A stretch of DNA of 64,000 nucleotides from an uncultured Acidimicrobiia bacterium. GTDB taxonomy: Bacteria > Actinomycetota > Acidimicrobiia > Spongiisociales > UBA5794. A program made the position numbers and the translations under genes. The stretch lies in NCBI GenBank assembly GCA_963792895.1, contig CAWBYA010000006.1:322260-386259 (forward strand), written 5' to 3'. The notes beneath the pieces are model-generated. The model worked only from the letters and a program-made list of their open reading frames with translations. It was not told where the DNA came from and did no database searches. This document shows, in pieces, positions 1 to 64,000 of this stretch; the stretch's first letter is position 1, and each line of letters starts with the position of its first letter.

Positions 1-866
1 TCGTGCGCAAGACCGGTGGTACCCGGCTCGAGCATGTCCTGGGCGTATGTCTGGGCGCGCTCCCACCACACGGCCCTGTCGGCGTCGTCCCACGTCGCTG
101 CGCCGGTGTAGAGCCCCTCGACGAGGCCCTCTTGGTCCGGATACAGCGCCCCGAGCAGACCATACGTGCCGACGAAGACAGGCCAGCCGTCGGCGCCGCC
201 GGTGGTCATGCACTCGTTGCCGGCGGCCTTGACGGCGTCGCACACGCTGACCAATTCGCTCCAGGTGGTCGGGATGTCGACGCCGACGCTGGCCAGCAGG
301 TCGTTGTTGACGAACATGCCGCCGTAGACCGTGCGCCCGAGGTTGACGGAGTACACCCGACCGTCGGACGTGCCGGCCTGCTCGATCGAGGCTTGGTCGT
401 AGTTCTGAACCCACGGCTCGTCCGTGATGTCGAGCAGCAGCCCCGCCTCGATGAGTGTCTGCCACGCCGGCGGCGTTGCGCCGCCCATGTAGTCCTGCAC
501 CGGGTTGGCAAACCCGAACATGTCGATCACGTCGACGTCGTTGGCGGACAGCCGGGTCTGCGTGACGGTGGCCAGGTCGTCGGCGCCGACGACGGCCACG
601 TCGACCGTGACGCCGGGATTGGCCGCTTCGAAGTCGCGGCTGAAGTCCTGGACGAACGTGGTCATCGGCTCCTGGGAGTGGATGAGCACTCGCAGCGTGA
701 CGGGTTCGTCCAACGGAGCTGCCGTCGTGTCGGTGCCGCCGGCTGCCGTCGTGTCGGTGCCGCCGGCTGCCGTCGTGTCGGCGCCGCCTGTGTCGTCGTC
801 GCCGCCGCACGCGGTTGCAATCAGCGCAAACGCAAAGACGACGGCAAGCCATCTGAGTCGTTTCAT
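1..866 (-). CDS. sugar ABC transporter substrate-binding lipoprotein (family-1 SBP), partial; C-terminus lies beyond the window start
   Basis: Absent from the ORF track because no stop codon falls inside the window. Minus-strand reading from ATG (complement of 864-866, preceded by GGAGAAACCAGGA) gives MKRLRWLAVVFAFALIATACGGDD (lipobox ATAC), then a Thr/Ala/Gly-rich linker and an SBP-like body (…VYSVNLGRTVYGGMFVNNDLLASVGVDIPTTWSELVSVCDAVKAAGNECMTT…). The listed + ORF 3..1010 is its antisense. Confidence 0.75.
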   Translation of the reverse strand, partial: MKRLRWLAVVFAFALIATACGGDDDTGGADTTAAGGTDTTAAGGTDTTAAPLDEPVTLRVLIHSQEPMTTFVQDFSRDFEAANPGVTVDVAVVGADDLATVTQTRLSANDVDVIDMFGFANPVQDYMGGATPPAWQTLIEAGLLLDITDEPWVQNYDQASIEQAGTSDGRVYSVNLGRTVYGGMFVNNDLLASVGVDIPTTWSELVSVCDAVKAAGNECMTTGGADGWPVFVGTYGLLGALYPDQEGLVEGLYTGAATWDDADRAVWWERAQTYAQDMLEPGTTGLAH

Positions 867-945
867 TCCTGGTTTCTCCTCTTCTCCGAATCCCAATTCA
901 GGGACGCTCCATTGGTGTATAGCACTCTCTTGACGAGCGCACCCG

Positions 946-960
946 TTGGGAGCGCTCGCA
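946..960. promoter_or_regulatory. candidate LacI-type operator half/near-palindrome TTGGGAGCGCTCGCA upstream of the SBP gene
   Basis: It shares the core TTGGGAGCGCTC with the double palindrome at 2047-2074. It lies in the 130 bp gap between the SBP start (866) and the lacI-family stop (997). Confidence 0.4.
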
Positions 961-996
961 TCGTCGTGCCGGCAAGACCCTCTTCGTTCCTCCTCG

Positions 997-2040
997 TCAG
1001 TCGTGCGTGAGACTCGTCGACGCCGACCGAACCGCCCCGCACGACTCACGTACGATCAGCTCGGTCGGCATCACAACATGGACGGGCTCGTCGAGCCGTC
1101 CTTCGACCATGTCGAGCAGCAATTCAGCGGCTCGGGCTCCGCTGTCGGCGACCGGCTGGCGCACCGTCGTGAGCGGCGGCATCGACCGCTCGGAGGGCGT
1201 CAGGCCGTCGAACCCCACGAGAGCGATCTCGCCGGGCACGGCGATTCCGGCCTCGGCGAGGGCGCGCAATGCCCCGACGGCCATGGTGTCGGTGGCAACG
1301 AACACTGCCTCGGGATGGGCGCCGATCAACGATCGCATCGCCTCGTACCCGCTTGCCTCGGTGTAGTCGCCATCGCGCATGAGGTCTCGATCCGCGTCGA
1401 GGCCACACACCGCAAGACCCTCCAGGAAGCCGGTGCGCCGATCGCGGCCGGCCGTCGTGTTTGTGGGTGCTCCGATGTACGCGATGCGGCGGTAGCGCTG
1501 ATTGCAGAGGTGGAGTGCGGCAGATCGTGCGCCGCCGACATTGTCGGCATCGACGTAGGTGACGCCTTGCGGTTTGTCGGGACGACCGACCACGACGAAT
1601 GGGAGGCTGCCCTCCTCGAGCCGGCGCAGGAACGGGTCACCCATACGGGTCGCAGTGACGATGAGGCCGTCGACTCGCCCGGCTGCGGCCACACGTGGAT
1701 ACGCCTCTTCCTCCTCGGCAGCGCTCTGGAAGATGAACAGCGCAAGCGTGGTGTCGGCTGCGTTGCATGCCCGACCAACGCCTTGAATGAGCCGTGGGAA
1801 GTAGGGATCGTCGAACAGTGTGTGGACTCTGTGAGGAATCACCAAGCCGAGCACACCGGTGCGATTCGAGGCGAGCGAACGGGCTGCGGCGTTCGGGCTG
1901 TAGCCGGTGTCACGGATGATCGCTTGCACCCGTTTCCGCACCTCGGGACGGACGCTCTTCTCCTCATTGACGACCCGGGAAACCGTTGATCGCGAGACCC
2001 CAGCCAGCCGACCGATCTCCTCGAGCGTCAACTTCACGTC
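997..2040 (-). CDS. LacI-family transcriptional regulator
   Basis: ORF 997..2109 carries the HTH LTLEEIGRLAGVSRSTVSRVVNEE followed by a periplasmic-binding-protein-like sugar-binding core. The likely start is the GTG of VKLTLEE (about 2037-2040) rather than the listed upstream M. Confidence 0.9.
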   Translation of the reverse strand, partial: DVKLTLEEIGRLAGVSRSTVSRVVNEEKSVRPEVRKRVQAIIRDTGYSPNAAARSLASNRTGVLGLVIPHRVHTLFDDPYFPRLIQGVGRACNAADTTLALFIFQSAAEEEEAYPRVAAAGRVDGLIVTATRMGDPFLRRLEEGSLPFVVVGRPDKPQGVTYVDADNVGGARSAALHLCNQRYRRIAYIGAPTNTTAGRDRRTGFLEGLAVCGLDADRDLMRDGDYTEASGYEAMRSLIGAHPEAVFVATDTMAVGALRALAEAGIAVPGEIALVGFDGLTPSERSMPPLTTVRQPVADSGARAAELLLDMVEGRLDEPVHVVMPTELIVRESCGAVRSASTSLTHD

Positions 2041-2046
2041 CCCTCC

Positions 2047-2074
2047 TTGGGAGCGCTCCCGAGAGCGCTCCCAA
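2047..2074. promoter_or_regulatory. double palindromic operator TTGGGAGCGCTCCCGAGAGCGCTCCCAA overlapping the regulator start
   Basis: GGGAGCGCTCCC is a perfect 12-bp palindrome. A second copy follows with one mismatch, and the whole 28-mer is nearly self-complementary. It sits at the predicted start of the LacI-family gene, which suggests autoregulation. Confidence 0.5.
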
Positions 2075-2307
2075 GAACCTACCAAGCGCGTCGTCCGACT
2101 GTCAAACACAACCCGTACGCCCGACTTGTCGAAGGGGGGCCGTCAACGCGACCCTCCCCCCGCCCGATGTTCGCCACGCAGCACTCAGGGGTTCGGTGAC
2201 CGAAGGCGGGCGATGCGTCGAATGGCGCCCCAACGTGGAGCAGGGTGCCGGGAAGCACGATCCGGATCAGCTCTTCGTGCGTCGTGTGGCCGTGCTGCCG
2301 GAGGGGT

Positions 2308-2700
2308 TCACGGTGCCTCGGTGGTCGCGGGCGCCTCGGTCGTGGCGGGTGGATTGGTGTCGTCTGTCGTCGAGCCGTCGTCGCCGGAGTTCGAGACGAG
2401 GACGATGACCAGGATCACGACCGCAACGATGGCGACGAGCGCAGCCGCGATCGTTCCGAGCGACGAGCCGCCGCTCTGGGTGACCTGCACCGCAGGCTGC
2501 ATCGGTTGGGTGGTTGGCGCAGGTGCCGAGGTGCCGGGGGCGGGCGGCGTGCTGACGAGCTCCGCCGGCAATGGGTTCGGATCGGCACCGCTGGTCGCAC
2601 CGCCGTTGCTGACCTGGCTGGTCCAGCCGATTCCGTCCCAGTAGCGATGCAGGTATCGACTGGTCGGATCCGAGTACCAGCCGGAAGGAGTCGGCGTCAC
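2308..2700 (-). CDS. DUF2510 domain membrane-anchored protein
   Basis: The N-terminus GWYSDPTSRYLHRYWDGIGWT matches the GWYPDP…RYWDG…WT signature of DUF2510. A Pro/Thr-rich linker, one TM segment (AALVAIVAVVILVIVLV) and a TTEAP-repeat tail follow. Confidence 0.7.
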   Translation of the reverse strand: MTPTPSGWYSDPTSRYLHRYWDGIGWTSQVSNGGATSGADPNPLPAELVSTPPAPGTSAPAPTTQPMQPAVQVTQSGGSSLGTIAAALVAIVAVVILVIVLVSNSGDDGSTTDDTNPPATTEAPATTEAP

Positions 2701-2899
2701 GAGTTACCTCCTGTTGGGGGAGCCGGCACTCTACGGTGGAGTTGTCGAGTATGCCACCATCCTGGCCGGCCGCATGCCGCGCACTGGGTCTTCGAGCGAT
2801 CGCGCGGATCGATGATCAGGTCGGCGGCGAGAGCCGTCCAGCCGGCCTGGTATGTCGCACCGGTTCGCATACGCCGCGCAGGGAGGTGAGAACAGCGAT

Positions 2900-3577
2900 T
2901 CACTTGCGCGAGTGCGGGCGCTCCCGTCCAATCGACCCGACGAGGTAGGCCACGAGCACGACCAAGAAGATCTGGCCGAACAACGTCTCGATGATGACGA
3001 GCGATCGCCCCAGGTCGGTTGCGGGGGCGAGGTCCCCGTAGCCGAGCGTCGTGATCGTGACGACGGAGAAGTACACGTAGTCCCCGATCTGGCCGGGCCG
3101 ACCGTCGGTGAAGAGGCTCTCGACTGTCGCCTGGCCAACGGCGCTGTAGGCGAACGCAAAGACCAGAGCGATCTCGATGTAGGCGGCTAGCGCTGCGATC
3201 ACCTCCCGCACACCGAGGCGCGGTTGCTCGAAAATCCTGCGGACCAGTGCAAACACCCCGTAGGCCATGGCCGCAGCAACGCCGAGCGAGACGCTGATCG
3301 AGAATCCGTCCACGTCGGCGGCGGGCGCAAGGACTACGGCGACCGCAGACAGCCCCGCTCCGACCAGCACCAGGTTCATTCGCTTCGGGGAGGATCCGGT
3401 GGCGCGGAGCGTGCCGACGACTGCGGAGATCACGGCCAGGCTCACGGCGACGAACGCGACTTGCGAGCCTTCGGCGAATGTCGCCGTACCGAGCGCGGCA
3501 ACCAGGAGGAGAAACACCGGAAGGTACCGGTCCGTTGCGTAGAGCGCCTCGGGTCGGGCAAGCTGGCCGGACTGCAT
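2900..3577 (-). CDS. two-TM-type potassium channel family protein
   Basis: Pore helix plus selectivity filter VTITTLGYGDLAP, with TM helices before and after it. The internal Met of ORF 2900..4051 (MQSGQLARPE…) was chosen as start because the upstream 158 aa are Arg/Ser-rich and non-protein-like. Confidence 0.75.
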   Translation of the reverse strand: MQSGQLARPEALYATDRYLPVFLLLVAALGTATFAEGSQVAFVAVSLAVISAVVGTLRATGSSPKRMNLVLVGAGLSAVAVVLAPAADVDGFSISVSLGVAAAMAYGVFALVRRIFEQPRLGVREVIAALAAYIEIALVFAFAYSAVGQATVESLFTDGRPGQIGDYVYFSVVTITTLGYGDLAPATDLGRSLVIIETLFGQIFLVVLVAYLVGSIGRERPHSRK

Positions 3578-3677
3578 CGAGTGAGCGTAACGTTGGGCCC
3601 CACGGTGCGAGTGGCAATCGACCATCCCCGCCGCGCCGGGACCGGGCGACCGCTCCTCCGTTCGGCGAGCTGTTGCT

Positions 3678-5348
3678 TCAGCTCGGCGCCCGCACCCAGA
3701 AGCGATACATCGCGGCGAACAGCGCCGGGAATGCCCGCTCAAGCTCGTCCCAGTTGGTGAGGTCGCGCCCCGTCGGCTCGTCGGGGAATGCCTCCAGGTA
3801 GAGCGCACGGATGCGGGGAGACAGCAGTTCGAAGCCGAGGAACGCGAGACCCATGGCGGCGACGGCCCGCTGGATGCGAGGGATGACGAATCGGTCCTCG
3901 TGTGCGGGGAAGAAGAGGTCGCGGCAGCCGCTTCGGGAGAAGAAATCGGGGGTCCCGGCGAGTGAGCGTGCCGGGCTGTTGGACGGAAGGCTGCGAACGA
4001 GGGTGCGCACTGCACGAATACCGTCGAGCGTTGGCTCGAGCGCCCTCTCACTGATGAGCCGGGTGACGGGATCGAGGAGGCTGCGTCCGTACCGGCTGTA
4101 CAGGCCGAGCTTCATGAGTCCACCGGGTCGCGTCAGTGCGCGCAACCGCCGCCAACCCGCTTCGGGGTCGGCCATGTGATGGAGCACCCCGACTGCCTCG
4201 ACAACGTCGAACACGCGGCCGAGGTCTTGGAGCTCCAGAATGTCGGCGTGAGCGAACTCGACGTTGGCGATACCGAGCCGGCGTGCCTGGCGCTCGCCGT
4301 AGGCCAGCGAGGCGAGACTCAGGTCGACCGCCAGCACCCGAGCGCCCTGGTAGCGGGCGGCCGTCAACAACGCATGCCGTCCTGTTCCGCATCCGGCGAT
4401 GAGGATGTCGGGCTCGGCAATGTCGATCGTTGCCGCGAGCTCCGGGTTGCCCAGTGCCGCAGCCACACGCTCGCCGAGCGGGCGGGGGTCCGGATCCGGA
4501 ATGTGCCGCCAGCGCGGGTACGGGCGCTCCTCGTATTGGGCGCGGACAGAGCGCGAGACGCTGTCCGCGATGCTGCCGAGGCGGGGAAGCGAGCGGGCCA
4601 GCATCTGTTCCTCGCCCGGTTCGGCGATGTGGCGTCTCACGACTTCTGCGGTCGACGAGTCCTCCAACTCAGGGGCCGCCGCCAGATGAGCGTGGTCGTC
4701 GCCGAGCGACCGGTACATCGCATAGACCAGAACAGCAAGATGAGGCGGCCTGCCGAGGCTTGCGCCATGAAGACGACCCGCCAGCGCGGCCAGCTGGTCC
4801 GCCTCGCGTCCGCTCTCCTCATATACCCACTCCGTCGTTTGCATCTGAAAGGCGACCGCAGCCAGGAGATTGGGCGAGGGCCACGGAAACGGCGCATTCG
4901 TCGACAGCGCATCGAGCCAGGCTGCCCGGAGGGCCGTGAGCGCCACCTCGACTTCGGCGGACGCATACACGTGGTCGGACAGCAGGCGGATCGAGAGCGG
5001 CTCGTCGAGTCCCCGCGCCAGCGTCACCAGCGACGCAGCAGACGGCGACCCGCGGCCGCCGATCTGGTCGAGCACCTCGGGAGCGGCCGGTAGCGCGGTC
5101 AGGCGGCGCGCAGCGACCCCCACGAGTCGCTGGTGATCGACGCGATCGTCCGCAGCGAGGGCGGCGATGGCACGATCGAGGCGGGCGTCCGCAACAGGGT
5201 CGGACGCCGACACCAGCGCACTGATGAAGCGCTGCCGGGCGCCAGCGTCGTCGGGTTCGGTCAGGTACGCCCGGGCGATATCGGGGAGGGTGCGACGCTG
5301 AGGCGCGTCGCCTGGAGCGACCCGGTCAGCGGCCACGATCGTCGCCAC
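3678..5348 (-). CDS. class I SAM-dependent methyltransferase with a long N-terminal helical (TPR-like?) region
   Basis: SAM-binding motif I DILIAGCGTGRHALLTAARYQGARVLAVDLS and motif-II-like FDVVEAVGVLHHM. The ORF is long and clean with high third-position GC. Confidence 0.8.
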   Translation of the reverse strand: MATIVAADRVAPGDAPQRRTLPDIARAYLTEPDDAGARQRFISALVSASDPVADARLDRAIAALAADDRVDHQRLVGVAARRLTALPAAPEVLDQIGGRGSPSAASLVTLARGLDEPLSIRLLSDHVYASAEVEVALTALRAAWLDALSTNAPFPWPSPNLLAAVAFQMQTTEWVYEESGREADQLAALAGRLHGASLGRPPHLAVLVYAMYRSLGDDHAHLAAAPELEDSSTAEVVRRHIAEPGEEQMLARSLPRLGSIADSVSRSVRAQYEERPYPRWRHIPDPDPRPLGERVAAALGNPELAATIDIAEPDILIAGCGTGRHALLTAARYQGARVLAVDLSLASLAYGERQARRLGIANVEFAHADILELQDLGRVFDVVEAVGVLHHMADPEAGWRRLRALTRPGGLMKLGLYSRYGRSLLDPVTRLISERALEPTLDGIRAVRTLVRSLPSNSPARSLAGTPDFFSRSGCRDLFFPAHEDRFVIPRIQRAVAAMGLAFLGFELLSPRIRALYLEAFPDEPTGRDLTNWDELERAFPALFAAMYRFWVRAPS

Positions 5349-5522
5349 GGACGTTCAGGTGGGGCGAGCGGGCGTTGCGGGCCTCACCACCCAACAGGCG
5401 CGACACGAGCGACAATGTGAGCGAGCCTTTGCCCTGAACCCGTGGTCCTCGTCGACCGACCGGTGTACGTCGTCGTGAGCTCGATCGTGCGGGACCGGGC
5501 GATCCGAGGCCAGCCGTCTGGT

Positions 5523-5711
5523 TCAGCCCAGGATCCGCGCCTTCTGGGCGGCGAATTCCTCGTCGGTGAGGATTCCCTGATCGTGCAACGCCGCCAGTTC
5601 CTTCAGCTTGTCGATCTGATCCATCGTCATCCCACCGGCCGGCGCTGCAGCCTGAGGTGGAGGCGGCGCTTGAGCAGGTGGCGCCTCGGCCGGTGGTTGC
5701 GGCGGTGTCAT
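5523..5711 (-). CDS. SHOCT-domain small protein
   Basis: The C-terminus MTMDQIDKLKELAALHDQGILTDEEFAAQKARILG matches the SHOCT signature. The start is set at the Met preceded by GAGG (MTPPQPPAE…). The upstream part of listed ORF 5523..5807 is Arg-rich. Confidence 0.6.
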   Translation of the reverse strand: MTPPQPPAEAPPAQAPPPPQAAAPAGGMTMDQIDKLKELAALHDQGILTDEEFAAQKARILG

Positions 5712-5839
5712 CGCCGACCTCATGGCGGCTTGCCGCCGGTTCACCCGTCGCGACGTTCGCCGGGATGTTCGTCTCGCCGTCCTTCGTGCTGGACCTCGTG
5801 CGATCATGTGCTTCCTCCTCGTTTCTTGGGTGCCCGGCG

Positions 5840-6577
5840 TCAGCCGACGAGCGCCTCGTCGATCAGCCCCGCCTCCGCCAGCACTCGTGCGCCATCGAGA
5901 GCGCTCGCCGTCGGCACGATGCCGCCATCGACCAGCGCCTGAAGAGCCTCTGCAGCGATCACCGCCCGGACTGCGTTCTCGACGTCGTCGACAACGGCGA
6001 GCGCCTCGATCGACCTGAGCACCGCAGCTCCTTCGACTGCCGCCGCGGCTTCGATGGCCTCCAGCGCCTCAGCCGTGGCAAGCGCCTCGGCGCCGATCAT
6101 GATCAATGCGTCGGGGGAGAGGAACCCCTGGAGCAGTGGCGTGCCGCCGGCAGAGGCCACGGCGTCGCGGAAGCCGGCGGCCCACCGGTGCTCGACGAGC
6201 AAGAGGCCGGCCGCGGTCCCCGGCTCGAGCTCGTCGGCAAGGCCGACGATGTCCTCCTGCGACAGACCGGCTGTGCGGTCGGTGTCCGCTGCGGCGCCCT
6301 CGCTCGAGTCCTCACCCGCCTCCATGTCCAATCCGAGGAGCATGGCCAGCAGCTCGCCTGCGTCGACGATCTCCCCGTCCCCGGCTCCGTCTGCGGTCTC
6401 GTCGTCCAGCTCCAGGACGACGATGTCACCGTTGCGCTCCTTTGCCATGAACAGCACGTCCATCACGCGGATCAATCCACTCGCCTCGAGCCGGTCGAGC
6501 TCGTCGAGAATCTGCCCCCGGAACCTGTCGATCGTGTCGAATCCGTAGGCAACGAACTGGATTGGGCCCATTGACAT
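5840..6577 (-). CDS. hypothetical protein with a conserved N-terminal domain and an Ala/Glu-rich repetitive C-terminal half
   Basis: Third-position GC is about 85%. The N-terminus MSMGPIQFVAYGFDTIDRFRGQILDELDRLEASGLIRVMDVLFMAKERNGDIVVLE follows the same pattern as the N-terminus of the 46588..47082 product. The C-terminus has EALEAIEAAAAVEGAAV…-type repeats. Confidence 0.6.
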   Translation of the reverse strand: MSMGPIQFVAYGFDTIDRFRGQILDELDRLEASGLIRVMDVLFMAKERNGDIVVLELDDETADGAGDGEIVDAGELLAMLLGLDMEAGEDSSEGAAADTDRTAGLSQEDIVGLADELEPGTAAGLLLVEHRWAAGFRDAVASAGGTPLLQGFLSPDALIMIGAEALATAEALEAIEAAAAVEGAAVLRSIEALAVVDDVENAVRAVIAAEALQALVDGGIVPTASALDGARVLAEAGLIDEALVG

Positions 6578-6655
6578 CGTGCGCTCCTCCTGGGGGTCTG
6601 TGCATTCGGCAATCTAACGTCGCTTGTCTCGTTCCGTGGATGACGGCAGATGCGC

Positions 6656-7591
6656 CTACGTCGGCGGCAGAACGCCACCTCCGAACACCGTTGCCCAGTC
6701 GTCTCGCATGCTGACGACGGTCCATCCGAGGCGCGCCGCCGAATCGAGTACTGGTTCCGTAGGGACGAACGTCCCGGCGACTCCCTCGTAGCGGTATTCC
6801 CGGTCCGCGTCGTCATGGTCGATGAGGAGGGCGAGGGTCGGGCCGTCGCCGGTGGAGACGTACTCCAGCATCTCGGCATCGCCGGGCGAGTTACCGGCGG
6901 CGAAGATGGGGCGCCGCCCTATCTGCCGTTGGATGCCCGGCAGCTTGGCCGGGCCCTCGTTGGGGTCGCCGTCGAGCTGAGCCGTCCGGTACAGGCTCAG
7001 CGTCCCATCCGCCCGTCGCACTTCGTAGGTCACTCGTGACCCGATCACCCGTTCGGGCGCGACGCCGTACAGCTGCTCGCTCACGGCACGCACGAAGTCG
7101 GCGCCGCCCGCCGTGCCGATGAAGACGCGGAAGTCCCGCTCGCGTAGCTGTGCGATGAGCTCGAGCATGGGGACGTACACGAGGTCGCCGAACGCCACAC
7201 CGTGCTCCGGATGACGTGCCTCGGCGAAGAAGCGCTCGACGCGAGCGTTGAACTCCTCGGGGGTGATGTCCGCAAAGAGGTCGACGAGGGCCATGGCTAC
7301 TCGCTCGAGCCCAAACTCGCCCATGGCGGCACGGTCGCCGTCGAGCACGGCGCGGTACTCATGACGCTCCGCCAGCTCGGGACGAGCCGCGGCTGCAGAC
7401 CGCAATTCCGCAACGAAGAAATGCACCTGCGGGTAGGTCGGCTTCTCGCACCACAGAGTACCGTCGTTGTCGAAGATGGCGATGCGATCCCGCGGATGTG
7501 CCTGTTCGGCGTTCTTCAGGAAACCGAGTACCGCATCCCGTGCCGTGCCGGGCCGCCAGGACGGGAGCACCCCGTCCTGGCTTACGGCCAC
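6656..7591 (-). CDS. HAD-superfamily hydrolase
   Basis: Motif I IAIFDNDGTLW, and later FIGTAGGADFV / AAGNSPGDAEML-type HAD motifs. It lies 22 bp downstream of the sulfatase gene on the same strand. Confidence 0.85.
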   Translation of the reverse strand: MAVSQDGVLPSWRPGTARDAVLGFLKNAEQAHPRDRIAIFDNDGTLWCEKPTYPQVHFFVAELRSAAAARPELAERHEYRAVLDGDRAAMGEFGLERVAMALVDLFADITPEEFNARVERFFAEARHPEHGVAFGDLVYVPMLELIAQLRERDFRVFIGTAGGADFVRAVSEQLYGVAPERVIGSRVTYEVRRADGTLSLYRTAQLDGDPNEGPAKLPGIQRQIGRRPIFAAGNSPGDAEMLEYVSTGDGPTLALLIDHDDADREYRYEGVAGTFVPTEPVLDSAARLGWTVVSMRDDWATVFGGGVLPPT

Positions 7592-7613
7592 ATCTCTCGT
7601 CCCCTCGGGAATC

Positions 7614-9143
7614 TCACGAGCTGGGAATGCCGGCCTTCAGCTTCTCGAGCATGCTGCTCACCGTGAAGCTGGCGGACTCTTGGCGCGGAGGAAACTCGGC
7701 GAGCGACGCCGCCATCTGCGCCACGAAGGTCTGCGCCGGAATCAGCAAGTAGGCGCGGTCGATGAGCCAGTCGTAGTAGGTGTTCGACGTGATGTCGGCC
7801 CGCTCGAACGGGTCGGTGCGCAGATTGAAGATCTTCGGAACTCGAAGCTCGGTGAAGGGCTCCGCCCACACCCGCAACGTTCCGGGGGCGCGCTGCTCGA
7901 GGAACACGATCTTCCAGTTGTACATACGGAGCGCGGTGAGGTCGCCATCGTCGGAGACGTAGAAGAAGTAGTTCCTGGGGCTCTCGTCGGCCTCTCCCGT
8001 GATGTAGGGCAACTGATTGAAGCCGTCGAGGTGCACCTTGTATGTCGTCCCGTTCAGCTCGTGACCGGCCTTCAACTTGTCGGCGATGTCCGGCTCCCCG
8101 GCGGCAGCGAGCAGCGTCGTAAACCAATCGTTGTGGCTGACGATGCCGTTGAGCACCGTCCCCGGCTCGATGTGCCCCGGCCAGCGGGCCAGGGAAGGCA
8201 CCCGGTACGCGCCCTCCCAGTTGGAGTTCTTCTCGTTCCGAAACGGCGTCATCCCTCCGTCCGGCCAGGTGTTCATGTGCACGCCGTTGTCGGTGCTGTA
8301 GAGCACGATCGTGTCTTCGGCGATCCCGAGCTCGTCGAGCAGGTCGAGCATCTTCCCGATCCGCTTGTCGTGCTCCACCATCCCATCGTGGTACTCGGAC
8401 TGCCAGCGTCCGGCTTGACCTCGAATCTCGTCGGCGATGTGAGTGCGGAAGTGCATTCCCGTGGTGTTGAACCACACGAAGAAGGGGGTTTCACCCTCCA
8501 CCGCGTCCCGGATGAAGCGCTGGGCGGGCTCGATGATCTCGTCGTCGATCGTCTCCATGCGCTTCTTGGTCAGCGGGCCGGTGTCTTCGATCCGCCCGTC
8601 GGCGAAACTGTGGATCACCCCGCGGGGCCCGAACTTCTCGCGGAAGTGGGGGAAGTCCGCCTCGGGGGGATAGTCGGCGTTCTCAGGCTCTTCCTCGGCG
8701 TTCAGGTGATAGAGGTTGCCGAAGAACTCGTCGAAGCCGTGGTTCGTCGGGAGGAACTCATCTCGATCACCGAAGTGGTTCTTGCCGAACTGGCCCGTGG
8801 CGTACCCCTGCGCTTTCAGCGCCGTCGCGATCGTCGGGTCCTCGTCGCGGAGCCCGAGATCGGCGCCGGGCAAGCCAACCTTGGTGAGCCCGGTGCGGTA
8901 CGGGTTCTGCCCGGTGATGAAAGCGGCACGACCGGCCGTGCACGACTGCTCGCCGTAGTAGTCGGTGAACCGAACCCCCTCGGCGGCGATGCGATCGATG
9001 TTGGGCGTCCGATACCCCATCAAGCCGTCGCTGTAGCAACTCAGGTTCGAGATCCCGATGTCGTCTCCCCACAACACCAGGATGTTGGGCTTCCCGTTCG
9101 GCATTAGTGCGGTCGTCTCCCGTCTCGCTGCGAACCGGCGCAA
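7614..9143 (-). CDS. arylsulfatase (type I sulfatase family)
   Basis: Motifs ILVLWGDDIG, sulfatase signature region QSCTAGRAAFITGQNPYRTG, GKNHFG and YSTDNG. The true start may be the internal MPNGKPNIL (about 9104). Confidence 0.9.
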   Translation of the reverse strand: MRRFAARRETTALMPNGKPNILVLWGDDIGISNLSCYSDGLMGYRTPNIDRIAAEGVRFTDYYGEQSCTAGRAAFITGQNPYRTGLTKVGLPGADLGLRDEDPTIATALKAQGYATGQFGKNHFGDRDEFLPTNHGFDEFFGNLYHLNAEEEPENADYPPEADFPHFREKFGPRGVIHSFADGRIEDTGPLTKKRMETIDDEIIEPAQRFIRDAVEGETPFFVWFNTTGMHFRTHIADEIRGQAGRWQSEYHDGMVEHDKRIGKMLDLLDELGIAEDTIVLYSTDNGVHMNTWPDGGMTPFRNEKNSNWEGAYRVPSLARWPGHIEPGTVLNGIVSHNDWFTTLLAAAGEPDIADKLKAGHELNGTTYKVHLDGFNQLPYITGEADESPRNYFFYVSDDGDLTALRMYNWKIVFLEQRAPGTLRVWAEPFTELRVPKIFNLRTDPFERADITSNTYYDWLIDRAYLLIPAQTFVAQMAASLAEFPPRQESASFTVSSMLEKLKAGIPSS

Positions 9144-9308
9144 CTCTAGTTGGCGGTCTCAGCCCGGCCCAAGTTCGTCCCGGCCAACGATGAACCTCGG
9201 GAATGTCGCTTGAAGCGAAGTCCGGCAGGACCGATGTGATGCTCCCGTAACGTGCTTGGTCGCGTACTGCGGCCGACACGCCGTGACCGTACCTACCCTT
9301 CCGCCCGC

Positions 9309-10063
9309 TCAGCTCGCCGGGTCCGTCAGTTCCGAGTGGTGGTTCCGACCGGCAACGATGCTCGCAGTCGGTAGGAAGATCCGCTTGGCTTCTCCGACGA
9401 GGGCGACGAGGGGGATCGCGAGGATGGCCCCCAACGCACCGGCGACGAGCACACCCGCCGTGCCGGCGATGAACGCAACGAAGGTCGGCATCCTCATGCT
9501 CTCACCCACCAACCACGGCCGCACCGCTCCCAGTCGCGAACGCCGAAGAAGAATGTCACCAAGAAGAGGAAGAGCCCGACGAAGAACGACCCGATGACGG
9601 CGACGCCACGGGTGGCCCCACCGACGAGCACGCTCGATATCGACCCGGCGAGATCCCTCAGGTTCTCCTGCATCGTCGCGATCTGCTCGTCGGTGAGCGC
9701 CTGGACCTGTTCGTCGATCCATTTGGTCACCGCGGCGATCGCGTCGGCGATCCCGCTCCACAGAGCATCCCAATTGGCCACGATCGACGCCATCATCAGC
9801 CACGAGGCCGCTCCCAGAGCCGCCGCGGCCAGCACGAGCACGAGTCCCGCCGCCACCGAGCGGGGAAGTCGTCGCCCGAGGATCTCGAAGAGCGGCCGCC
9901 CAACCGGGACCACGACGACGGCGGGCAAGGCGGGCACCACGATCGCGGCAAGCGAGACGCCGATGACGGCCACCACGGCTGCGAGGGCGAGAACGGCGAG
10001 GATCCGCCATGCCTTGTCCGATGCAGCCCGCAGCGGTCCGTCCCAACGGCTCTCACCCTCCAC
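9309..10063 (-). pseudogene. AI-2E (PerM/YhhT) family transporter remnant with a frameshift and internal deletion
   Basis: ORF 9494..10063 encodes an AI-2E-like N-terminal 180 aa, collinear with the intact paralog at 12196..13479. The family C-terminus (…MPTFVAFIAGTAGVLVAGALGAILAIPLVALV…) is in a different frame (ORF 9309..10046), and about 100 aa of the central region is missing. Confidence 0.6.
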
Positions 10064-10128
10064 GGCGCCTCCGTCGCTGGTTCACGTTTGGTCGTGCGTA
10101 ATGCGACAGACCGCCCCTTGAAGCAGCG

Positions 10129-11802
10129 TCACGAAGAGCCATCGGACCGTTGGGCCTCGACCCATGCCGTCGCGTCGGCATAGGCCCGCCGGACCGTGGC
10201 ACCAACGCGCTCGTCGCTCGTATAGACGTTCTCGTCACCAACGACCGCCGTCACCCCGGTCACCCGGAACTGGGCGTTCAGCTGATCGTTGCCGGAGACG
10301 ATCATCAGCTTGCTGCCGCTCGCATGGAGCGAGTCGCCATACCGGACGAGCACTTCCATGAACGTGCTGCCGAGATCCGACCGTCCCCGCAGTCGCAAGA
10401 CCACGACCGAGCCCTTCGACGCCGGCGTGACGGTAGGGAGTTGCCGCTCGAACACCGGAGCGGTTGCGAAGAAGAGGCTGCCGTACGGATTGAGGACGAC
10501 GACGTCGCCCTGGCCGAGCTCCGCAGGCGGGTCTGACTCGACCACGGCGCCATCCTCGCGCACAGAGAGGCGGAGGATGCGGATGTCGTTCGATTGCCGA
10601 ATGACGTACAAGATCACCGAGATTCCGACACCGGCCATCACGGCGTTCTGCAGCGGGATGACCATGGTGAGTAGGAACGTTACGGTCAATACAACCGCCT
10701 GGATCTGGCCTGTCCTCCACACCGAGATGAGGTCGTTCGGCTTCACGGTGCGGTAGCCGATCACCATGAGCAGACCGGCGATGGCCGGCATTGCGATGTA
10801 GCCGACGGCGCCGCCGAGCGCGAGGATCACTACAGCCATGACCGCCCCGGCGATCAGGTTGGCCTGCCGCGACTTGGCCCCGGCAGCCGTCACCAGGGAC
10901 GTGGCCGACATCGAACCCCCTACCGGCATCCCCTGGAAGACGCCGGCGGCGAGATTGGCGGCGCCCTGCCCGACGAAGTCTCGAGAGGCATCCGGGTACT
11001 CGCCATCTGGGTTCACGAAGTTGGCCGAGATGCCTGCGCCCTGGACGAGGCCGACAAAGGCGAGCGCCAACGCAGGAACCACCAGGTCCAACGTGAGACC
11101 GAAGTTGGGGAACACGGCGAGCGGCAGTGATCGGGGCACTTCGGCGGTGTCGCGGAGCTGCGCCACGCCGTCCATGCCAAAGCCGGCGACCATCACCGAG
11201 GTGACAACGATGGCAACCACCATCCCGAGCGGACCGAGGCGGGTCCGCTCGAGCGCAACGATCAGGACGATGGTCGCAAGGCCGACCAGCACCGTTGCCC
11301 AGTGAAGCTGACCGGGGCTGAACAACGTGTCGAGCGCACGGGTCACACGATTCGACCCGCTCGCCGCATAGCCGGTGAAGTTGGAGAACTGGCCGAGCAC
11401 GATGTTGACGCCCACCGCGTTGATGAACCCGACCATCACGGCGTTGGAGACGAAACGCAGGATCGAACCGAGCTTGAGCAGGCCGGCGACCAGCATCACG
11501 ATCCCCGTGAGCACCGACAGTGTGAAGAGGGCGCGAGCCGGATCATCGCCCCGATGGACGAGCCCAACGTCCGCGATCACGATGGCCATCGCCCCTGTCG
11601 CCTGCACGGCCATGAACGCCGAGCTGGTGACCAGCGCACCCGTGAACGTCCCGATCATGTAGGCGTACAGCCCATACAGCGGGTTCACTGCCGCAAGCAG
11701 CCCCCCAGCCAGGCCGTCGGGCACACTCTGCACGCCGAGGACGAGCCCGGCCACCCCGTCTTCTCGCAGGGTCGATCTCTGAATGGGCAGTCGGAGCTTC
11801 AC
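10129..11802 (-). CDS. SulP-family anion transporter with C-terminal STAS domain
   Basis: Multi-TM SulP core (…GLYAYMIGTFTGALV…, …GQGAANLAAGVFQGMPVGGSMSATS…) and a C-terminal STAS-like region (…VVVLRLRGRSDLGSTFMEVL…). Confidence 0.9.
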   Translation of the reverse strand: MKLRLPIQRSTLREDGVAGLVLGVQSVPDGLAGGLLAAVNPLYGLYAYMIGTFTGALVTSSAFMAVQATGAMAIVIADVGLVHRGDDPARALFTLSVLTGIVMLVAGLLKLGSILRFVSNAVMVGFINAVGVNIVLGQFSNFTGYAASGSNRVTRALDTLFSPGQLHWATVLVGLATIVLIVALERTRLGPLGMVVAIVVTSVMVAGFGMDGVAQLRDTAEVPRSLPLAVFPNFGLTLDLVVPALALAFVGLVQGAGISANFVNPDGEYPDASRDFVGQGAANLAAGVFQGMPVGGSMSATSLVTAAGAKSRQANLIAGAVMAVVILALGGAVGYIAMPAIAGLLMVIGYRTVKPNDLISVWRTGQIQAVVLTVTFLLTMVIPLQNAVMAGVGISVILYVIRQSNDIRILRLSVREDGAVVESDPPAELGQGDVVVLNPYGSLFFATAPVFERQLPTVTPASKGSVVVLRLRGRSDLGSTFMEVLVRYGDSLHASGSKLMIVSGNDQLNAQFRVTGVTAVVGDENVYTSDERVGATVRRAYADATAWVEAQRSDGSS

Positions 11803-11831
11803 AGGTCAGCCTCTGGATCGGCGACGGCGCC

Positions 11832-12101
11832 TCACTTGCCGGCGGCGCGAATGCGTCCCCTCACGTACTTGAGGATCGCCAGCAGCACGATGGCACCAAC
11901 AACCGATCCGATGAGTCCTGCCGGACGAAAGGCGAGGCCGTCGCCGGCTATGAGGTTCGATGCCAGCCCACCGAGAAACGAGCCGGCGAGACCGACGCTG
12001 AAGGCCTCGGTCCAGTCGATCTTCCACTCGGGGTACACGACCCGCTCGGCGATGGCTCCGGCGACCATGCCGATCACGATCAAGGCGAGGATCAGATACA
12101 T
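11832..12101 (-). CDS. GlsB/YeaQ/YmgE-family small stress membrane protein
   Basis: 89 aa with two to three TM helices and the typical G-rich segments GSFLGGLASNLIAGDG and IGSVVGAIVLLAI. Confidence 0.8.
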   Translation of the reverse strand: MYLILALIVIGMVAGAIAERVVYPEWKIDWTEAFSVGLAGSFLGGLASNLIAGDGLAFRPAGLIGSVVGAIVLLAILKYVRGRIRAAGK

Positions 12102-12195
12102 CGAGGTTTCCCCTTCGATTCAGTGCGTTCGCAGCGGCGAGTGTACGAGCTTGCCGGTCCGGTCCTTTCGATCCCGCCGTTGCGCCGCAAGCCAA

Positions 12196-13479
12196 TCACG
12201 TCGCGGCCGACGCTGCCGAGTCCTCGTCGCCGGATGTGCGTCGTTTCCTCGAATGCCGGCGGGCGGCCGTCGGCGCCGGCTGCTCGGAGTGGTAGACGAC
12301 ATCGTGGCTGGCAACGTAGTTGGAGATGAACGACGAGATGAGGGCCGCAATGGGCAGCGCCGTGAACGCCCCCATCGGACCGGCGATGGCCCCGCCCGCC
12401 AGTGCAGCGCCAAAGGCAACCCCGCCATTCAGCGTCATGGTCTGAGCGCTGATCTTCGGGCTCAGGTAGTAGTTCTCGACCTGCTGGTACACCAGCACGT
12501 AGCCCAGCACGATCAGGGCAGCCGTCAGCCCCTGGATCGCAAGCGTCAAGAGCACGGGGATCGCACCGCCGATGTAGGTGCCGATCGCCGGGATGAACAC
12601 GGACACGAACGATCCGAACAGCGCCAGCGAGATGGCGGCGGCAACCGGGATCCCCACGAGCACCATCGTGAAGAAGAACCCGAGACCGTTGATGAGCATC
12701 AGGATCAATCTCGAGTAGAAGTAGCCGCCGGTCTGGATGATGGCCTGATCCCACGTCCAGCCAATGCGCTGCTGGGCTCGCGGGCTGAAGAGGCGCAGCA
12801 CCGCGTTCTGCACGTCGGGCGCATCCGCAGTCAAGTAGAACGTGAACATCGCAATCGTGGCGAGATTGAAGATCAGCCCGATGCCGGCCGTCGCGATGTC
12901 GACCGCCGTGCCAAAGGCTCCCGAAGCAAAGCCGGTGATCGCCGAGTCGGTGTTCTGGGCGAGATCGTTGGCCGTCGCCGGGTTGGCGACCTCGAAGCCG
13001 AGGTTGCTGGACGTCCAGTCGTTCACCGTGTTGATCCACTCGGCGCCTCGATCGCCGATCACCCGGGCGAGGTCGGCGATGGCGGGGATGAGGATGACCA
13101 CCATGAAGGTGACGAAGAGGGCGCCGGCCACGTAGATCACACCGGTCGCAGAGCCCCGCCGCCAGCCATAGCGACCGGTGAGCCATCGTACGGCGGGCTC
13201 CAGCGCAAGGCTGAAGAAGAACGAGATCAGCACCATCGAGACGAGCCCGCGTGCTTGGGACACCGCCCATATCAACACGATGGTGGTGAGCACGACGCCA
13301 ACGACCTGCCAGATCGATTTCGACGAGATCTCGATACGCTGCACGGTCACGGGCGGCGCAGAGCCCTCGGTCCCTGCGGGCGACCCGCCGGTCTCCATTC
13401 CGTCACTCTCGATCGGCACCTCGGCCACCTCCCGCGTCGACGGCAATCTAGACGCACGAGCCGGCGGCCGCGCCTGCAC
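12196..13479 (-). CDS. AI-2E (PerM/YhhT) family transporter
   Basis: Full-length eight-TM architecture with the family motifs …FFFSLALEPAVRWL… and …IPAIGTYIGGAIPVLLTL…YVLVYQQVENYYLSPKI. The N-terminal 60 aa may be over-extended. Confidence 0.85.
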   Translation of the reverse strand: MQARPPARASRLPSTREVAEVPIESDGMETGGSPAGTEGSAPPVTVQRIEISSKSIWQVVGVVLTTIVLIWAVSQARGLVSMVLISFFFSLALEPAVRWLTGRYGWRRGSATGVIYVAGALFVTFMVVILIPAIADLARVIGDRGAEWINTVNDWTSSNLGFEVANPATANDLAQNTDSAITGFASGAFGTAVDIATAGIGLIFNLATIAMFTFYLTADAPDVQNAVLRLFSPRAQQRIGWTWDQAIIQTGGYFYSRLILMLINGLGFFFTMVLVGIPVAAAISLALFGSFVSVFIPAIGTYIGGAIPVLLTLAIQGLTAALIVLGYVLVYQQVENYYLSPKISAQTMTLNGGVAFGAALAGGAIAGPMGAFTALPIAALISSFISNYVASHDVVYHSEQPAPTAARRHSRKRRTSGDEDSAASAAT

Positions 13480-13668
13480 CCGTGGTCGCGGACCTCTCCA
13501 TGAGCCGGTTCAACGGCAACGTCCGGGAGGCGACCCCCGGCCACATCGCCCTCGAGCGGGGATTCGCCGAGCGGGCCATACCTGGGAGCGCCGCACGTCA
13601 CACGCGAGCGAACTGCCCGCCCAATGGGTGGACAGCTCGCTCATCGAACGATGTGTATCGGCGGCGGC

Positions 13669-14043
13669 TCAGGCGAGAAGCTTGGCCTTCTGCGCCTGGA
13701 ACTCCTGGTCGCTGATCACGCCGGAGCTCTTGAGACTCGCCAGCTTCTCCAACTCGTCGGCGGTCGACGCACCTGCCGCCTGCTGGATGTACGTACGCGT
13801 TGCCTGCTCGTTCTCCTGCGCGACCGCGACGCTGCGGGCCGCCATGCCATCGCCTCTGGCAATGAGGTAGGCCAGCACTCCGAGCCACGGGATGATCATC
13901 ACGGCCAGCACCCAAATCGCCTTCGCAAACCCGCCCATGTCGCGGCTACGGAAGATGTCGGTGATCACCGAGATCAGCACCCAAATCCACGCGAGGAAGA
14001 TGAAGAACCACAACATGGACCAGAACAGATCGAACAACGGCAT
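13669..14043 (-). CDS. PLDc_N (cardiolipin-synthase N-terminal-like) + SHOCT small membrane protein
   Basis: Start at MPLFDLFW, preceded by AGGAGG. PLDc_N signature FWSMLWFFIFLAWIWVLISVITDIFRSRDMGGFAKAIWVLAVMIIPWLGVLAYLIARG; C-terminal SHOCT ELEKLASLKSSGVISDQEFQAQKAKLLA. Confidence 0.75.
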   Translation of the reverse strand: MPLFDLFWSMLWFFIFLAWIWVLISVITDIFRSRDMGGFAKAIWVLAVMIIPWLGVLAYLIARGDGMAARSVAVAQENEQATRTYIQQAAGASTADELEKLASLKSSGVISDQEFQAQKAKLLA

Positions 14044-14166
14044 GGACAACCTCCTACGGGGGACATTCGGTAAGACCGCGTCGGACTCTACTAGCGCGAG
14101 CGTCGGCACCGCACCTCGCAACCTGCCTGCCGAGCCACGGCCGCGCTCGCGCGATGTGTGGGCAGC

Positions 14167-16323
14167 CTATGGCGCGCTTCCGTCGCTTCCCTCTCCGCGG
14201 GCAGCCGTCCGCTCAGAGGAGATCGTGACCGTCGCGCGGACGGCGTACGCAGCGACATCGTCGGCCAAACCAGGCAGCTCGACGTTGGGACCGATGTCCC
14301 AGTCGGGACCGAGCTCGTCAACGACATTGTCGTCGACCAGCACCTGTCCAGGTTGCGCAAGCGAGTCGAGCGTCGATGCGATGCCGGGCGCATCGCCCCA
14401 CACGCCGAAGGCGACCTGATTGGAGCCGAGCACGCCGGTAGCGACTTCGCCGGCGGCGAGCCCTGCGCGGGCCGTCAGCGCCTGCCCGAACTCCCGTCCG
14501 ATCTGGGCCACTCCACCGACCACGGCAAGTGCGAACCGCACAGCCCCTGCCGCATTTGCGTCGTCTTGGTCGAGCCCCGCCACGAAGAGCTCGCTTCCAG
14601 GCGACCGGCGAAGGCGCTCGACGTTGTGGCGGGCCGCCAGCTCGTCCACTTCCTCGTTGATCCGTTCAGTGAGCTCGAGAACGACGTCCTGGTCGGGACC
14701 GGTTGCTTCCGGCATCGCATCGAGAGTGACCGAGATGACGGTCGCGTTGTCCAGCATGTCGTCGATCGCGACCTCCCCCATTCGGACGCGGTCGACGAGC
14801 CGGTCGGGTAACACCGCAGCGAGCATGTCGCTGATCTTCCGCTCTTCGTCGACGATCCCTTGTTCTCGCTCCTCGAGCCGGCGAGCCACACCATCGAGCT
14901 GACGCGCCAGATCTCCCAGCTCATTACGCCCTAGCTCGGGGATATCGGTGGCGAGATCACCCCTGGCCAGGCCATCGGCCGCCTGGACGAGCGAGTCCAC
15001 TGGCCGCGAGATCGTCCGAGCAAGGAACGCTCCGAGCGCGGCGACCGTCGGCACCAGCAACCCGAGGACCAGCAGGATTCGGCGCACGTACGAGTCGAGC
15101 GCCGAGCTCGATTCGCTCTTCGCCTGCTCGGCGATCACGACCCAATCCAGATCACCAGCCGCGGCGGGTCCGGCGGCGGTGAGCGTCTTCGTGCCGAGGT
15201 AGCTGGTGACCGTTCCGATGAACTCGTCCCCATCGAGCCCGGCCACCACGGCTTCGTCGTCGACCCGCTGCAGGAGAACGGGCGATCCGACCATCTGCAT
15301 CAAATCCGCGGTCCTCTGGTCGTCGTAGCGCGCCACATACCTCTGGAGATACGCGTCGGGGTCCTCCAGCCAGAGCCGAGAATTGGATCGCAAGGTCTGG
15401 TCGGAACCAACGATGTAGATCTCACCCGTATCCCCCAACCCGAGTTGTCGCCAGTCCTGCCCGGCGCTGATGATGTCGGTCAGTACCCCAACGGGTATCT
15501 CGGTGACGACCGCGCCGATCACCTCTGAACCCGAGCGGACCGCCGCGGCCAGGAAGAAGACCGGCTCACCGCGAGTCGGGATGTAGAACCAGCTGTCGGA
15601 CACAACGGTGTCGCCGACAGCGACCCCGGTCAGACCATCGAGCGCTTCCCCGAGTCCGGTGTCGCCATACGGTCCTTCGATCGCATCGGTACCGAAATCG
15701 ATGTGCTTCTTGGTCGAGTAGACGACGTCCCCGTTCTCCAGGTCGACCAGCAACAGGTCCGACATGCCGGCGTTCCGCATCAGATCACGCAGCACGGGAT
15801 GGAAGTCGGCGTGAACGCGGCTATACCCTGATCCGTCGCCGGCGTCATCGAGATCGTCACGCTCGTCGAAGCCGGCAGGATTCTCGGCGATGTACTTCAG
15901 TTGGAGGTATCGGCCGGCGGGCGAACCGGGCACGAATTCTCGTACCGGAGGCAGGTCGACGCCTGCTTCTATGAACGGGGGCAGAACCTCGGCCTCGTAG
16001 AGCGTCTCGAGCTCTCCGATCTGCTCCGATGCGATGTCCTGGTCGAGCCGGGCGTACTCTGCCGTCAGCCCGATCAGCGCGGCGACGACGGTGGGGCTGG
16101 TGGCCATTGTCGATACCGCCGACTTCGCCCGTGCGACCCCACGTTCGATGGCTTCGATGCGGGAGTCGCGAAGCCCTATGAGTTGCGACTCGACACTCTC
16201 GTTGATCAGGACTCGAGCAAACACGTAATTCACGCCGGAGAGGAGGAGCACCGAGACCAGTGCAACACCAACGAGATTGCGCGTCAGGCGACCACGGAGA
16301 CGCGGTGCTCGCAGCCGGTTCAT
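14167..16323 (-). CDS. membrane sensor adenylate/guanylate cyclase (TM - large extracytoplasmic sensor domain - TM - HAMP - class III cyclase domain)
   Basis: N-terminal TM, extracytoplasmic domain of about 380 aa, a second TM (ILLVLGLLVPTVAALGAFLA) and a HAMP-like segment. The class III cyclase homology domain includes the …GEVATGVLGSNQVAFGVWGD… motif. Its start ATG overlaps the stop of the upstream channel gene (ATGA). Confidence 0.85.
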   Translation of the reverse strand: MNRLRAPRLRGRLTRNLVGVALVSVLLLSGVNYVFARVLINESVESQLIGLRDSRIEAIERGVARAKSAVSTMATSPTVVAALIGLTAEYARLDQDIASEQIGELETLYEAEVLPPFIEAGVDLPPVREFVPGSPAGRYLQLKYIAENPAGFDERDDLDDAGDGSGYSRVHADFHPVLRDLMRNAGMSDLLLVDLENGDVVYSTKKHIDFGTDAIEGPYGDTGLGEALDGLTGVAVGDTVVSDSWFYIPTRGEPVFFLAAAVRSGSEVIGAVVTEIPVGVLTDIISAGQDWRQLGLGDTGEIYIVGSDQTLRSNSRLWLEDPDAYLQRYVARYDDQRTADLMQMVGSPVLLQRVDDEAVVAGLDGDEFIGTVTSYLGTKTLTAAGPAAAGDLDWVVIAEQAKSESSSALDSYVRRILLVLGLLVPTVAALGAFLARTISRPVDSLVQAADGLARGDLATDIPELGRNELGDLARQLDGVARRLEEREQGIVDEERKISDMLAAVLPDRLVDRVRMGEVAIDDMLDNATVISVTLDAMPEATGPDQDVVLELTERINEEVDELAARHNVERLRRSPGSELFVAGLDQDDANAAGAVRFALAVVGGVAQIGREFGQALTARAGLAAGEVATGVLGSNQVAFGVWGDAPGIASTLDSLAQPGQVLVDDNVVDELGPDWDIGPNVELPGLADDVAAYAVRATVTISSERTAARGEGSDGSAP

Positions 16324-17861
16324 GACGCCTCCTCCACGCCTCGGTCGCGGGCCGAGTCGATGCCCGGGTGGGTAGGTTCGGTGCCGGTGTCGCGTGCCGT
16401 GCTACGGGCGGCGCGACGCACCACGCGATCGATGCGGCGGCGCCGGGCGAGCGCGAGCTGCTCGATTGCCGCGCCCAGGCCGGCGGCCGCGGCGATCGCC
16501 CGACCCGCAACCTCGGAAGGGATCGTGACGACGTCGCAGTCCGTCACGGCGGTGACAGCCGCAGTCCGGTCACCATGGAGCGGCTCGTCGATGACCCCGA
16601 GGAGCTCACCGGCCTCGAAGGCGAGAACGTCGAAATCCTCAGTGTCGGGTTGACGGAGCACCAGCCGTGCTCGACCACGATGCAACAGCATGAGATCTTG
16701 CTGGGCGCCCTCGGTGACGATGGTCTCGCCTTTCTGGTAGGCGCCCAGCACGGCGCCGTTCGCCAGGCGGTCGAGAACGTCGTCGTCGAGCTGCTGCAGC
16801 AACGGGGAGTCGAGGAGCCGTCGGCGAAGCTCTGACGGAGTCGTCTCGCTTTCGATTGCCGTCTTTGCGCCGTCGAAGAGATAGAGGTCCTGGGCGGGAT
16901 TGGGAAGCGGCACTCCATGGCGGTACGAGAGGTACCAGACGAGCGCGCTGAAGTCTGCCTTGGCGCGCGGTGTGATCGTGTAGTCGTCCACCCACATGTA
17001 GGTCAGGTAGTCGACGACGGGGTCGGCGATCTGGGTGATCACGACGAAGGGCGGCGGGTCCTCGAGCACCCCGGGGGTCGAGCGGGCTGCGTCGAGCAAC
17101 ATCTCCTTGGCCGCCGTGGGTGGGGCCGAACGTTCGATCTGTACGGGCACCGCAACTCGGTGGAGACGACTCGGTTGGTCGTAGTTGGTGATCGTGGCGT
17201 TGGCGAGCTGCCCGTTGGGGATCACGACGAGGTCGCCGTTGCGGTCCTGGATGCGGGTGCTCCGCCAGTTGACGTCCAGCACTCGCCCTTCGACGTCTTC
17301 GGCCTCGATCCAGTCGCCCGGCCCGAACGGTTGGTCGGCGAGCAGCGTGAAGCCGGACGCAATACCGCTCAGCGTGGGCTGGAGCGCAAACGAGATGACC
17401 AGCGACGTCACGCCGAGCGCGGTGAGCGCCGAAGAGACGTCGACGCCCCAGATGCCGGCGATGAGGAACCATCCGGTGCCGATGAAGATGAGGAGCCGAG
17501 GCATGGCAAGTAGGAGGCGAGGCACCTGCCGACGCCCGCTGCGGCGAGACCGGTCTATGAGGCCGGCGACCGCGACACGCAACGCCGACAGCGCAACCGC
17601 CGCTCCGGCAAGCACGACCGCGCTCGACAGCAGCCGAACGAATGGGTTGGTTCGTTCGACATCGAACAGCGCCCGGCTGAGCACCCAGAGTGTGAACACC
17701 GGGACGATCCAGACCCGAATGATCGAAATCGACGCCTGGAACGGAGAGTCGCGCTGTCGCAGGCGCTCCTCGAGCTCGCCCGCCCCGATGATCAACAGTG
17801 GCAACAGGACGATCACGAGCGCTGCCCACGCGTTGCTGGAGTCTGCGAACAGGTTGCTCAT
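16320..17861 (-). CDS. MscS-family mechanosensitive channel fused to a C-terminal cyclic-nucleotide-binding domain (bCNG-type)
   Basis: MscS core …ALQPTLSGIASGFTLLADQPFGPGDWIEAEDVEGRVLDVNWRSTRIQDRNGDLVVIPNGQ…. The C-terminal cNMP-binding domain carries the phosphate-binding cassette FEAGELLGVIDEPLHGDRTAAVTAVTDCDV. Start chosen at MSNLFADSS, so it overlaps the stop of the upstream cyclase gene. Confidence 0.85.
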   Translation of the reverse strand: MSNLFADSSNAWAALVIVLLPLLIIGAGELEERLRQRDSPFQASISIIRVWIVPVFTLWVLSRALFDVERTNPFVRLLSSAVVLAGAAVALSALRVAVAGLIDRSRRSGRRQVPRLLLAMPRLLIFIGTGWFLIAGIWGVDVSSALTALGVTSLVISFALQPTLSGIASGFTLLADQPFGPGDWIEAEDVEGRVLDVNWRSTRIQDRNGDLVVIPNGQLANATITNYDQPSRLHRVAVPVQIERSAPPTAAKEMLLDAARSTPGVLEDPPPFVVITQIADPVVDYLTYMWVDDYTITPRAKADFSALVWYLSYRHGVPLPNPAQDLYLFDGAKTAIESETTPSELRRRLLDSPLLQQLDDDVLDRLANGAVLGAYQKGETIVTEGAQQDLMLLHRGRARLVLRQPDTEDFDVLAFEAGELLGVIDEPLHGDRTAAVTAVTDCDVVTIPSEVAGRAIAAAAGLGAAIEQLALARRRRIDRVVRRAARSTARDTGTEPTHPGIDSARDRGVEEAS

Positions 17862-20026
17862 CGGACGGGCTCCCCTTCGCTCACCCGTCCCGACACGATG
17901 GTCACGCCGGGAGCGTCTGCCGGCCCGGCCAGGTTCTCGGTCCTGAAGGTGGATGGCAGTTGAGACTGTGTCGCTTCGGAGGCGAGCACTTGGTATGCCC
18001 CGGCGCGACGGGCGAGGTCCGCCGCAGTCTGCACGGTCTCGCCCCACGAGTCGTACACGAATCGCGAGCCGCCCGTCAGTCCGACGGTGACCGGTCCGGA
18101 GTCGAGGCCGGCGCTCATCGTGACGGCTTCATGGTGGTCCGCTGCGAAATCGCGGATCAACTCTCGGACGTCGAGCACGAATGATGCCGCTCGCTGGGCA
18201 TGATCGAGATACGGACGGAGGGTGCCGCATGCGGCGTAGTACGCGTCACCGGTGAGCCGGAACCGATCGACGCCGCGCTGCGCCGCCAAACGGTCCGTCT
18301 CCTCGATGAACTGGTCGATCAACGTGCGGGCATCGCCTGCCGAACCCCGACGCATCAGTGCGCCGATTCCGTGGATCACGACAACGGCGATCGTTGCGTT
18401 CGCCACCTGATCCAACACATCTTGCTCGCCGGCCTCAGCCCGGCCGACAACCAGAGGCGGGAGAAGCCTCCGCAGGAGCGCGCGCCGCTCCGAAGCCCGT
18501 TCCGCCGCATCGGCGTTGCGCTCGGAGAGCGTTGCCAGCATCGTTTCGATGTCGGTGGCAAGCCCGGCGAACTCCTCTGGACAATTGGCGGGCAGAGCGA
18601 TCGAGCTCGAGGCGAGGTCGGAGTCGCCGCTCGCCCGAACGGCCCGCAGCCGGTTCGAGATGGTGCGCAGTGGCTCGAGCAGACGGTTCGACCAACCCAC
18701 GGCGATGAAGGTGATCGCAACGATGAACAGCGCAATCGCGATCAGCAGTCTGCGAACGAAATCCTGGGTCGGCAGACCGAGCTCCTCACGGTCCACCGCG
18801 GCGAACACCGCCCAATCCAGTCCATCGATGCCCAGCGCCCGGTACGCCGACAGAACCTCGGTTCCCAGATAGCTCGTTGTCGCCACGAGTCCGGGCTCGC
18901 TCGTGAGCGCAGCCTCGACTTCGTCGCCATTGACGGGTTGGATGAGCGTGGTGGTCCCGAGCAGCTCCATCAACCTTATCTCGTTTGCGCCGGCGGTCCC
19001 CGCTGCACTGACCGCCTCCAAGTATTCGTCAGGATCCTCGATGAACCCCCGGGCGTCGGATCGCATCCGATCGTCGCCGGCGACGAGGTACGTCTCTCCG
19101 GACGCACCGACGTTCTGCCACGATCCATCGTTCGTTGTGATCGACGAGAGTCGGGAGGCTTCGATGCGAAGTGCGACATATCCCACCAGGGTTCCGTCGT
19201 CGATCACCGGGCTGGCAACGAAGGCGCTCGGCTGGTCGCCTGCCGGCGCGTACTGGGTGAAGTCGGCGACGATCGAGATCCCGGGTTCGGATTGCCGGGG
19301 GAACGAACCGATCAGTGCGGCGAGCGCGCTGCCACTCTGCGGACCGCTCAGCAGGCTCGTCGCGAAGTCGATGTCCTTCGAGGTCGAGTACACGATGGTG
19401 TTGTTCTCGGGCTCGATCAGATACAGATCGTCGACCCCGTTCCGGATCACGAACTCGTCGAATGACTCGCTGAGAGCGCGATGCACGTCCGACCACCGAC
19501 TGCCGTCACCGGCGTCGACGACAATGGCTCCGTCGTCGCCGTGCGCCGGAACGACGTAGTTCGCCTGCAGGTAGATCGCCGCAGGGTTCTCGGGTACGAG
19601 GGTCGCGGCGCTCACCGGGCGGTCGCGCACCTCAGCCAACTGCGGAGCAACGACGTCGAGGTAGTAGTCACCGACCGCCGACCGGTCGGCGGGTGAGGGG
19701 GTTTCGGACTCCAGTTCCCGGTAGGCCGAGGCATATTCTCGGACGGCGTCGGCCGTGCTCGGGCTGATCGCCTGGCTGATCGCTCCCCGCCGTAGGCTCT
19801 CGACGTAGCGCTCGACCTGGTCGGCCTGGGATGCCGCAAGGGCGCTCAGGCGATCGCGCACCACCTGCTCGGCCACTTCGCTGCCCCGCTGCAACCCGAC
19901 GACCGATGCGATGACGAGGGAGGCGAGCGCAACGACAACGAAGACGAGCGAGAGCCGAGTCGCAGCAGAAGTGTCCCTTCCGATCCGGCGTGGCAATGTC
20001 GTGAGTCTCGAGAAGCGTGGGCGCAC
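17858..20026 (-). CDS. second membrane sensor adenylate/guanylate cyclase (TM - extracytoplasmic domain - TM - HAMP - cyclase domain)
   Basis: Same architecture as 14167..16323. HAMP-like LEPLRTISNRLRAVRASGD…, then a cyclase-homology region (…RFRLTGDAYYAACG…, …VGLTGGSRFVYDSWGETVQTAADLARRAG…). Confidence 0.85.
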   Translation of the reverse strand: MRPRFSRLTTLPRRIGRDTSAATRLSLVFVVVALASLVIASVVGLQRGSEVAEQVVRDRLSALAASQADQVERYVESLRRGAISQAISPSTADAVREYASAYRELESETPSPADRSAVGDYYLDVVAPQLAEVRDRPVSAATLVPENPAAIYLQANYVVPAHGDDGAIVVDAGDGSRWSDVHRALSESFDEFVIRNGVDDLYLIEPENNTIVYSTSKDIDFATSLLSGPQSGSALAALIGSFPRQSEPGISIVADFTQYAPAGDQPSAFVASPVIDDGTLVGYVALRIEASRLSSITTNDGSWQNVGASGETYLVAGDDRMRSDARGFIEDPDEYLEAVSAAGTAGANEIRLMELLGTTTLIQPVNGDEVEAALTSEPGLVATTSYLGTEVLSAYRALGIDGLDWAVFAAVDREELGLPTQDFVRRLLIAIALFIVAITFIAVGWSNRLLEPLRTISNRLRAVRASGDSDLASSSIALPANCPEEFAGLATDIETMLATLSERNADAAERASERRALLRRLLPPLVVGRAEAGEQDVLDQVANATIAVVVIHGIGALMRRGSAGDARTLIDQFIEETDRLAAQRGVDRFRLTGDAYYAACGTLRPYLDHAQRAASFVLDVRELIRDFAADHHEAVTMSAGLDSGPVTVGLTGGSRFVYDSWGETVQTAADLARRAGAYQVLASEATQSQLPSTFRTENLAGPADAPGVTIVSGRVSEGEPVR

Positions 20027-20106
20027 GGGCTGAAGCTAGCTGAGAGGAACGACCTGGCGAAAGCTCGGTGACGGACCTGAGACGCCCGCGATGATCGTCT
20101 GCCGGT

Positions 20107-20982
20107 CTAACGCACCGCCGCAACAGGCACCAGGAATGCTCGATAGCCGTAGAGCCCGAATGCGGCCGCCGTCAGCACGTGCCACGCGGCGTGCCCCTGG
20201 AGCGCGCTCGCCGGATCGCACAAGGGACCACCGGTTCGGCCGAGCAGATTGACAAGGCCGCCGGCGAGGAGCAGCACCATGACCGCTGCCAACCACGACA
20301 CGAGTTGGGATGAGATTCGTTCGCGGCGACCGGCCCGATACAGGTAGGTCTCCAGCCCGAGGGCGGCGAGACCCACGACTGCGCTCAGCGCGATCCCCAC
20401 GTTCGGTGACACCGCCATGGCCACGCCGATCAGGGCCGTGATGCCGGCGAAGAGCCCCATGACAAAGCCTTCACTCCAGCCCTGCATCGTTCCGACGGCG
20501 CGAGCTGCGATCAGGGCGAAGACCGATGCAATCGTGAGGTCGTGAACGAGGCGAGCCCCGGGGGGCATAGGACCGTGAAAGAGAATGCTCCCCACCCCGA
20601 CACCGGCGAGAGCGATGCCGAACGCCACCTGTGTCATCGTCTCATGGCCGCGCCGCCGAAGGGCCGAGACAACGATCCACGCGCCGAACACCATGTAGGC
20701 GCCGCTCGAGAGCGTGTTCACCGGCTGGGCGAGCCATCCTTCACCGATCGCCTCACAATCCGATGCGCCGATCTGGCCGGCACGCGCGACAGTGAAGGAG
20801 TCCAGAGCCACCACCGCATTGTGGCATGTGCCGGCTGGGTCACCGGACTCGAGACGCCCGCCGAAATCCTGGACCCACGATGGGCCTCCGACCGACCCGA
20901 CGATGTCGAGAGCGAGCCAGGGACGCAACCGCCGCGGAGCCGGGACCATGCCCGCCGGCTGCCTCCTCACCTCTGGGGGCAT
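20107..20982 (-). CDS. ceramidase-family (alkaline ceramidase / YwaF-like) integral membrane protein
   Basis: CEAIGEGWLAQPVNTLSSGAYMVFG matches the C-E…EP-x-NT-x-SN motif of the ceramidase family. Several TM helices follow, and the conserved His pair is in LQGHAAWHVL. Confidence 0.55.
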   Translation of the reverse strand: MPPEVRRQPAGMVPAPRRLRPWLALDIVGSVGGPSWVQDFGGRLESGDPAGTCHNAVVALDSFTVARAGQIGASDCEAIGEGWLAQPVNTLSSGAYMVFGAWIVVSALRRRGHETMTQVAFGIALAGVGVGSILFHGPMPPGARLVHDLTIASVFALIAARAVGTMQGWSEGFVMGLFAGITALIGVAMAVSPNVGIALSAVVGLAALGLETYLYRAGRRERISSQLVSWLAAVMVLLLAGGLVNLLGRTGGPLCDPASALQGHAAWHVLTAAAFGLYGYRAFLVPVAAVR

Positions 20983-20995
20983 TAGATTCCGCGCA

Positions 20996-22330
20996 ATGGC
21001 CGGTGTGCAGGGCTCCGCGACAACCCGAAAGCAGCAGTTGATCAGGAAGCTCGCCGGCCTGATCGTTCGCGGCGTGTACCGCCGTGTCGATGTCGTGAGG
21101 ACCGACGATGTCGTGAACGGCCCGCAGATGTCGGTGTCGAATCACTTCGGCGGCTTCTCCGACCCGCTCCTGCTGGTCTATGCCATGCCGCGGCTGCCAC
21201 GGATCATCGCACGCGACGTCATCTGGCAGTACCCCGTCGTGGGGTGGCTCATGAGATGGGTCGGCGCCATTCCCGTGCACAAACCGGAGGATCGTGGTCC
21301 CGGAAGCAACGACGCGATGTTTGCGTCGGCCTACGAGGGCCTCGAAGAGGGTGCGAGCCTGATGATCTTCCCGGAGGGCATCACCCGCGACGAGCCGTCG
21401 ATCGCCCGGATCAAGACCGGTGCGGCACGGATCGTGCTGGGCGCTCGAGAGAAGGGCGTCACCGGGATCAAGATCACGCCCGCCGGAATCCACTACGAGG
21501 ACAAGGCTGCGCTGCGCAGCTCGGTGTCCGTCCACGTGGGGCGTCCGTTGGACCTCGATGCGGACATCTCCACCTTCGTAGAGCCGGGAGCCGATACCGG
21601 ACCGTCGAACCGGACCGCCGTTCGGTCGTTGACGGACGAGATCGAGCAGCGGCTGCGGCGAGTGGCCCCCGACTTTGGGGACTGGGAGGAAGCCAGGACG
21701 ATGACGCACGGGGCAGAGATCCTGCTGCGAACCCTTGCCGACGAGCCGGCCGCCGACCCCCCGCTCGCCGCCCGCGACGCGATCGCCAACCATCTCGGTC
21801 GCAAACCCGATTCCGTCAAGACTGAGGTCGTCACGGCCGTCTCGCACTACGAACGGCTTCTGTCCGATCTCGGTGTCACCGACGCTGAGCTGCTCTCGGG
21901 CATGACGGGTGGCCGACTCCTCCGGCGTCTCATCGGCCGGCTCCTGCTCTCGATCGTGTTGCTGCCATTTGCCCTCGTCGGCGCCGCCATCAACTGGATC
22001 CCATACCTCATCGTCAAGGGCGTCGGCCTTCTCCGTGTGGCGCCTGCGGTCCAGGCGACCATCAAGCCGATGACGGCCATCGTTGCATTCGGCCTGACCT
22101 GGGGCGTTGTGGTGTGGGGGGTCTCTCGCGAATACGGGCTCGGCGGAGCGATGCTGGCAGTGCTGCTCATCCCGGTGTATCTCGCCGCGGTGATCGTTTT
22201 CTCGGAACGAGTGGCAGGGTTGTGGACTGCCCTTCAGGCTTGGCGGGGCCTGCGGGCGGCGTCCGGCTCGGAGGACATCATTGCGGCCACGCGTCGCGAG
22301 GTTGTCGGCACGTTGGTGAGGTCGTTGTGA
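20996..22330 (+). CDS. lysophospholipid (glycerol-3-phosphate/1-acylglycerol-3-phosphate-type) acyltransferase with a C-terminal membrane domain
   Basis: Acyltransferase motif I SNHFGGFSDP and motif III LMIFPEGIT. Start chosen at MAGVQGSATTRKQQL, because the upstream part of ORF 20714.. overlaps the ceramidase gene. Confidence 0.8.
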   Translation: MAGVQGSATTRKQQLIRKLAGLIVRGVYRRVDVVRTDDVVNGPQMSVSNHFGGFSDPLLLVYAMPRLPRIIARDVIWQYPVVGWLMRWVGAIPVHKPEDRGPGSNDAMFASAYEGLEEGASLMIFPEGITRDEPSIARIKTGAARIVLGAREKGVTGIKITPAGIHYEDKAALRSSVSVHVGRPLDLDADISTFVEPGADTGPSNRTAVRSLTDEIEQRLRRVAPDFGDWEEARTMTHGAEILLRTLADEPAADPPLAARDAIANHLGRKPDSVKTEVVTAVSHYERLLSDLGVTDAELLSGMTGGRLLRRLIGRLLLSIVLLPFALVGAAINWIPYLIVKGVGLLRVAPAVQATIKPMTAIVAFGLTWGVVVWGVSREYGLGGAMLAVLLIPVYLAAVIVFSERVAGLWTALQAWRGLRAASGSEDIIAATRREVVGTLVRSL

Positions 22331-22653
22331 GAGGCGGGTTGCTCCTGCTTCCGGTCGTCGTTTCGATACCGGCGCTCCTCGTGATGGGGGCCACGATCGC
22401 CGACGCGGTCGGCCGTCCGGACCTCGGGCGCGGACGCAAAGCGCTCTGGACGGTCGCCGTCGCGGTCATGCCGGTGATCGGCGTGCTCATCTACCTGATC
22501 GCACGACCATTCGACGATCCCGGCCACGGATTGGCTGAAGGCAACGAGCGGACGGCCGAGTTGCTGGCGGTGTTGGACCGCCAGCAGGGTGGGGAGTTGC
22601 CACCGGCCGAGTACGCAGCCGCCAAACTGCGCATCTTCGGCGACGTGCTCTGA
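22327..22653 (+). CDS. PLDc_N-like small membrane protein with SHOCT-like C-terminus
   Basis: GTG start overlapping the acyltransferase stop (GTGA). Sequence …VRGGLLLLPVVVSIPALLVMGATIADAVGRPDLGRGRKALWTVAVAVMPVIGVLIYLIARPFDD… and a C-terminal …LPPAEYAAAKLRIFG. Confidence 0.65.
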   Translation: MRGGLLLLPVVVSIPALLVMGATIADAVGRPDLGRGRKALWTVAVAVMPVIGVLIYLIARPFDDPGHGLAEGNERTAELLAVLDRQQGGELPPAEYAAAKLRIFGDVL

Positions 22654-22660
22654 GGGAGGC

Positions 22661-22849
22661 GTGCTGCCGCGCCGCCTCATCGTCGGGTGGTCGTTCATGG
22701 GGCGCCCCGGCTCGGAGGCGATCATCCCGATCTCGATCGCGATGAACTCGGTCGACCACGACGGCGCCCGCCGCGCCGTGGCATCCGGCACCGTGGGCGG
22801 CACCAGCCCCGAGGAGAGCAAGCACGACTGGGAGCAGCGAGCCGGCTGA
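22661..22849 (+). CDS. small hypothetical protein (62 aa)
   Basis: GTG 7 nt after GGGAGG. Third-position GC is about 95% across the frame (VLPRRLIVGWSFMGRPGSEAIIPISIAMNSVDHDGARRAVASGTVGGTSPEESKHDWEQRAG). Confidence 0.45.
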   Translation: MLPRRLIVGWSFMGRPGSEAIIPISIAMNSVDHDGARRAVASGTVGGTSPEESKHDWEQRAG

Positions 22850-23074
22850 TCCTGTCGCCACCGCTCGCACACGCCGTCGCCGATATCACCATCCTCACCG
22901 AATCGGGCGCATCGGGCGACTTCGTGCCCTAGACCCGTGCTCGTCGACTGCGACCCTGACCGCGCGGCCGCGCGACGTGCCATCAAAGGAGCGGTGTGGC
23001 GGGTGCTCGCAAGGGCTGACGGGCGCTGCTTGACTGACCCCCACGATGGACTGCGCTTCACGTGGAGGTTGAGC

Positions 23075-23629
23075 GTGACCAATGACATGACCACTCCCGC
23101 ATTGCTTCGAGACGCGCGGTCGCTCCTCGTCTCCGGCGGCATCGCCAGCCTCGTCATCGGGCTCATCCTGCTCGTGTGGCCGGCCGCGACTGTGGCCGTC
23201 TTGGCCATCCTGTTGGGCATCGACCTGATCGCTCTCGGCGTGCTGATCTTGATCGCGAGCTTCGCCGGCGAAACCTCGGTGGCCGATAAGATCCTTGGGG
23301 CGTTCTTGGGAGTGCTGAGCGTTCTCGCCGGTGTCACGGTGTTCGGCCGGCCTCTGCAGACCGTCGGTGTGGTGGTGGTCGTTGTCGGCGCATTCTGGGT
23401 TGTCGGTGGCGTGATCGAGTTCGTGCGAGGCCTCGTCGGCGCAACCGCCGAATCGCGCCTGCTGGCGATGTTCAGCGGTGCGCTTTCCGTCGTCTTCGGG
23501 ATCGTTGCGTTGTCGTGGCCCGGCCCCACCGTCGCAGTCGTCGTCCGACTGGTGGGCATCTGGTCGGTTCTCTCCGGCGGCGTCCGCCTCTTCATGGGAC
23601 TCCGGATCCCCAAGGCAACGACCGGCTAA
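23075..23629 (+). CDS. HdeD-family (DUF308) acid-resistance-type membrane protein
   Basis: Repeated TM hairpins with the DUF308 pattern …GGIASLVIGLILLVWPAATVAVLAILLGIDLIALGVLIL… and …FSGALSVVFGIVALSWPGPTVAVVVRLVGIW…. GTG start 6 nt after GGAGG. Confidence 0.75.
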   Translation: MTNDMTTPALLRDARSLLVSGGIASLVIGLILLVWPAATVAVLAILLGIDLIALGVLILIASFAGETSVADKILGAFLGVLSVLAGVTVFGRPLQTVGVVVVVVGAFWVVGGVIEFVRGLVGATAESRLLAMFSGALSVVFGIVALSWPGPTVAVVVRLVGIWSVLSGGVRLFMGLRIPKATTG

Positions 23630-23727
23630 CGGCTCGCGGGCGACCGATTCGCCCCACACGCGATATGTTCCGCGACCCGGTTGCCCTCCTAGGTGGGCAA
23701 AACAAAGGACCGGGATCGCGGCCGTGT

Positions 23728-24033
23728 TCAGATCTGGGGATCGATCTCCGGGATCTCGAGAGGCGGGTGAGCCTCGATGTGGAGAACTGCCACTCCCGGC
23801 CTCCGCCGCCGCACGGGGCGGAGCGGGCGACGGCGCAGGGAACCGCCGCCACGTTGGGGCCGTGATGCCGTGGGCGACCGGATCACAGCGATCGAAACCG
23901 CAATGAGCATCACCCACCGGATGGGGAAGTACGGCAACCAGGCGAAGGCCGCCAAGCCGGCGAGCGATCGCGAGATGACGGCGGTGCACGCCCACACCGC
24001 GCCTCGGAAGAGCCCGAAGCCGGCGAACAGCAC
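23728..24033 (-). CDS. possible small membrane protein (low confidence)
   Basis: The first 55 codons have about 90% third-position GC and encode two hydrophobic helices (MLFAGFGLFRGAVWACTAVISRSLAGLAAFAWLPYFPIRWVMLIAVSIAVI). The C-terminal half is Arg-rich with lower GC3. Confidence 0.3.
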   Translation of the reverse strand: MLFAGFGLFRGAVWACTAVISRSLAGLAAFAWLPYFPIRWVMLIAVSIAVIRSPTASRPQRGGGSLRRRPLRPVRRRRPGVAVLHIEAHPPLEIPEIDPQI

Positions 24034-24258
24034 AACGCCCCGACGATGAGGTGGATCCAGCCAACGCGGTCACGTCGAATTCGAGGATCCACTCGTCGGT
24101 CACGACGAAGGTTGATCGAAGATGGCGACGGGCCTGCGACTGCCCACCGGCCCCACATGGATGCCGTACCCGCATGCTGCGAATCGGCTGAACCGCTCCG
24201 GCCCCTGACCGCGGCCACTGCGACGACCTTCGTGCCCGCTTCGAATACGCTTTCCTTG

Positions 24259-25284
24259 ATGGGCGCAGAAAGCGACGTGACCGAGGCGGACAAGATGTCC
24301 CCCGGCGGCATACGAGCCTGGCCGTGGGTTGCGGCCGCGATGGTTGCGGTGCTGCTCGCATTCATCGCACCCTTGGTGTGGCTGCCGGGCACCTCGCAGG
24401 GCCGCGCCGAAGCCCTGTCGATCGAGTACGAATCGGCGCTCCGCGCGCTCCGCAACGGACTCCCCGAGACACAGCGGGCGCTCGTCGTGCTCACGGAACC
24501 CGCGGCCCAGCCAGGCGAGCTCCGTGAGCTGCTTCCCGCGCTTTCGAGCCTCCATGGAGCCGTCGAGGTTGCACGCGACCGGGCCGCCGATTCGATTCCG
24601 TTTGCGTGGCCTCTCGCTCCTTCCGAGCCGTTTGAGACATTGCGGCCGAGTCGCGACGCCCTTGCCCGGGCCGCAGACGAAGCAGGTGAGCTGTTGGACG
24701 ATCTCGTCGATGTCTTGAACTACCGGGCCGCTCTCGAAGAAGTCCTCGTCATCGATGCGCTTCCTCTCGTGCCGCCGCTCAACTTCAAGCGATTCAAGGC
24801 ACACCTCGGTGATGTCGTTGCGGCGCAAACGGCCCTGCTGGGCGAGCTCCCCCGGCCCAGGCTCTTGCGCGACCACGCCTCGCAGGTCCGGGACGCGGTG
24901 GGACGCCTGGACGGCTGGGCCGAGGAGTACGTCGATGCGCTTTGGATCGGTGAAACGTCGACAGCCGCCGCTCTCCTCGATGAGCTTCGATCGACTCGAG
25001 AGGCACTCGACGCGACCCTCAGCGCCGAGCTGTCGACGATCCGGTCCCATGTCGACGCCACGATCCTTGCCTTCGCAGCAGATCTCGAGGAGGCCCTCGC
25101 CGTCGTGAAGCTTGCGAGCGACATCGACTCGGAGGAATTTCAGACGCGGCTGCCCGGTCCTTGGCCGGTGGACGACCCGGTACTGGAGGTGCCGAGAACG
25201 GCGGGTCCGACGGCCCTGGCGCCGGCAGCGACTCCCGATCCTGACGCCCGGCTAGCCTCCGCGCATGTCCAATCCCACGGCTGA
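24259..25284 (+). CDS. hypothetical N-terminally membrane-anchored protein
   Basis: Start chosen at MGAESDVTEADKMSPGG…, followed by one TM helix (AWPWVAAAMVAVLLAFIAPLVWL) and an Ala/Leu-rich helical domain. Its 3' end overlaps the next gene by 20 bp. Confidence 0.5.
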   Translation: MGAESDVTEADKMSPGGIRAWPWVAAAMVAVLLAFIAPLVWLPGTSQGRAEALSIEYESALRALRNGLPETQRALVVLTEPAAQPGELRELLPALSSLHGAVEVARDRAADSIPFAWPLAPSEPFETLRPSRDALARAADEAGELLDDLVDVLNYRAALEEVLVIDALPLVPPLNFKRFKAHLGDVVAAQTALLGELPRPRLLRDHASQVRDAVGRLDGWAEEYVDALWIGETSTAAALLDELRSTREALDATLSAELSTIRSHVDATILAFAADLEEALAVVKLASDIDSEEFQTRLPGPWPVDDPVLEVPRTAGPTALAPAATPDPDARLASAHVQSHG

Positions 25285-26329
25285 TCAGGTCCCGGAGGCA
25301 GCGCCACCGTCGAAGAAGCGGCAGGTGATCGCCAGCGTCGTGACGCTCGTCACGCTCGTGATCGTGTTCGCCGTCATCCTTCCGCAGTTCGCCGACTACG
25401 GGCGAGCATGGGACGCCATCCAGGCGCTCTCGGGCGCTACGTTCACCCTCCTGATCCTTGCGACCATCGCCACGGTCGCCGCCTATGTGGTGCCGTATCA
25501 GGCCGCCCTGCCGGGAATCCGCTACGGCCCCGCCTTCGTCATCCGGCAGACGTCGTTCGCCATCAGCAACGGCGTCCCCGGCGGCGGAGCATTCGGGCTC
25601 GGTGTGCAGTATCAGATGCTGAGCGAGTACGGGTTCGGTTCCGGCCCCGCGACGGCCGCCATCGGCGTGACGAGTGTCTGGAACACCCTGGTGACGCTCG
25701 GGCTGCCCGTCCTCGGCGTCCTTGCCCTGGCGCTCTCGGGTCGACTCGATGCCAACGTGCTCGGCGCTGCGCTGCTCGGACTGCTCGTACTGGCGGCGCT
25801 CATCGGCGGGCTGGTGATCGTCTTCCGGAGCGCCTCGGCCGGCAGACGTTTGGGCGAGTTTGCCGACCGACTCGCCGCAAAGGTCATGGGGATCTTCGGC
25901 AAGGAGGCACGCTTCGACCTCACGGGGAAGCTTCTGGCGTTCCGGGTCGCAACGGTCGACGTCGTGGCGAAGCGGGCGGCAGCGATCACCGGCGCCAACG
26001 TGCTCCAGCAGTTGATGCAGTTCCTGGTGCTCTTCGTTGCGCTCCGTGGTATTCAGTCTGGCGCGTCTGCACAGACGACGTTCGGCGAAGCGCTCGTTGC
26101 CTTCTCGGTGGGGCGCCTGGGCAGCTTCGTCCCCGTGACGCCGGGTGGACTGGGCACCGTCGACGCCTTGATCACAGGATTGCTGGTTGCGTTCGGCGCG
26201 GACGATGCGGATGCGTTGGGGGCGGTCATGGTCTGGCGAGCGGCGACCTTCTTCCCGCAGATCTTCATCGGGATCGGCACCTTCCTCTACTGGCGACGCC
26301 GCAAGGGCCGGGCGTTGCGCACCGCATGA
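25265..26329 (+). CDS. UPF0104/YbhN-family membrane protein (lysylphosphatidylglycerol-synthase TM-domain-like, flippase-like)
   Basis: Eight-TM protein with the family signature …SVGRLGSFVPVTPGGLGTVDALITGLLVAFG…. Confidence 0.8.
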   Translation: MSNPTADQVPEAAPPSKKRQVIASVVTLVTLVIVFAVILPQFADYGRAWDAIQALSGATFTLLILATIATVAAYVVPYQAALPGIRYGPAFVIRQTSFAISNGVPGGGAFGLGVQYQMLSEYGFGSGPATAAIGVTSVWNTLVTLGLPVLGVLALALSGRLDANVLGAALLGLLVLAALIGGLVIVFRSASAGRRLGEFADRLAAKVMGIFGKEARFDLTGKLLAFRVATVDVVAKRAAAITGANVLQQLMQFLVLFVALRGIQSGASAQTTFGEALVAFSVGRLGSFVPVTPGGLGTVDALITGLLVAFGADDADALGAVMVWRAATFFPQIFIGIGTFLYWRRRKGRALRTA

Positions 26330-26427
26330 CACGGCGACGCCGGATGCCGAAGGTCTATTCTCCACCGCCCAATACTCCGACGGGTCCGGTTCCGTAAAGC
26401 TTTTACCATCTGGTCGAGGAGACATTC

Positions 26428-28446
26428 ATGGACATGAGCGAGTTGATCAAGGTCATGGGCCGCAGAGCCAGCGGGACGGGCGCTGCGGTTGCGGCCAGCG
26501 CAGTGCCGTACACCTTCCAGCGCACGTTCATGACGAGGACCAACCTCGACCAGGCGCTCGTGACCGGTCTCAGCTATTCGATCTTGCAGGCACTCGGCAC
26601 GGCCATCCAGGAAACGCTCCAGTCTGGTGCGCTCCTGACCGCGCGCAGAAAGGGCGGCACCACCAGCCCTGGAGTCGCACAGTGGAGCCGCTCGGCGATC
26701 GCCTTCGACATCGCCGCTCTCGGCGCCGGGCTCGCCGTGCAGCGGGTCCTCCAACAGCGGCAAGGCGAGACACTGAATCGAGCGACCGGGAGAACCGTCG
26801 GCCAGGCGGTCGCGTATACGGGTGCAGCTGGGGCAGTGGCTGGGGGCATCCAGGAGTTGAGCGGCTTCGACCGTGGACCGAAGTCCGTGTCGCTCTTCGC
26901 AGGCGTCGCCGGCGCCGTGGCGGCGCAGCGAGAGTGGGACCGGCGTCGCAAGGAGTCGATCCTGGAGGATCAGGGCATCGAGCAGTCTCAGATCTCCGGG
27001 GTGAAGTCGCTTGCGATGGGGACCGGCGTTGCGGTCGGGTCGTGGCTCATCGGCGCCTTCGAGGGATCGATCGCCACGAAGGTCGCACGGGCTGCGGCCT
27101 GGGTCCTGCCGGGGGGCGAAGCAGTGTGGCGGCCCCTCGGTCACGTCGCATCGCTCGGCGTGTTGGTTGCGGGGGCGAGGGCAGGAGCGCAACGGGTTTT
27201 CGGCCTGATCGAAGGACAGGAGTACGCGGTCGAGCCGGCGATCGATGTGCCCCCGTTGTTCTCAGAGGTCAGCGGAGGCCCGGGGAGCCTGATCGCTTTT
27301 GGTGGTCTCGCCAAGATGGGACGCAGGTTCGTGTGGACCGTCAGAAACTCGGACATCATCGAGCAGGTGACCGGCGACAAGGCGAAGGCGATGCCGATCC
27401 GGGTGTACGTGGGCTTGCAGAGCGCCGCCAGCGAGGAGGAGCGTGTTGCGCTCGCCGTCGCCGAGTTGGAGCGCACCGGGGCATTCGACCGGACGTGGCT
27501 GATGATCACGACGCCTACTGGGACGGGCTACGGGAACTACGCAGCAGCAGGCGCACTCGAGCTCCTCTCGCTCGGCGACTGCGCGAACGTCGTCATGCAG
27601 TACGGTGCGCGCCCCTCGCCCATCTCTCTCGATCGGGTTTCCGAGGGGCGCATGCAGGTGCGGATGCTCGTCGACGCCATCCACGCCAAACTCGCCGAGC
27701 GACCTCCCGATCGGCGGCCCAAGGTCGTGCTGTTCGGGGAGAGCCTCGGGGCCTGGTCGAGCCAGGATGCCTTCATCGACCAGGGGACCCAAGGGCTCGT
27801 GGACGCGGGAATCGACTACGCCGTCTGGATCGGGACGCCCATGGAGAGCAAGTGGAAGGAGCAGGTGTTGCGCGACGACAGGCCGGACGTCGACCGCTCG
27901 CTCATCGGCGTTTTCAACGACCTCGGCGAATGGGAGGCGCTCTCGCCGACCGACCGCGAGCGGATCCGGTATGTGATGATCACGCACTACAACGACGGGG
28001 TCGCCAAGTTCGGACCGAGCCTGGCCGTGCAGGCGCCCGATTGGCTCGGTGAGCCTGCGACCAGACCGCCGAGCGTCCCGAAATCACAACGTTGGATCCC
28101 GGTCACCACCTTCGTGCAAGCGCTGATCGACACCAAGAACGCAGCCCGGGTGGTGCCGGGCGTGTTCGACGCGGACGGCCACGACTACCGAGGTGACCTC
28201 GTGCCGTTTCTCGATGCCCTCCTCGGGTTCGGTGCGTCCGACGCTCGCAGGGCTGTCATCGTTTCCGCCCTCGAGACCGAGGAGTTTCGCCGCACCCGGT
28301 GGATCAAAGAGCGCGGGAAGGTCGGAGAGAGCATGGCCGCCGTCATCCTCGACAGGGTTCGCGAGCAGGACCCCGAGGCCTTCGCCGAAGCCGTACAGGA
28401 CGTCATGCAGGACTTCGTCGCCGAGGTCGAGCGCGAGGCGACCTGA
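26428..28446 (+). CDS. alpha/beta-hydrolase family protein (Abhydrolase_9-like) with N-terminal membrane region
   Basis: 672-aa ORF with an N-terminal multi-TM/Gly-Ala-rich region and a C-terminal hydrolase fold carrying the nucleophile elbow VVLFGESLGAWSS (GxSxG). Confidence 0.75.
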   Translation: MDMSELIKVMGRRASGTGAAVAASAVPYTFQRTFMTRTNLDQALVTGLSYSILQALGTAIQETLQSGALLTARRKGGTTSPGVAQWSRSAIAFDIAALGAGLAVQRVLQQRQGETLNRATGRTVGQAVAYTGAAGAVAGGIQELSGFDRGPKSVSLFAGVAGAVAAQREWDRRRKESILEDQGIEQSQISGVKSLAMGTGVAVGSWLIGAFEGSIATKVARAAAWVLPGGEAVWRPLGHVASLGVLVAGARAGAQRVFGLIEGQEYAVEPAIDVPPLFSEVSGGPGSLIAFGGLAKMGRRFVWTVRNSDIIEQVTGDKAKAMPIRVYVGLQSAASEEERVALAVAELERTGAFDRTWLMITTPTGTGYGNYAAAGALELLSLGDCANVVMQYGARPSPISLDRVSEGRMQVRMLVDAIHAKLAERPPDRRPKVVLFGESLGAWSSQDAFIDQGTQGLVDAGIDYAVWIGTPMESKWKEQVLRDDRPDVDRSLIGVFNDLGEWEALSPTDRERIRYVMITHYNDGVAKFGPSLAVQAPDWLGEPATRPPSVPKSQRWIPVTTFVQALIDTKNAARVVPGVFDADGHDYRGDLVPFLDALLGFGASDARRAVIVSALETEEFRRTRWIKERGKVGESMAAVILDRVREQDPEAFAEAVQDVMQDFVAEVEREAT

Positions 28447-28503
28447 ACGGGGCGTCGGCGCGCTGTGTGATGTGGTCACCCCACCGCCACCGGTGACGTG
28501 GGG

Positions 28504-30195
28504 TCAGCCACCCGGTCCCGACTGTTCTGCGTCCACCGCACGATCCACGTTGGCGTGAATGTGGTCAACGCCGATCTGCTGCGCCACTCCGTCGGCGCGC
28601 AGCACGCGCATCACTGGGGGTTTGACGCGGGCCAGCCGCAGCGAGATTCCGGCTTCGTCCCCGAGTTCCGCCAGCTCGCCGAGCTTGGCAGAGCCCTGGG
28701 AGTCGATGAAGTTGACTCCCGCACAGTCGATGATGACGCCGTTCACAGCCGTCTCGGCATCGACCACGGCATCGCGTAGGCGGTCGCCGAGGGCGTCGGC
28801 CGTCACGAAGAACAACTCGCCGTCGAGACGCACGACGAGCAAGCCCGGATAGGTCTCGCCGTCCGGGTATTCCTCGAGCGAACGAAACGCCGACGTCCCG
28901 GGTTGCCGGCCGAGGAGGGGCATGGCCGGATGCGAGCTCACGTGGACCAACCATCCGAGCGAGAGAATGATGCCGACCACGACGCCGGCCAGAACGCCGA
29001 CGCTCACCACCCCGAGGATGGCCGCAACGGCGATCCAGAAGTCGGTGCGTTTGACTCGCCACAGCCGCTGCATCTCGGGGACGTCCATCATGCCGAAGAC
29101 CACCGCGTCGATGATCAAAGCGGCGAGGACCGGCTTCGGGAGGTCGGAGAACAGGGGTGCCAGGGCAAACAGCGACAACAGCACGACCACGCCGGTGACC
29201 ATCGACGCCAGCTGCGTGCGGGCGCCGGCGGCATCGTTGAGCGAGCTCGCCGAGAGGCTCGTCGACACCGGCATACCTTGGAAGAGTCCGGCCGTGACGT
29301 TGGACATCCCTTGGGCAACGGATTCCTGGTCGATGTCGATTCGATAGCGGTGCCGGGTGGCAAAGGTCCTCGCATCACCTGCCGTCTGAGAGAATCCGAT
29401 CAAGAGCAACCCCACCGCGGCGACTGCGATCGTTGGCAGCTGATCCCGGAACAGCTCGATGGGAGGCAGCGCCGGGAGAGGGAGACCGCGGGGCACTTCG
29501 CCGACGGTGGCGATGCCGCGCTCGGCGAGGTCGAGAACGCGTGACACGACCAAGCCGCCGACGACGAGTGCGAGGGCGCCGGGCACTTTGGGGGCGACGA
29601 AGCGCAGCCCGAGGATTGCGGCGAGCGACAGGACCGCCACGATGAAGGTCGGACGGTGGAACTCGCCGATCGTGGTGAGCCAGTCGCCGAGCTTCTGCCA
29701 GCTGTTCTCGCCCGCTGCTTCGGTACCCGACATCTTTGGCAGCTCCCCGATCACCACTTCGATCGCAGCGCCGAAGAGGAACCCGGTGATGACTGCCTTG
29801 GAGAGGAACTGGGAGATCCAGCCCATTCGGAACAGGGCGAGAGCGAGAAATGCTGCGCCGGCCACGAGCGTGACCGCAGCGACCAACTGGGCCGACTCGA
29901 CTCCGGAAGCGAGTCCTGCAGTCACTACCGCACTGGCGGCAACCGCGGCAAGGGCCGAACTGGGCCCCGTGGATATCTGTCGGGACGTGCCGAACACGGC
30001 GTACATGAGCGCTCCGGCTGCAGCCGCATACAGGCCGGCCTCGAGCGGAACCTGGGCGATGCCCGCATATCCGAGGGCTTTGGGGATGACGAGCGCCGCG
30101 ACCGTGATGCCTGCGATCGCGTCGTAGCGGAGGTTGGCCCGGTCGTATCCAGGCAACCAATCGAGGAGAGGAACGAGTCGAACCAGGCGTCTCAC
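28504..30195 (-). CDS. SulP-family anion transporter with STAS domain (second paralog)
   Basis: N-terminal SulP motifs …LPGYDRANLRYDAIAGITVAALVIPKALGYAGIAQVPLEAGLYAAAAGALMYAVFGTSRQISTGP…, and a C-terminal STAS region (…VVRLDGELFFVTADAL…). Confidence 0.9.
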   Translation of the reverse strand: MRRLVRLVPLLDWLPGYDRANLRYDAIAGITVAALVIPKALGYAGIAQVPLEAGLYAAAAGALMYAVFGTSRQISTGPSSALAAVAASAVVTAGLASGVESAQLVAAVTLVAGAAFLALALFRMGWISQFLSKAVITGFLFGAAIEVVIGELPKMSGTEAAGENSWQKLGDWLTTIGEFHRPTFIVAVLSLAAILGLRFVAPKVPGALALVVGGLVVSRVLDLAERGIATVGEVPRGLPLPALPPIELFRDQLPTIAVAAVGLLLIGFSQTAGDARTFATRHRYRIDIDQESVAQGMSNVTAGLFQGMPVSTSLSASSLNDAAGARTQLASMVTGVVVLLSLFALAPLFSDLPKPVLAALIIDAVVFGMMDVPEMQRLWRVKRTDFWIAVAAILGVVSVGVLAGVVVGIILSLGWLVHVSSHPAMPLLGRQPGTSAFRSLEEYPDGETYPGLLVVRLDGELFFVTADALGDRLRDAVVDAETAVNGVIIDCAGVNFIDSQGSAKLGELAELGDEAGISLRLARVKPPVMRVLRADGVAQQIGVDHIHANVDRAVDAEQSGPGG

Positions 30196-30349
30196 AGTGC
30201 CGAAGAAGCTACTACACGGTGGACTACGGAGGCGTAGGCGAATCTCTCAGCCGATGCGGCAGGGGCGCGCTGAGCGCCGAGCCGCTCCGCACTTCACCAA
30301 TCGTGCGCAGAGTCTCGGACCCCTCGTCGAAGCGATCTAGTCTCGCCTG

Positions 30350-30748
30350 ATGCTTCTGCTCCTTGCCACCCAGGAAGGCCCGACGATCGGCGATTACGAG
30401 ATCGCACGAGCGGCGGTGGAGTGGATCGAGACCGCAGCCATCGTCGTCATCTTGCTCGCAGTAGCGGCTGCGCTCATCGGCGGGGTGGTCGAGCAGGTGA
30501 GGACCAACTCTGAAGGCGCGTTCACGACCTTCAAACGGTACATGGCGCGAGGCCTCCTCGTCGGGCTCGATTTCCTGATCGCGGCAGACGTCATCACGAC
30601 GGTGACGCTCGAGGCGACACTGGAGAACGCGGTCATCCTCGGGCTCCTCATCGTCATCCGAACCTTCCTGAGCTGGACGTTGGTGCTCGAGCTCGAGGGT
30701 CGGTGGCCCTGGCAGACGACGCCGTCGGAACACCACCCAAGCGTGTAG
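30350..30748 (+). CDS. DUF1622-family small membrane protein
   Basis: …RGLLVGLDFLIAADVITTVTLEATLENAVILGLLIVIRTFLSWTL… fits the DUF1622 pattern. Confidence 0.65.
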   Translation: MLLLLATQEGPTIGDYEIARAAVEWIETAAIVVILLAVAAALIGGVVEQVRTNSEGAFTTFKRYMARGLLVGLDFLIAADVITTVTLEATLENAVILGLLIVIRTFLSWTLVLELEGRWPWQTTPSEHHPSV

Positions 30749-31122
30749 GTCTCCGTCGCGTCTTCGCTCAGGACTCCGGATTCGCCCTTCTCGGGACGGG
30801 ATGGGCGGGGCCAGTCCGTATGGCCGGACCGTTCGGAGTGCAGACATTCCGGGGCGAGACAGAGATGCCCGTCCCGCCGATGTCGCTGCTTGGAGTGATC
30901 GGGCTTGCACGATGACGTCGGCTCCGACGGGGAGCATGTCGAACACGATCTTGGCATCTGCATCGTCCAGGCGGATGCACCACTATGACACCACAGCACC
31001 TGTCACCACCACCCCTGCCAGCGAGCCCTAGTGCTCCGCCCGGCGAGCGGTGCGGGTCGCTACCCTCCCTCGATCTCGAGTTGGCCCCCATGCCACTCAA
31101 CGACCACGGCGGGAGACCAACA

Positions 31123-31893
31123 ATGGGCGCGGCGACAGCGCAGCCGGCTGCGACCGGAACCACGGGCAATCCTGCCTTCAAGCCCTCACGGTATGAGGAC
31201 GTGACGGCTGCCGGGGAGCGGACCATGACAGTGACGGGCACGGCCGCAAAGGCGCTCCTGTTCACGCTCGTCGTGATCGCCGGCGCCGTGCTCGGATGGT
31301 CCCGGGTGACGCCTGACGCAAGCGGTGCCGTGATGTGGCCGTGGTGGACCTGGTGGGTCGGATTGGCCGCCTTCGCCTTCGCCATCCTCACTCTCGTGCG
31401 TCCGGAGTCGGCAGCTCTCACCGGCCTGATGTACTCGGCGCTTCAAGGGGCCGTGATGGGAGCCATCTCGGCCATCTACGAGATCCGCTGGGACGGCATC
31501 GTGAGCCAGGCCGTGATCCTCACGATTGCGGTGCTCGTCGCGACCCTCGTCTTGTACTTGCTCGGCATCGTGAAGGGCTCCCCGCGACTCGCTCGGGGTG
31601 TCTACGTGGCGATGGGCGGTCTGCTCGTGCTCTATCTCTTCGGGTGGATCCTGACGTGGTTCGGCGTCGATGCTGCCTTCTGGGCGCGCCCGACGTCGTT
31701 CGGGCTCTTCTTCAGCGTCGTGATCGTCGGGCTGGCCGCGCTCAACCTGGTGCTCGACTTCGACACGATCGAGCGGCTCAGCACGTCCGGCGCTCCAAAG
31801 CAGATGGAGTGGCTTGCGGCGTTTGGCGTGGTGCTCACGCTCGTGTGGCTGTATCTGGAGGTATTGCGACTCGTCGCCTTGAGTCGCCAATGA
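31123..31893 (+). CDS. Bax-inhibitor-1/YccA-like (Bax1-I-like) membrane protein
   Basis: Start MGAATAQP… is 7 nt after GGGAG. Seven hydrophobic helices and the NPAFK…RYEDV N-terminal region are typical of the actinobacterial BI-1-like family. Confidence 0.7.
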   Translation: MGAATAQPAATGTTGNPAFKPSRYEDVTAAGERTMTVTGTAAKALLFTLVVIAGAVLGWSRVTPDASGAVMWPWWTWWVGLAAFAFAILTLVRPESAALTGLMYSALQGAVMGAISAIYEIRWDGIVSQAVILTIAVLVATLVLYLLGIVKGSPRLARGVYVAMGGLLVLYLFGWILTWFGVDAAFWARPTSFGLFFSVVIVGLAALNLVLDFDTIERLSTSGAPKQMEWLAAFGVVLTLVWLYLEVLRLVALSRQ

Positions 31894-32050
31894 GGGGATT
31901 CGCGGCTCACCGGCCACGACGGTGCTCAGCACCCTCCTGGGGGGCGATGCGTGGTCGAGTCGAGTACCGTTGCCGTCGTCGCCGGCTGGTCCATGGACCC
32001 TCGGCGCCCGGACAGCGCCCGTCGCCACGAGACGAGAGGGAACCGAACCC

Positions 32051-32332
32051 ATGTGCCTGCTTGCACTTCTCCTTCTTCTTGGCCCGAGGATCACCATGCT
32101 CATCTGGTGGCCATTGGCGATGGATCGATGGAAGTCGGCATTCGACTCCTTCTGGCTTCCGTTCATCGGCTTTCTGATCGCTCCATGGACGACATTGATG
32201 TTCGTGGCGGTTGCGCCGACGGGGTCGATCGTCGGTATCGATTGGTTCTTCCTCGGCATTGCGTTCCTTGCCGATTTGGGCAGCTACTCCGGCGGGGCAT
32301 ACGGGAACCGGGATCGGCTGCGGCGCTACTGA
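32051..32332 (+). CDS. small hypothetical membrane protein (93 aa)
   Basis: Start MCLLALLLLLGPRITMLIWWPL after GAGGGAA. Three hydrophobic segments and a Gly/Tyr-rich C-terminus. Confidence 0.5.
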   Translation: MCLLALLLLLGPRITMLIWWPLAMDRWKSAFDSFWLPFIGFLIAPWTTLMFVAVAPTGSIVGIDWFFLGIAFLADLGSYSGGAYGNRDRLRRY

Positions 32333-32454
32333 GCGCAACGGGCGCGGCCCATCGAAGCCGTACTCCTCCCTCGGCGTCTCTCGGGCAGCGCTCAACTCAT
32401 GTCGATGGGCGCCGGGACACCCCAGCGGCAGTCCTCGCCACACGGGGCATCGAC

Positions 32455-33006
32455 CTATGCATCATCTTCGCGACGGATGGAGAGCGCTGCCGTCGCCTGC
32501 CGCTTCTCGAGCCACCGAGTGAGCGGTGCGGGCAACTCGGCTCGCCGCTCACCCCAGTCGTAGACGACCGCGGTTCCTGCGACGACGTCGTGCAGCGCAC
32601 GGCGCTCCCGCCCGATGAGGATGCCCACGAACCCGAGACCGAGGACGATGAAGCTCAACGGGAACGCCAGCACCCTGACGAGCGCGCGCCGAGAGGCGAG
32701 GGGGGAACCATCTCGGTTCACCACGCGCAACCCAACGACGGCTTTCGCCGGTGTCCGGCCGGCCAGCGATAGCGAGGCCGTCGAATAGATGAACGCCCAC
32801 ACCGCAAGCGCAACGACCCAGGCGAGCCCTCGGCCCTGATCGAGGTGAAGGTCGCTGCGCGTGATCACTGAGAGAGCCAGTGACAGCGCTCCGAGCCCGA
32901 GCCCGAAGCTCGTGATGATGATGAACCAATCGAGGAGGAATGCGGCAAAGCGAGTCACCGCTCCGGCATAGTGGCCCGTTACCAGCTCCCGGCTGCGGCC
33001 GGTCAC
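32455..33006 (-). CDS. RDD-family membrane protein
   Basis: YAGAVTRFAAFLLDWFIIITSF…GRTPAKAVVGLRVV…RRALHDVVAGTAVVY is the canonical RDD layout. It overlaps the upstream gene by 4 bp. Confidence 0.8.
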   Translation of the reverse strand: MTGRSRELVTGHYAGAVTRFAAFLLDWFIIITSFGLGLGALSLALSVITRSDLHLDQGRGLAWVVALAVWAFIYSTASLSLAGRTPAKAVVGLRVVNRDGSPLASRRALVRVLAFPLSFIVLGLGFVGILIGRERRALHDVVAGTAVVYDWGERRAELPAPLTRWLEKRQATAALSIRREDDA

Positions 33007-33902
33007 GTCGCAGGCTCCTCGTCGCGGTCCTCGACCGTCAGTTCGCGGGGCCCAGCGGGCATTTGGTCCGGGTGCCGACCGATGAGGCGATTGACCGTGC
33101 GGGACAGCACGACGTCGAGACCAACGCCTTGACGCCGCGCCAGGTCGAGAGCGGAGCCTGCAACTTCGCCCGTACCGCGGGTGAGCACGTTGCCCACTTC
33201 GACGCGCTTCATGACGGCATCGATGTCGATGCGCTCCATGAGGGCATCGATGTCGACCCTGGCCAAGAGCGCATCGACATCGGCTCGCGCCATGAGTGCG
33301 TCGACGTCGACCCGAGCGAGCAGCGCGTTCACATCGACACGATCCAGCAAGGCCATGACCTCCACCTGATCGAGTAGCGCGTTCACGTCGACGCGCCCGA
33401 GCAACTGGTCGATGTCCACCTGCTCCATGAGGGCGTTGACGTCGACCTTCTCTACGATCGCCGCCGGATCGATGGACTCGGCGACCACGGGGACGACGAC
33501 AGCGATGACCTGAGACAGTCGCTCCTCCGCACGACGCCCTGCAAGCCTCCAGTCGACGCCGACGTCCTCGGTCACCGCGGCCACCACACCGGATGCGACG
33601 TCGGACAAGAGTCGTCCCGCGGGGCTTGCGGCGATCAGCCGGGTCATGCGCCCCGACGCTCTGGCAAGAACCCGAACTCCTGAGACCCCGATCGATGTGA
33701 CGGCCTCGGCCGTGCGCCCCATGAAGCCCGTTGGCCCGGCGTGCCCCGGCGACACACCGCGGTCGTCTTCCACCGTGTCGTCGAGGCGCTCTGCCGGGAT
33801 CTCGATCACTCGGATCTCAGGTGAGCGGTCGGACGGACGGTCTGCGTGCACCACATCGTGAACGATCTCGACATCCACGTCTTCGGGCGCCTCGCCCTCC
33901 AT
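33003..33902 (-). CDS. hypothetical protein with eight tandem 11-residue repeats (VDxxALLxRVD-type)
   Basis: Start at MEGEAPEDVDVEIVH. The central region reads …VDVNALMEQVDIDQLLGRVDVNALLDQVEVMALLDRVDVNALLARVDVDALMARADVDALLARVDIDALMERIDIDAVMKRVEV…. It is translationally coupled (4-bp overlap) to the RDD gene. Confidence 0.65.
   Translation of the reverse strand: MEGEAPEDVDVEIVHDVVHADRPSDRSPEIRVIEIPAERLDDTVEDDRGVSPGHAGPTGFMGRTAEAVTSIGVSGVRVLARASGRMTRLIAASPAGRLLSDVASGVVAAVTEDVGVDWRLAGRRAEERLSQVIAVVVPVVAESIDPAAIVEKVDVNALMEQVDIDQLLGRVDVNALLDQVEVMALLDRVDVNALLARVDVDALMARADVDALLARVDIDALMERIDIDAVMKRVEVGNVLTRGTGEVAGSALDLARRQGVGLDVVLSRTVNRLIGRHPDQMPAGPRELTVEDRDEEPAT
33181..33480. repeat. tandem 33-bp coding repeats (about 9 units) inside the 11-mer repeat protein gene
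   Basis: Visible periodic units …catgagggcatcgatgtcgaccctggccaagagcgc… / …catgagtgcgtcgacgtcgacccgagcgagcagcgc…. Confidence 0.7.
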
Positions 33903-33997
33903 GCTGCTCCCTGTGTAACTGTGGGCCGGGCACCTCCCGAGGACACCGCTCGGGGCGGCCTGCCTCAGCACCGCTTCCAGCGAGAGCCTACCGCCGC

Positions 33998-34137
33998 GCT
34001 GCACGCGGCGTCACGACGTGAGGCCGCTGCGGTCGTCGAGGATCTTGGTGAGGACGGCGCCGCCCGAGACGATCTGTGCGTCGTAGTAGACCCACAACAG
34101 GAAAGCCACGGCGCTCCCTGCAGCCTCGAGGCCGATG
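33998..34137. repeat. direct repeat copy A (about 140 bp, about 90% identical to 36224..36364); relic of a yihY-like 3' end
   Basis: cgcTgcacgcggcgtcacgacgtgaggccgctgcggtcgtcgaggatcttggtgaggacggcgccgcccgagacgatctgtgcgtcgtagtagacccacaacaggaaagccacggcgctccctgcagcc… On the minus strand it encodes …AAGSAVAFLLWVYYDAQIVSGGAVLTKILDDRSGLTS*, i.e. the last 37 aa of a YihY-like protein with no upstream gene body. Confidence 0.7.
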
Positions 34138-34658
34138 TCTTCGCAACCCGAGCGACGTACCGGCATGGCGGGACCGGGTCGAGCGGGCCACGTTGGACCT
34201 GTCGTGGTCCATACCGCAAGGTGTTCGACGTGATGCTGCCCGACGCCGTTCAGGTCGCCGACCCGTTCCCGAAGAGGTCATGTCACTGGGTCGCACCATC
34301 AGCCGCTGGCGAGACCACACCGACATGACGGAGGTCATCAATCCGGGTCTCCGTGTCGATCACGCGGCCGCCAGCGATCACAACATCAAAGATCATGCCC
34401 TCTCCTCGAGGCCGACGTGCCCAGTCGAATGCCCTCCACGGGGGCTTCTCCTCGCATCGCAAGGTAGGCGTCGATCATATTCGCAATCCATGTCGCGTTG
34501 GTCCTGTCGGTCGGGCCTCTGACTCCCAGTCTCGAAGAGAGCTCGGGCCGGCACCGCCCACCGACGACTCGGACCTGCCCCCACCGCGTCCGAGCGCCAC
34601 ACGTTGCGGGATGGCTATCGTCACGAATGGCCGCCACTGCCGAGAGGGAGGCGCAGAC

Positions 34659-36050
34659 GTGAGCAGCACGATGGCCACCATCGACGGGTCCGACCCGGGA
34701 GCCGTGGGTCGTTCACTTCGGAAGGATGTGCCCCGTTCGAGCCATGCCGATTGGGCACCAGAGGCGGATCGTCCGGACCCGGTGAGCGTCATAGAGGCCC
34801 AGAATGCCGACCGGGTACCGTGGCTCGTTCCACTGCGAAGGGGTCGGATGTCCGCGTCACCTTTCACGTTCTATCGCGGCTCAGCCGCGATCATGGCATC
34901 GGACCTTTCGGCGACTCCGGTCTCGGGATTGACCGTGCAGTTGTGCGGTGACGCCCACTTGTCGAACTTCGGGGTGTATGGGTCGCCGGAGCGGAACCTC
35001 GTGTTCGATTTGAACGACTTCGATGAGACGCTTCCCGGTCCGTTCGAATGGGACGTGAAGCGTCTGGCGGCCAGCTTCGCCATTGCTGCGCAGTATCGCG
35101 GATTCGATCCGGCCCTTCAGCGGTCGTTGGCGGAAGATGTCACCCGAGCATATCGGGTTTCGATGCAGGGGTTTTCACGCAAAGGGTGGCTCGACACGTG
35201 GTACGACCATGTGGCGGAGCAGGACCTGGTCGAATGGGTGAGACGGCGCGGCGGTTCGAAGACCCAACTGAAGAAGATCCGGAGAGCGGCCGCCAAAGCG
35301 CGGTCACGTGATGCGCTCCGCGCGGCGGTGAAGTTGGTCGAGAAGACGGATGCCGGCTACCACTTCAAGAGCACCCCACCGGTGTTGGTCCCGATCCGCG
35401 AGTTGCCCGAGGCACAGCGACTGGACGATGTCGAGGCGGTGGTCGAGGGGGCCTTTCGCTCCTATCGGACCAGCCTGAACGACCGTGCCCGCTTTCTCGT
35501 GGATCGCTACCGCTTGGTCGATGTGGCGCTGAAAGTGGTGGGTGTGGGCAGCGTCGGTACGCGGTGCTGGGTGGCCCTTCTCGTGGGACGCGGGCCGACC
35601 GACGTTCTGCTTCTCCAGGTCAAAGAGGCCACCGCCTCGGTCCTCGAAGACCACCTCCCTGGCAGCCGTTTCCAGCTCCACGGTAGGCGAGTGGTCGAAG
35701 GACAGCGCCTCATGCAGGCCGCCAGCGACATCTTCCTGGGGTGGAGTGGTCGGGTGGTCGAACGGCATTACTACTGGCGTCAGCTCAAGGACTGGAAGGG
35801 TTCGGTCGACCTCGAGATCGCCAAACCGAAGGGTTTCGGCCACTACGCCAGCTTGTGTGGCTACACACTGGCGCGAGCACATGCCGTTTCCGGTGATCCG
35901 GCCGCCATCGCCGGCTATCTCGGATCCGGCGATGTATTCGACACTGCGATCGGTGAGTTCTCGATGCGGTACGCAGACCAGAATGTGTCCGACTATCGGG
36001 CCTTCATGCAGGCGATCGCCGACGGGCTTGCGAGCGAAACCGATCCCTGA
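34659..36050 (+). CDS. DUF2252-family protein
   Basis: GTG start 7 nt after GGGAGG; alternatively ATG at 34671. About 460 aa with …FTFYRGSAAIMASDL…VQLCGDAHLSNFGVYGSPERNLVFDLNDFDETLPGPFEWDVKRLAASF…, characteristic of DUF2252. Confidence 0.75.
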   Translation: MSSTMATIDGSDPGAVGRSLRKDVPRSSHADWAPEADRPDPVSVIEAQNADRVPWLVPLRRGRMSASPFTFYRGSAAIMASDLSATPVSGLTVQLCGDAHLSNFGVYGSPERNLVFDLNDFDETLPGPFEWDVKRLAASFAIAAQYRGFDPALQRSLAEDVTRAYRVSMQGFSRKGWLDTWYDHVAEQDLVEWVRRRGGSKTQLKKIRRAAAKARSRDALRAAVKLVEKTDAGYHFKSTPPVLVPIRELPEAQRLDDVEAVVEGAFRSYRTSLNDRARFLVDRYRLVDVALKVVGVGSVGTRCWVALLVGRGPTDVLLLQVKEATASVLEDHLPGSRFQLHGRRVVEGQRLMQAASDIFLGWSGRVVERHYYWRQLKDWKGSVDLEIAKPKGFGHYASLCGYTLARAHAVSGDPAAIAGYLGSGDVFDTAIGEFSMRYADQNVSDYRAFMQAIADGLASETDP

Positions 36051-36223
36051 GCCGCCGGTGGAGCGACCGACGGCCCTTTCGAGGCGCCGTTGCCGTGTCG
36101 TCTGGACGTGGTGCTGTGGAAACGAGGAGCTCGCTCGAACACCTACCCGGAGCCGATCGAGGAACTCTCCGATCGGCTCGTCCGTGCCCAGCGTCCGATC
36201 GAGGTTCTCTGTGCGGTCGTCGC

Positions 36224-36364
36224 GCCGCACGCGGCGTCACGACGTGAGGCCGCTGCGGTCGTCGAGGATCTTGGTGAGGACGGCGCCGCCCAAGACGATC
36301 TGTGCCTCGTAGTAGATCCACAGCAGGAAAGCCACGACGCTCCCTGCAGCCCCCGAGACGGACG
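36224..36364. repeat. direct repeat copy B, the authentic 3' end of the yihY-like gene plus about 15 bp of 3' flank
   Basis: Same sequence as copy A with about 10 substitutions. It encodes the C-terminus …AAGSVVAFLLWIYYEAQIVLGGAVLTKILDDRSGLTS* of the intact gene. Confidence 0.7.
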
Positions 36365-37112
36365 ACGTCGCAAACCGAGAGATGTACCACCCGATGAGCG
36401 TCGTTCCGAGTGCGACGAGCGCCGCAGTGATTGCGCCCCCGACGAGCGCGTGACGCCACGACACCTCTGCGTACGGCAGCACCCGGTACAGGAGAGCAAC
36501 AGTCGCAACCCCCAGGGCCCAGGAGCCCGCCGCCGTGATCACCCCCGCAAGCGACTCGAACAGCTGGATGTCGCCAGGCACGACGCGCTCGGCCAGACCA
36601 ACGATGGCTTGAACGAGGAAGCTGCTGAGGAACAGCAAGGCCGTCGCCAGCGCCACCGCCCCCGACAGCACCCGGCGCCGAATGCTGAACCTGAGCCCGA
36701 CCCTCACCGGCGCCTCCCAGATCACGTTGAGGGCATCTTGAAGGGCGATGAAGATGAACGATGCCGCAACGACGGCACCGACCGCTCCGATGAGCCCCAG
36801 GCCGGACCTGGATTCGTTGACCCGGTCGACGATGTCGGCGGCCAGTTGATCGGCGTCGATGTTCGGGATGCCCTCGATCACGCCGCGAACGAATGCGACG
36901 GTCTCGTCGACGGAGATGAGCCTCCCGACGAGGGCGGCCGCAAGAACGAGCAGCGGCACGATCGCAAAGAGCGCGTAGTAGGAGAGGCCGGCACCGAGGC
37001 GAATCGCCCGCACGCCACGCCAGTGGCGATAGGCGTCGCCCAGGATCTCGGCGACGCCCCCAGCAGAGTCGCGGAGGCTCAGCCGGGCCGGGAGGGGCGC
37101 CTCATCGGGCAT
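36237..37112 (-). CDS. YihY/BrkB-family membrane protein
   Basis: Six-TM protein with …LGAGLSYYALFAIVPLLVLAAALVG… and the C-terminal …FLLWIYYEAQIVLGGAVLTKIL motif of the YihY/virulence-factor BrkB family. Confidence 0.85.
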   Translation of the reverse strand: MPDEAPLPARLSLRDSAGGVAEILGDAYRHWRGVRAIRLGAGLSYYALFAIVPLLVLAAALVGRLISVDETVAFVRGVIEGIPNIDADQLAADIVDRVNESRSGLGLIGAVGAVVAASFIFIALQDALNVIWEAPVRVGLRFSIRRRVLSGAVALATALLFLSSFLVQAIVGLAERVVPGDIQLFESLAGVITAAGSWALGVATVALLYRVLPYAEVSWRHALVGGAITAALVALGTTLIGWYISRFATSSVSGAAGSVVAFLLWIYYEAQIVLGGAVLTKILDDRSGLTS

Positions 37113-37224
37113 TGCGGTGGTCCTCGTGTCGCTGGTCGTCGCAGCAGCCTACGGTTGGTCCACTCGCGACACCAGATGCAGCGCCGCACCGCCCGGCGAG
37201 GCGCACCCGCGTGTGGATCGGCAG

Positions 37225-37641
37225 CTACGACTCTGCCGAGTACGAAGCGAGCGTTGCGCTCGCCTCGCCGATCAGCTCGAGCGAGCTGCCGGAAATCGAG
37301 AACTCCTTGGTGCCGGCGAACGCCTCGAACAGTGCCGTCTCCTGGGTCATCACGGGCTCCTCGCACGCCCGCAGAGTTGCCGCCACGGGCTGCACGATCG
37401 TGAGTGAAGATCCGTCCGCTTCATACGACGTCGTGAAGGCGTTGCATCCGGTGTTGCCGCTGAGCGTTCCATCGGCGTCGAACGTCAGCGTTGCGATGGC
37501 GGTCGGCACGGCGGACGTTCCGTCGACTTCGGTCAGCGTCCAGGTCTGGTCAGAGAGGCCCACACTGTCACCTCCACACGCCACAACGGTCAGCACGAAG
37601 ACCCCCAGGATCAGCGCCCAGCGGCCGGTCAATCGGTTCAC
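37225..37641 (-). CDS. META-domain (HslJ-like, DUF306) lipoprotein
   Basis: GTG start 5 nt after GGAGGA. Signal peptide and lipobox …ALILGVFVLTVVACGGD, then a META-domain core …TWTLTEVDGT…LTFDADGTLSGNTGCNAFTTSYEADGSSLTI…TLRACEEPVMTQE…. The upstream 180 aa of ORF 37225..38178 are low-complexity. Confidence 0.75.
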   Translation of the reverse strand: MNRLTGRWALILGVFVLTVVACGGDSVGLSDQTWTLTEVDGTSAVPTAIATLTFDADGTLSGNTGCNAFTTSYEADGSSLTIVQPVAATLRACEEPVMTQETALFEAFAGTKEFSISGSSLELIGEASATLASYSAES

Positions 37642-37807
37642 GTCGGTCCTCCACGTTCTGATGGTCGGGCACGGGGCATACTCACACCCCTGGGCGGTCC
37701 ACGGGATGTGCGACGCGGCGCCGCTGCGGAGCTGACCCGGGAGGACAATAGACCTGCCGTCTTCTGCGTGGCTGCCGGTGGGCCCGTCGGCTGCGCGATG
37801 TGGAAGA

Positions 37808-39352
37808 ATGCCGCAACAAGGAGCGCCCATCGATTCTGACCCCCCTACGAAGCCCGACAGGACGGGCCCGGATGAGGCGGACCGCAAGGCCGCAGCGCAC
37901 CCAAACGAAACGCCCCACGAGGACATGGCGCCGGCCGGCCCGGAGGAAGTCGCCGCCCGACCTGGGAGTGGCGCCACTGCGGTGACCGAGGCCCCCAACG
38001 GCAGGCCGTCGCGCCATGCCGTGCGGCGGGCGCTGGCCGCGATCCTCGTCGCCCTCACCGTCCTCGGCGTTGTTGCCACGACGGCGGCGTTCTGGTTGCA
38101 CGAACGGTTGCTCGATGCGAACACGTACGTAGCGGCCATCCGTCCGGCCCTCGAAGACCGCGCCGTGACCGACGCCATCGGCGACTACGTATCGGACCAG
38201 ATCTTCGAGGCCGTCGACCTCGAGGGTCGTTTCGACGAGAGCCTCACCGCAGCCGACGACTTCCTCGCCGCGCAGCTCCAGGGGGTGCTCGGCCTCGGTG
38301 ACGTGGCGACCCGTGCCCTCGGCCGCCTCGACCCGCCGAAGCTGGCGGACCTGGCGGGCCCGCTGGCGGCCGCCGTGCAAAGCCCGGTTCGCAACGCAGT
38401 GAACGACTTCGTCGCTTCACCGGGCTTCCGCAACCGGCTCGAGGAGGCGATCGTCGTTGCCCATGCGGACGTCGTGGCCCTGCTCCGCGCCGAGTACGAG
38501 AAGCTCCCGAATGTCGCCGTCGAGAGTGGCGAGGTGCGGCTCGATCTGGTGCCGCTGATCGCCGCCACCCTTCGAGAGGTCATCGAGCGTGGCCTCGACT
38601 TCCTCGGCCTCGATGCCGTCATCCCCGTCATCCCCGTAGCGGACACGCCGGGGGCAGGGATTGCGCGGTTGGCCGAGGCTCTCGGCACGGATCTCCCCCC
38701 CGATTACGGTCAGGTCGTCGTGATGAGCGAGGCCCGGCTCAGCCAGCTCCAAGGTGCGATGCGCACGTTCGATCGGTTCCCCTGGCTGCTCCTCATCGTG
38801 ACCCTCGTCTTCATCGGATCCGCGATCGCGGTCTCGACCCGGCGACGGCGGACGGTGGTACAGGTCGCAATCGGCACGGCCGCAGGCCTGTTCATCGGAG
38901 AGATCGGGCTCCGGCGTCTCGAGCAAGCAGTCGTGGATGCCGTCGGCGACCCCGAGGGCCGCGCCGCGGTGAAAGCAGTGGTCGCCTCCACGCTTGGGAG
39001 CCTACGAGCGACACTCGTGGTGCTGACGATCGTCGCCGCGTTGCTGGGCGTGATCCTCATCTTGTCGGAACGCGGGTTGCTCCAAGCGGCCTGGAGATGG
39101 GTCCGGAACGTGACATACCCCCAGGCCGGGGGGAGCAGGGCGCAACGTTTCGCCGCCGACTATGCCGATCCACTGCGTGCAGCCGGCTGGGCGGCGGCGG
39201 CCGTCGTGTTGTTCTTCACCGGTATCGGGTGGCCGCAGGTCATCGTCATAGGCGGGCTTCTCGGCCTGTATCTCTGGGGTATCGCGGCGAGCGGCCGCAC
39301 GGTCACCGCAGACGCCGAGGAGCGACCGCTCGGGGTGGATGCGCCCGGCTGA
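37808..39352 (+). CDS. hypothetical multi-TM membrane protein (about 514 aa)
   Basis: Long ORF with balanced composition. TM helices at …AAILVALTVLGVVATTAAFWL…, …FPWLLLIVTLVFIGSAIAV…, …LVVLTIVAALLGVILIL… and …AAAVVLFFTGIGWPQVIVIGGLLGLYLWGIAA…. The start is uncertain (ATG at 37778 or 37808). Confidence 0.5.
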   Translation: MPQQGAPIDSDPPTKPDRTGPDEADRKAAAHPNETPHEDMAPAGPEEVAARPGSGATAVTEAPNGRPSRHAVRRALAAILVALTVLGVVATTAAFWLHERLLDANTYVAAIRPALEDRAVTDAIGDYVSDQIFEAVDLEGRFDESLTAADDFLAAQLQGVLGLGDVATRALGRLDPPKLADLAGPLAAAVQSPVRNAVNDFVASPGFRNRLEEAIVVAHADVVALLRAEYEKLPNVAVESGEVRLDLVPLIAATLREVIERGLDFLGLDAVIPVIPVADTPGAGIARLAEALGTDLPPDYGQVVVMSEARLSQLQGAMRTFDRFPWLLLIVTLVFIGSAIAVSTRRRRTVVQVAIGTAAGLFIGEIGLRRLEQAVVDAVGDPEGRAAVKAVVASTLGSLRATLVVLTIVAALLGVILILSERGLLQAAWRWVRNVTYPQAGGSRAQRFAADYADPLRAAGWAAAAVVLFFTGIGWPQVIVIGGLLGLYLWGIAASGRTVTADAEERPLGVDAPG

Positions 39353-39899
39353 TCTCCCGCCGGCCCTCGCACCGGACGTGTCCGGTGCCACCCGCGAGAC
39401 GACGCCTCGTCGGCCTTCGGCGTCGAGACTGAGGAGGATCCTCACCGTTCCGAAGGCGACCATCCAGAGCCCGATGATCCAGGCGAAGGCAAGGGCGGTG
39501 ATCCCCGGCCAGGTGAGCGCAGCCACACGGGCAACGACCGATGCCAGCGCTCCGATGACTCGGACCCCTCCTCCGGGGCACGGCTGCGCCGAAGAGCGAC
39601 GCAAGCAGGTCGACCAGGCCTCCAACGAGCCAGAACACTCCAACAACCACGATGAGGGCGATGCCGGGAGTGCCGATGCCCTCGTCCGTGCCCTCGTCTT
39701 CGGGTGCGTCGGGCGATGCTTCGGTGTCGGGCGTGGAGGGCTCGGTCGTATCGACGGGCTGGGGGTCGTCCTGCGAAAGCAGCAGCTCCGATGCGCCCGG
39801 TGCGGGCCGCCCGAGCAGCAAGAAGAGGCTCATCATCCCGCCGACCACCACCAGTCGCAGGAGACCACGGCGGTGCGCACGCGCGCGGTACGTACGCAT
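39303..39899 (-). CDS. possible small two-TM protein with an acidic linker (uncertain; region ambiguous)
   Basis: …RRGLLRLVVVGGMMSLFLLLG…DDPQPVDTTEPSTPDTEASPDAPEDEGTDEGIGTPGIALIVVVGVFWLVGGLVDLLASLFGAAV… with third-position GC about 80%. It then becomes Arg-rich with no stop. It partly overlaps the + ORF 39339.., which has similar GC3. Confidence 0.25.
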   Translation of the reverse strand: MRTYRARAHRRGLLRLVVVGGMMSLFLLLGRPAPGASELLLSQDDPQPVDTTEPSTPDTEASPDAPEDEGTDEGIGTPGIALIVVVGVFWLVGGLVDLLASLFGAAVPRRRGPSHRSAGIGRCPCGCAHLAGDHRPCLRLDHRALDGRLRNGEDPPQSRRRRPTRRRLAGGTGHVRCEGRREISRAHPPRAVAPRRLR

Positions 39900-39995
39900 C
39901 TCGCTTCCAGGATCCGACAGCGAACGAAGCTGACACCGTCAGCGCCGAGGTCACGGCCATGCCCCGGTGGGCAGCGCGCCTACGATCGATCCGCA

Positions 39996-40820
39996 ATGCA
40001 GACCTCCGAACCAGCCGGATCAGATGCGGGGCAAGCGGAACGGTGCGGTGGGGATGAACTCCCCGCCGACCTGTGGCGACCGCAGAACTGGCGGCGTCGT
40101 GTCGCAACGCTGCGGTCTTCGACCGATTGGTACGACTGGGCGGCGGTGGCGATCATCGTCGCGTACAACCCGCTCGCAAATGAAGTCATCCCCGAACTGG
40201 CCTACGTCCCTGCCAACCTGCTCGCCGCCGCCGGTCTGATCTGGGTGGCCCTGAGATCGGGAGCGAGCCCAGACCTCCTCGGAATGCGTCGTGACCGCTT
40301 TCGCCGCGGACTCGCAGTCGGTGGGGCGGCGGCTGCGCTCGCCGTGGCCTCCGTTGGCCTGCTCACGCTGTTGCCGTGGACTCGCTCCTACTTCGCCGAC
40401 GACCGATTCATCGGTGTGACCGGGGCCGAAGTGCTCTACGAGGCGGTGGCGCGGATCCCTCTCGGAACGGCGATAGGCGAGGAGATCATCTTCCGGGGAG
40501 TGCTGCTTGGTCTGTTCCTCCGCCGCTTCAATGTACTGGGAGCCGTGGTGGCGACAAGCGTCGTGTTCGGCTTGTGGCACATCCTGCCGACGCTGAACTC
40601 TCTCGAAACCAACCCGGCAGGCGACGTCCTGGCGACGCCGGCTGGGATCAGTGCCGCCGTCGCCGGGGCCGTGCTGAGCACAGCCGTCGCCGGCGTCGTG
40701 TTTGCGATGCTCCGGTTCCGGGCGACGAGTGTGGTAGCCCCGATAGTGCTCCACATCGCCATCAACAGCTCGGCCTACCTCGCGGGATGGCTCGTCGTCA
40801 GCAATGGTTGGGCCTCGTGA
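39996..40820 (+). CDS. CPBP-family (CAAX protease/Abi-like) intramembrane metalloprotease
   Basis: Motif 1 EEIIFRGVLLGLF, motif 2 FGLWHIL and motif 3 HIAINSSAYL, in an about 274-aa multi-TM protein. The upstream 220 codons of ORF 39339..40820 are low-complexity. Confidence 0.8.
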   Translation: MQTSEPAGSDAGQAERCGGDELPADLWRPQNWRRRVATLRSSTDWYDWAAVAIIVAYNPLANEVIPELAYVPANLLAAAGLIWVALRSGASPDLLGMRRDRFRRGLAVGGAAAALAVASVGLLTLLPWTRSYFADDRFIGVTGAEVLYEAVARIPLGTAIGEEIIFRGVLLGLFLRRFNVLGAVVATSVVFGLWHILPTLNSLETNPAGDVLATPAGISAAVAGAVLSTAVAGVVFAMLRFRATSVVAPIVLHIAINSSAYLAGWLVVSNGWAS

Positions 40821-41914
40821 CGGGAGAGGAACAGGCGAACCTCGATCCCGCCGACGCCATCGGTGCGACAGACCGCACCGATGGGACTCCGTCGAAGACG
40901 TCCACGCTGCGCTCGACGGCTGTACGCATTCTCGTCTTGGCGGTGGCCGGAGTCGTGCTGTGGCTTCTGTCGCGGCGCATCGTGGACTGGGCTGCCGTGC
41001 GCGACGCCGTCATCGGTCTCGACGCCGCCGACTGGCTGCTGCTCTGCGTCGTGGCGGCGGCGCGGTTGGCCGTCGAGCCGCTGCTCTTGATGGCCGCAAC
41101 CCCGCGATTGCGCTGGGCGAGGGCACTGCCCGGCTACCTCGCCCCTGCGGCCACCGCCAGCGTCATCCCCGGCCCCTCCGACCTCGCCGCCCGCTATGCG
41201 ATGTACCGCAGCTGGGGATATACGGCCGCGCAGACCAGTGCCTCCGTGATGCTGGTCTTCCTTTTCACGACATTCGCCAAGGTGGCGTTGCCCGCGATCG
41301 CAACGGGCGTGCTCCTGGTCTTCGGCAGGTCGACGCCTCGCATGGTGACGCTCGCCCTGATCGCAGTCGGCGTTCTCACCGCCGCAACGGTTCTGCTGGC
41401 GTTGCTGCTCCGATCCGAACAGACGGCGCGGCGCATGGGTCATACGGCAGGGGTCGCGGCTCGGCGGGTTGCCGGATGGTTCCGCATCAATGCCCCGGAC
41501 ACGCTCGCTGCGGACCTCGCCGACCGCGCCGCCCACTTCCGGGGTCACACCGGTGAGGTGCTCCGCTCCCGATCCCACCTTGCGTGGCCGGCAGCCGCCG
41601 TCGGACAGGCGGGCCTCTTCGCGATCTTGCTCGTGTCGGTGCGGGTGGTAGGCATCAGCTCCGGTGAGATCGACTGGGTCGCCGTCCTCGCCGCCTTCTC
41701 GGTGGTGCAACTGCTGACTTCGGTGCCGATCACACCTTCGGGTCTCGGTGTCGCCGAAGCGGCGTACGTGGCGCTGCTCGCCGTTGGGAGTACTGGGGGT
41801 CTGGTGGACCAGGTGACCGCCGCCGCCATCATCTACCGGGTGTTCAGCTGGCTGGTCGTCATTCCCATCGGCGGCGTCGCCTGGTTGGTGTGGAGTCGGA
41901 ACCTCACCAAATGA
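40817..41914 (+). CDS. UPF0104/YbhN-family membrane protein (second LPG-synthase-TM-domain-like paralog)
   Basis: GTG overlapping the CPBP stop (GTGA). Eight TM helices and the C-terminal signature …SVVQLLTSVPITPSGLGVAEAAYVALLAVG…. Confidence 0.75.
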   Translation: MTGEEQANLDPADAIGATDRTDGTPSKTSTLRSTAVRILVLAVAGVVLWLLSRRIVDWAAVRDAVIGLDAADWLLLCVVAAARLAVEPLLLMAATPRLRWARALPGYLAPAATASVIPGPSDLAARYAMYRSWGYTAAQTSASVMLVFLFTTFAKVALPAIATGVLLVFGRSTPRMVTLALIAVGVLTAATVLLALLLRSEQTARRMGHTAGVAARRVAGWFRINAPDTLAADLADRAAHFRGHTGEVLRSRSHLAWPAAAVGQAGLFAILLVSVRVVGISSGEIDWVAVLAAFSVVQLLTSVPITPSGLGVAEAAYVALLAVGSTGGLVDQVTAAAIIYRVFSWLVVIPIGGVAWLVWSRNLTK

Positions 41915-41955
41915 GGGGGACGCGTATCGGCGCCGGTGGCGAGCTGCGCGGAGGC

Positions 41956-43479
41956 TCAGCGGTCTCGAGCCAAAGCCGCCGCGGAGCCCCGCTCCGAAGC
42001 GCGCCTTCCTCGTTCGGTGACGGGGGGTCGGGGCGTCCCGTGGTGATCGGGTGGCGGGCTCGGGGGTGAGCCCTGCACCGATGCACCGTGGCACCGCTTC
42101 ATCTTGAGGCCGCTCCCGCACGGGCAGGGATCGTTGCGCCCAGTCGCCCGCAACGCCTCGACAAGCACCTGTTCCTCGGCAGCGAGCACGGCCATGACAC
42201 CTGACGCCGGCCGGCCACCCCGCATCACATCGACCATGATCCGCATCGGCCGGTCGATGTGGTGGAAGAAATCCTTGAACCCGGCACACAGGTAGTTGAG
42301 ACCCGGCTCGCCGTCTGGGGTGGTGAGGAAGCGGTTCTTCGGGCATTCCCCGTGGCAGGCGAAGCGCACATCACAGTCGAGGCAATACTGAGGCAGCGAC
42401 GTCAGCTTGTCTTGACCGAAGTCGTACTGCTGCCGGGAGCCCACCAGGTCGGAGATCGTCGCTTCCGTGATGTTCCCCACCAGGAACTCGGGGTCGACGA
42501 AGTGGTCGCATGAATAGAGGTCCCCGTTGTGCTCCAATGCCAGGCCGGTCCCGCAGGTCTCGTTGAACACACACATGCCCGATTGACCCAACCCGGACCA
42601 GTTGCGCGCCGCCGCTTCGATCGTCTGGACGAACACCCGCCCGACGTCATGACGAACCCACTCGTCGAAGACCGTCGTGAGGAACGTACCGAACTGCTCC
42701 GGCAACACCGATCGCTCCGACGCATACGAGCCGCGGAGGTCTGCGGGGTTGCCGTGCTCATCGACCCGCTCCACGACCGGGATGAACTGCATCCAATCGG
42801 TCCCCGCATCGTCCCTCAGGAACCGATACACGTCGAGTGGGTAGTCGCCGTTCAGACGGTTGACTGTCGTGAGAACGTTGTACTCCACGCCGTGCTTCTG
42901 TAGTAGCCGGAGCCCGCGCATCACCTTGTCGAATGTGCCCTCGCCTCGCTTGTTGACTCGGTAGGCGTCGTGCAGCGCACGCGGACCATCGATGCTGATG
43001 CCGATCAGGTAGTCGTGCTCGGCAAGGAACTCGCACCATTCGTCGTCGAGCAGCGTGCCGTTCGTCTGCATGGTGTTGAGGAACGACATCTCGGGGGTGC
43101 GGTATTGCTCCTCCAACTCGATCACCCTGCGGTAGAAGTCGAGGCCCATGAGAGTCGGCTCCCCGCCTTGCCACGCGACCGTCACCTGCGGCGTCCGGTG
43201 GGCCTCGATCAGGGACCGCACGTAGGTCTCGAGGACATCGTCCGACATGCGGAACCGATCGCCCTCGTACAGGGCCTCCTTGTCGAGAAAGAAGCAGTAG
43301 CTGCAACCCAGATTGCAGATCGCCCCCGTCGGCTTCCCCAGGATGTGGACGGCGTCGGGTGACCACGCCCGCTCCGCCGCTTCACGGCTGTCGCGACCCA
43401 CGGCGGGCGTGGGCAGCGGAGTCCAGCTGCCGGCGAGGGGGGTGTCGGCCATCGTCGCCCATTCTGGCATCGACGCCAT
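41956..43479 (-). CDS. radical-SAM/SPASM enzyme of the anaerobic sulfatase-maturating (anSME/AtsB) type with a C-terminal SEC-C zinc-ribbon tail
   Basis: CNLGCSYCF (CxxxCxxC) radical-SAM motif, then GGEPTL. Cys-rich SPASM region …CVFNETCGTG…YSCDHF…CLDCDVRFACHGECPKNRF…, and a C-terminal NDPCPCGSGLKMKRCHG (SEC-C motif). Confidence 0.8.
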   Translation of the reverse strand: MASMPEWATMADTPLAGSWTPLPTPAVGRDSREAAERAWSPDAVHILGKPTGAICNLGCSYCFFLDKEALYEGDRFRMSDDVLETYVRSLIEAHRTPQVTVAWQGGEPTLMGLDFYRRVIELEEQYRTPEMSFLNTMQTNGTLLDDEWCEFLAEHDYLIGISIDGPRALHDAYRVNKRGEGTFDKVMRGLRLLQKHGVEYNVLTTVNRLNGDYPLDVYRFLRDDAGTDWMQFIPVVERVDEHGNPADLRGSYASERSVLPEQFGTFLTTVFDEWVRHDVGRVFVQTIEAAARNWSGLGQSGMCVFNETCGTGLALEHNGDLYSCDHFVDPEFLVGNITEATISDLVGSRQQYDFGQDKLTSLPQYCLDCDVRFACHGECPKNRFLTTPDGEPGLNYLCAGFKDFFHHIDRPMRIMVDVMRGGRPASGVMAVLAAEEQVLVEALRATGRNDPCPCGSGLKMKRCHGASVQGSPPSPPPDHHGTPRPPVTERGRRASERGSAAALARDR

Positions 43480-43497
43480 TCCTGGAGAACGTACCCC

Positions 43498-44958
43498 TCA
43501 GCCGCGGCGCGCCCACGTGCTCGGCACGTCCGATCCCCCCTCGCGCGTGAAGCGCCGACCCGTCCTGAACGGCAGCGGGTCAGGGGCGATCTTCCCGGCT
43601 GCCAGACCCTCACCCAAGCCGAATCCGATGGCTTGATCGAGGAGCGCAGGCGGCGCAAACGAGAAGATCCGCTTGAGCTGTTCGATGTCCGATGCGGAGT
43701 TCATGCGCATCAGCACCAGGTTGTCGCACTGCGAGATGACGTTCTGGTGGACCTTCTCCGGACGCTGCGTGGAGAGCAGGAGGTACTTGCCGAATTTTCG
43801 GCCCTCGCCGGCGATCTTGATGGCGTGCTCCGTGGCGAGCGCCTGGTTGACGTCGGACGGAACTTGGGGGCAGATGTTGTGGGCCTCGTCGATGACGATC
43901 AGCATCGGTTCGCGTTCGCGACGCTGCTCCCACAACGCACCGGCCACGGCTGCCGCGGCGATGGACCGCTCGCGATCTGACGGGAGGCTCCCCAAGTCGA
44001 AGACCACCATGCGCCAATCGGCCGGCAACTCCTCACGAATGGCGTTCTCGCCTCGCTGCGCCCAAACCGAGAGGTCGGCAACGCCGAGGTTGACGATCCG
44101 CATGCCGAGCCGGCGCTCGTCCTCGCCGAACGAGCTGCGGATGATGTCGAGCACATCGGCGAGCGTGTAGTCCTCACCTTCGATGGCGTCGACGATACGA
44201 ATGAGGGAGCCGTATTCCCCTGCGTCGGCGATGGGGTCGAGCCCCAGCACCATCGTCTGCTGCTCGCGCGTGAGCCGCCCGAAGCGGGCCTTGAGCTTCA
44301 AGGGAGCCGCATCGCCGCCGAAGATGTGGATACGGGAAGCGATCGGCCGGTACCGCTCGACGAGCTCCGCGTAGTCGGCGTCGGTCAGGCCGGTCTCCTC
44401 CTGGGGACGCAGTTCGGCCATGCGCACGAAGTCGGAGTTGGGGTCGAGGACGCCTATCCGAATGTCGGTCTCGAGCAGGAGCTGTTCGAGGATCAGACCG
44501 AGCGTATAGGTCTTGCCGGAGCCCGATTGGCCGCACAGGAAGGTGTGGCGACCGAAGCCAGACGCAACGAGAACAGCGGGTACGCCGTCGGCGACACGAA
44601 GCGAGCCGAGCCTCAGGCCGGCGCCTCGTGCCGTCGACGTTGCGAGGTGCGCCGACACGACGGCGGCATCCGCCTCGCCGACGGTGCTCGAGCCGAACAC
44701 ATCGGTCGCATCGACCCTCGCCGACCCTTGTTCGGTGAGGCGTGCCAGCAACGCCCCGTGGCCCTTGATCGACCTCGACTCCCCACCCTCTCCGGACGGC
44801 TCGGGGCCATCGACAACGGACTCTCCGAGCACCTGCCCGAGATACGAGCGACCGTTGTCTGCGGCGATCCGCACATAGCTGCCGATCGGCGCCGCTTCAC
44901 TCAGCGATCCATCGAACGCGAACCGGTGACCGTCGATCGAATGGGCTCGTCGTGCCAT
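43498..44958 (-). CDS. HerA-like (DUF87, FtsK/HerA-clade) P-loop ATPase with an N-terminal barrel-like domain
   Basis: Walker A HTFLCGQSGSGKTYTLG, Walker B MLIVIDEAHNICP, and an N-terminal HAS-barrel-like region (…SYVRIAADNGRSYLGQVLGE…). It lies 18 bp upstream of the radical-SAM gene on the same strand. Confidence 0.75.
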   Translation of the reverse strand: MARRAHSIDGHRFAFDGSLSEAAPIGSYVRIAADNGRSYLGQVLGESVVDGPEPSGEGGESRSIKGHGALLARLTEQGSARVDATDVFGSSTVGEADAAVVSAHLATSTARGAGLRLGSLRVADGVPAVLVASGFGRHTFLCGQSGSGKTYTLGLILEQLLLETDIRIGVLDPNSDFVRMAELRPQEETGLTDADYAELVERYRPIASRIHIFGGDAAPLKLKARFGRLTREQQTMVLGLDPIADAGEYGSLIRIVDAIEGEDYTLADVLDIIRSSFGEDERRLGMRIVNLGVADLSVWAQRGENAIREELPADWRMVVFDLGSLPSDRERSIAAAAVAGALWEQRREREPMLIVIDEAHNICPQVPSDVNQALATEHAIKIAGEGRKFGKYLLLSTQRPEKVHQNVISQCDNLVLMRMNSASDIEQLKRIFSFAPPALLDQAIGFGLGEGLAAGKIAPDPLPFRTGRRFTREGGSDVPSTWARRG

Positions 44959-45207
44959 GGGTGCCTCCCTCGGGTTTCAGATGCGTCAGCCTACGTCGGA
45001 GGCCGACGCCGACCGCAAACCTACCCGACGGGCCGCCGTGCGATGGCCCCAGCGCCTGAACAGCCCGCCTCGACGCTCTGGGGCTGGGTGCAGATGAGGC
45101 CGTCGGCCGGGCGTCATCAACCGACCGGAGAGGGGCGCGACAATCCCCTACCCGCGTTCCGGCTCGCCGTATGCGAGCATGGCCGTCGACCCTGAGGAGT
45201 GTGATCG

Positions 45208-46476
45208 GTGTCGTTTGGGTTCCCGCTTCTGGCCGGGTTCACGATTGTCTACGCGCTCTTTGCGCGCCGGCTTTCCACCACCCCCGTGACGGGACCCATG
45301 CTCTTCACGGCGTTCGGCGTCGTCATGGGTTCGAGTGTCATCGGGTTGATCGAGCCTGAGCGGAACCTCGAGGGCGTGCGGCTCCTCCTCGAGGTGACTC
45401 TCGTCATCGTGCTCTTCACCGATGCGTTCGCACTCCACACGTCGCGCTGGCGCGAGGATGCCGTCATCCCGGCTCGTCTCCTCGGCATCGGCCTCCCCCT
45501 GACGATGGTCGCCGGCTGGGCGGTCGCCCTCCTCCTCTTTCCCGACCTGGAGGTGTGGGAAGCCGGCCTGGTGGGCGTGCTGCTCGCTCCCACAGATGCC
45601 GCTCTCGGCCAGGCCGTGGTCGCAAACAAGCGAGTGCCCGAGCGGATCCGCCAGGCGCTCAATGTCGAGAGCGGACTCAACGACGGTTTGGCGCTCCCGG
45701 TGTTCTTCGTCTTCCTCGAAGTGGCGAAGGCGGCCGAGGGATCGGCACGCATGGCCGACATCCTCGTGGAGATCGTCCGCGAGCTCGCCATTGCAGGCGG
45801 CATCGGGATTGCAGTCGGCGTCGCCGGGGCGTTTGTGCTGAAGGCAGCGACGGAACGGCGATGGACGGATTCCGGATGGAGCCAGATCATGCTCGGGGCG
45901 CTGGCATTGGCGGCGTGGGCGACGGCAGACGCTGCGGGTGGCAGCGGCTTCATCGCGGCGTGGGTCGCCGGTGCCGCGTTCGGTCCCATCGCACGCGAGT
46001 CACTACCAAGCGTGCACGACTTCGCCGAGGAGTCTGGCCACCTCCTGTCCCTGCTCAGCATGTTCGTGTTCGGTGCGGTCGCGCTCGGCCCGAAGCTGGG
46101 AGAGCTGACGTGGGCCATCGTTCTGTACGCCGGGCTCAGCCTCACCGCAATACGCATGATCCCGGTGGCGATTGCGATGGGGCGATCGCATCTGGACCGC
46201 CCAACCATCGCCTACCTGGGGTGGTTCGGCCCACGGGGACTGGCATCGATGATCCTCGTCCTGATCGTGATCCAGGAATCCGATCTCGCCGGCGGGACGA
46301 CCATCACCCGTCTCATGGTCGCGACGGTCGGACTGAGTGTCTTCGCTCATGGAGCCACCGCGGCGTGGGGTGCCAACCGCTACGCAGACTGGTGCGAGCG
46401 CCATCCGTCACCTGCAGCCATCCCCGGGAGCCCCCGTAGCTCGACGTTCAGGCTGTCCCGGCGCCTCGGCGGATGA
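45208..46476 (+). CDS. cation:proton antiporter (CPA1/NhaP-type Na+/H+ exchanger)
   Basis: Twelve-TM layout with …LLAPTDAALGQAVVANKRVPERIRQALNVESGLNDGLALPVF… (ESGxNDG motif). Confidence 0.85.
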   Translation: MSFGFPLLAGFTIVYALFARRLSTTPVTGPMLFTAFGVVMGSSVIGLIEPERNLEGVRLLLEVTLVIVLFTDAFALHTSRWREDAVIPARLLGIGLPLTMVAGWAVALLLFPDLEVWEAGLVGVLLAPTDAALGQAVVANKRVPERIRQALNVESGLNDGLALPVFFVFLEVAKAAEGSARMADILVEIVRELAIAGGIGIAVGVAGAFVLKAATERRWTDSGWSQIMLGALALAAWATADAAGGSGFIAAWVAGAAFGPIARESLPSVHDFAEESGHLLSLLSMFVFGAVALGPKLGELTWAIVLYAGLSLTAIRMIPVAIAMGRSHLDRPTIAYLGWFGPRGLASMILVLIVIQESDLAGGTTITRLMVATVGLSVFAHGATAAWGANRYADWCERHPSPAAIPGSPRSSTFRLSRRLGG

Positions 46477-46587
46477 GATCGACGACGCAGGGTCGATCCT
46501 GCGCCGCAGATCGACGGTGGTGAGTGAGCCACCACGATCCTGCCTCCCCAGGACACTCGGTCGCCTCCCACCGCACACCGACGCAGA

Positions 46588-47082
46588 TCAGGCCTCGGGC
46601 CCCGGTGCCAGCTCGTCTCCGCCGAGGGTCGTCGCGAGGATGCGGTCGTAGCCCTCGATCGTGTTGACCACGGCGGCGTACCAGGCATGGTCGACAACGA
46701 CGATGAGCGCCGACCTCCCCGTCTTCAACTCTCCTCCCAGCGCCTCGAGCATCTGGGCATCGATGCTCTGATCCTTGGCCTTGCCTGCCAAGGCACCCGC
46801 TGCCGCCCCCAATGCCGCGCTCGCCAGCACGGACGGCGGGAACACGACGCCGATGACCGTTCCGATCAACGCTCCCCGGGTCGCGCCCTTCTTCGGTGTC
46901 AGCTCGACCCGGTCGGTGATCTCGAGGTGCCCCGAGAACTGGCGCACCATCACGGCGGCGTCGACGAGATCGAGCGTCCCATCGTGGTGGAGCTTCACGA
47001 GGTCGTTGAGCCGAGCCCGCGCCTCGAACGTGTTCGGGTAGACGGCTGCGATCAGCTCGAGGGAGGCTTGGTCGTCTGGCAT
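46588..47082 (-). CDS. DUF1269-like membrane protein (glycine-zipper TM segments)
   Basis: …KKGATRGALIGTVIGVVFPPSVLASAALGAAAGALAGKA… glycine-zipper helices after a soluble N-domain. It lies 28 bp downstream of a PLDc_N/SHOCT gene on the same strand. Confidence 0.6.
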   Translation of the reverse strand: MPDDQASLELIAAVYPNTFEARARLNDLVKLHHDGTLDLVDAAVMVRQFSGHLEITDRVELTPKKGATRGALIGTVIGVVFPPSVLASAALGAAAGALAGKAKDQSIDAQMLEALGGELKTGRSALIVVVDHAWYAAVVNTIEGYDRILATTLGGDELAPGPEA

Positions 47083-47110
47083 GGCGTTCCTTCCTGACTA
47101 CCAGCGCTGC

Positions 47111-47485
47111 TCAGGCCAGGACCTTCGCCTTGTGGGCGGCAAACTCCTCGTCGGAGATGACGCCGGTGTCGCGGAGCTCGGCGAGCTTCGCCAGCTCGTC
47201 GGCCGGCGAGACGCCGGCAACCTGGCGGATGTAGTCCTCAGCCGCCTGCTCCCGCACCGTCGCGTCGGCAACCGACCTTGCGGCCATGCCGGTGCCGTGA
47301 GCGATGATGTAGATGACGACACCCAGCCACGGGAGGAGGATCACGAAGACCGTCCATATCGCCTTCGAGACGCCGCCCATCTCGTGATTGCGGAAGATGT
47401 CCATCACGACCGAGACGACGACCCAGATCCAGGCCAACCACAGGAACAGCATGAGCATCGCCCAGAAGAGATCCAGCAACGGCAT
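47111..47485 (-). CDS. PLDc_N + SHOCT small membrane protein (third paralog)
   Basis: MPLLDLFWAMLMLFLWLAWIWVVVSVVMDIFRNHEMGGVSKAIWTVFVILLPWLGVVIYIIAHG…ELAKLAELRDTGVISDEEFAAHKAKVLA. It is collinear with 13669..14043. Confidence 0.75.
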   Translation of the reverse strand: MPLLDLFWAMLMLFLWLAWIWVVVSVVMDIFRNHEMGGVSKAIWTVFVILLPWLGVVIYIIAHGTGMAARSVADATVREQAAEDYIRQVAGVSPADELAKLAELRDTGVISDEEFAAHKAKVLA

Positions 47486-47628
47486 GCGTCGGCTCACTTT
47501 CTCCGTCGGTGGCGAGCAGGTGCGCCGACCGTGTGGTTCACAACACGAGCCAGGACAATAATGGTCGCAACCTGGGCTCGCCTCCCATCACGGCGGCAAG
47601 CGGGCTGGTTAGCATCCGCGCACATGGC

Positions 47629-48408
47629 ATGCAACGCCCCGCCGATCCCGTGCCATCCTCGTGGCGCAAGAGCGCCAGATCGATCGAGGCTGCGGCGATC
47701 GCGGGGCTGGCGCACGCCGCGCTGCTCACCGCTGCGATCGCTCTCATTCAGACGCAGCCGCCGCTCGATGCGAGCGACGATACGCTGGTCGCCTTCTACA
47801 GTGATGCCGCTGCTCGCGGGCGCATGCTGCTTGCGCTCAATCTGGCACCGATGAGCATCATCGCCTTCCTGTGGTTCATCGGCGTGATCCGCCGCCGCGT
47901 CGGCGCCGCCGAAGACAAGCTCTTCGCAACGGTCTTCCTCGGGAGCGGTCTCGTGTTCGCAGCCGCCGTTCTGGCCGGCTTTGCGGCCGTGGCCGCTCCG
48001 TCGATCGCAGCAAGCGCAATGGACCGCGTTCCCGACGTCGATGCGATTCGCCTCTCGAGATCTCTGGGGAACGCCATCTTGGGAATCGAGGCCCCGCGGC
48101 TCGGGGCGCTGTTCATTCTGGCGACGTCGCGGCTCGGGGCGAGGACGCAAGCCCTTCCCCGCTGGCTCACGACGATCGGGCTGGTGGTCGGCATCCTCAT
48201 GATCCTCATGTTCACGGTCTGGTCACCCGCCCCGTACTTCTTCCCGGCATGGGTCGCCCTTGCCGCGATCGGGCTGCTGACACGACGGCACGATGGGTCC
48301 CTCGGCGGTGCATCGCCGCCGGATGACGAGCCGCGCGACGTCAGTCGAGTGAGCGCCTGGCGAGGAGCATGGCGATGTCCATCACCTCGACGGTGTCGTC
48401 GGCGTTGA
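47629..48408 (+). CDS. hypothetical multi-TM membrane protein
   Basis: Start MQRPADPV…. Five to six hydrophobic helices (…AAIAGLAHAALLTAAIALI…, …LNLAPMSIIAFLWFIGVI…, …LGSGLVFAAAVLAGFAAVAA…). The Arg-rich last 40 aa overlap the convergent Fe-S gene, so the 3' end is suspect. Confidence 0.45.
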   Translation: MQRPADPVPSSWRKSARSIEAAAIAGLAHAALLTAAIALIQTQPPLDASDDTLVAFYSDAAARGRMLLALNLAPMSIIAFLWFIGVIRRRVGAAEDKLFATVFLGSGLVFAAAVLAGFAAVAAPSIAASAMDRVPDVDAIRLSRSLGNAILGIEAPRLGALFILATSRLGARTQALPRWLTTIGLVVGILMILMFTVWSPAPYFFPAWVALAAIGLLTRRHDGSLGGASPPDDEPRDVSRVSAWRGAWRCPSPRRCRRR

Positions 48409-50531
48409 GCTCCTTGACCCCGTCGTCCATCATCACGAAACAGAAGGGGCACCCGGTGGCGACGACGTCTGCGCCGGTGGCGACCGCCTCCTGGCTGCGC
48501 TCGATGTTGACCTTCTTGCCGGTCTGCTCCTCCATCCACATACGACCGCCGCCCGCGCCGCAGCAGAACGACCGGGTGCCGTTGCGCGGCATCTCGACCC
48601 GGCTGCCCGCTGCGTCGATGACTGACCGCGGGGCAACGAACACGTCGTTGTGACGCCCCAGGTAGCACGGGTCGTGGAACGTGACCGTCTGCCCGTTCGC
48701 CTTCGGATTGAGCTTCCCATCCTCGACGAGCTTCATCAGCAGCTCGCTGTGGTGGATGACCTCGTAGTCGCCGCCGAACTGCGGGTACTCGTTGCCCAGG
48801 GTGTTGAAGCAGTGCGGGCACTGGGTGACGATCTTCGTGATGCCCAGCTCGTTGAGCGTTGCGATGTTCTGCAGGGCGAGCCCCTGGAACACGTACTCGT
48901 TCCCGGTACGGCGCGCCGGATCGCCGGTGCAGAGCTCTCGCGGGCCGAGGATGGCGAAATCGACGCCGGCCTGGTGCATACAACCGTGCGGTCGAGAGGG
49001 TGACCTTGAGGTTGCGGTCGTCGAAGGAGCCTGCGCACCCCACCCAGTAGAGGTACTCGGCTTCGACGCCCGGCTCGCCGAGCACCTTGACCGGGAAGTC
49101 GAGCTGGTCGGTCCAGTCGCCCCGGGTGTTCTGGCTCATCCCGTAGACGTTCGACGAGTTCTCCATGCTGACATACGCCTTGCCGAGCTCGGACGGGAAG
49201 TCGGCCTCCATGAGCGAGAGGTACCGCCGCATGTCGAGGATCTTGTCGAGGATCTCGATGTCGACCGGGCAGATCTCGTCGCAGGCGCGACATGAGGTAC
49301 ACGCCCACAGCTCCTCGGCCGTGATGCGCTCGAAGACCGAGTCGGAGGTGACGGTGATCTCGCGATCGACGCCGACCGTCGGCGAGATCGGGCTCGCAGC
49401 CGTTGCCGCCGCCACCTCGCCGAGCTTCAGCACGATCTCGCGTGGGTCGAGCGGCTTGCCGGTGGTGTTGGCGGGACACACCGACGTGCACCGTCCGCAC
49501 ACGGTGCAGGCGTCGGTGTCGAGGAGCTGTTTCCAGGTGAACTCGCCCACAACCGAGGCGCCGACCGTCTCGACGTCCGTCGCCTCCATGAGGTTGGGCA
49601 TCTCCCGCATGGCGCCCTTGGGGCGCTCTCGCGGCGACAGGAACATGTTGGCAGGCGAGGTCACCATGTGACGGAGCTTGGTGGTGGGCAGCACGACGAG
49701 GAACGCGGCGAAGGTGGCGATGTGGGCAACCCACAGCGCCTGGTGGATACCCGAAGCCGAGCCGAGCGGAACGAGATAGCTGAGCGGGTAGCCGACGAAT
49801 GACCACACCTCGAAGTCGGGTCGGCCGACGACGGCGATGCGGGCAGCCTCGACGGCGAGCCCGGTGATCCCGATCAGCGCAAGGGTGATGAGCACCCCGG
49901 CGTCCTCCGGCTTCGTCTTCGACCGGATCCGCCACGGCCGAGTCCCGTAGCGGCGCAGCGCCGCCCAGCCGAGGCCGGCCAGGTAGACGAGTGCGAACAG
50001 GTCGAGGGTGAATGAGTAGCCCTGGTAGAAGCCGCCCTGGAGGAACTTGAGGTTGTTTGGAGCGAGGTGGTCGATCTCGAGCGTCACCGTGCCGAGGAAC
50101 AGGACGATGAAGCCGACGTAGATCGCCGTATGCATGAGGCCTGCAGATCGATCCTCGAGCAGCGTGCGCATCTGGAGGCCGCGGCGCAGCTCGTGGATGC
50201 GGTGCTTCCACAGCTTGGAGCGGTCTTCCCACGCGCCCCGCTGCCAGTTCTTCGCCCGTTGGGAGAAGAAGTAGAACGTGAGGAAGAGGAACGCCGACAC
50301 CACGACGTAGAACCCGGCGACGAAGATCTCGGGGATGTTGCCGAAGACATGGCGGCCGATCTCGAATCTCGGGCTCGTGCGGAACGGTGCCAAGCCACCA
50401 CAACCCCAACGTCGCCACCGCAGAGATCGCACCGAGGCCCAGCAGCAGCCCGGAAACGGTGAAGCGAGGACCGGTGTTGCGTGGCGGTCTCGGTCTCTGG
50501 GCGTCTCTCGAGCCGTGTCCGTCGCCGTCAC
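48341..50531 (-). CDS. membrane-bound (Fe-S)-binding reductase (NarI-like heme-b membrane domain + 4Fe-4S dicluster + two CCG Cys-rich domains; HdrD/GlpC-like), interrupted by a +1 frameshift near 48985
   Basis: GTG start 6 nt after GGAGAAGGAGG. Five TM helices, then CTVCGRCTSVCP and CTSCRACDEICP, then …WVGCAGSFDDRN…. The continuation (…HQAGVDFAILGPRELCTGDPARRTGNEYVFQ…CPHCFNTLGNEYP…DPCYLGRHN…FCCGAGGGRMW…) is in the frame of ORF 48341..48979. The junction sequence gcacggttgTatgcaccag fits a 1-nt insertion. Confidence 0.7.
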
Positions 50532-50595
50532 CGGTCGCCTCCTTCTCCGACTGCCCGGCGAGTGTACCCAACCCGCCGCCGCTGTCCGCTGAAGG

Positions 50596-50636
50596 TCGCG
50601 GGCGTCTCGGGCGTCTGACCTCTGACGTCTGACGTG
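50596..50636. repeat. heptamer array GTCAGAC x3 (read on the minus strand), about 70-100 bp upstream of the Fe-S reductase start
   Basis: Plus strand gggcgtctgacctctgacgtctgacgtg. The same core recurs at 61383-61433 and 56453-56466. Confidence 0.5.
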
Positions 50637-50670
50637 CCAACCTCGCCCCGGTAGCCTCTCGTCCGTGAAC

Positions 50671-50962
50671 ATGCCCGACACTTACGAATCCGTCGTCGAA
50701 CGGCGCATTCGCGAGGCGATCGAGCGCGGTGAGTTCGACGACCTGCCCGGCAGCGGGCAAGCCGCTGCGCGGAGCGGGCGAACCCTATGACGAGATGTGG
50801 TGGGTCAGGGCGTGGATGCACCCGCAACGAAATCGAGACCTCGAGGGCCGGCTCGAAGCCCCGAGCCAGCGGTGGACGGAGACGCCGCACCTTCGCCGGT
50901 CGTCGCGTGCGATCCCCGTCCTCGGGACCGAGACCGTCCGATTCGCTCCCAGATCCCGGTGA
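50671..50962 (+). pseudogene. DUF1992 (DnaJ-like subfamily C member 28 conserved domain) gene remnant, frameshifted
   Basis: Frame 1 reads MPDTYESVVERRIREAIERGEFDDLPGSG then stops. The family continuation GKPLRGAGEPYDEMWWVRAWM… is in the next frame (ORF 50729..50962). An extra G in the run gcgggcaag explains the shift. Confidence 0.5.
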
Positions 50963-51179
50963 ACAACACGCGGCACTCGCTCGACCGAGATCGCGAGACC
51001 GGCAGCACGTACTTCTTCGGCGAAGCTCCTGCAACGCGATCATGCCCGGAGTGGTCGATGCGTCCGAGGCGCTCGAGATTGAGGCAGATCTCCGTCGCGA
51101 CTGGGGTGCTCGGCGAGCTTCTCGTTGAGGGCATCGGCGAGCACCGGTGCGGAGCCGTAGAACAGCACACCTACTGGCG

Positions 51180-52464
51180 TCACCCGCAGCACGGGAGGAT
51201 GGAAGTCGGTGCGGACGACGAGCCGTGAGCCCTCTCGGTAGAGATGGACGAGTGCCGCGAGGCAACACCGATGAGCACGGCGAGGTCGACCCGCGGCGAC
51301 AAGACGAGCGTGGCAGCGAACGTGACCCAGGCGATGACCGACTGCCCCCAGGTCACTCGGATCAGGCGAATCATCTCCGGTAGCCGTACCATCCGCCCCA
51401 CGCCCATGATGACGATCGCCCCCAGCACGGCGCGGGGCAGATCGCTAGCACTCCCGGCAAGCGGAGTGAAGGCCAGCACGGCGAGCCCGGTCACCGCCCC
51501 GCTCCAACGGGTGCGCGCCCCTGCGAGCTTGTTGACTCCGCTGCGGGCGAAGGAGCCGCCGACCGGGTAGCCCCCGGAGAGACCCGCCGCCAGGTTGGCG
51601 ACCCCCTGCGCCACCAGCTCGCGGTTCGGATCCCATCGCTCCCGGTCCTTGGCCGCAAGGGTGCGGGCGACGGCGGTCGGCTCGGCAAACCCGACCGTTG
51701 CGATGATGAGCCCGGGGATGAGGAGCTTGAGGACATCGCCCCAGGGGAGGGATCGAGCGACAGCGGCGGAAACCCGATGTCGATCTCGCCGACGAGGGCT
51801 CGTCGTAGCCGGTGAGCCCACCGACGGCGAGACCGGCGAGCAGCGCGATGAGCACCCCGGGCACGAGCGGGTGGATACGCCCGGCGATGAGGACGATCAC
51901 GGCACCAGGACCCGCTCATCCCCATCGCCTCCCAGTTCCAGGACTCGGGATGAGCCACGACCGCCCACAGCCGGGGCAGGAGGTCGCTGGGAGCATCTTC
52001 GACGCCGAACTACCACGGCCGTCTGGGAGGCGATGATCAACACGACCGCACCGTTGGTGAAATCCAGCACGACCGGGTGCGACATGTAGTGGGTGATGAG
52101 CCCGCCGTGGGCGAGCCCGAGCCCGAGCCGGATCACACCGACGATCACGGCGAGGAGCAAGCGCGAGCCGCACGTACTCGGCGCTCTGCGGCGCCGCAAG
52201 CCCCGAGAGGGCGCCGAACGTGAGCAGCGACGTCATCGCCACCGGACCCGTCTGCAGGTAGCGCGACGAGGCGAAGTACGCCGCCAGCAGCGACGGGAGG
52301 GCCGCCGCGTAGAGGCCGACGTACGACGGCAGGCCTGCGAGTTCGGCGTAGGCCAGACCCTGCGGCACGACGATGAACGCCACGCTGATCCCGGCAACGA
52401 CATCGCCGACCTGGACACGGCGTTGCCGCGGGCGATCTCCGAGCAGCGGCGTGCTGCCGCTCAT
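51180..52464 (-). pseudogene. SulP-family transporter pseudogene (at least three frameshifts, STAS domain missing)
   Basis: SulP-like segments are spread over three frames: 51916..52464 (MSGSTPLLGDRP…GISVAFIVVPQGLAYAELAGLPSYVGLYAAALP…), 51897..52199 (…LAHGGLITHYMSHPVVLDFTNGAVVLIIASQ…) and 51445..51900 / 51180..51821 (…GVANLAAGLSGGYPVGGSFARSGVNKLAGART…). There is no STAS region before the next gene. Confidence 0.7.
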
Positions 52465-52492
52465 CGAGGCACGGCTCGGCGCCGGCCCGGCG

Positions 52493-53621
52493 TCACTTGG
52501 AGAGGGCGCACTCGTTGCGACCCACCTCGAGCTCGACGGCCTCCTCCCGGCTGGGGAGGTGCCAGCCGAGATTCACCTTGCGAATCGTCCCGTAGATCTC
52601 GGGAGCGTCGCCGAGGTGGGCCACGACGTAGCCGACGAACTCGTCCTCGTCGCGCCATCGACACCACCGGGTCGTTGGTGAGAAGGTCGCCGAGCGGGCG
52701 CCGGATCGTGCCGTCTGCGCCCGCTTCCACCCGAGCCGTGTAGTGGGCGGGGCAGACCTCCAGGTCGGGCGAGAGCGGAGCGAGCTTCTGGTGGATCGTC
52801 TGGAACAGGTCGCGAGCCCACGGCTCGGTCTCTCCGCCGAGGTCGGGGCGGCCGACGCCCGACACGAACACGGCGTCCCCGGTCATCAGGAACTTGCCGT
52901 CGACCTCGATGGAAGTGGAGCCGGGCGTGTGTCCCGGTGTTGCGACCGAGCGCACGACGACGTTCATATCACCAAAGATGAACTCCTCACCGTCGCTCAG
53001 CGGCGCGTAGTGAAACGAAGCACCTTCGGCATCGCCGGGCGAGATGTGATAGGCGGCGCCGAGCTCGGCCGCCATCGCAACGCCGAGCGAGATGTGGTCG
53101 GCGTGGAGGTGGGTGTCGAAGACGTCGGTGATCTGGGCGTTCATCTGCTGGGCGATCCTCTCGTACGCCGAGGCGTCCGCAGCAGGATCGATGATCGCCA
53201 TCGTGGCCCCCCGGGATCCCACCGCGTACGAGAGGCATGCCTTGGCGATGCGGTCGAGTTGGAGCACGAACTTCGCACCGTCGTCGTACAGCACGTGGGG
53301 CACGAGCGCCGTGGCCCAAGCGTCCATTCCGCCGGCGAGGTTGTGCATGTTGGGCAACCCAACGGTCTCGACGACGAGGTCGGACGAGTCGCCGTGGGCG
53401 CAGATCACCACGATGTCGCGGTCTGCCGGCACAGCGCTCTTCACCGCGTCCTCGTCGACGATCGCCGTCCAGTACGGGATGTTCACGGTGCGGAGCTCGG
53501 CCTTGCCTTCCACACGCCAGCGCTCGAACTGGTCGGGAGCGCGGACGTCGAGGATGAACGGTGCGGTTGCGGCGTCATCGACGCGACGAGCCAACTCCTC
53601 GGCGGTGATCGCTCCACTCAT
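52493..53621 (-). CDS. rhodanese-domain + MBL-fold metallo-hydrolase fusion (persulfide-dioxygenase/CstB-like), with a 1-nt frameshift near 52660
   Basis: ATG 7 nt after GGGAGG. Rhodanese region …FILDVRAPDQFERW…VVICAHGDSS…; MBL motif THLHADHISLG. The family-typical C-terminus DEDEFVGYVVAHLGDAPEIYGTIRKVNLGWHLPSREEAVELEVGRNECALSK* is in the adjacent frame, whereas the listed ORF continues into an Arg-rich tail. Confidence 0.75.
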
Positions 53622-53834
53622 GTCACATCCCTCCCGACGCATGCACGGATCCGCATAAGAGGGTAGACGAGGCGAGAACCACTCGACAAGAGACCTCCCG
53701 ATCCCCCGATCCGGCGTGGATGGCCCACCAGAAACGGCGCCTGATCCACGCAGGAACGAGCACTTCGGCCCTTGGCCGCATCCGCACGCTGGAGGCAGGA
53801 TCGAGTTGCGAGGCATCTCCCAAAGGAGGGGCCG

Positions 53835-55445
53835 ATGCGTATACACGCATTCTGTGCGATTGCCGCGTGTGTCCTCGTGGCGGCAGCTTGCGCAGAGGCA
53901 GCGCCGGTCGGCGACACGACGACGACCACCCTCAGTGCTGCGACGTCGACGACGATCCGATTGTCGCAGACCACCGGACCGGCCGGCACGACCACCTCGG
54001 CACCGCCCACCACGACACACGCGCCCGACCACGCCATGCCAGAACTCCTCGTTGTCGGCCCCGAAGGCGTGTTCCTCGTGGAGCCGGGCGCGGACCCCGT
54101 CCAACTCGTTGAGGGCAGGGCGGCGACGGCGGTCGACGACGGGCTCGGTGGCCTGCTGTACCAGATCGACGCCGGCCGGGATTGGGAACAGACCGAAGAA
54201 CCGCGGACGACGATCGTGTGGTGGGTGCCTGCCGGATCGGAACGGCCACTCGACCTGCTGGTCCCGGCGAGCGACCAGGACCTGACCCTCGAAGACGCCT
54301 ATGCCGTGGACGGCAGCCTCACGGTCCTGTACCGGCGGTCTGAAGGAGCAGTTTCGTTCGAGATGGTCGACAGTCTCAGGAGCTACGACCGCGCGACCGG
54401 GTCCGTCGCCGAGCTGATGAGAGGCAGCGCGTGGGAGTCCGGCTTCGACATCGGTTCCGTCGGCGGCGGCCTCATCGCCGGCACCTCGTACACACAGGTC
54501 GACGCTTCGTGCTTCCTCCTGAACCTCGACGGCGAAGTCATCTCCTCGCCGGCGAATCCGTCCGTGCCCGGGTGCGAGAGTCCAGGCTGTCCCGACTCAT
54601 GCGTGCTGTCGCCCGATGGCAGCGGACTGGCCCACGTGGAGACACGGTATGTCGAATCGACCAACACCACCACGGCCCATGAAATCGTCGTTTCCGACAT
54701 GGCCACCGGGGAGAAGATCCACACGATCGAGTTCCCGCCTGGCAACGGGCGCATCTCCCTCGACATCGCCGACGACTGGATCCTCGTCAACCGCGCCACC
54801 GGCGAAGAGCCGCTGGCGGCCCTGGTCGTGAACGCTGCGAGCCCGGACATCCCCGCATGGGAGGCGCCCGTCGCCGGCGTTGCCCGGTTCGTGACCGCCC
54901 CCGTCACCGTCCGTCCGGCGCAATTCGCGCTGCGGGGCGACGGCCTCGGAATCGTCGAGCTCGGCCAGCCGATGGCCTCGGCGATGCCCTTGCTCGAGGC
55001 GCGATTCGGAGCGACGTCCGACGAATGGACGTACGACCCGGAGAACTGTCGCGGCGATACCGAACGATGCTGCTCCGCCATGACAGGGTCAGGCTGCGAG
55101 GACTACTTCCGTGCCGTCACTTGGGACGATGTGGGATTGTCGGTGACCTTCGCCGACGACTTCAGATACCCGAGCGACGGCGTACCTCACCTCACGTTCT
55201 GGTCAACCTGGGGAGCCAACGGCAACACGGCAACGCTCGAAAGCGTGTCGATCGGGACCACCGAAGTCGCGCTGCAGGCCGCCTACGGCAACCGGCTCGT
55301 ACGCACGATCGTGGGATGCGGCGACGACGCCCCCGCCTATCGGCTCAACGAGGAGATGCCGATCGTCTTCGAACTCTCGGGCCCGTTCGGCGACCCTGCG
55401 ACGACCGTCACCGGTATGTGGGCGGGCAACCCCGGCTCCTGTTGA
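53835..55445 (+). CDS. secreted lipoprotein of unknown function (about 536 aa)
   Basis: ATG after AAAGGAGGGG. Signal peptide plus lipobox MRIHAFCAIAACVLVAAACAE, a Thr-rich linker, then a Cys-containing globular region (…GCESPGCPDSCVLSPDGSG…, …CRGDTERCCSAMTGSGCEDYF…). Confidence 0.7.
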   Translation: MRIHAFCAIAACVLVAAACAEAAPVGDTTTTTLSAATSTTIRLSQTTGPAGTTTSAPPTTTHAPDHAMPELLVVGPEGVFLVEPGADPVQLVEGRAATAVDDGLGGLLYQIDAGRDWEQTEEPRTTIVWWVPAGSERPLDLLVPASDQDLTLEDAYAVDGSLTVLYRRSEGAVSFEMVDSLRSYDRATGSVAELMRGSAWESGFDIGSVGGGLIAGTSYTQVDASCFLLNLDGEVISSPANPSVPGCESPGCPDSCVLSPDGSGLAHVETRYVESTNTTTAHEIVVSDMATGEKIHTIEFPPGNGRISLDIADDWILVNRATGEEPLAALVVNAASPDIPAWEAPVAGVARFVTAPVTVRPAQFALRGDGLGIVELGQPMASAMPLLEARFGATSDEWTYDPENCRGDTERCCSAMTGSGCEDYFRAVTWDDVGLSVTFADDFRYPSDGVPHLTFWSTWGANGNTATLESVSIGTTEVALQAAYGNRLVRTIVGCGDDAPAYRLNEEMPIVFELSGPFGDPATTVTGMWAGNPGSC

Positions 55446-55457
55446 ACGATCGAAAGG

Positions 55458-55781
55458 TCAGCGGCCGACCGGCTCCGCCACCTGCTCGGCCATGACCTCG
55501 CGCAAGAGATCCATCGCCTCGATGATCTTCGTTGTCGTGACCGAGTAGAAGGCAAACTGGCCATCTTTGCGTGCCCGTACCAGGCCCTTGTCGCGCAGTA
55601 CGGCGAGGTGCTGTGACACGTTCGCCTGCGGCACTCCGAGCTCCTCTACGAGCTCGGTCACCGTCCGCTCCCCGTCACGCAGGGCGTTGATGATCAGGAG
55701 CCGCTTGGGGTCGGCGAGACCCTTGCAGACGCTTGCGTGCAGCTGGATCAGCTCGTCGTGTATCGCACTCATGACGGCCAA
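55458..55781 (-). CDS. ArsR/SmtB-family metalloregulator-type transcriptional repressor
   Basis: Winged-HTH …LADPKRLLIINALRDGERTVTELVEELGVPQANVSQHLAVLRDKGLV…; a single Cys (SVCKGL). It is divergent from the DsrE-like gene. Confidence 0.85.
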   Translation of the reverse strand: MAVMSAIHDELIQLHASVCKGLADPKRLLIINALRDGERTVTELVEELGVPQANVSQHLAVLRDKGLVRARKDGQFAFYSVTTTKIIEAMDLLREVMAEQVAEPVGR

Positions 55782-55861
55782 CTATGGCAGACCCCCCGAC
55801 AGGCGCCAATACGCCGAACTGCTTGACACGGGCAACTACCGCACGCTTAGATTCGCATCCA

Positions 55862-55881
55862 CGCATATTCCTGTATGCGGC
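55862..55881. promoter_or_regulatory. inverted repeat CGCATA-N6-TATGCG in the ArsR / DsrE-like divergent promoter region (coordinates ±2)
   Basis: …cgcatattcctgtatgcg…. A related CGCATGCACGGATCCGCATA element lies upstream of the rhodanese-MBL gene (about 53640-53660). Confidence 0.35.
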
Positions 55882-55894
55882 GAAGGGAGCCCAC

Positions 55895-56437
55895 ATGACG
55901 GTCCACGAGCTCGAGCCGGCTGCAGCCGGCGATGCGGAACCGGAGGCGCCCGCGGCTCCCGAGAAAGAGAAGATGGTCCTGATCGCCGCGTCCGGCGACC
56001 TCGACAAGGCATGGCCCGTCATGATCCTCGCCACGACGGGCGCTGCCTACGGCATGGACGTCACCATCTTCTTCACGTTCTGGGGGCTGAGCATCCTCAA
56101 ACGCAAGGATTCCGGCATCACCGGCGAGGACTGGCGGCAGAAGATGCTGTCGGTGTTCCACCGCGGCAGCCCCGACAAGCTCGGTCTCTCCAAGCTCCAC
56201 TTCGCCGGCATGGGACCGATGATGATGAAGGGCCTCGCCGAGGACCACAACGTCGCCTCAGTGCAGGAACTGCTCGAGCTCGCCCAAGAGATGGGGGTGA
56301 AGCTGTGGCCGTGCCAGATGACCATGGACCTCATGGGCATCACCCGTGACGACATGATCCCCGGTCTCGACGAGCCCGCAGGCGCCGGCTCTGCGATCAG
56401 CCTGATGAAGGAGGCCTCGATCTCGCTGTTCATCTGA
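55895..56437 (+). CDS. DsrE/DsrF-like (YchN-like) sulfur-relay family protein
   Basis: ATG after GAAGGGAG. …KMVLIAASGDLDKAWPVMILATTGAAYGMDVTIFFTFWGL… with Cys in …KLWPCQMTMDLMGI…. Confidence 0.75.
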   Translation: MTVHELEPAAAGDAEPEAPAAPEKEKMVLIAASGDLDKAWPVMILATTGAAYGMDVTIFFTFWGLSILKRKDSGITGEDWRQKMLSVFHRGSPDKLGLSKLHFAGMGPMMMKGLAEDHNVASVQELLELAQEMGVKLWPCQMTMDLMGITRDDMIPGLDEPAGAGSAISLMKEASISLFI

Positions 56438-56646
56438 GGAGACACGCACGTTGTCAGACCGCTCCAGACTCGCCCTCCGCTCCGGAGATCGCTCGCTGCG
56501 CTCGCTCCAAGACCGCTCGCTTCGACTCGCATCGAGTCTCTCGAGGCAAGGCCGCACTGGCCGAAGCGATCCAGAAGCGAGGCGCAGCCGAGCGATCTAA
56601 CTCGCCGCCAGACCACGTCGAACCACGAACGAAAGGAGACAGACCA

Positions 56647-56871
56647 ATGGCCGATATCACCGTCGACGCTCGGGGGCTGCAGTGCCCCATGCCCGTGATC
56701 AAGACCGCTCAGGCCATCGGCAAGATCGACTCCGGCCAGACGCTCGAGGTCATCGCCACGGACCGCGGCGCCCTCTCCGACATCCCGGCCTGGAGCAAGG
56801 ACATGGGCCATTCGCTCAAGGAAGAGTTCGAGGCAGACAGCGAGTACCACTTCATCATCCAGAAGAGCTAG
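56647..56871 (+). CDS. TusA-like sulfurtransferase (SirA/YedF/YeeD family)
   Basis: ATG after AAAGGAGAC. 74 aa with the active-site motif GLQCPMPV (CPxP). Confidence 0.85.
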   Translation: MADITVDARGLQCPMPVIKTAQAIGKIDSGQTLEVIATDRGALSDIPAWSKDMGHSLKEEFEADSEYHFIIQKS

Positions 56872-57039
56872 ACGCCAGCGAGCGGACCTTCGGCGTCGAT
56901 CCAGCATGCTCGGTAGCTCGGTAGCCGGACCGGGTAGACCAGTCTGGCAGCGAGCGCACCGAGCGATCCGACTGATATCGGGCGCAGCGGCGGCTCACCG
57001 AGCTATAGTCCGTACATAATCGCAGGAGGCCATGCCAGC

Positions 57040-57760
57040 GTGCGTTACGGGTTCGTCATCGACCAGACGGTCTGCATCGGCTGCCATGCGTGCACGGTGG
57101 CCTGCAAGACCGAGCACCAGGTCCCGCTCGGCGTCAACCGCACCTGGGTGAAGTACGTCGAGAAGGGCGCGTGGCCGGACACCAAGACGGTTCTTCTCGG
57201 TGATGCGGTGCAACCATTGCACCGACGCCCCTTGCGTCACGATCTGCCCCACCACTGCGCTCTACAAGCGTGACGACGGGATCGTCGACTTCGACACCGA
57301 CCGCTGCATCGGCTGCAAGTCGTGTATGCAGGCGTGCCCGTACGACGCCCTGTACATCGACCCCCAGGAGCACACGGCCCAGAAGTGCAACTACTGCGTG
57401 CACAGAGTCGAGGTCGGCATCGAGCCGGCCTGCGTGGTGGTGTGCCCCGAGCAGGCGATCATCGCAGGCGATCTCGACGACCCCGCCACGAAGATCGCAC
57501 GGATGGTGGCGACCGACCAGCTGTTCCAGCGGGCGCCGGAGCAGGGAACGAACCCGAACCTCTGGTACAAGGGCGTCGAAGAGGCGAACATCGACCCGCT
57601 CGGCGCAGCCGATCCGGGTGACGGTGGCGTGTGGCGAGACCCCGCATCCTCGTGGCTCGCCGTCGACCTCACCCCGCCGAGCGTCACCAACGGCGTCGGC
57701 TTCGGTGACGCCCGAGCGCGCCGGCGCACATCGTCCACGACGACCGCAACGCCCCGCCGA
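57040..57760 (+). CDS. 4Fe-4S ferredoxin-type electron-transfer subunit of the molybdoenzyme (DmsB/PsrB/TtrB-like), frameshifted near 57190; 3' end unresolved
   Basis: All four cluster motifs are present: CIGCHACTVAC (ORF 57040..57273), then in the next frame CNHCTDAPCVTICP, CIGCKSCMQACP and CNYCVHRVEVGIEPACVVVCP, plus the C-terminal tail …PNLWYKGVEE… (ORF 57200..). The shift fits a 1-nt insertion at ctcGgtgatg. That frame has no stop before the NrfD-like gene. Confidence 0.65.
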
Positions 57761-57762
57761 GA

Positions 57763-58626
57763 GTGGTCTACAACACAGACCATCCGATGCCGTGGGGATG
57801 GCGTGTGTCGAGCTACTTCCTCACCAAGGGCATCGCCGCCGGCATCACCCTCGCCCTCGTCATCGCCATGCTGGCGGGAAGCGGCACCGATTCCACGTGG
57901 GCGACGTGGGGCGCCCCGCTCGTGGCAGGGCTCTTCCTCGCCCTCACCGGTGGTTTGCTGGTGTGGGACCTCAAGCGCCCGGACCGCTTCTACTACCTGC
58001 TGACCAAGGGCAACCCCGGCTCATGGCTGGTCCGCGGGGCGTGGATCCTGAGCGCCTTCGCTGCCGTGGTCGGCGCGTGGTTCCTCGCCGGGGTGTTCGG
58101 CATCGACGGCGCCATCCCGGCGCTCGCCTGGGCGGCGGCAGTGCTCGGGCTGGGGCTCGCAGGCTACACCGCGTTCCTCTTCGGGCAGGCCGAAGCGCGG
58201 GACCTGTGGCAGAGCCCAACGCTGCTGTGGCACATGCTGGCCGGGGCCTTCGCCGCCGGCGGCGGCTTCGGGTTGCTCGCCGGTCTGGTCTTCGATCTCG
58301 GCGAGACGGCCGAGCGCGCCTTCGCCTGGTCGATGATCGGCGGGGCTGCCGCCCTCGGGTTGATCGCGATGGCCGAGCTGACTTCCCGCCACCCGACCCG
58401 CAACATCGCCGAGGCCGTGCACCACATGACCCGTGGGGAGTTCGCCCGCGAGTGGTGGGCGGGCGGCCAGCTTCTGGGCGTTGCCGTGCCGATCGCACTC
58501 GGCGCCGTGTTCCTCGGCGGAGCGGAGCTGTGGGTGGGGGCGCTCGGAGGCGTAGGCGCCATGGCAGGCATCTGGTTCGCCGACGATGCCTTCGTGAAGG
58601 CCGGCCAGAGCGTTCCCCTCTCGTGA
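57763..58626 (+). CDS. NrfD/PsrC-family integral membrane quinol-interacting subunit
   Basis: N-terminal HPMPWGWRVSSYFLTKGIAAG (the conserved W-x-W / Y-F-x-x-G motif of the NrfD family) followed by eight TM helices. Confidence 0.8.
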   Translation: MVYNTDHPMPWGWRVSSYFLTKGIAAGITLALVIAMLAGSGTDSTWATWGAPLVAGLFLALTGGLLVWDLKRPDRFYYLLTKGNPGSWLVRGAWILSAFAAVVGAWFLAGVFGIDGAIPALAWAAAVLGLGLAGYTAFLFGQAEARDLWQSPTLLWHMLAGAFAAGGGFGLLAGLVFDLGETAERAFAWSMIGGAAALGLIAMAELTSRHPTRNIAEAVHHMTRGEFAREWWAGGQLLGVAVPIALGAVFLGGAELWVGALGGVGAMAGIWFADDAFVKAGQSVPLS

Positions 58627-58648
58627 CCGACAAGGAGACCGTGCAGCG

Positions 58649-61381
58649 ATGACGACGCAGCGGGACGACCGGATCCCTCGTCTCCTCCCCGGGAGCGAGC
58701 TCACCAACTTCCCTCCCCCCGAGCGCTGGGACGACTGGGAGGAATACGACGCCCAAGCGTGGCCGAAGCGGGTCAAGCACGAGTACCGGCTGGTGCCGAC
58801 GACGTGCTTCAACTGCGAGTCGGCGTGCGGGTTGCTGGCCTACGTCGACAAGGAGACCGGCCGGGTGCGCAAGTTCGAGGGCAACCCCGCGCACCCCGGG
58901 TCGCGAGGCCGCAACTGCGCCAAGGGCCCGGCGACGATCAACCAGATGTACGACCCGGAGCGCATCCTCCACCCGATGCGGCGCGTCGGCGAGCGGGGTT
59001 CCGGGCAGTGGGAGCAGGTCACGTGGGAGCAGGCCCTCGACGACATCGCGGGGCGTATGCGCACCGCCATCCAAGAGGGCCGCAACGACGAGATCATGTA
59101 TCACGTGGGCCGTCCCGGCGAGGACGGGTTCATGGACCGCACTTTGAAGGCATGGGGCGTCGACGGCCACAACAGCCACACCAACATCTGCTCGGCAGGC
59201 GCCCGCACCGGGTATGCGATGTGGATGGGCCACGACAGGCCGTCCGCCGACTTCGCCAATGCCCGCTTCATCCTGCTGCTGTCGTCGCACCTCGAGACGG
59301 GGCACTACTTCAACCCGCACGCTCAGCGGATCATGGAGGGCAAGCAGGCGGGGGCGAAGCTGGCGACCATCGACCCCAGGCTCTCCAACACGGCATCGAT
59401 GTCGGACATCTGGCTGTCGCCGTGGCCGGGCACCGAGGCGGCGATCCTGCTCGCCATAGCCCGGCTGCTGCTCGAGTGGGACACCGTCGATCACGACTTC
59501 ATGCGCCGCTGGGTCGACTGGGGCGGCGCACTGGACGCCATGGCGCCGGGCGAGCCGCGCACGTATGCGAGCTTCGTACGGCTCCTGAAGGACACCTACG
59601 CGGGGTACACGGTCGAGTTCGCCGCCGAGGAGTCCGGCGTCGACGCCGCCCGCATCGAAGCGGTCGCCAAGGGCATCGCCGAGGCGGGGCATCGATTCGC
59701 CTCGCACACGTGGCGATCCGCCGGATCCGGCAACGAGGGTGGCTGGCAGGTGGCCCGGTGCCTGTGGTTCCTCCACGTCCTCACGGGGGCGGTCGGCACG
59801 AAGGGCGGCACGTCGCCGAGCGCATGGGACAAGTTCAAACCACAGCATTGGAACATGCCGCCGCCGCACAGCCGGTGGAACGAGCTGTTGTGGCCGATCG
59901 AGTATCCGTTCAGCCACCACGAACTGTCGATCCTCCTCCCCCATTTCCTGAAAGAGGGTCGCGGCAAGCTCGACGTCTACTTCTCCCGCGTCTACAACCC
60001 GGTCTGGACCAACCCGGACGGTTTCTCCTGGCTGGAGGCCCTCACCGACGAGGACAAGATCGGTCTACACGTCGCCCTGACGCCGACATGGTCGGAGACG
60101 GCATGGTTCGCCGACTACGTCCTGCCGATGGGCGTCGCTTCCGAGCGTCACGACACCCACTCGTATGAAACCCACGCCGGCCGCTGGCTCGGGTTCCGTC
60201 AGCCGGTGCTGAGGGTGGCGGGTGAGCGCGACGGCAAACACTTCGATCGCACGTACGAGGCGAACCCCGGCGAAGTCTGGGAAGAGACCGAGTTCTGGAT
60301 CGACCTGTCATGGCGGGTCGACCCAGACGGCTCGCTCGGCATCAAGAAGTGGTTCCAGTCGCCGAACGATCCCGAGCGGCCGGTTTCTGTGGACGAGTAC
60401 TACGGGTGGATGTTCGACAACAGTGTGCCCGGCCTGCCGGACAAGGCGGCCGCGCAAGGTCTCACGCCGCTGGAGTACATGCGCAAATATGGCGCAGTCG
60501 AGGTCGAGAAGGACATCTACGCCGTCCACGAGCGGCCCGCCCCATCCCAAGGGCCGGCCGTCGAGATCGAGGGAGAGCGCAAGACCGGCTTCAACTCGCC
60601 GAGTCGCAAGCTCGAGTGGTACTCCAAGACGATGGCCGACTGGGGTTGGGCGGAGGTGGCGATGCCCTCCTACATGAAGACCCACGTCTACTGGCGCGAC
60701 ATGGACATCGCCGGCAACGAGCGTGTGCTGCTGCCCATCTTCCGGCTTCCCACGCTGATCCACACTCGGTCGGGCAACGCCAAGTACCTCTACGAGATCA
60801 GCCACGGACACCCGCTGTGGATGAACCCGCAGGACGCCGATGCCCTCGACTTCGCGACGGGGCAGATGATCCGCATCAACACCGACATCGGCTACTTCGT
60901 GATGCGGGTGTGGCGCACCGAGGGCATCCGGCCCGGCGTGGTGGCTGCGTCACACCACATGGGCCGCTGGCGCCTGCAGGACGACAAGGGCAACGAGCGC
61001 TGGTCGTCTGCGCTGGTCGACATATCGCGCAAGGACGGCGGATGGATGCTGCGCCAGGAGAAGGGCATTGGCCCCTTCACGTCCGACGACCCAGACAGCG
61101 AGCGCATCTGGTGGCAAGACGCAGGAGTCAATCAGAATCTGGCGTTCCCCGTGCACCCGGACCCGATCTCGGGCATGCACGCCTGGCATCAGAGGGTGCG
61201 GCTCACCGCTGCAGAAACGGGCGATCGCTACGGCGACGTCTTCGTCGACACGACGAAGTCCCACGAGGTGTACTTGGAATGGCTCGCCAAGACCAAGCCC
61301 GGTCCCGGCCCCGGCAACCTACGTCGCCCGATGTGGCTCGACCGACCGGTGAAGCCGACACCGGATGCGTACCAGTTCTGA
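58649..61381 (+). CDS. molybdopterin (bis-MGD) oxidoreductase catalytic subunit, PsrA/PhsA/TtrA/SoeA-like; no Tat signal
   Basis: 910 aa. N-terminal [4Fe-4S] motif CFNCESACG…C(AKG); MGD-binding-type segments. The C-terminal molybdopterin dinucleotide-binding region is present. The N-terminus MTTQRDDRIPRLLPGSELTNFPPPERW has no RRxFLK and no hydrophobic h-region. Confidence 0.9.
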   Translation: MTTQRDDRIPRLLPGSELTNFPPPERWDDWEEYDAQAWPKRVKHEYRLVPTTCFNCESACGLLAYVDKETGRVRKFEGNPAHPGSRGRNCAKGPATINQMYDPERILHPMRRVGERGSGQWEQVTWEQALDDIAGRMRTAIQEGRNDEIMYHVGRPGEDGFMDRTLKAWGVDGHNSHTNICSAGARTGYAMWMGHDRPSADFANARFILLLSSHLETGHYFNPHAQRIMEGKQAGAKLATIDPRLSNTASMSDIWLSPWPGTEAAILLAIARLLLEWDTVDHDFMRRWVDWGGALDAMAPGEPRTYASFVRLLKDTYAGYTVEFAAEESGVDAARIEAVAKGIAEAGHRFASHTWRSAGSGNEGGWQVARCLWFLHVLTGAVGTKGGTSPSAWDKFKPQHWNMPPPHSRWNELLWPIEYPFSHHELSILLPHFLKEGRGKLDVYFSRVYNPVWTNPDGFSWLEALTDEDKIGLHVALTPTWSETAWFADYVLPMGVASERHDTHSYETHAGRWLGFRQPVLRVAGERDGKHFDRTYEANPGEVWEETEFWIDLSWRVDPDGSLGIKKWFQSPNDPERPVSVDEYYGWMFDNSVPGLPDKAAAQGLTPLEYMRKYGAVEVEKDIYAVHERPAPSQGPAVEIEGERKTGFNSPSRKLEWYSKTMADWGWAEVAMPSYMKTHVYWRDMDIAGNERVLLPIFRLPTLIHTRSGNAKYLYEISHGHPLWMNPQDADALDFATGQMIRINTDIGYFVMRVWRTEGIRPGVVAASHHMGRWRLQDDKGNERWSSALVDISRKDGGWMLRQEKGIGPFTSDDPDSERIWWQDAGVNQNLAFPVHPDPISGMHAWHQRVRLTAAETGDRYGDVFVDTTKSHEVYLEWLAKTKPGPGPGNLRRPMWLDRPVKPTPDAYQF

Positions 61382-61382
61382 G

Positions 61383-61433
61383 ACGTCAGACCGCAGACGT
61401 CAGACCGCAGACGTCAGACCGAGACGTCAGGAT
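61383..61433. repeat. tandem 14-bp repeat (GACGTCAGACCGCA)x3.5, immediately after the molybdoenzyme stop
   Basis: tgaGACGTCAGACCGCAGACGTCAGACCGCAGACGTCAGACCGAGACGTCAGG. Confidence 0.8.
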
Positions 61434-61493
61434 CGGCGAATCGGGACACCTGGCGGGTGACGCTGCCGGGTCGTCCGGCGCGAGAATGCCGTC

Positions 61494-62255
61494 GTGAGTG
61501 AGACCGACAGGTCCGGGGCAGCCGAGGCGGCACGCACCGAGGCGAGGCTGTGGGTTGCGGTCGCCGAGACCGTACCGGTCGAACGGGGCGACGTTCCTCC
61601 CACCGAAAGCGACGTCGTCATGTTCTTCGACCCCGCCGACGACCTCGCTCGACGTGCCGCCTCGTGGGGTCATCAACTCTCCGACGCATCGCTCTCCTCG
61701 CTCGCCTTGTTCGGCGCAGGGTTGGCGATGGCGGAGGCCCAGGCGTGGGACCGAGATGAACCCCACGTCGCCACGCGTGCGTACTCCGATCGGCGTTTCC
61801 TGCTGGGAGATCGCATCTTGCACTGGGCCGTGCCCTGGCTCGACGCAGCAGGACGCTGCTACCCGGCGCACCGAGAGCGCGCTCACCACAGCCGCGACCT
61901 CCTGCTGAGCCTCGGCGATCGGCTGCGGCCCGCCCCCGACCTCGGCGCGATCGAGGGTCTGACGCCGCCTGGCGAGGATTCCTTCGGTCCGGTGACACTC
62001 GACGTGCCGCTCGGCGACTGGGTCCGTTCGCTGTGGAGTGGCGCCCTCGTGCTCGACGCCACGGTTCGTTCGCTGATCGGGGGCTCAGGCGAACTCGACC
62101 TCACCGGGCCGGGAAGGGCCGACGTCGCCATGCTGTATTCGGTGGCGGCCGCCCGCTGGCGAACGGTTGCGGCGGCTCACCCAGGAAGCGCGCGGCTGTG
62201 GCGCGATCTCGCCATCCGGGCAGATATGACCGCAGCGAGGCTCGAGCCTCACTGA
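61494..62255 (+). CDS. hypothetical cytoplasmic protein; by position possibly a molybdoenzyme-specific assembly factor
   Basis: 253-aa ORF with good coding GC3 directly downstream of the catalytic subunit gene. No recognisable motif. Confidence 0.5.
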   Translation: MSETDRSGAAEAARTEARLWVAVAETVPVERGDVPPTESDVVMFFDPADDLARRAASWGHQLSDASLSSLALFGAGLAMAEAQAWDRDEPHVATRAYSDRRFLLGDRILHWAVPWLDAAGRCYPAHRERAHHSRDLLLSLGDRLRPAPDLGAIEGLTPPGEDSFGPVTLDVPLGDWVRSLWSGALVLDATVRSLIGGSGELDLTGPGRADVAMLYSVAAARWRTVAAAHPGSARLWRDLAIRADMTAARLEPH

Positions 62256-62274
62256 GATCGAGCGGCAACAGGGC

Positions 62275-62682
62275 TCAGCTCTTCGGGATCTCGCTGATCT
62301 CGAACAGGTGGCCGTCCGGATCGCGAAAGAAGCACCGAATCTCGCCGCCCCAGTCGTGTGGCGGCGTGAGGAACTCGGCACCCCGATTCCGCAGCGTCTC
62401 GTAGGCAGCGGCGCAGTCCTGCACGCGAATCGTGAACGAGTGATCAACCGTGGCGGGATCTGCCGGAGCTGCGAAAGTGAGCCCGGGTTTGTCCTCCGTC
62501 GGCTCTCCGCCGGTAACGAGCAACAGCCACGAACCATTGAAGTCGAACACGGCCGACGTGCCCCCGTACTCGCGATACAACCGCGCCCCGAGGACGTCGC
62601 GGTACCAGTCGCGCGATGCCGCCATGTCTCCGACGACGAGGATGTGCGTCAGTGCCATGTCCTCGGTGGGGAATTCGCTCAC
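62275..62682 (-). CDS. VOC-family (glyoxalase/bleomycin-resistance/dioxygenase fold) protein
   Basis: GTG 5 nt after AGGAG (VSEFPTEDMALTHILVVGDMAASRDWYRDVLGA…GHLFEI…). The upstream 270 codons of ORF 62275..63495 overlap the GntR gene in another frame and are Arg/Ser-rich. Confidence 0.8.
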   Translation of the reverse strand: MSEFPTEDMALTHILVVGDMAASRDWYRDVLGARLYREYGGTSAVFDFNGSWLLLVTGGEPTEDKPGLTFAAPADPATVDHSFTIRVQDCAAAYETLRNRGAEFLTPPHDWGGEIRCFFRDPDGHLFEISEIPKS

Positions 62683-62755
62683 GGTGTGCTCCTGTTCGTG
62701 CCGGTCATTCCGATGGTCGTCGTCGTCATGACGATGAGGTGGGCGGGGCGACAGC

Positions 62756-63526
62756 TCACTGCGTCTCGTCGGGGACGAGCTCGGGGATCGCGTCGTCGCC
62801 GGTGCCCCAGTCGACTCGGAAGCTGTACAGGTCGCCGCGAACGACGCTCTCGCGCCACTCGAGGGGGCGCCCATTTGCGGAGGTCTTGCGGACGATGAGG
62901 AACGCAGCCTGGTTGTCGCCCAAGCCAAGCTGGTCCCGATCTGCCGGCTCGGGAATGATCGGGCGGATGACTTCGCTGCCGGCCTCCGGCTGCACCCCAC
63001 ACAAAGAGGCCAGCTCGTCGTAGAGGGCGGTGCGGGCGAAGTCGGCGAGGAGCAACGGTGCGGCGAGCGGGAGCGGAAGCCACGCCCTGTCGACGGCGAG
63101 CGGCTCCTCCCCGGCGAGACGCAGCCGCTCCAGGAAGAACAACTCGGCATCGGCGGGAACACCGAGATGCCCGGCGATCTCCGGCTCTGTTCTCGACGCA
63201 CGGCACAGCACCACGCTGGTCTGCCCGATGCCCTCGGCTTCGATGGAGCGAAACAGGCTGTAGAGCGTGCCGAGCGGCTGCTCGAACTCAGGGGCTCGAA
63301 CGTACGTGCCGCGACCTCGACGCCGATCGAGGATGCCCTCGGCCTGGATCCGCCGTACCGCTTCCCGGACGGTGTGGCGACTGACCCCGTACTCGTCGAC
63401 GAGCTCCTGGTCCGTCGGGAAGCGATCGGAGAACTCGCCTGACGCGAGGCGCGAGCGCAGGTCACGCAGGAGTTGCGCCCACAGAGGCATGGCACTTGTG
63501 CGGTCGAGCGTCTCGCGCTGGCTCAT
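62756..63526 (-). CDS. GntR-family transcriptional regulator (HutC/UTRA-type effector domain)
   Basis: N-terminal winged HTH …PTDQELVDEYGVSRHTVREAVRRIQAEGILDRRRGRGTYV…, and a C-terminal UTRA-like domain. Confidence 0.85.
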   Translation of the reverse strand: MSQRETLDRTSAMPLWAQLLRDLRSRLASGEFSDRFPTDQELVDEYGVSRHTVREAVRRIQAEGILDRRRGRGTYVRAPEFEQPLGTLYSLFRSIEAEGIGQTSVVLCRASRTEPEIAGHLGVPADAELFFLERLRLAGEEPLAVDRAWLPLPLAAPLLLADFARTALYDELASLCGVQPEAGSEVIRPIIPEPADRDQLGLGDNQAAFLIVRKTSANGRPLEWRESVVRGDLYSFRVDWGTGDDAIPELVPDETQ

Positions 63527-63685
63527 CGCTGCTTGATCCTAGAAGGTCGACACCAGCGCCCCTAAGAGGCCGGCCGAAGGGCAGGCCCTCTCGGATCTGG
63601 CGTTGGGTGCATGGATCGTCGCAGCGATGAGTGACACGGCGAAGAGCCATGGGCATGCGGTCGCGACGAGGCCCATCGTGCTCGG

Positions 63686-64000
63686 CTAGATGGCTGGCGG
63701 AGCCACCGCCACGTAGCGGTTGCGGCCCGACCAGGCGAGGTCGTCGAGTCGCACGGCCTCCATGTCGAACTCTGCGAACAGAGCCATGTATTCGGCATCC
63801 GTGAACAGGCCCATGACGTGGCGCTCGACGTAGTGCCCGACGCCATGCCCTTGCCTGCCGACGAGGTGGTGCATGTCCGTCACCGACACGCGTCCGTCGA
63901 CGGTCCCGTGACTGAGGCGGACAACCACGACATCATCACGCCGCTCGAGGTCGACCCCGATGTGGCCTTCGATCCACGCATCGGGAGTGAACCACGGGTC
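63686..64000 (-). CDS. C-terminal part of a protein continuing beyond the window end (possibly methyltransferase-like)
   Basis: High-GC3 frame …PWFTPDAWIEGHIGVDLERRDDVVVRLSHGTVDGRVSVTDMHHLVGRQGHGVGHYVERHVMGLFTDAEYMALFAEFDMEAVRLDDLAWSGRNRYVAVAPPAI*. The listed ORF 63686..63928 is only its last 80 aa. Confidence 0.5.
   Translation of the reverse strand, partial: DPWFTPDAWIEGHIGVDLERRDDVVVVRLSHGTVDGRVSVTDMHHLVGRQGHGVGHYVERHVMGLFTDAEYMALFAEFDMEAVRLDDLAWSGRNRYVAVAPPAI

Follow-up and report, generated by a model that had tools for sequence, protein, structure and literature searches.

A conserved triplet of two receptor pseudo-cyclase genes and an MscS-like channel gene in Acidimicrobiia-type bacteria

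Introduction

The bCNG channels are bacterial cyclic-nucleotide-gated MscS-like channels, for which a 2026 review (PMC13591265) cites Caldwell et al. 2010 and Malcolm et al. 2012. According to this review, no structure is available for them, and both their physiological role and the part that cyclic nucleotides play in their gating are unknown. In the window analysed here, a 64-kb stretch of DNA from an uncultured Acidimicrobiia bacterium, a channel built like bCNG, with membrane and beta domains of the MscS type and a CNB-fold domain at its C-terminus, is encoded between two genes for membrane receptors with cyclase-like domains. A sequence-only reading proposed that two signals feed cyclic nucleotide (cNMP) synthesis in these receptors and that the product gates the channel. 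The question is whether the receptors could make such a messenger and the channel could read it, or whether the three proteins are more probably connected in another way.

Results

Open reading frame calls place three co-directional genes on the minus strand at 17858-20026, 16320-17861 and 14167-16323. Their translations give an upstream receptor, Cyc1 (722 aa, GTG start), a channel of 513 aa from the ATG at 17861, and a downstream receptor, Cyc3 (718 aa). The ATGA overlaps described in the earlier reading were confirmed by reading the sequence directly: the channel start codon overlaps the Cyc1 stop codon at 17858-17861, and the Cyc3 start codon overlaps the channel stop codon at 16320-16323, with a Shine-Dalgarno-like purine run a few bases 5′ of each junction. 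Besides the triplet, no genes with a cyclase-homology domain (CHD) or a CNB domain were found in the 64-kb window. A possible accessory gene for a small PLDc_N/SHOCT-type membrane protein lies 123 bp downstream of Cyc3 on the same strand (13669-14043), with an AGGAGG site upstream. Its homologue is annotated PLDc_N+SHOCT in two related loci (L002 and L003), and such homologues adjoin the triplet in 17 related loci, but whether the gene is part of the unit is uncertain.

Both receptors contain the class III cyclase-family domain that had been proposed for them (Pfam Guanylate_cyc, 1.9e-22 in Cyc1 and 4.1e-13 in Cyc3), while their dCache_1 matches are weak. In Cyc1, a first transmembrane helix (TM1, aa 27-45, 19892-19948; Kyte-Doolittle peak 2.91, within a long helix of the AlphaFold2 model) is followed by an extracytoplasmic double-Cache (dCache) sensor domain (aa 46-426, 18749-19891), TM2 (aa 427-445, 18692-18748; hydropathy peak 2.79), a divergent HAMP-like linker (aa 446-505, 18512-18691) and the pre-cyclase helix with the CHD (aa 512-697, 17936-18493), all on the minus strand. 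The last segment was placed by phmmer alignment to Rv1625c-type Cya, in which the pre-cyclase helix is the counterpart of the Cya segment LLANMLPASIAERL. The claimed layout of two transmembrane helices around a domain of about 380 residues is backed by hydropathy and by the AlphaFold2 model of Cyc1 (mean pLDDT 83.9), where most of the 10-residue block means for the extracytoplasmic domain exceed 90. The CHD is modelled confidently and falls on real cyclase domains, with Foldseek target-normalised TM values of 0.85-0.89 against cyclase catalytic domains.

Cyc3 is a collinear paralogue of Cyc1 and clearly different from it, as had been noted (28% identity over 678 aa, E 3e-60). Its dCache-type sensor domain (aa 38-415, 15079-16212, minus strand), assigned by hydropathy and by collinearity with the Cyc1 domain, is flanked by TM1 (aa 17-35) and TM2 (aa 416-434, both from hydropathy), and dCache_1 was found in 9/16 Cyc3-type relatives. 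The pre-cyclase helix and CHD (aa 496-674, 14302-14838, minus strand) were again placed by phmmer alignment to Cya. The assignment of HAMP to both receptors stands for Cyc3 (aa 433-485, 14869-15027, minus strand; Pfam PF00672, 1.7e-12, 47.9 bits against a cut-off of 25), where it recurs in 15/16 relatives; in Cyc1, Pfam gave no HAMP match at E<=0.1, although the region aligns with the Cyc3 HAMP, and HAMP was detected in 6/18 Cyc1-type relatives. Pfam found no output domain other than the CHD in either receptor or in the relatives examined.

In the class III cyclase Rv1625c, Asp256 and Asp300 bind metal, Lys296 and Asp365 contact substrate, and Asn372 and Arg376 act on the transition state (PMC4174876). 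Taking these six positions in Rv1625c-type Cya as the canonical hexad, Cyc1 reads V550, R590, D594, D659, Q666, D670 and keeps two of the six, and Cyc3 reads T533, R572, G576, G640, G647, T651 and keeps none. Each orthologue was also aligned directly to Cya, and the positions were mapped independently with tblastn. Among Cyc1-type relatives, D256 and N372 are each present in 0/64 and R376 in 4/64, while D300 (59/64), D365 (63/64) and a basic residue at 296 are conserved. Among Cyc3-type relatives, D256 is present in 2/57, both Asp in 1/57, Asn372 in 1/57 and Asn and Arg together in 0/57. No combination of subunits provides both Asp from one chain and Lys, Asp, Asn and Arg from the other. Since Cyc1-type proteins lack the first metal Asp and the Asn, and no Cyc3-type protein has the Asn and Arg together, a complete active site cannot, on these alignments, be formed by homodimers or by a Cyc1/Cyc3 heterodimer. 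The two CHDs are pseudo-enzymes that keep the fold and have lost the class III active site. The retention in Cyc1 of D300, D365 and the basic residue at 296 suggests that it may still have a pocket for a purine or nucleotide and so be more than a structural element. Catalysis by relocated residues is sometimes found in pseudo-enzymes, a point made in general terms in PMC10211241, and residual chemistry in the triplet receptors is conceivable.

The middle gene encodes an MscS-family protein with a cNMP-binding domain, as proposed, with Pfam matches to MS_channel_2nd (1.4e-20), MS_channel_3rd and cNMP_binding. Its AlphaFold2 model (mean pLDDT 83.1) has MscS, YnaI and MscK as top Foldseek matches. 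The membrane region and MscS beta domain (aa 1-300, 16962-17861, minus strand) begin with five predicted helices, including the pore helix (9-36, 42-66, 73-108, 115-137 and 142-175), ahead of the beta domain, and nowhere in the locus is conservation higher than in the core at aa 111-300 (0.70 identity to the window protein). The CNB-fold domain (aa 346-470, 16452-16826, minus strand; PF00027, 32.6 bits against a cut-off of 27.5) matches CNB domains of SthK, CRP/FNR and PKG in phmmer and forms a confident beta-roll in the model. Among the candidates scored, 682 homologues matched the channel at E<=1e-10, and 635 representative clusters (50% identity) did so at E<=1e-30, the best-scoring of which cover nearly the whole query.

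The phosphate-binding cassette of this domain (aa 418-437, 16551-16610, minus strand), which had been described as intact, is eroded. The motif GELLGV was mis-registered: it aligns with G[DE]xFGE in SthK and in canonical-cassette relatives, so that the Glu is replaced by Val423, while Arg432-Thr433-Ala434 is retained. In relatives, the Glu is found in 0/74 and an R[STA]A-like motif in 11/74, with an Arg at this position in roughly half. Within the CNB domain, conservation is lowest in the cassette (0.33 versus 0.43), and no helix was called in residues 416-432 of the model. In Epac proteins, cAMP is bound even though the cassette Glu is missing. Given this precedent and the retained Arg-Thr-Ala, cNMP binding by the window channel itself is possible.

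Synteny searches bear out the expectation of a triplet in related genomes: the order Cyc1-type, channel, Cyc3-type, with the respective orthologues upstream and downstream of the channel, is kept in all 62 informative loci, meaning those loci of related genomes, at species level, whose flanking sequence is long enough. The genes flanking the triplet differ between these loci while order and orthology hold, and the triplet is conserved across Acidimicrobiia-type bacteria. The 4-bp overlap between Cyc1 and the channel is kept in 57/65 related loci, and that between the channel and Cyc3 in 38/60, a count based on heuristic start calls. Full-length receptor frames of about 700 aa are maintained in about 60 species. 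Their CHDs (identities of 0.50 and 0.44 with the window proteins) are conserved to the same degree as the sensor domains, whereas the C-terminal tails are at 0.18-0.21. Conservation extends to the helix before each CHD. A contrast set of 38 MscS-CNB loci included 36 with a canonical cassette, 20 of which came with 1 kb or more of upstream sequence; only one of these 20 has a cyclase gene next to the channel on the upstream side, and that cyclase is catalytically intact.

Discussion

We propose that the triplet encodes dCache-HAMP pseudo-cyclase receptors, probably a heterodimer, that control an MscS-like channel by direct contact, a proposal whose chances we consider about even. Direct protein contact, rather than a second messenger, is probable because the cyclase domains of the receptors lack catalytic residues. 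On such contacts, a distance-matrix co-evolution test gave no discrimination.

The original proposal, in which Cyc1, Cyc3 or both are working cyclases whose product acts on the CNB domain to gate the channel, draws on significant CHD and CNB matches, translational coupling and the retained Arg-Thr-Ala, and circuits of this kind do exist in nature, as shown by a locus (L117) where a canonical-cassette MscS-CNB channel is immediately preceded by an intact class III cyclase. Nevertheless, the near-universal loss of the first metal Asp and of Asn372 in both receptor types, here and in about 60 relatives of each, the lack of a complementary heterodimer site and a poorly conserved cassette without Glu in any of 74 relatives make it improbable. 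A more serious contender, though still an unlikely one, is that the channel answers a cyclic nucleotide or other small ligand made elsewhere, with Cyc1 and Cyc3 as modulators, for instance ATP-sensing nucleotide-binding pseudo-cyclases or scaffolds. The cassette Arg, kept here and in roughly half of the relatives, would fit, as would the conserved Cyc1 residues, which form the adenine-side half of the pocket, and a solved CHD-like protein (6yii) is described as ATP-binding. Against this, the window holds no other CHD or CNB gene, the cassette varies among close relatives, which argues against a conserved cNMP site, and the coupling of two receptors to the channel through gene overlaps would be left unexplained.

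It is also conceivable that the genes are merely co-regulated, with receptors that signal to another partner and a channel that simply serves as an osmotic safety valve of the ordinary sort. In E. coli, channels of the MscS family work on their own, and conservation within the locus peaks in the mechanosensitive core, but we regard this as quite improbable too, given the invariant order and conserved overlaps amid turnover of neighbouring genes, the recurrence in distant phyla of this channel family paired with a receptor CHD gene and the lack of another output domain in the receptors. That the cyclase-like genes are decaying, functionless remnants is hardly credible: all or most catalytic residues are gone, but full-length frames in so many species and CHDs conserved like the sensor domains, far above the tails, contradict decay.

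The suggestion that the circuit is of an undescribed kind holds only in part. A two-gene module, in which a dCache-HAMP-cyclase gene overlaps an MscS-CNB channel gene, is widespread, for example in Cyanobium (L170), and shares with the triplet the receptor architecture, the upstream position of the receptor and the 4-bp overlap; the triplet differs in having two receptor genes instead of one. The third slot of the two-gene module is empty or holds another gene, such as SBP_bac_3 in L167 or Metallophos in L170. Among 120 homologues, which where named are mostly cyanobacterial, the hexad D-K-D-D-N-A is the most frequent (46/120) and only 4/120 are fully canonical; these homologues are much less eroded than Cyc1 or Cyc3. 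M. tuberculosis Rv2435c/Rv2434c probably belong to this type. The description of Rv2434c, which we take to be an MscS and cNMP-binding protein, connects this membrane protein with cAMP signalling. For Rv2435c, a dCache domain has been reported (PMC4822843).

Compared with other systems, the window channel is unlike bCNG in its poorly conserved cassette without Glu and its two flanking receptor CHD genes. The triplet resembles heterodimeric class III cyclases, namely mammalian membrane adenylyl cyclase (C1/C2) and soluble guanylyl cyclase (sGC, alpha/beta), in having two diverged, always co-expressed paralogous CHDs, and solved C1, C2 and sGC domains are structural neighbours of the Cyc1 and Cyc3 CHDs. 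In C1/C2 and sGC, degeneracy is complementary, one chain supplying both Asp and the other Lys, Asp, Asn and Arg to give one working site, whereas neither Cyc1 nor Cyc3 supplies both Asp or the Asn-Arg pair. Degenerate GGDEF/EAL proteins, which take part in contact-based local signalling in c-di-GMP networks, have likewise lost catalysis and been kept as interaction or receptor modules, but they belong to another fold family and messenger, and the likeness is one of analogy, not homology. The protein of 6yii, a class III adenylyl cyclase-like protein of Pseudomonas aeruginosa, differs from Cyc1 and Cyc3 in its soluble transcription-regulator context, without a membrane receptor or channel partner.

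A messenger-based ancestor of the triplet is likely, because cyanobacterial two-gene versions keep five of the six residues and some of them may be active. In the direct-contact arrangement that we propose for the triplet itself, translational coupling would allow the three proteins to be made together in fixed proportion, and we infer that the two receptors pair, with a heterodimer as the likeliest form, next to a channel that is presumably heptameric and MscS-like and whose CNB-fold domain has an eroded cyclic-nucleotide pocket. In each receptor, an extracellular solute bound by the extracytoplasmic dCache sensor would act through the second transmembrane helix, the HAMP-type linker and the pre-cyclase helix to shift the conformation of the CHD dimer. 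The channel would sense this change without an intermediary, its vestigial CNB domain being the most plausible reader, and would thereby be biased towards opening or closing, with a flux of ions or solutes as output. The triplet would then be a hard-wired sensor-channel unit rather than a second-messenger circuit.

Gene organization and domain architecture

The triplet lies on the reverse strand and consists of three open reading frames: Cyc1, the upstream membrane receptor with a cyclase-homology domain (CHD) (17858-20026, 722 aa, GTG start); an MscS-like channel with a C-terminal CNB-fold domain (16320-17861, 513 aa counted from the ATG at 17861); and Cyc3, the downstream receptor (14167-16323, 718 aa). 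Both junctions, Cyc1/channel and channel/Cyc3, are ATGA start/stop overlaps, and a purine-rich Shine-Dalgarno-like run is found a few bases 5′ of each overlap start, within the preceding gene. The three-gene organization with overlapping junctions proposed by an earlier, sequence-only reading of this DNA stands. Cyc1 is separated by 80 bp from the gene of an upstream ceramidase-family membrane protein (20107-20982), and Cyc3 by 123 bp from that of a small downstream membrane protein of the PLDc_N/SHOCT type (13669-14043), followed by an AI-2E family transporter (12196-13479) and a SulP/STAS sulfate permease (10129-11802), all on the same strand. A scan of 13.4-21.2 kb for Rfam families and for consensus promoters or terminators found none around the triplet. 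The G+C content of the window is 65-69%, and it is assigned to Acidimicrobiia/Ilumatobacteraceae by the source names of its nearest proteins and loci.

The domain architecture that had been proposed for the three proteins was borne out by Pfam, hydropathy and structure models. Both receptors match Guanylate_cyc (PF00211; 1.9e-22 for Cyc1 and 4.1e-13 for Cyc3), and hydropathy gives each two TM helices enclosing around 380 residues. The proteins are collinear paralogues, with 28% identity over 678 aa, HAMP region included. For the sensor-HAMP-cyclase layout, the HAMP domain is clear in Cyc3 (PF00672, 1.7e-12, 47.9 bits against a cut-off of 25), whereas in Cyc1 there is no Pfam match to HAMP and a divergent, HAMP-like linker is suggested by the alignment of the region after TM2 with the Cyc3 HAMP; AF2 confidence is low for Cyc1 residues ~470-535. 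Among relatives, Pfam detects HAMP in 6 of 18 Cyc1-type and 15 of 16 Cyc3-type proteins. The extracytoplasmic sensor is of the dCache_1 type, a double PAS-like (Cache) fold between two TM helices; its Pfam score is below threshold in Cyc1 and Cyc3 themselves, and it is detected in 9/18 Cyc1-type and 9/16 Cyc3-type relatives (best 1.3e-13). Inspection of the dCache domains by eye revealed no amino-acid-binding motif.

The channel matches MS_channel_2nd (PF00924, 73.6 bits, cut-off 20.2), MS_channel_3rd (PF21082) and cNMP_binding (PF00027, 32.6 bits against a cut-off of 27.5), and phmmer aligns its CNB domain with those of SthK, CRP and PKG. Its AF2 model (mean pLDDT 83.1) shows five helices at the N-terminus, MscS-type beta and alpha-beta domains, and a CNB beta-roll predicted with confidence, and its nearest solved folds in Foldseek are MscS, YnaI and MscK.

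Catalytic residues of the receptors

The best solved relative of both CHDs is Cya, the Rv1625c-type cyclase. In Rv1625c, Asp256 and Asp300 bind metal, Lys296 and Asp365 specify the substrate, and Asn372 and Arg376 stabilize the transition state (PMC4174876). High-confidence phmmer alignments to Cya place V550, R590, D594, D659, Q666 and D670 at these six positions (the hexad) in Cyc1, and T533, R572, G576, G640, G647 and T651 in Cyc3. The metal pair is therefore Val and Asp in Cyc1 and Thr and Gly in Cyc3. The substrate pair, which should be Lys/Asp for ATP or Glu/Cys for GTP, is Arg/Asp in Cyc1 and Arg/Gly in Cyc3, a partial retention in Cyc1 only, and the transition-state pair is Gln/Asp and Gly/Thr, respectively. 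We also looked by hand for a register of Cyc3 that would restore the metal residues, and both the phmmer and a gapless right-anchored register give Thr/Ser at position 256 and Gly/Ser, with no Asp, at the Asp300 position.

Class III cyclases are dimers with active sites at the interface, in which one chain supplies the two Asp and the other the Lys, Asp, Asn and Arg; in Rv1625c, the two kinds of point mutants reportedly complement one another. No Cyc1/Cyc3 pairing in any locus examined provides complementary half-sites for one full active site. Given that Cyc1 has neither the first Asp nor the transition-state Asn and Arg, and that Cyc3 lacks everything except for a conservative Lys-to-Arg change, no dimer pairing would be expected to work. 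Both receptors belong to the CHD superfamily, but judged by these residues their CHDs would fall short of what defines a working class III cyclase, and also of what defines a complementary heterodimeric one.

Conservation across relatives

A genome scan yielded 80 species-level loci, mostly from Acidimicrobiia/Ilumatobacteraceae MAGs and some labelled Nitriliruptorales, Thermoleophilia or "Actinomycetes", with channel identities down to 43%. Sixty-two loci extend far enough on either side of the channel to be informative; in each of them, the channel lies between two CHD genes, the upstream one best matching Cyc1 and the downstream one best matching Cyc3, so the cyclase-channel-cyclase order is kept in every informative relative. 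The 4-bp overlap is retained at 57/65 Cyc1-channel and 38/60 channel-Cyc3 junctions, with start calls being heuristic. The outer neighbours vary between loci, and in the two inspected in detail the ceramidase-family, AI-2E and SulP/STAS genes are not kept beside the triplet.

Several side observations concern the content of these loci. Homologues of the PLDc_N/SHOCT-type protein adjoin the triplet in 17 of them, divergently and upstream of Cyc1 in some (L002, L003, L016-L018, L021 and L022) and downstream of Cyc3 in others (L056, L057, L059, L060, L064, L066, L081 and L083), and this protein may be an accessory component of the unit. Contig names indicate two separate triplets in single MAGs in three cases (L006/L007, L039/L062 and L061/L082), which suggests, by analogy with chemoreceptor genes, that the triplet may duplicate and diversify as one unit. 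One locus (L074) is labelled Kiloniellales (Alphaproteobacteria), yet its triplet is typical of Actinomycetota loci, and this may be due to mis-binning of the MAG or lateral transfer. An apparent 1218-aa channel-Cyc3 fusion (L023, 7001-10657) was discarded as an artefact of a frameshift within the CNB region of the assembly; several other loci from the same MFD series of MAGs show split tblastn matches that are consistent with frameshift errors.

We aligned each orthologue directly to Cya and counted residues in 64 Cyc1-type and 57 Cyc3-type proteins. Asp256 is found in 0/64 and 2/57, Asp300 in 59/64 and 16/57, and both Asp together in 0/64 and 1/57. Asp365 is present in 63/64 Cyc1-type and 3/57 Cyc3-type proteins; Asn372 in 0/64 and 1/57; Arg376 in 4/64 and 0/57; and Asn plus Arg together in none of either type. 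At position 296, Cyc1-type relatives have Lys (29), Arg (26) or Gln (9), and Cyc3-type proteins never have Lys. An independent, tblastn-based mapping agrees with these counts. The degeneracy of the CHDs would thus be a property of the clade and not an accident of a single genome, and the proposal that the flanking cyclases synthesize cNMP is not supported, given the absence of the catalytic residues from both CHDs and from their relatives.

Loss of catalytic residues does not amount to decay. Mean identity of the CHDs to the window proteins is 0.50 for Cyc1 and 0.44 for Cyc3, close to that of the sensor domains (0.44 and 0.49) and far above that of the C-terminal tails (0.18-0.21), which indicates that neither receptor is decaying. 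The helix preceding the CHD, matching LLANMLPASIAERL of Cya, is also conserved in both. We compared per-domain Kimura distance matrices from 44 loci for signs of co-evolution, with partial correlations controlling for the channel core, and in these loci the inter-protein values (0.22-0.62) overlapped the intra-protein ones (0.21-0.51), giving no discrimination.

The nucleotide pocket of the channel

The sequence-only reading had taken "GELLGV...RTAAVTA" for an intact phosphate-binding cassette. When the register is set by SthK ("FFGE...PRTATV") and by relatives with canonical cassettes, that assignment proves to be shifted: "GELLGV" aligns with "G[DE]xFGE", and the position of the cassette Glu is occupied by Val423. 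The cassette of the window channel thus reads Gly-Val ... Arg432-Thr-Ala, with Arg-Thr-Ala in place. Among 74 relatives, none has the cassette Glu and 11 have an R[STA]A-like triad. Conservation within the CNB domain is lowest in the cassette (0.33 versus 0.43), a stretch that usually ranks highest in functional CNB domains. In the channel model, DSSP calls no helix in residues 416-432. Binding of cNMP by the window channel could nevertheless occur, since Epac proteins bind cAMP without the cassette Glu. By architecture the channel belongs to the bCNG family, its cassette being atypical, and the pattern among relatives argues against cNMP binding as a conserved trait of the channels in this clade.

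Two-gene relatives and the wider family

Matches to the MscS-CNB architecture form 635 clusters at 50% identity (E<=1e-30). Of 134 full-length representatives, with the window protein included, 33 have both the Glu and the RxA triad, 62 have the Glu without RxA, 35 have neither and 4, among them the window protein, have RxA only. A metagenome scan seeded on the FGE motif provided 38 MscS-CNB loci, 36 of them with a canonical cassette. Upstream sequence of 1 kb or more was available for 20 of these 36, and a cyclase gene lies next to the channel on that side in L117 alone. There (3680-7311), the channel has a canonical cassette (FGE...R-K-A-T) and is directly preceded by a class III cyclase that is intact (D, K, D, T, N, R). 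In two more metagenome loci, intact cyclase genes are found farther downstream. L117 has the arrangement that the sequence-only reading had in mind, in a different lineage.

In every locus whose channel is among the nearest to the window clade, the gene directly upstream encodes a receptor CHD. These loci comprise a second triplet of lower G+C (L164), three receptor-channel pairs (L166, L168 and L169), a pair with an overlapping SBP_bac_3 gene (L167) and a pair with a 4-bp overlap (L085). The first metal position is S, S, R or H in the pairs and R in L164, with L085 not counted because the end of its contig cuts off the region. We considered generalizing from these six loci that all channel-adjacent CHDs lack the first metal Asp, and rejected this, as 83 of 120 homologues of the L166 receptor keep D256. 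Erosion of channel-adjacent CHDs is thus graded, not universal.

For this receptor (L166, 2825-4993), 506 of the candidates scored are homologues at E<=1e-20, and many of those with a name are cyanobacterial. In the 120 channel-linked homologues P0282-P0401, the commonest hexad is D-K-D-D-N-A (46/120) and a fully canonical one is found in only 4; 69 have Ala at the Arg376 position, and only 14 keep the Arg. Such two-gene forms are thus less eroded than the window. In a Cyanobium sp. locus (L170, 4001-8702), a dCache-HAMP-cyclase gene whose hexad lacks Asn372 and Arg376 overlaps by 4 bp an MscS-CNB gene with the Arg-less cassette "FGE...PSTVT", followed by a Metallophos (phosphoesterase-family) gene, and this could be a complete make-sense-degrade cNMP module. 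The pair of receptor-cyclase and MscS-CNB channel is widespread, its canonical chemistry has been lost in a graded fashion, and the window would stand at the far end of the erosion series, with a second receptor added. The series runs from L117, with an intact cyclase and a canonical cassette, through Cyanobium-type loci with five of six residues and an Arg-less cassette, to the window, with two of six residues in Cyc1, none in Cyc3 and a Glu-less cassette.

Periplasmic solute-binding proteins recur in some of these outgroup relatives. In L167 (5518-6705), the slot after the channel holds an SBP_bac_3 gene with a 4-bp overlap instead of Cyc3; in L164 (6617-9043), an OpuAC/Peripla_BP_6 gene follows the triplet; and in P0220 (950 aa), SBP_bac_1 is fused to an MscS-CNB protein. 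By analogy with these third-slot genes and this fusion, there is a hint that the receptors may respond to a small extracellular solute.

Possible mechanisms

The sole cytosolic output domain of the receptors is predicted to be a constrained but non-catalytic CHD, and the channel appears to combine a constrained CNB fold with an unconstrained nucleotide pocket. We consider control by contact, from the receptor pseudo-cyclases to the channel, to be the most likely mechanism, and hold to it with middling confidence. Cyc1 and Cyc3 would pair, probably as a heterodimer, given that they always co-occur and that Cyc3 is the more degenerate of the two, much as a more degenerate partner exists in C1/C2 and in sGC alpha/beta. 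Binding of a ligand outside would be relayed via the HAMP domain and the pre-cyclase helix to the CHD dimer, and the channel would sense the resulting change in conformation through direct contact, its CNB domains being the most plausible site, with a flux of solutes or ions as the output. A more specific version, in which a pseudo-cyclase heterodimer docks on vestigial CNB domains and gates the MscS-type channel in response to an extracellular solute with no messenger involved, is one that we put forward only tentatively.

Among the other explanations, one is that a nucleotide synthesized elsewhere still gates the channel, and that the pseudo-cyclases act as modulators or ATP sensors. The Arg-Thr-Ala of the window channel and the conserved half-pocket of Cyc1 speak for it: Asp300, Asp365 and a basic residue at position 296 may leave room for non-catalytic nucleotide binding, for which a solved CHD-like ATP-binding protein (6yii) is a precedent. 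No other CHD or CNB gene is found within the 64-kb window, and we regard this explanation as rather unlikely. The circuit originally proposed, in which Cyc1 and Cyc3 themselves make the cNMP that gates the channel, would require a kind of catalysis without precedent, one that dispenses with Asp256, Asn372 and Arg376, and is improbable. We give similarly little credence to mere co-regulation of three genes with independent functions, and hardly any to the idea that the cyclase-like genes are decaying remnants, which the conservation data contradict.

Significance

The triplet is real, conserved and surprising, though its mechanism is so far a reading of its sequence. The sequence-only reading had held that, to its knowledge, a fixed operon of such a channel with two dedicated sensor cyclases was not a described system, and this needs to be qualified: the pairing of receptor and channel genes has precedents, as it is common in Cyanobacteria, and Rv2435c/Rv2434c of M. 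tuberculosis are presumably a pair of this type. What appears to be undescribed in the literature that we searched is the fixed three-gene form with two receptors, the pseudo-enzymatic nature of both CHDs across a whole clade and the parallel erosion of the channel cassette. There is also a consequence for annotation. The two-gene receptor relatives are named "class 3 adenylate cyclase" or "adenylate/guanylate cyclase domain-containing protein" in their sources, and for this clade it is probably a mistake to deduce from such names that cAMP or cGMP is made.

According to a 2026 review, bCNG channels have no structure and no known physiological role, and the link between nucleotide and gating is not understood (PMC13591265). 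A clade in which cyclase chemistry is predicted to be absent, the pocket is eroded and the partnership is strict could offer a clean test of whether the CNB domain is a protein-docking module. If a pseudo-cyclase heterodimer does gate the channel directly in response to a solute, the triplet would amount to a ligand-gated "mechanosensitive" channel whose receptor is a separate subunit, and to the natural end-point of the graded erosion seen in two-gene relatives, cyanobacterial and other. The same view would invite a fresh look at Rv2435c/Rv2434c, the probable counterpart in M. tuberculosis. The erosion series may also illustrate how a pathway based on a diffusible messenger can collapse into a complex that signals by contact, a situation comparable to that of degenerate GGDEF/EAL proteins.

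Follow-up and report, generated by a model that had tools for sequence, protein, structure and literature searches.

Persulfide-handling genes and an uncharacterised, widespread membrane molybdoenzyme with a predicted inward-facing active site form one actinobacterial locus

SoeABC is the sulfite:quinone oxidoreductase reported from Allochromatium vinosum (Dahl et al. 2013); the Aquifex aeolicus enzyme was first described as a sulfur reductase, SreABC. It is a membrane-bound complex iron-sulfur molybdoenzyme whose catalytic and ferredoxin subunits lie on the cytoplasmic side; it lacks a Tat signal, holds Mo through a Cys ligand, is anchored by an NrfD-type subunit and acts downstream of cytoplasmic, sulfite-producing sulfur oxidation. 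The enzyme described here, BC-A, appears to resemble it in all these respects, with SoeABC as the cytoplasm-facing, Cys-ligated precedent (PMC10100899). In contrast to the A-B-C order of SoeABC, however, B and C form one polypeptide in the order BC-A; dsrE and tusA head the operon and, in its Acidimicrobiia version, the lineage-specific gene hyp253 closes it. BC-A is hosted by Actinomycetota, Thermomicrobia and haloarchaea, whereas SoeABC occurs mainly in Proteobacteria. Compared by description rather than by SoeA sequence, BC-A is most likely the functional counterpart of SoeABC but differs from it in architecture and lineage.

PsrABC (Thermus thermophilus, 2vpw) and PhsABC are built from subunits of the same types, with the Cys ligand at an aligned position and an NrfD anchor of eight helices, but share ~20–24% identity, are Tat-exported and periplasm-facing, and consist of separate subunits in A-B-C order; PsrA also lacks the Arg/His/Thr pocket residues conserved in the catalytic subunit A. 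By fold, ArrAB (Shewanella ANA-3, 6cz7) matches best (E 6e-40, TM 0.67/0.74), at 19% identity, but ArrA is periplasmic and has no membrane anchor fusion, and the genomic surroundings here point to sulfur rather than arsenic. Outside the clade, the nearest relatives (37–49% identity) come from Tat-dependent B-C-A-TorD operons of Ttr-like order (on a Sulfurovum mangrovi plasmid and in metagenomic P0127/P0189), for which we found no assigned function. Common to both are an N-terminal region of the form 'YPPxExW ... LVPTxCxNCE', a pocket reading RP..HT..CS..R and the order B, C, A. The B-C-A-TorD enzymes differ in carrying RRxFLK signals, and are therefore periplasmic. Their B and C are encoded separately, and their operons add a TorD-family chaperone, a further Fe-S protein of 360 aa and, in some cases, a cytochrome c.

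The remaining genes recall operons controlled by BigR/SqrR and CstR (Xylella/Agrobacterium blh, Staphylococcus cst, Rhodobacter sqr), which likewise combine an ArsR-family repressor, a rhodanese-fused persulfide dioxygenase (PDO), an anion transporter and TusA/DsrE-type sulfur carriers. Those operons, however, finish with sulfite or thiosulfate export and contain no molybdoenzyme.

Layout and conservation of the locus

The window, a 64,000-nucleotide stretch from an uncultured Acidimicrobiia bacterium, carries dsrE-tusA-BC-A(-hyp253) divergent from arsR-rhodanese/PDO-sulP (Table 1). These genes are genuine and their clustering is conserved, while the earlier gene description needs corrections. 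The first-pass annotation had placed ArsR, DsrE and TusA together opposite the rhodanese-MBL gene; this is right for DsrE and TusA, whereas arsR shares the rhodanese-MBL strand and is itself divergent from dsrE. Its identification of the sulfur genes (ArsR, DsrE-like, TusA with CPxP, rhodanese-MBL) was borne out by Pfam and NCBIfam.

Table 1. Features of the locus (positions in the window)
Feature	Position	Strand	Basis or remark
SulP-family anion permease (sulfate/sulfite transporter)	50930..52464, lower end approximate	-	tblastn with intact L001 SulP
Rhodanese-MBL fusion (PDO-type)	52493..53621	-	Pfam Rhodanese + Lactamase_B
Lipoprotein-like ORF, 557 aa	53772-55445	+	between rhodanese-MBL and arsR
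ArsR/SmtB-family repressor	55458..55772	-	Pfam HTH_5; divergent from dsrE
Putative promoter/operator of dsrE-tusA-BC-A operon	55823..55889	+	alignment of intergenic regions
DsrE-like sulfur carrier, DrsE_2 family, 180 aa	55895..56437	+	Pfam PF13686, 2.8e-48
TusA sulfur carrier, 74 aa	56647..56871	+	Pfam TusA, 2.6e-25
BC fusion (Fe-S/NrfD)	57040..58626	+	Pfam/NCBIfam; three frame segments in window
Catalytic Mo-bisPGD subunit A, 910 aa	58649..61381	+	Pfam Molybdop_Fe4S4, Molybdopterin, Molydop_binding
hyp253, all-helical accessory protein, 253 aa	61494..62255	+	directly after A in 54/82 loci

This arrangement was found again in ~32 of the 82 related loci (Acidimicrobiia) and on pRHL3 of Rhodococcus jostii RHA1. 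The order is repeated from one species-level genome to another and in a second class of actinobacteria; the clustering is far above chance. The BC-A core reaches further: at least 583 species genomes have it, among them Actinomycetota, Thermomicrobium, haloarchaea and Myxococcota. Two observations count against our preferred reading: in roughly half of the loci from Acidimicrobiia, above all those of sponge-symbiont lineages, no sulfur genes lie near BC-A, and a KEGG-based study of sponge MAGs assigns soeABC to seven bins, not one of which is described as Acidimicrobiia. The lipoprotein-like ORF is confined to the window's own population in the 82-locus comparison.

The rhodanese-MBL protein, present in 28 of the 82 loci (SulP: 26), has an N-terminal rhodanese domain with a Cys in a CAHGDSS loop and an MBL domain with HxHxDH. 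Among its 13 PDB sequence matches, persulfide dioxygenases account for the named ones (BpPRF 5ve3/5ve4, ETHE1 4chl), and the generically named 3tp9, 3r2u, 4ysb, 4ysk and 2gcu are presumably PDOs or PDO-rhodanese fusions; two weak matches are hydroxyacylglutathione hydrolases. ArsR gave partial NCBIfam matches to TsoR and BigR, and its PDB matches include BigR (3pqj) and 6o8l, which we take to be SqrR. Its Cys19 (HAxVC19KGLADPKRL) did not vary across the 33 locus orthologues that were scanned, Rhodococcus included; a second Cys occurs in about half of them and is absent from the window copy. BigR and SqrR are persulfide sensors with a Cys pair, and the single conserved Cys here counts against our preferred reading.

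On the other strand, the DsrE-like protein has a single Cys140 (WPCQMT), matches NCBIfam DsrE2 partially (95 versus 210 bits) and finds 3pnx, a 'putative sulfurtransferase DsrE', in the PDB. TusA carries the motif C13-P-M-P. Rhodococcus has both genes, as do 32 (dsrE) and 34 (tusA) of the 82 loci. Upstream of dsrE, a candidate promoter (TTGACA 55823-55828, TAGATT 55848-55853) is followed by an inverted repeat, CGCATA-N6-TATGCG, at 55862-55879, and by an RBS and the ATG at 55895. A strict sigma-70 scan gave no match; when 28 orthologous intergenic regions were aligned with that of the window, most had kept TTGACA and nearly all had kept the CGCATAT palindrome. The last gene of the operon, hyp253, is confined to Acidimicrobiia, where its 285 homologues are all 'hypothetical'. 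It matched nothing in Pfam, the PDB or the TorD profile, and its AF2 model (pLDDT 93.7) gave only weak fold matches, five of them to TtrD. It is possibly a diverged maturation chaperone.

A fused Fe-S/NrfD subunit with interrupted frames

What had been described as separate 4Fe-4S and NrfD genes is in fact one fused gene, BC. A single Fe-S/NrfD polypeptide of 504–607 aa is encoded in 79 of the 82 related loci as well as in Rhodococcus, Thermomicrobium, Natrinema and one Myxococcota contig. It comprises an N-terminal four-cluster ferredoxin domain (Fer4_11), a linker and an 8-helix anchor of the quinone-interacting NrfD/PsrC type. In the window, BC runs through frames 1/2/1 (57040-57186, 57191-57688, 57712-58626) and appears split because of three single-base insertions (57186/7, ~57692-5, ~57715-7); deleting these three bases gives a 527-aa ORF with 71% full-length identity to the protein of the related locus L001. 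One extra base also lies near 52650-52656 in the rhodanese-MBL gene, and its removal yields 375 aa. SulP is broken by several single-base indels; the intact L001 query matches three frames.

Two sister assemblies of the same population (98.8% identity over 51.5–56.4 kb) lack the extra bases and have intact SulP and rhodanese-PDO genes. In the sister assembly L097, SulP is intact at 520 aa and the window's extra bases at 51749, 51908, 52010 and 52161 are absent. Because assemblies of the same population are free of them, the insertions in BC are assembly errors, and rhodanese-MBL and SulP were hit likewise. We consider it very unlikely that the operon is decaying in the window organism, with genuine frameshifts in BC, rhodanese-PDO and SulP and a non-functional system. 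Stop-free frame switches are indeed restricted to 47.8–58 kb of the window and spare the A gene, a patchiness not expected from uniform sequencing error, but exactly these extra bases are missing from the two sister assemblies, which have dozens of indels of their own in A, intact in the window, and taking the extra bases out gives back full-length, well-conserved proteins.

Active site and orientation

Pfam and NCBIfam agreed with the annotation of A as a molybdopterin subunit with an N-terminal CxxCxxxC...C motif, which reads C53-x2-C56-x3-C60...C90 and is preceded by an acidic, highly conserved tail, IPRLLPGSELTNFPPPERWDDWEEYD. The Mo ligand is Cys181, which aligns with PsrA Cys173 and ArrA Cys193. 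The pocket residues R155, H177, T178 and R186 align with ArrA R165, H189, S190 and K198, and they are invariant in a 74-sequence family alignment. The nearest solved relatives are PsrA, the best sequence match (4e-32), and ArrA, rather than nitrate or formate enzymes. The arrangement had earlier been matched to no named operon, and we fared no better: an NCBIfam profile search returned no equivalog for A (best score PhsA, 185 bits versus a cut-off of 694), IMG labels family members by COG and not by the soeA KO, source names are generic, and our literature search found no paper on this family.

A cytoplasmic catalytic subunit without a twin-arginine signal had been proposed, and the family as a whole agrees. 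None of 240 homologues of A has a Tat motif or hydrophobic N-region; their peak 12-residue N-terminal hydropathy is 1.31 (Acidimicrobiia set) and 0.76 (Actinomycetes set), versus 1.4–2.0 in Tat-bearing relatives, and relatives at 33–49% identity carry clear RRxFLK signals. The start of A cannot move upstream to encode such a signal, with a stop directly 5' and the anchor gene ending 22 nt before. BC begins straight at the first Cys cluster, preceded by an AGGAGG RBS, and its ferredoxin domain is fused without a signal peptide to the N-terminus of the anchor. If the Fe-S domain lies inside, the predicted cytoplasmic loops of the anchor hold 12 Lys and Arg residues versus 1 on the external loops (L001), or 10 versus 0 (Rhodococcus), as fits inverted insertion, whereas the Tat-dependent Azoarcus anchor has the reverse pattern. 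It is a well-supported prediction that A and the ferredoxin domain face the cytoplasm and that the anchor adopts an inverted NrfD topology.

Proposed function and alternatives

Across four phyla, the recurring neighbours of BC-A are PDO, rhodanese, TusA, DsrE, YeeE, sHdr, SulP and TauE, all of them sulfur-specific. In one Myxococcota member, where a sigma-54 activator is in control, BC-A follows genes for a PDO-rhodanese and two YeeE-type proteins; in the Thermomicrobium member it follows a 'metal-sensitive transcriptional regulator', which we take to be CsoR/CstR-like; and in a Nanopelagicales member (L100) it lies back-to-back with tusA-dsrE-hdrC-hdrB-hdrA, an sHdr-like sulfane-sulfur oxidiser. 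The three regulator classes beside BC-A are classes known elsewhere to include persulfide sensors. BC-A adjoins two sulfite-producing systems: persulfide dioxygenase releases sulfite in the cytoplasm, as sHdr is reported to do (PMC11094781). The conserved dsrE-tusA-BC-A operon and the PDO, YeeE-type transporter and sHdr neighbours strengthen the earlier suggestion of a sulfur-compound oxidoreductase tied to persulfide handling, and from them we infer the substrate.

With moderate confidence, we propose that BC-A is a sulfite:menaquinone oxidoreductase, SoeABC-like but new in its architecture. The ArsR-type repressor, whose signal may be a persulfide, sits between two divergent units. The first (arsR, rhodanese-PDO, SulP) would convert persulfide sulfur and O2 to sulfite or thiosulfate, with SulP carrying an oxyanion across the membrane. 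The second combines two Cys-based sulfur carriers and hyp253 with a two-gene membrane molybdoenzyme. Here A (Mo-bisPGD, Cys181, one [4Fe-4S]) and the four-cluster domain of BC would reside in the cytoplasm, on an anchor inserted in the opposite sense to that of polysulfide reductase; A would most likely oxidise cytoplasmic sulfite to sulfate, and the electrons would travel along five Fe-S clusters to reach menaquinone at the anchor, and so enter respiration. TusA/DsrE may supply rhodanese-PDO with sulfane sulfur or hold thiosulfate or sulfite equivalents.

The catalytic direction cannot be read from sequence, because an Aquifex enzyme of the SoeA lineage has been described as a sulfur reductase, bSreA (PMC10100899). 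It is conceivable, if rather unlikely, that the same cytoplasm-facing complex is a menaquinol-driven reductase of sulfane sulfur, polysulfide, thiosulfate or tetrathionate to sulfide (plus sulfite), a cytoplasmic detoxifier of the Psr/Phs/bacterial-Sre type whose substrate might be a TusA/DsrE persulfide or thiosulfonate. Both nearest solved relatives are reductases, PhsA gives the top NCBIfam score, the B-C-A order resembles that of Ttr-like operons such as the Azoarcus operon with two-component regulators, bacterial SreA is cytoplasmic and clusters with SoeA (PMC10100899), and TusA and DsrE-type proteins are reported to bind thiosulfonate that arises from tetrathionate (PMC4175335). However, spending quinol to regenerate sulfide beside sulfide-removing enzymes is hard to rationalise, the partner is an O2-dependent dioxygenase oxidising the same sulfur pool, and sHdr, an oxidising system, suits an oxidative pathway as neighbour. 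The hosts, too, are mostly aerobes (Acidimicrobiia, Rhodococcus, Nocardioides, Thermomicrobium, haloarchaea).

A point against the preferred reading is that oxidation of free sulfite would not require the sulfur carriers encoded in the operon; their presence may indicate a carrier-bound substrate. We regard it as improbable that TusA, loaded via DsrE or rhodanese, offers a persulfide to the Mo site, where successive oxygen-atom transfers would give thiosulfonate or sulfite and menaquinone would take up the electrons. In Acidimicrobiia and Rhodococcus, dsrE and tusA lead the operon, the acidic tail of A could serve as a docking surface, and TusA/DsrE-type proteins are reported to deliver substrate in both known cytoplasmic sulfur-oxidising systems (PMC11094781, PMC3397948). 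But tusA and dsrE are missing from many BC-A loci, in L100 they are part of the neighbouring sHdr unit, which runs on the opposite strand, and an Arg/His/Thr/Arg pocket as in the oxyanion enzyme ArrA is better suited to a small oxyanion than to a persulfide carried by a protein. We know of no Mo-bisPGD enzyme that takes a protein persulfide.

A non-sulfur oxyanion (arsenite/arsenate, selenite/selenate or similar), with the sulfur genes as neighbours for another reason, is most improbable despite the ArsR family of the regulator, the best fold match to ArrA and the alignment of the pocket residues with the arsenate-binding ones of ArrA, as ars, arr and arx accessory genes are absent nearby, the ArrA model scores 101 bits versus a cut-off of 1600, and the company kept in four phyla is that of sulfur.

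As a sulfite:menaquinone oxidoreductase, BC-A would be part of a regulated cytoplasmic module that disposes of reactive sulfur and draws energy from it. If instead it oxidised carrier-bound sulfane sulfur directly, it would represent a third cytoplasmic route of sulfane-sulfur oxidation besides rDsr and sHdr.

Gene content and assembly of the locus

The window has a G+C content of 66%, and its closest relatives point to an Acidimicrobiia metagenome-assembled genome as its source. The first-pass annotation had recognised persulfide genes next to a B-C-A-ordered molybdoenzyme, and its gene list was correct, with every gene real (see table). Its overall picture was nevertheless confirmed only in part, since some strand and neighbour details did not hold and the assembly contains frameshift errors. 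The proposed divergence from the rhodanese-MBL gene applies to dsrE and tusA, but not to arsR, which lies on the rhodanese-MBL strand.

Features of the sulfur-gene and molybdoenzyme locus (window positions)
Feature	Position	Strand	Remarks
SulP permease	~50930-52464	-	family/domain annotation and tblastn
Rhodanese-MBL fusion	52493-53621	-	motifs THLHADH (HxHxDH) and CAHGDSS
557-aa lipoprotein-like ORF	53772-55445	+	no family match (Pfam, NCBIfam)
ArsR/SmtB regulator	55458-55772	-	divergent from dsrE
DsrE-like protein, DrsE_2 family	55895-56437	+	
TusA	56647-56871	+	C13-P-M-P
Fe-S/NrfD coding region (BC)	57040-58626	+	
Catalytic subunit A, Mo-bisPGD, 910 aa	58649-61381	+	
253-aa ORF (hyp253)	61494-62255	+	

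Named PDB relatives of the MBL domain are persulfide dioxygenases (PDOs), namely BpPRF and human ETHE1. Among the hits (E 5e-20 to 3e-06), two weak ones are hydroxyacylglutathione hydrolases and several carry generic names (3tp9, 3r2u, 4ysb, 4ysk, 2gcu), which we take to be PDOs or PDO-rhodanese fusions. The rhodanese-MBL protein is thus a predicted persulfide dioxygenase of the ETHE1/CstB/PRF type; its rhodanese domain comes first, whereas BpPRF and CstB have another domain order. The 557-aa ORF, which breaks up the arsR-side unit by lying between the PDO-like gene and arsR, has a lipoprotein-type signal (…VLVAAAC) and a Thr-rich linker. It was present only in the window population, including the two sister assemblies L096 and L097, and in none of 82 related loci.

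Two further features were observed. A large membrane Fe-S protein encoded at 47796-50681 (-) has a NarI-like (Nitrate_red_gam) domain fused to an HdrD-like CCG domain and resembles DsrMK or Rv0338c; its gene is frameshifted near 48978 in the window assembly. The same gene flanks L001, our reference locus for BC, and it may belong to a wider sulfur/redox neighbourhood. The dsrE-tusA (56438-56646, 209 nt) and tusA-BC (56872-57039, 168 nt) spacers are long and contain short tandem repeats (a 24-nt unit, GCTCGGTA and GCACCGAGC, each twice) in which the sister assemblies differ. Rfam and tandem-repeat searches of the intergenic regions gave nothing significant.

Ferredoxin and NrfD had been read as two genes. 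In relatives, however, both domains form one protein of 504-607 aa (541 aa in L001, 525 aa in locus L002, 506 aa in Rhodococcus, 510 aa in Thermomicrobium, 607 aa in Natrinema and 528 aa in a Myxococcota contig), and we therefore rejected separate B and C genes. With L001 as tblastn query, window BC was matched in frames 1, 2 and 1 (57040-57186, 57191-57688 and 57712-58623). An extra A at 57187 sets the window apart from all comparators, and there are two further extra bases in BC (~57692-5 and ~57715-7), one in the rhodanese-MBL gene (~52650-52656) and several in SulP. L096 and L097, other assemblies of the same population, were found via an identical 253-aa protein; over 51.5-56.4 kb, L097 and the window share 98.8% identity. 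Exactly these extra bases are absent from both, where SulP (520-521 aa) and rhodanese-MBL (375 aa) are intact. Their BC and A genes carry dozens of single-base indels of their own, while window A is intact. Hence, every gene either has an intact copy in at least one of the assemblies or reaches full length when window-private insertions are taken out: deletion of three bases gave a 527-aa BC that is 71% identical to L001 end-to-end, and deletion of one base gave a 375-aa rhodanese-MBL protein.

Since the sister assemblies lack the window indels and have different ones, we conclude that the frameshifts are assembly errors rather than decay. On the same evidence, real pseudogenisation in the window organism is very improbable, and programmed frameshifting was rejected. 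Across 47800-58000, each of the three assemblies has many private single-base indels, clustered in different genes, and these are long-read-style consensus errors. A census of the whole window with a GC3 frame HMM, a coarse method that made many 'non-coding' calls, placed stop-less frame switches in 47.8-58 kb only. Gene calls in such MAGs, like split B/C genes or a fragmented SulP, should not be trusted at face value.

Enzyme class and membrane orientation

Subunit A contains three MopB Pfam domains, and all Pfam domains of A, ferredoxin and NrfD scored above their gathering thresholds. By this domain content, BC-A is predicted to be a complex iron-sulfur molybdoenzyme (CISM) with an NrfD-type anchor, of the Mo-bisPGD (DMSO reductase/MopB) superfamily. 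No curated NCBIfam family claims A: its best scores against cut-offs were 185.5 versus 694 bits for PhsA (NF012032), 182 versus 778 for DmsA/YnfE, 101 versus 1600 for ArrA and 98 versus 1750 for TtrA. Public records name it 'molybdopterin-dependent oxidoreductase' or 'formate dehydrogenase', and IMG uses the COG0243 name, not the soeA KO. The nearest solved proteins are PsrA (4e-32) and ArrA (4e-29) by sequence, and ArrA and PsrA by fold (19-20% identity, TM 0.64-0.78; AF2 model with pLDDT 84 and pTM 0.87). Identity to Salmonella PhsA is 24%.

The N-terminal [4Fe-4S] motif noticed initially is present (C53/C56/C60/C90), and the putative Mo ligand is Cys181, aligned with the ligands Cys173 of PsrA and Cys193 of ArrA. 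R155, H177, T178 and R186 align with ArrA R165, H189, S190 and K198, which we take to be the residues binding the arsenate oxyanion in the ArrA structure. All four are invariant in a 74-sequence family alignment and absent from PsrA. This pocket favours a small oxyanion as the substrate of A, as judged from the alignment. The His-Thr...Cys pattern also occurs in related Tat-type groups. In some more divergent members (P0125 from Myxococcota at locus L092, P0129 at L094, and P0154; 33-45% identity), the alignment shows no Cys at the Mo-ligand position; these proteins may depend on a different ligand or may no longer have the cofactor. P0125 has 'DPHAD' at this site, in an operon that nonetheless contains PDO-rhodanese and YeeE-type genes.

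The catalytic subunit had been placed on the cytoplasmic side for want of a twin-arginine (Tat) signal, and this orientation stands on stronger evidence. The A reading frame uses the earliest start codon available to it, 22 nt downstream of the BC stop; with a stop directly upstream, neither an earlier start nor a hidden RRxFLK signal is possible. Residues 1-52 are acidic and non-hydrophobic, and a tail conserved as sequence (IPRLLPGSELTNFPPPDRWDDWEEYDA) takes the place of the Tat signal. A twin-arginine motif with a hydrophobic stretch occurred in none of 240 A homologues, and the A proteins of Rhodococcus, Thermomicrobium and Natrinema follow this pattern too. More distant relatives carry textbook Tat signals (MAMHRRTFLKAAALTSGAAAA... 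in the metagenomic P0127, 49% identity; P0189; P0154; a Sulfurovum plasmid gene; MEFPKITRRTFLKASAG... in Azoarcus), so that the absence in the BC-A clade is meaningful.

The anchor points the same way. Ferredoxin, which lacks a signal, starts at residue 1 of BC and is joined covalently to the N-terminus of an eight-helix anchor. With ferredoxin inside, 12 (L001) or 10 (Rhodococcus) Lys and Arg residues lie on cytoplasmic loops versus 1 or 0 on outer loops, whereas the stand-alone anchor of the Tat-dependent Azoarcus enzyme has the opposite charge pattern. Given this bias and the fused signal-less ferredoxin, the BC anchor is predicted to be inserted upside-down relative to Psr-type enzymes.

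In a rough neighbour-joining tree, the signal-less BC-A clade (window, Rhodococcus, Thermomicrobium, Natrinema and P0121) stood beside Tat-bearing P0127 inside a wider 'YPPxExW' group, with a second Tat group, PhsA and DmsA apart. In the periplasmic sisters, B and C are encoded separately and are accompanied by a TorD chaperone and an additional Fe-S protein. BC-A likely arose by loss of export, fusion of B with C and inversion of the anchor. The sister operons of P0127 (locus L095), a Sulfurovum mangrovi plasmid (L086) and an Azoarcus KH32C plasmid (L085) comprise (cytochrome c), B, C, Tat-bearing A, a TorD-family chaperone and a ~360-aa 4Fe-4S protein; the Azoarcus operon additionally encodes a PhnD-like binding protein, a sensor kinase and a sigma-54 regulator. 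We found no assigned function for these three operons. Gene A of Sulfurovum carries no annotation in its record and seems to be frameshifted downstream of the Tat signal.

Distribution, regulation and accessory genes

Scanning one genome per species, we found relatives of A in at least 583 species-level genomes. In the best 80 of these, A is 76-90% identical; the labels are mostly Acidimicrobiia or Acidimicrobiaceae, others being generic and two binned to Alphaproteobacteria, and the samples are marine, sediment, sand and sponge. BC lies upstream of A in 79 of the 82 loci compared, contig ends cutting the remaining three, and hyp253 lies downstream in 54. TusA (34 loci), ArsR (33), DsrE (32), rhodanese-MBL (28) and SulP (26) always keep the order and orientation seen in the window. 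Habitats and hosts of BC-A extend from marine and sponge-associated Acidimicrobiia to freshwater Nanopelagicales, soil Rhodococcus and Nocardioides, Thermomicrobium and haloarchaea. Many cultured Actinomycetes encode A (Nocardioides, Kribbella, Actinomadura, Amycolatopsis, R. opacus, R. rhodochrous).

Beyond Acidimicrobiia, pRHL3 of Rhodococcus jostii RHA1 encodes a DsrE-like protein, TusA, a 506-aa BC and an A of 955 aa with 61% identity (RHA1_RS43835-43850), together with an Mrp/NBP35 Fe-S carrier. An ArsR gene, two genes for MBL-fold proteins and two for DUF202 proteins are divergent from this set. The surrounding locus (L083, pRHL3 213195-233969) contains further sulfur-stress genes, for three more MBL-fold proteins, two DUF202 membrane proteins, a thioredoxin, an MFS transporter and a second regulator of the ArsR type, and looks like a plasmid-borne reactive-sulfur island.

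Between arsR and dsrE, a TTGACA box, a CGCATA-N6-TATGCG palindrome overlapping the -10 region, and an RBS with ATG are kept in nearly all of 29 aligned sequences. These conserved promoter elements emerged only from the cross-species alignment; a strict sigma-70 scan found no promoter. The pattern fits control of a dsrE-tusA-BC-A operon by one putative repressor. Cys19 is the only invariant Cys among ArsR orthologues; about half have a second Cys at another position, which is absent in the window. The window ArsR thus differs from the persulfide sensors BigR and SqrR, whose conserved Cys pair forms a di- or tetrasulfide bridge, and it scored 60 bits against the BigR model cut-off of 155.

The hyp253 family is restricted to Acidimicrobiia (285 homologues, all 'hypothetical') and is confidently all-helical (pLDDT 93.7). 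Pfam, PDB-profile and hhalign comparisons matched it, by sequence or by profile, to no Pfam, PDB or TorD (PF02613) protein; Foldseek returned Archaeoglobus TtrD five times in the top 18 hits, without significance. In Rhodococcus, Natrinema and Actinomadura, an Mrp/NBP35 Fe-S carrier occupies the same position. A maturation role is a reasonable idea, in which hyp253 would possibly bind the N-terminal tail of A as NarJ binds NarG.

Relation to known systems and candidate substrate

The arrangement had initially been matched to no named operon, and we likewise found no curated family for it, nor any description of the BC-A family in a full-text literature search. Compared by features rather than by SoeA sequence, the functionally closest known system would be SoeABC, the one well-characterised cytoplasm-facing, NrfD-anchored molybdoenzyme, which oxidises sulfite to sulfate, reduces quinone and has a Cys ligand (PMC10100899). 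The subunit types correspond, both catalytic subunits are Tat-less and face the cytoplasm, and Cys181 and the [4Fe-4S] motif have their counterpart in the Cys-ligated SoeABC. In contrast, SoeABC has three subunits in the order soeA-soeB-soeC, whereas B and C are fused and upstream of A in every BC-A member examined. In a KEGG-based study of sponge MAGs, seven bins contained soeABC, and no bin among these was described as Acidimicrobiia. PsrABC and PhsABC differ by their Tat-bearing, periplasmic catalytic subunits, and the PhsA score of A is far below the family cut-off. With TtrBCA the locus shares only the B-C-A order; unlike TtrA, its A has no Tat signal, and TtrB (149 versus 416 bits) and TtrC (21 versus 314) also score below cut-off. 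By curated scores and the missing Tat signal, BC-A is predicted to fall outside the Psr/Phs, Ttr and Arr families.

In a Myxococcota contig, A (42% identity) follows PDO-rhodanese and two YeeE-type sulfur-transport genes beside a sigma-54 activator. Thermomicrobium roseum has BC-A after a 'metal-sensitive transcriptional regulator', which we read as CsoR/CstR-like, and Actinomadura has a TauE-family gene near BC-A. PDO and the cytoplasmic sulfane-sulfur oxidising system sHdr are different machines that both release sulfite in the cytoplasm, and ArsR, CsoR-like and sigma-54 regulators belong to classes that include known persulfide sensors. In a Nanopelagicales genome, BC-A is back-to-back with tusA-dsrE-hdrC-hdrB-hdrA-hyp-hdrCB, the signature of sHdr (PMC11094781). 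This complete sHdr-like cluster, with a short hdrA, directly adjoins BC-A at 1-4779 of JAWKJK010000003.1 (L100, labelled Candidatus Nanopelagicales) and suggests that a member of this order of freshwater bacteria can oxidise sulfur in the cytoplasm.

Orientation and sulfur-gene company support the initial interpretation of a cytoplasmic sulfur-compound oxidoreductase tied to persulfide handling, and BC-A is very probably a cytoplasm-facing, quinone-linked molybdoenzyme of reactive-sulfur metabolism. We classify it as an inward-facing CISM whose ferredoxin and anchor are fused into one subunit and whose genes are embedded in operons of the persulfide response. Because of the sulfite-producing neighbours, the regulator classes and the SoeABC precedent, we propose BC-A as a sulfite:menaquinone oxidoreductase. 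PDO or sHdr would release sulfite in the cytoplasm, BC-A would oxidise it to sulfate with reduction of menaquinone, completing persulfide oxidation, and SulP would move the anion. For substrate and direction, which we draw from genomic company, our confidence is evenly balanced.

A cytoplasmic reductase of Psr/Phs/Sre-like type would agree with the closest characterised homologues, which are reductases, but given the mostly aerobic hosts and oxidative partner enzymes we regard it as unlikely. BC-A might also extend beyond a sulfite dehydrogenase and form the catalytic end of a third, Mo-based cytoplasmic sulfane-sulfur oxidation pathway: TusA would receive its load via the DsrE-like protein and pass persulfide (or thiosulfonate) on to the Mo site, where sulfite or sulfate would be made and menaquinone directly reduced. 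This would explain why dsrE-tusA leads the operon; however, many BC-A loci are without tusA and dsrE and the pocket looks suited to an oxyanion, which makes it quite improbable. A non-sulfur oxyanion is barely credible in this genomic context.

Sulfite and persulfides are toxic intermediates from the breakdown of cysteine, organosulfonates, DMSP or sulfide. Textbook models of heterotrophs end at SQR/PDO and the export of sulfite or thiosulfate, and energy-conserving cytoplasmic sulfite oxidation is credited to proteobacterial SoeABC. The BC-A family is large, ecologically prominent and unannotated, with a likely function, from context, analogous to a known enzyme. The same operon in cultured, genetically tractable hosts such as R. 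jostii RHA1 makes our hypothesis directly testable. If BC-A oxidises sulfite, a large share of sulfite-oxidising capacity escapes standard annotation pipelines, since these label the enzyme only as 'molybdopterin-dependent oxidoreductase' or 'formate dehydrogenase'. It would also offer a clear example in nature of a respiratory molybdoenzyme that has turned inward, presumably by Tat signal loss, ferredoxin-anchor fusion and anchor inversion, with periplasmic sisters available for comparison. Should TusA-bound sulfane sulfur instead be the substrate, BC-A would represent respiratory persulfide use without Dsr, sHdr or Sox in abundant aerobic Actinomycetota, Thermomicrobia and haloarchaea.
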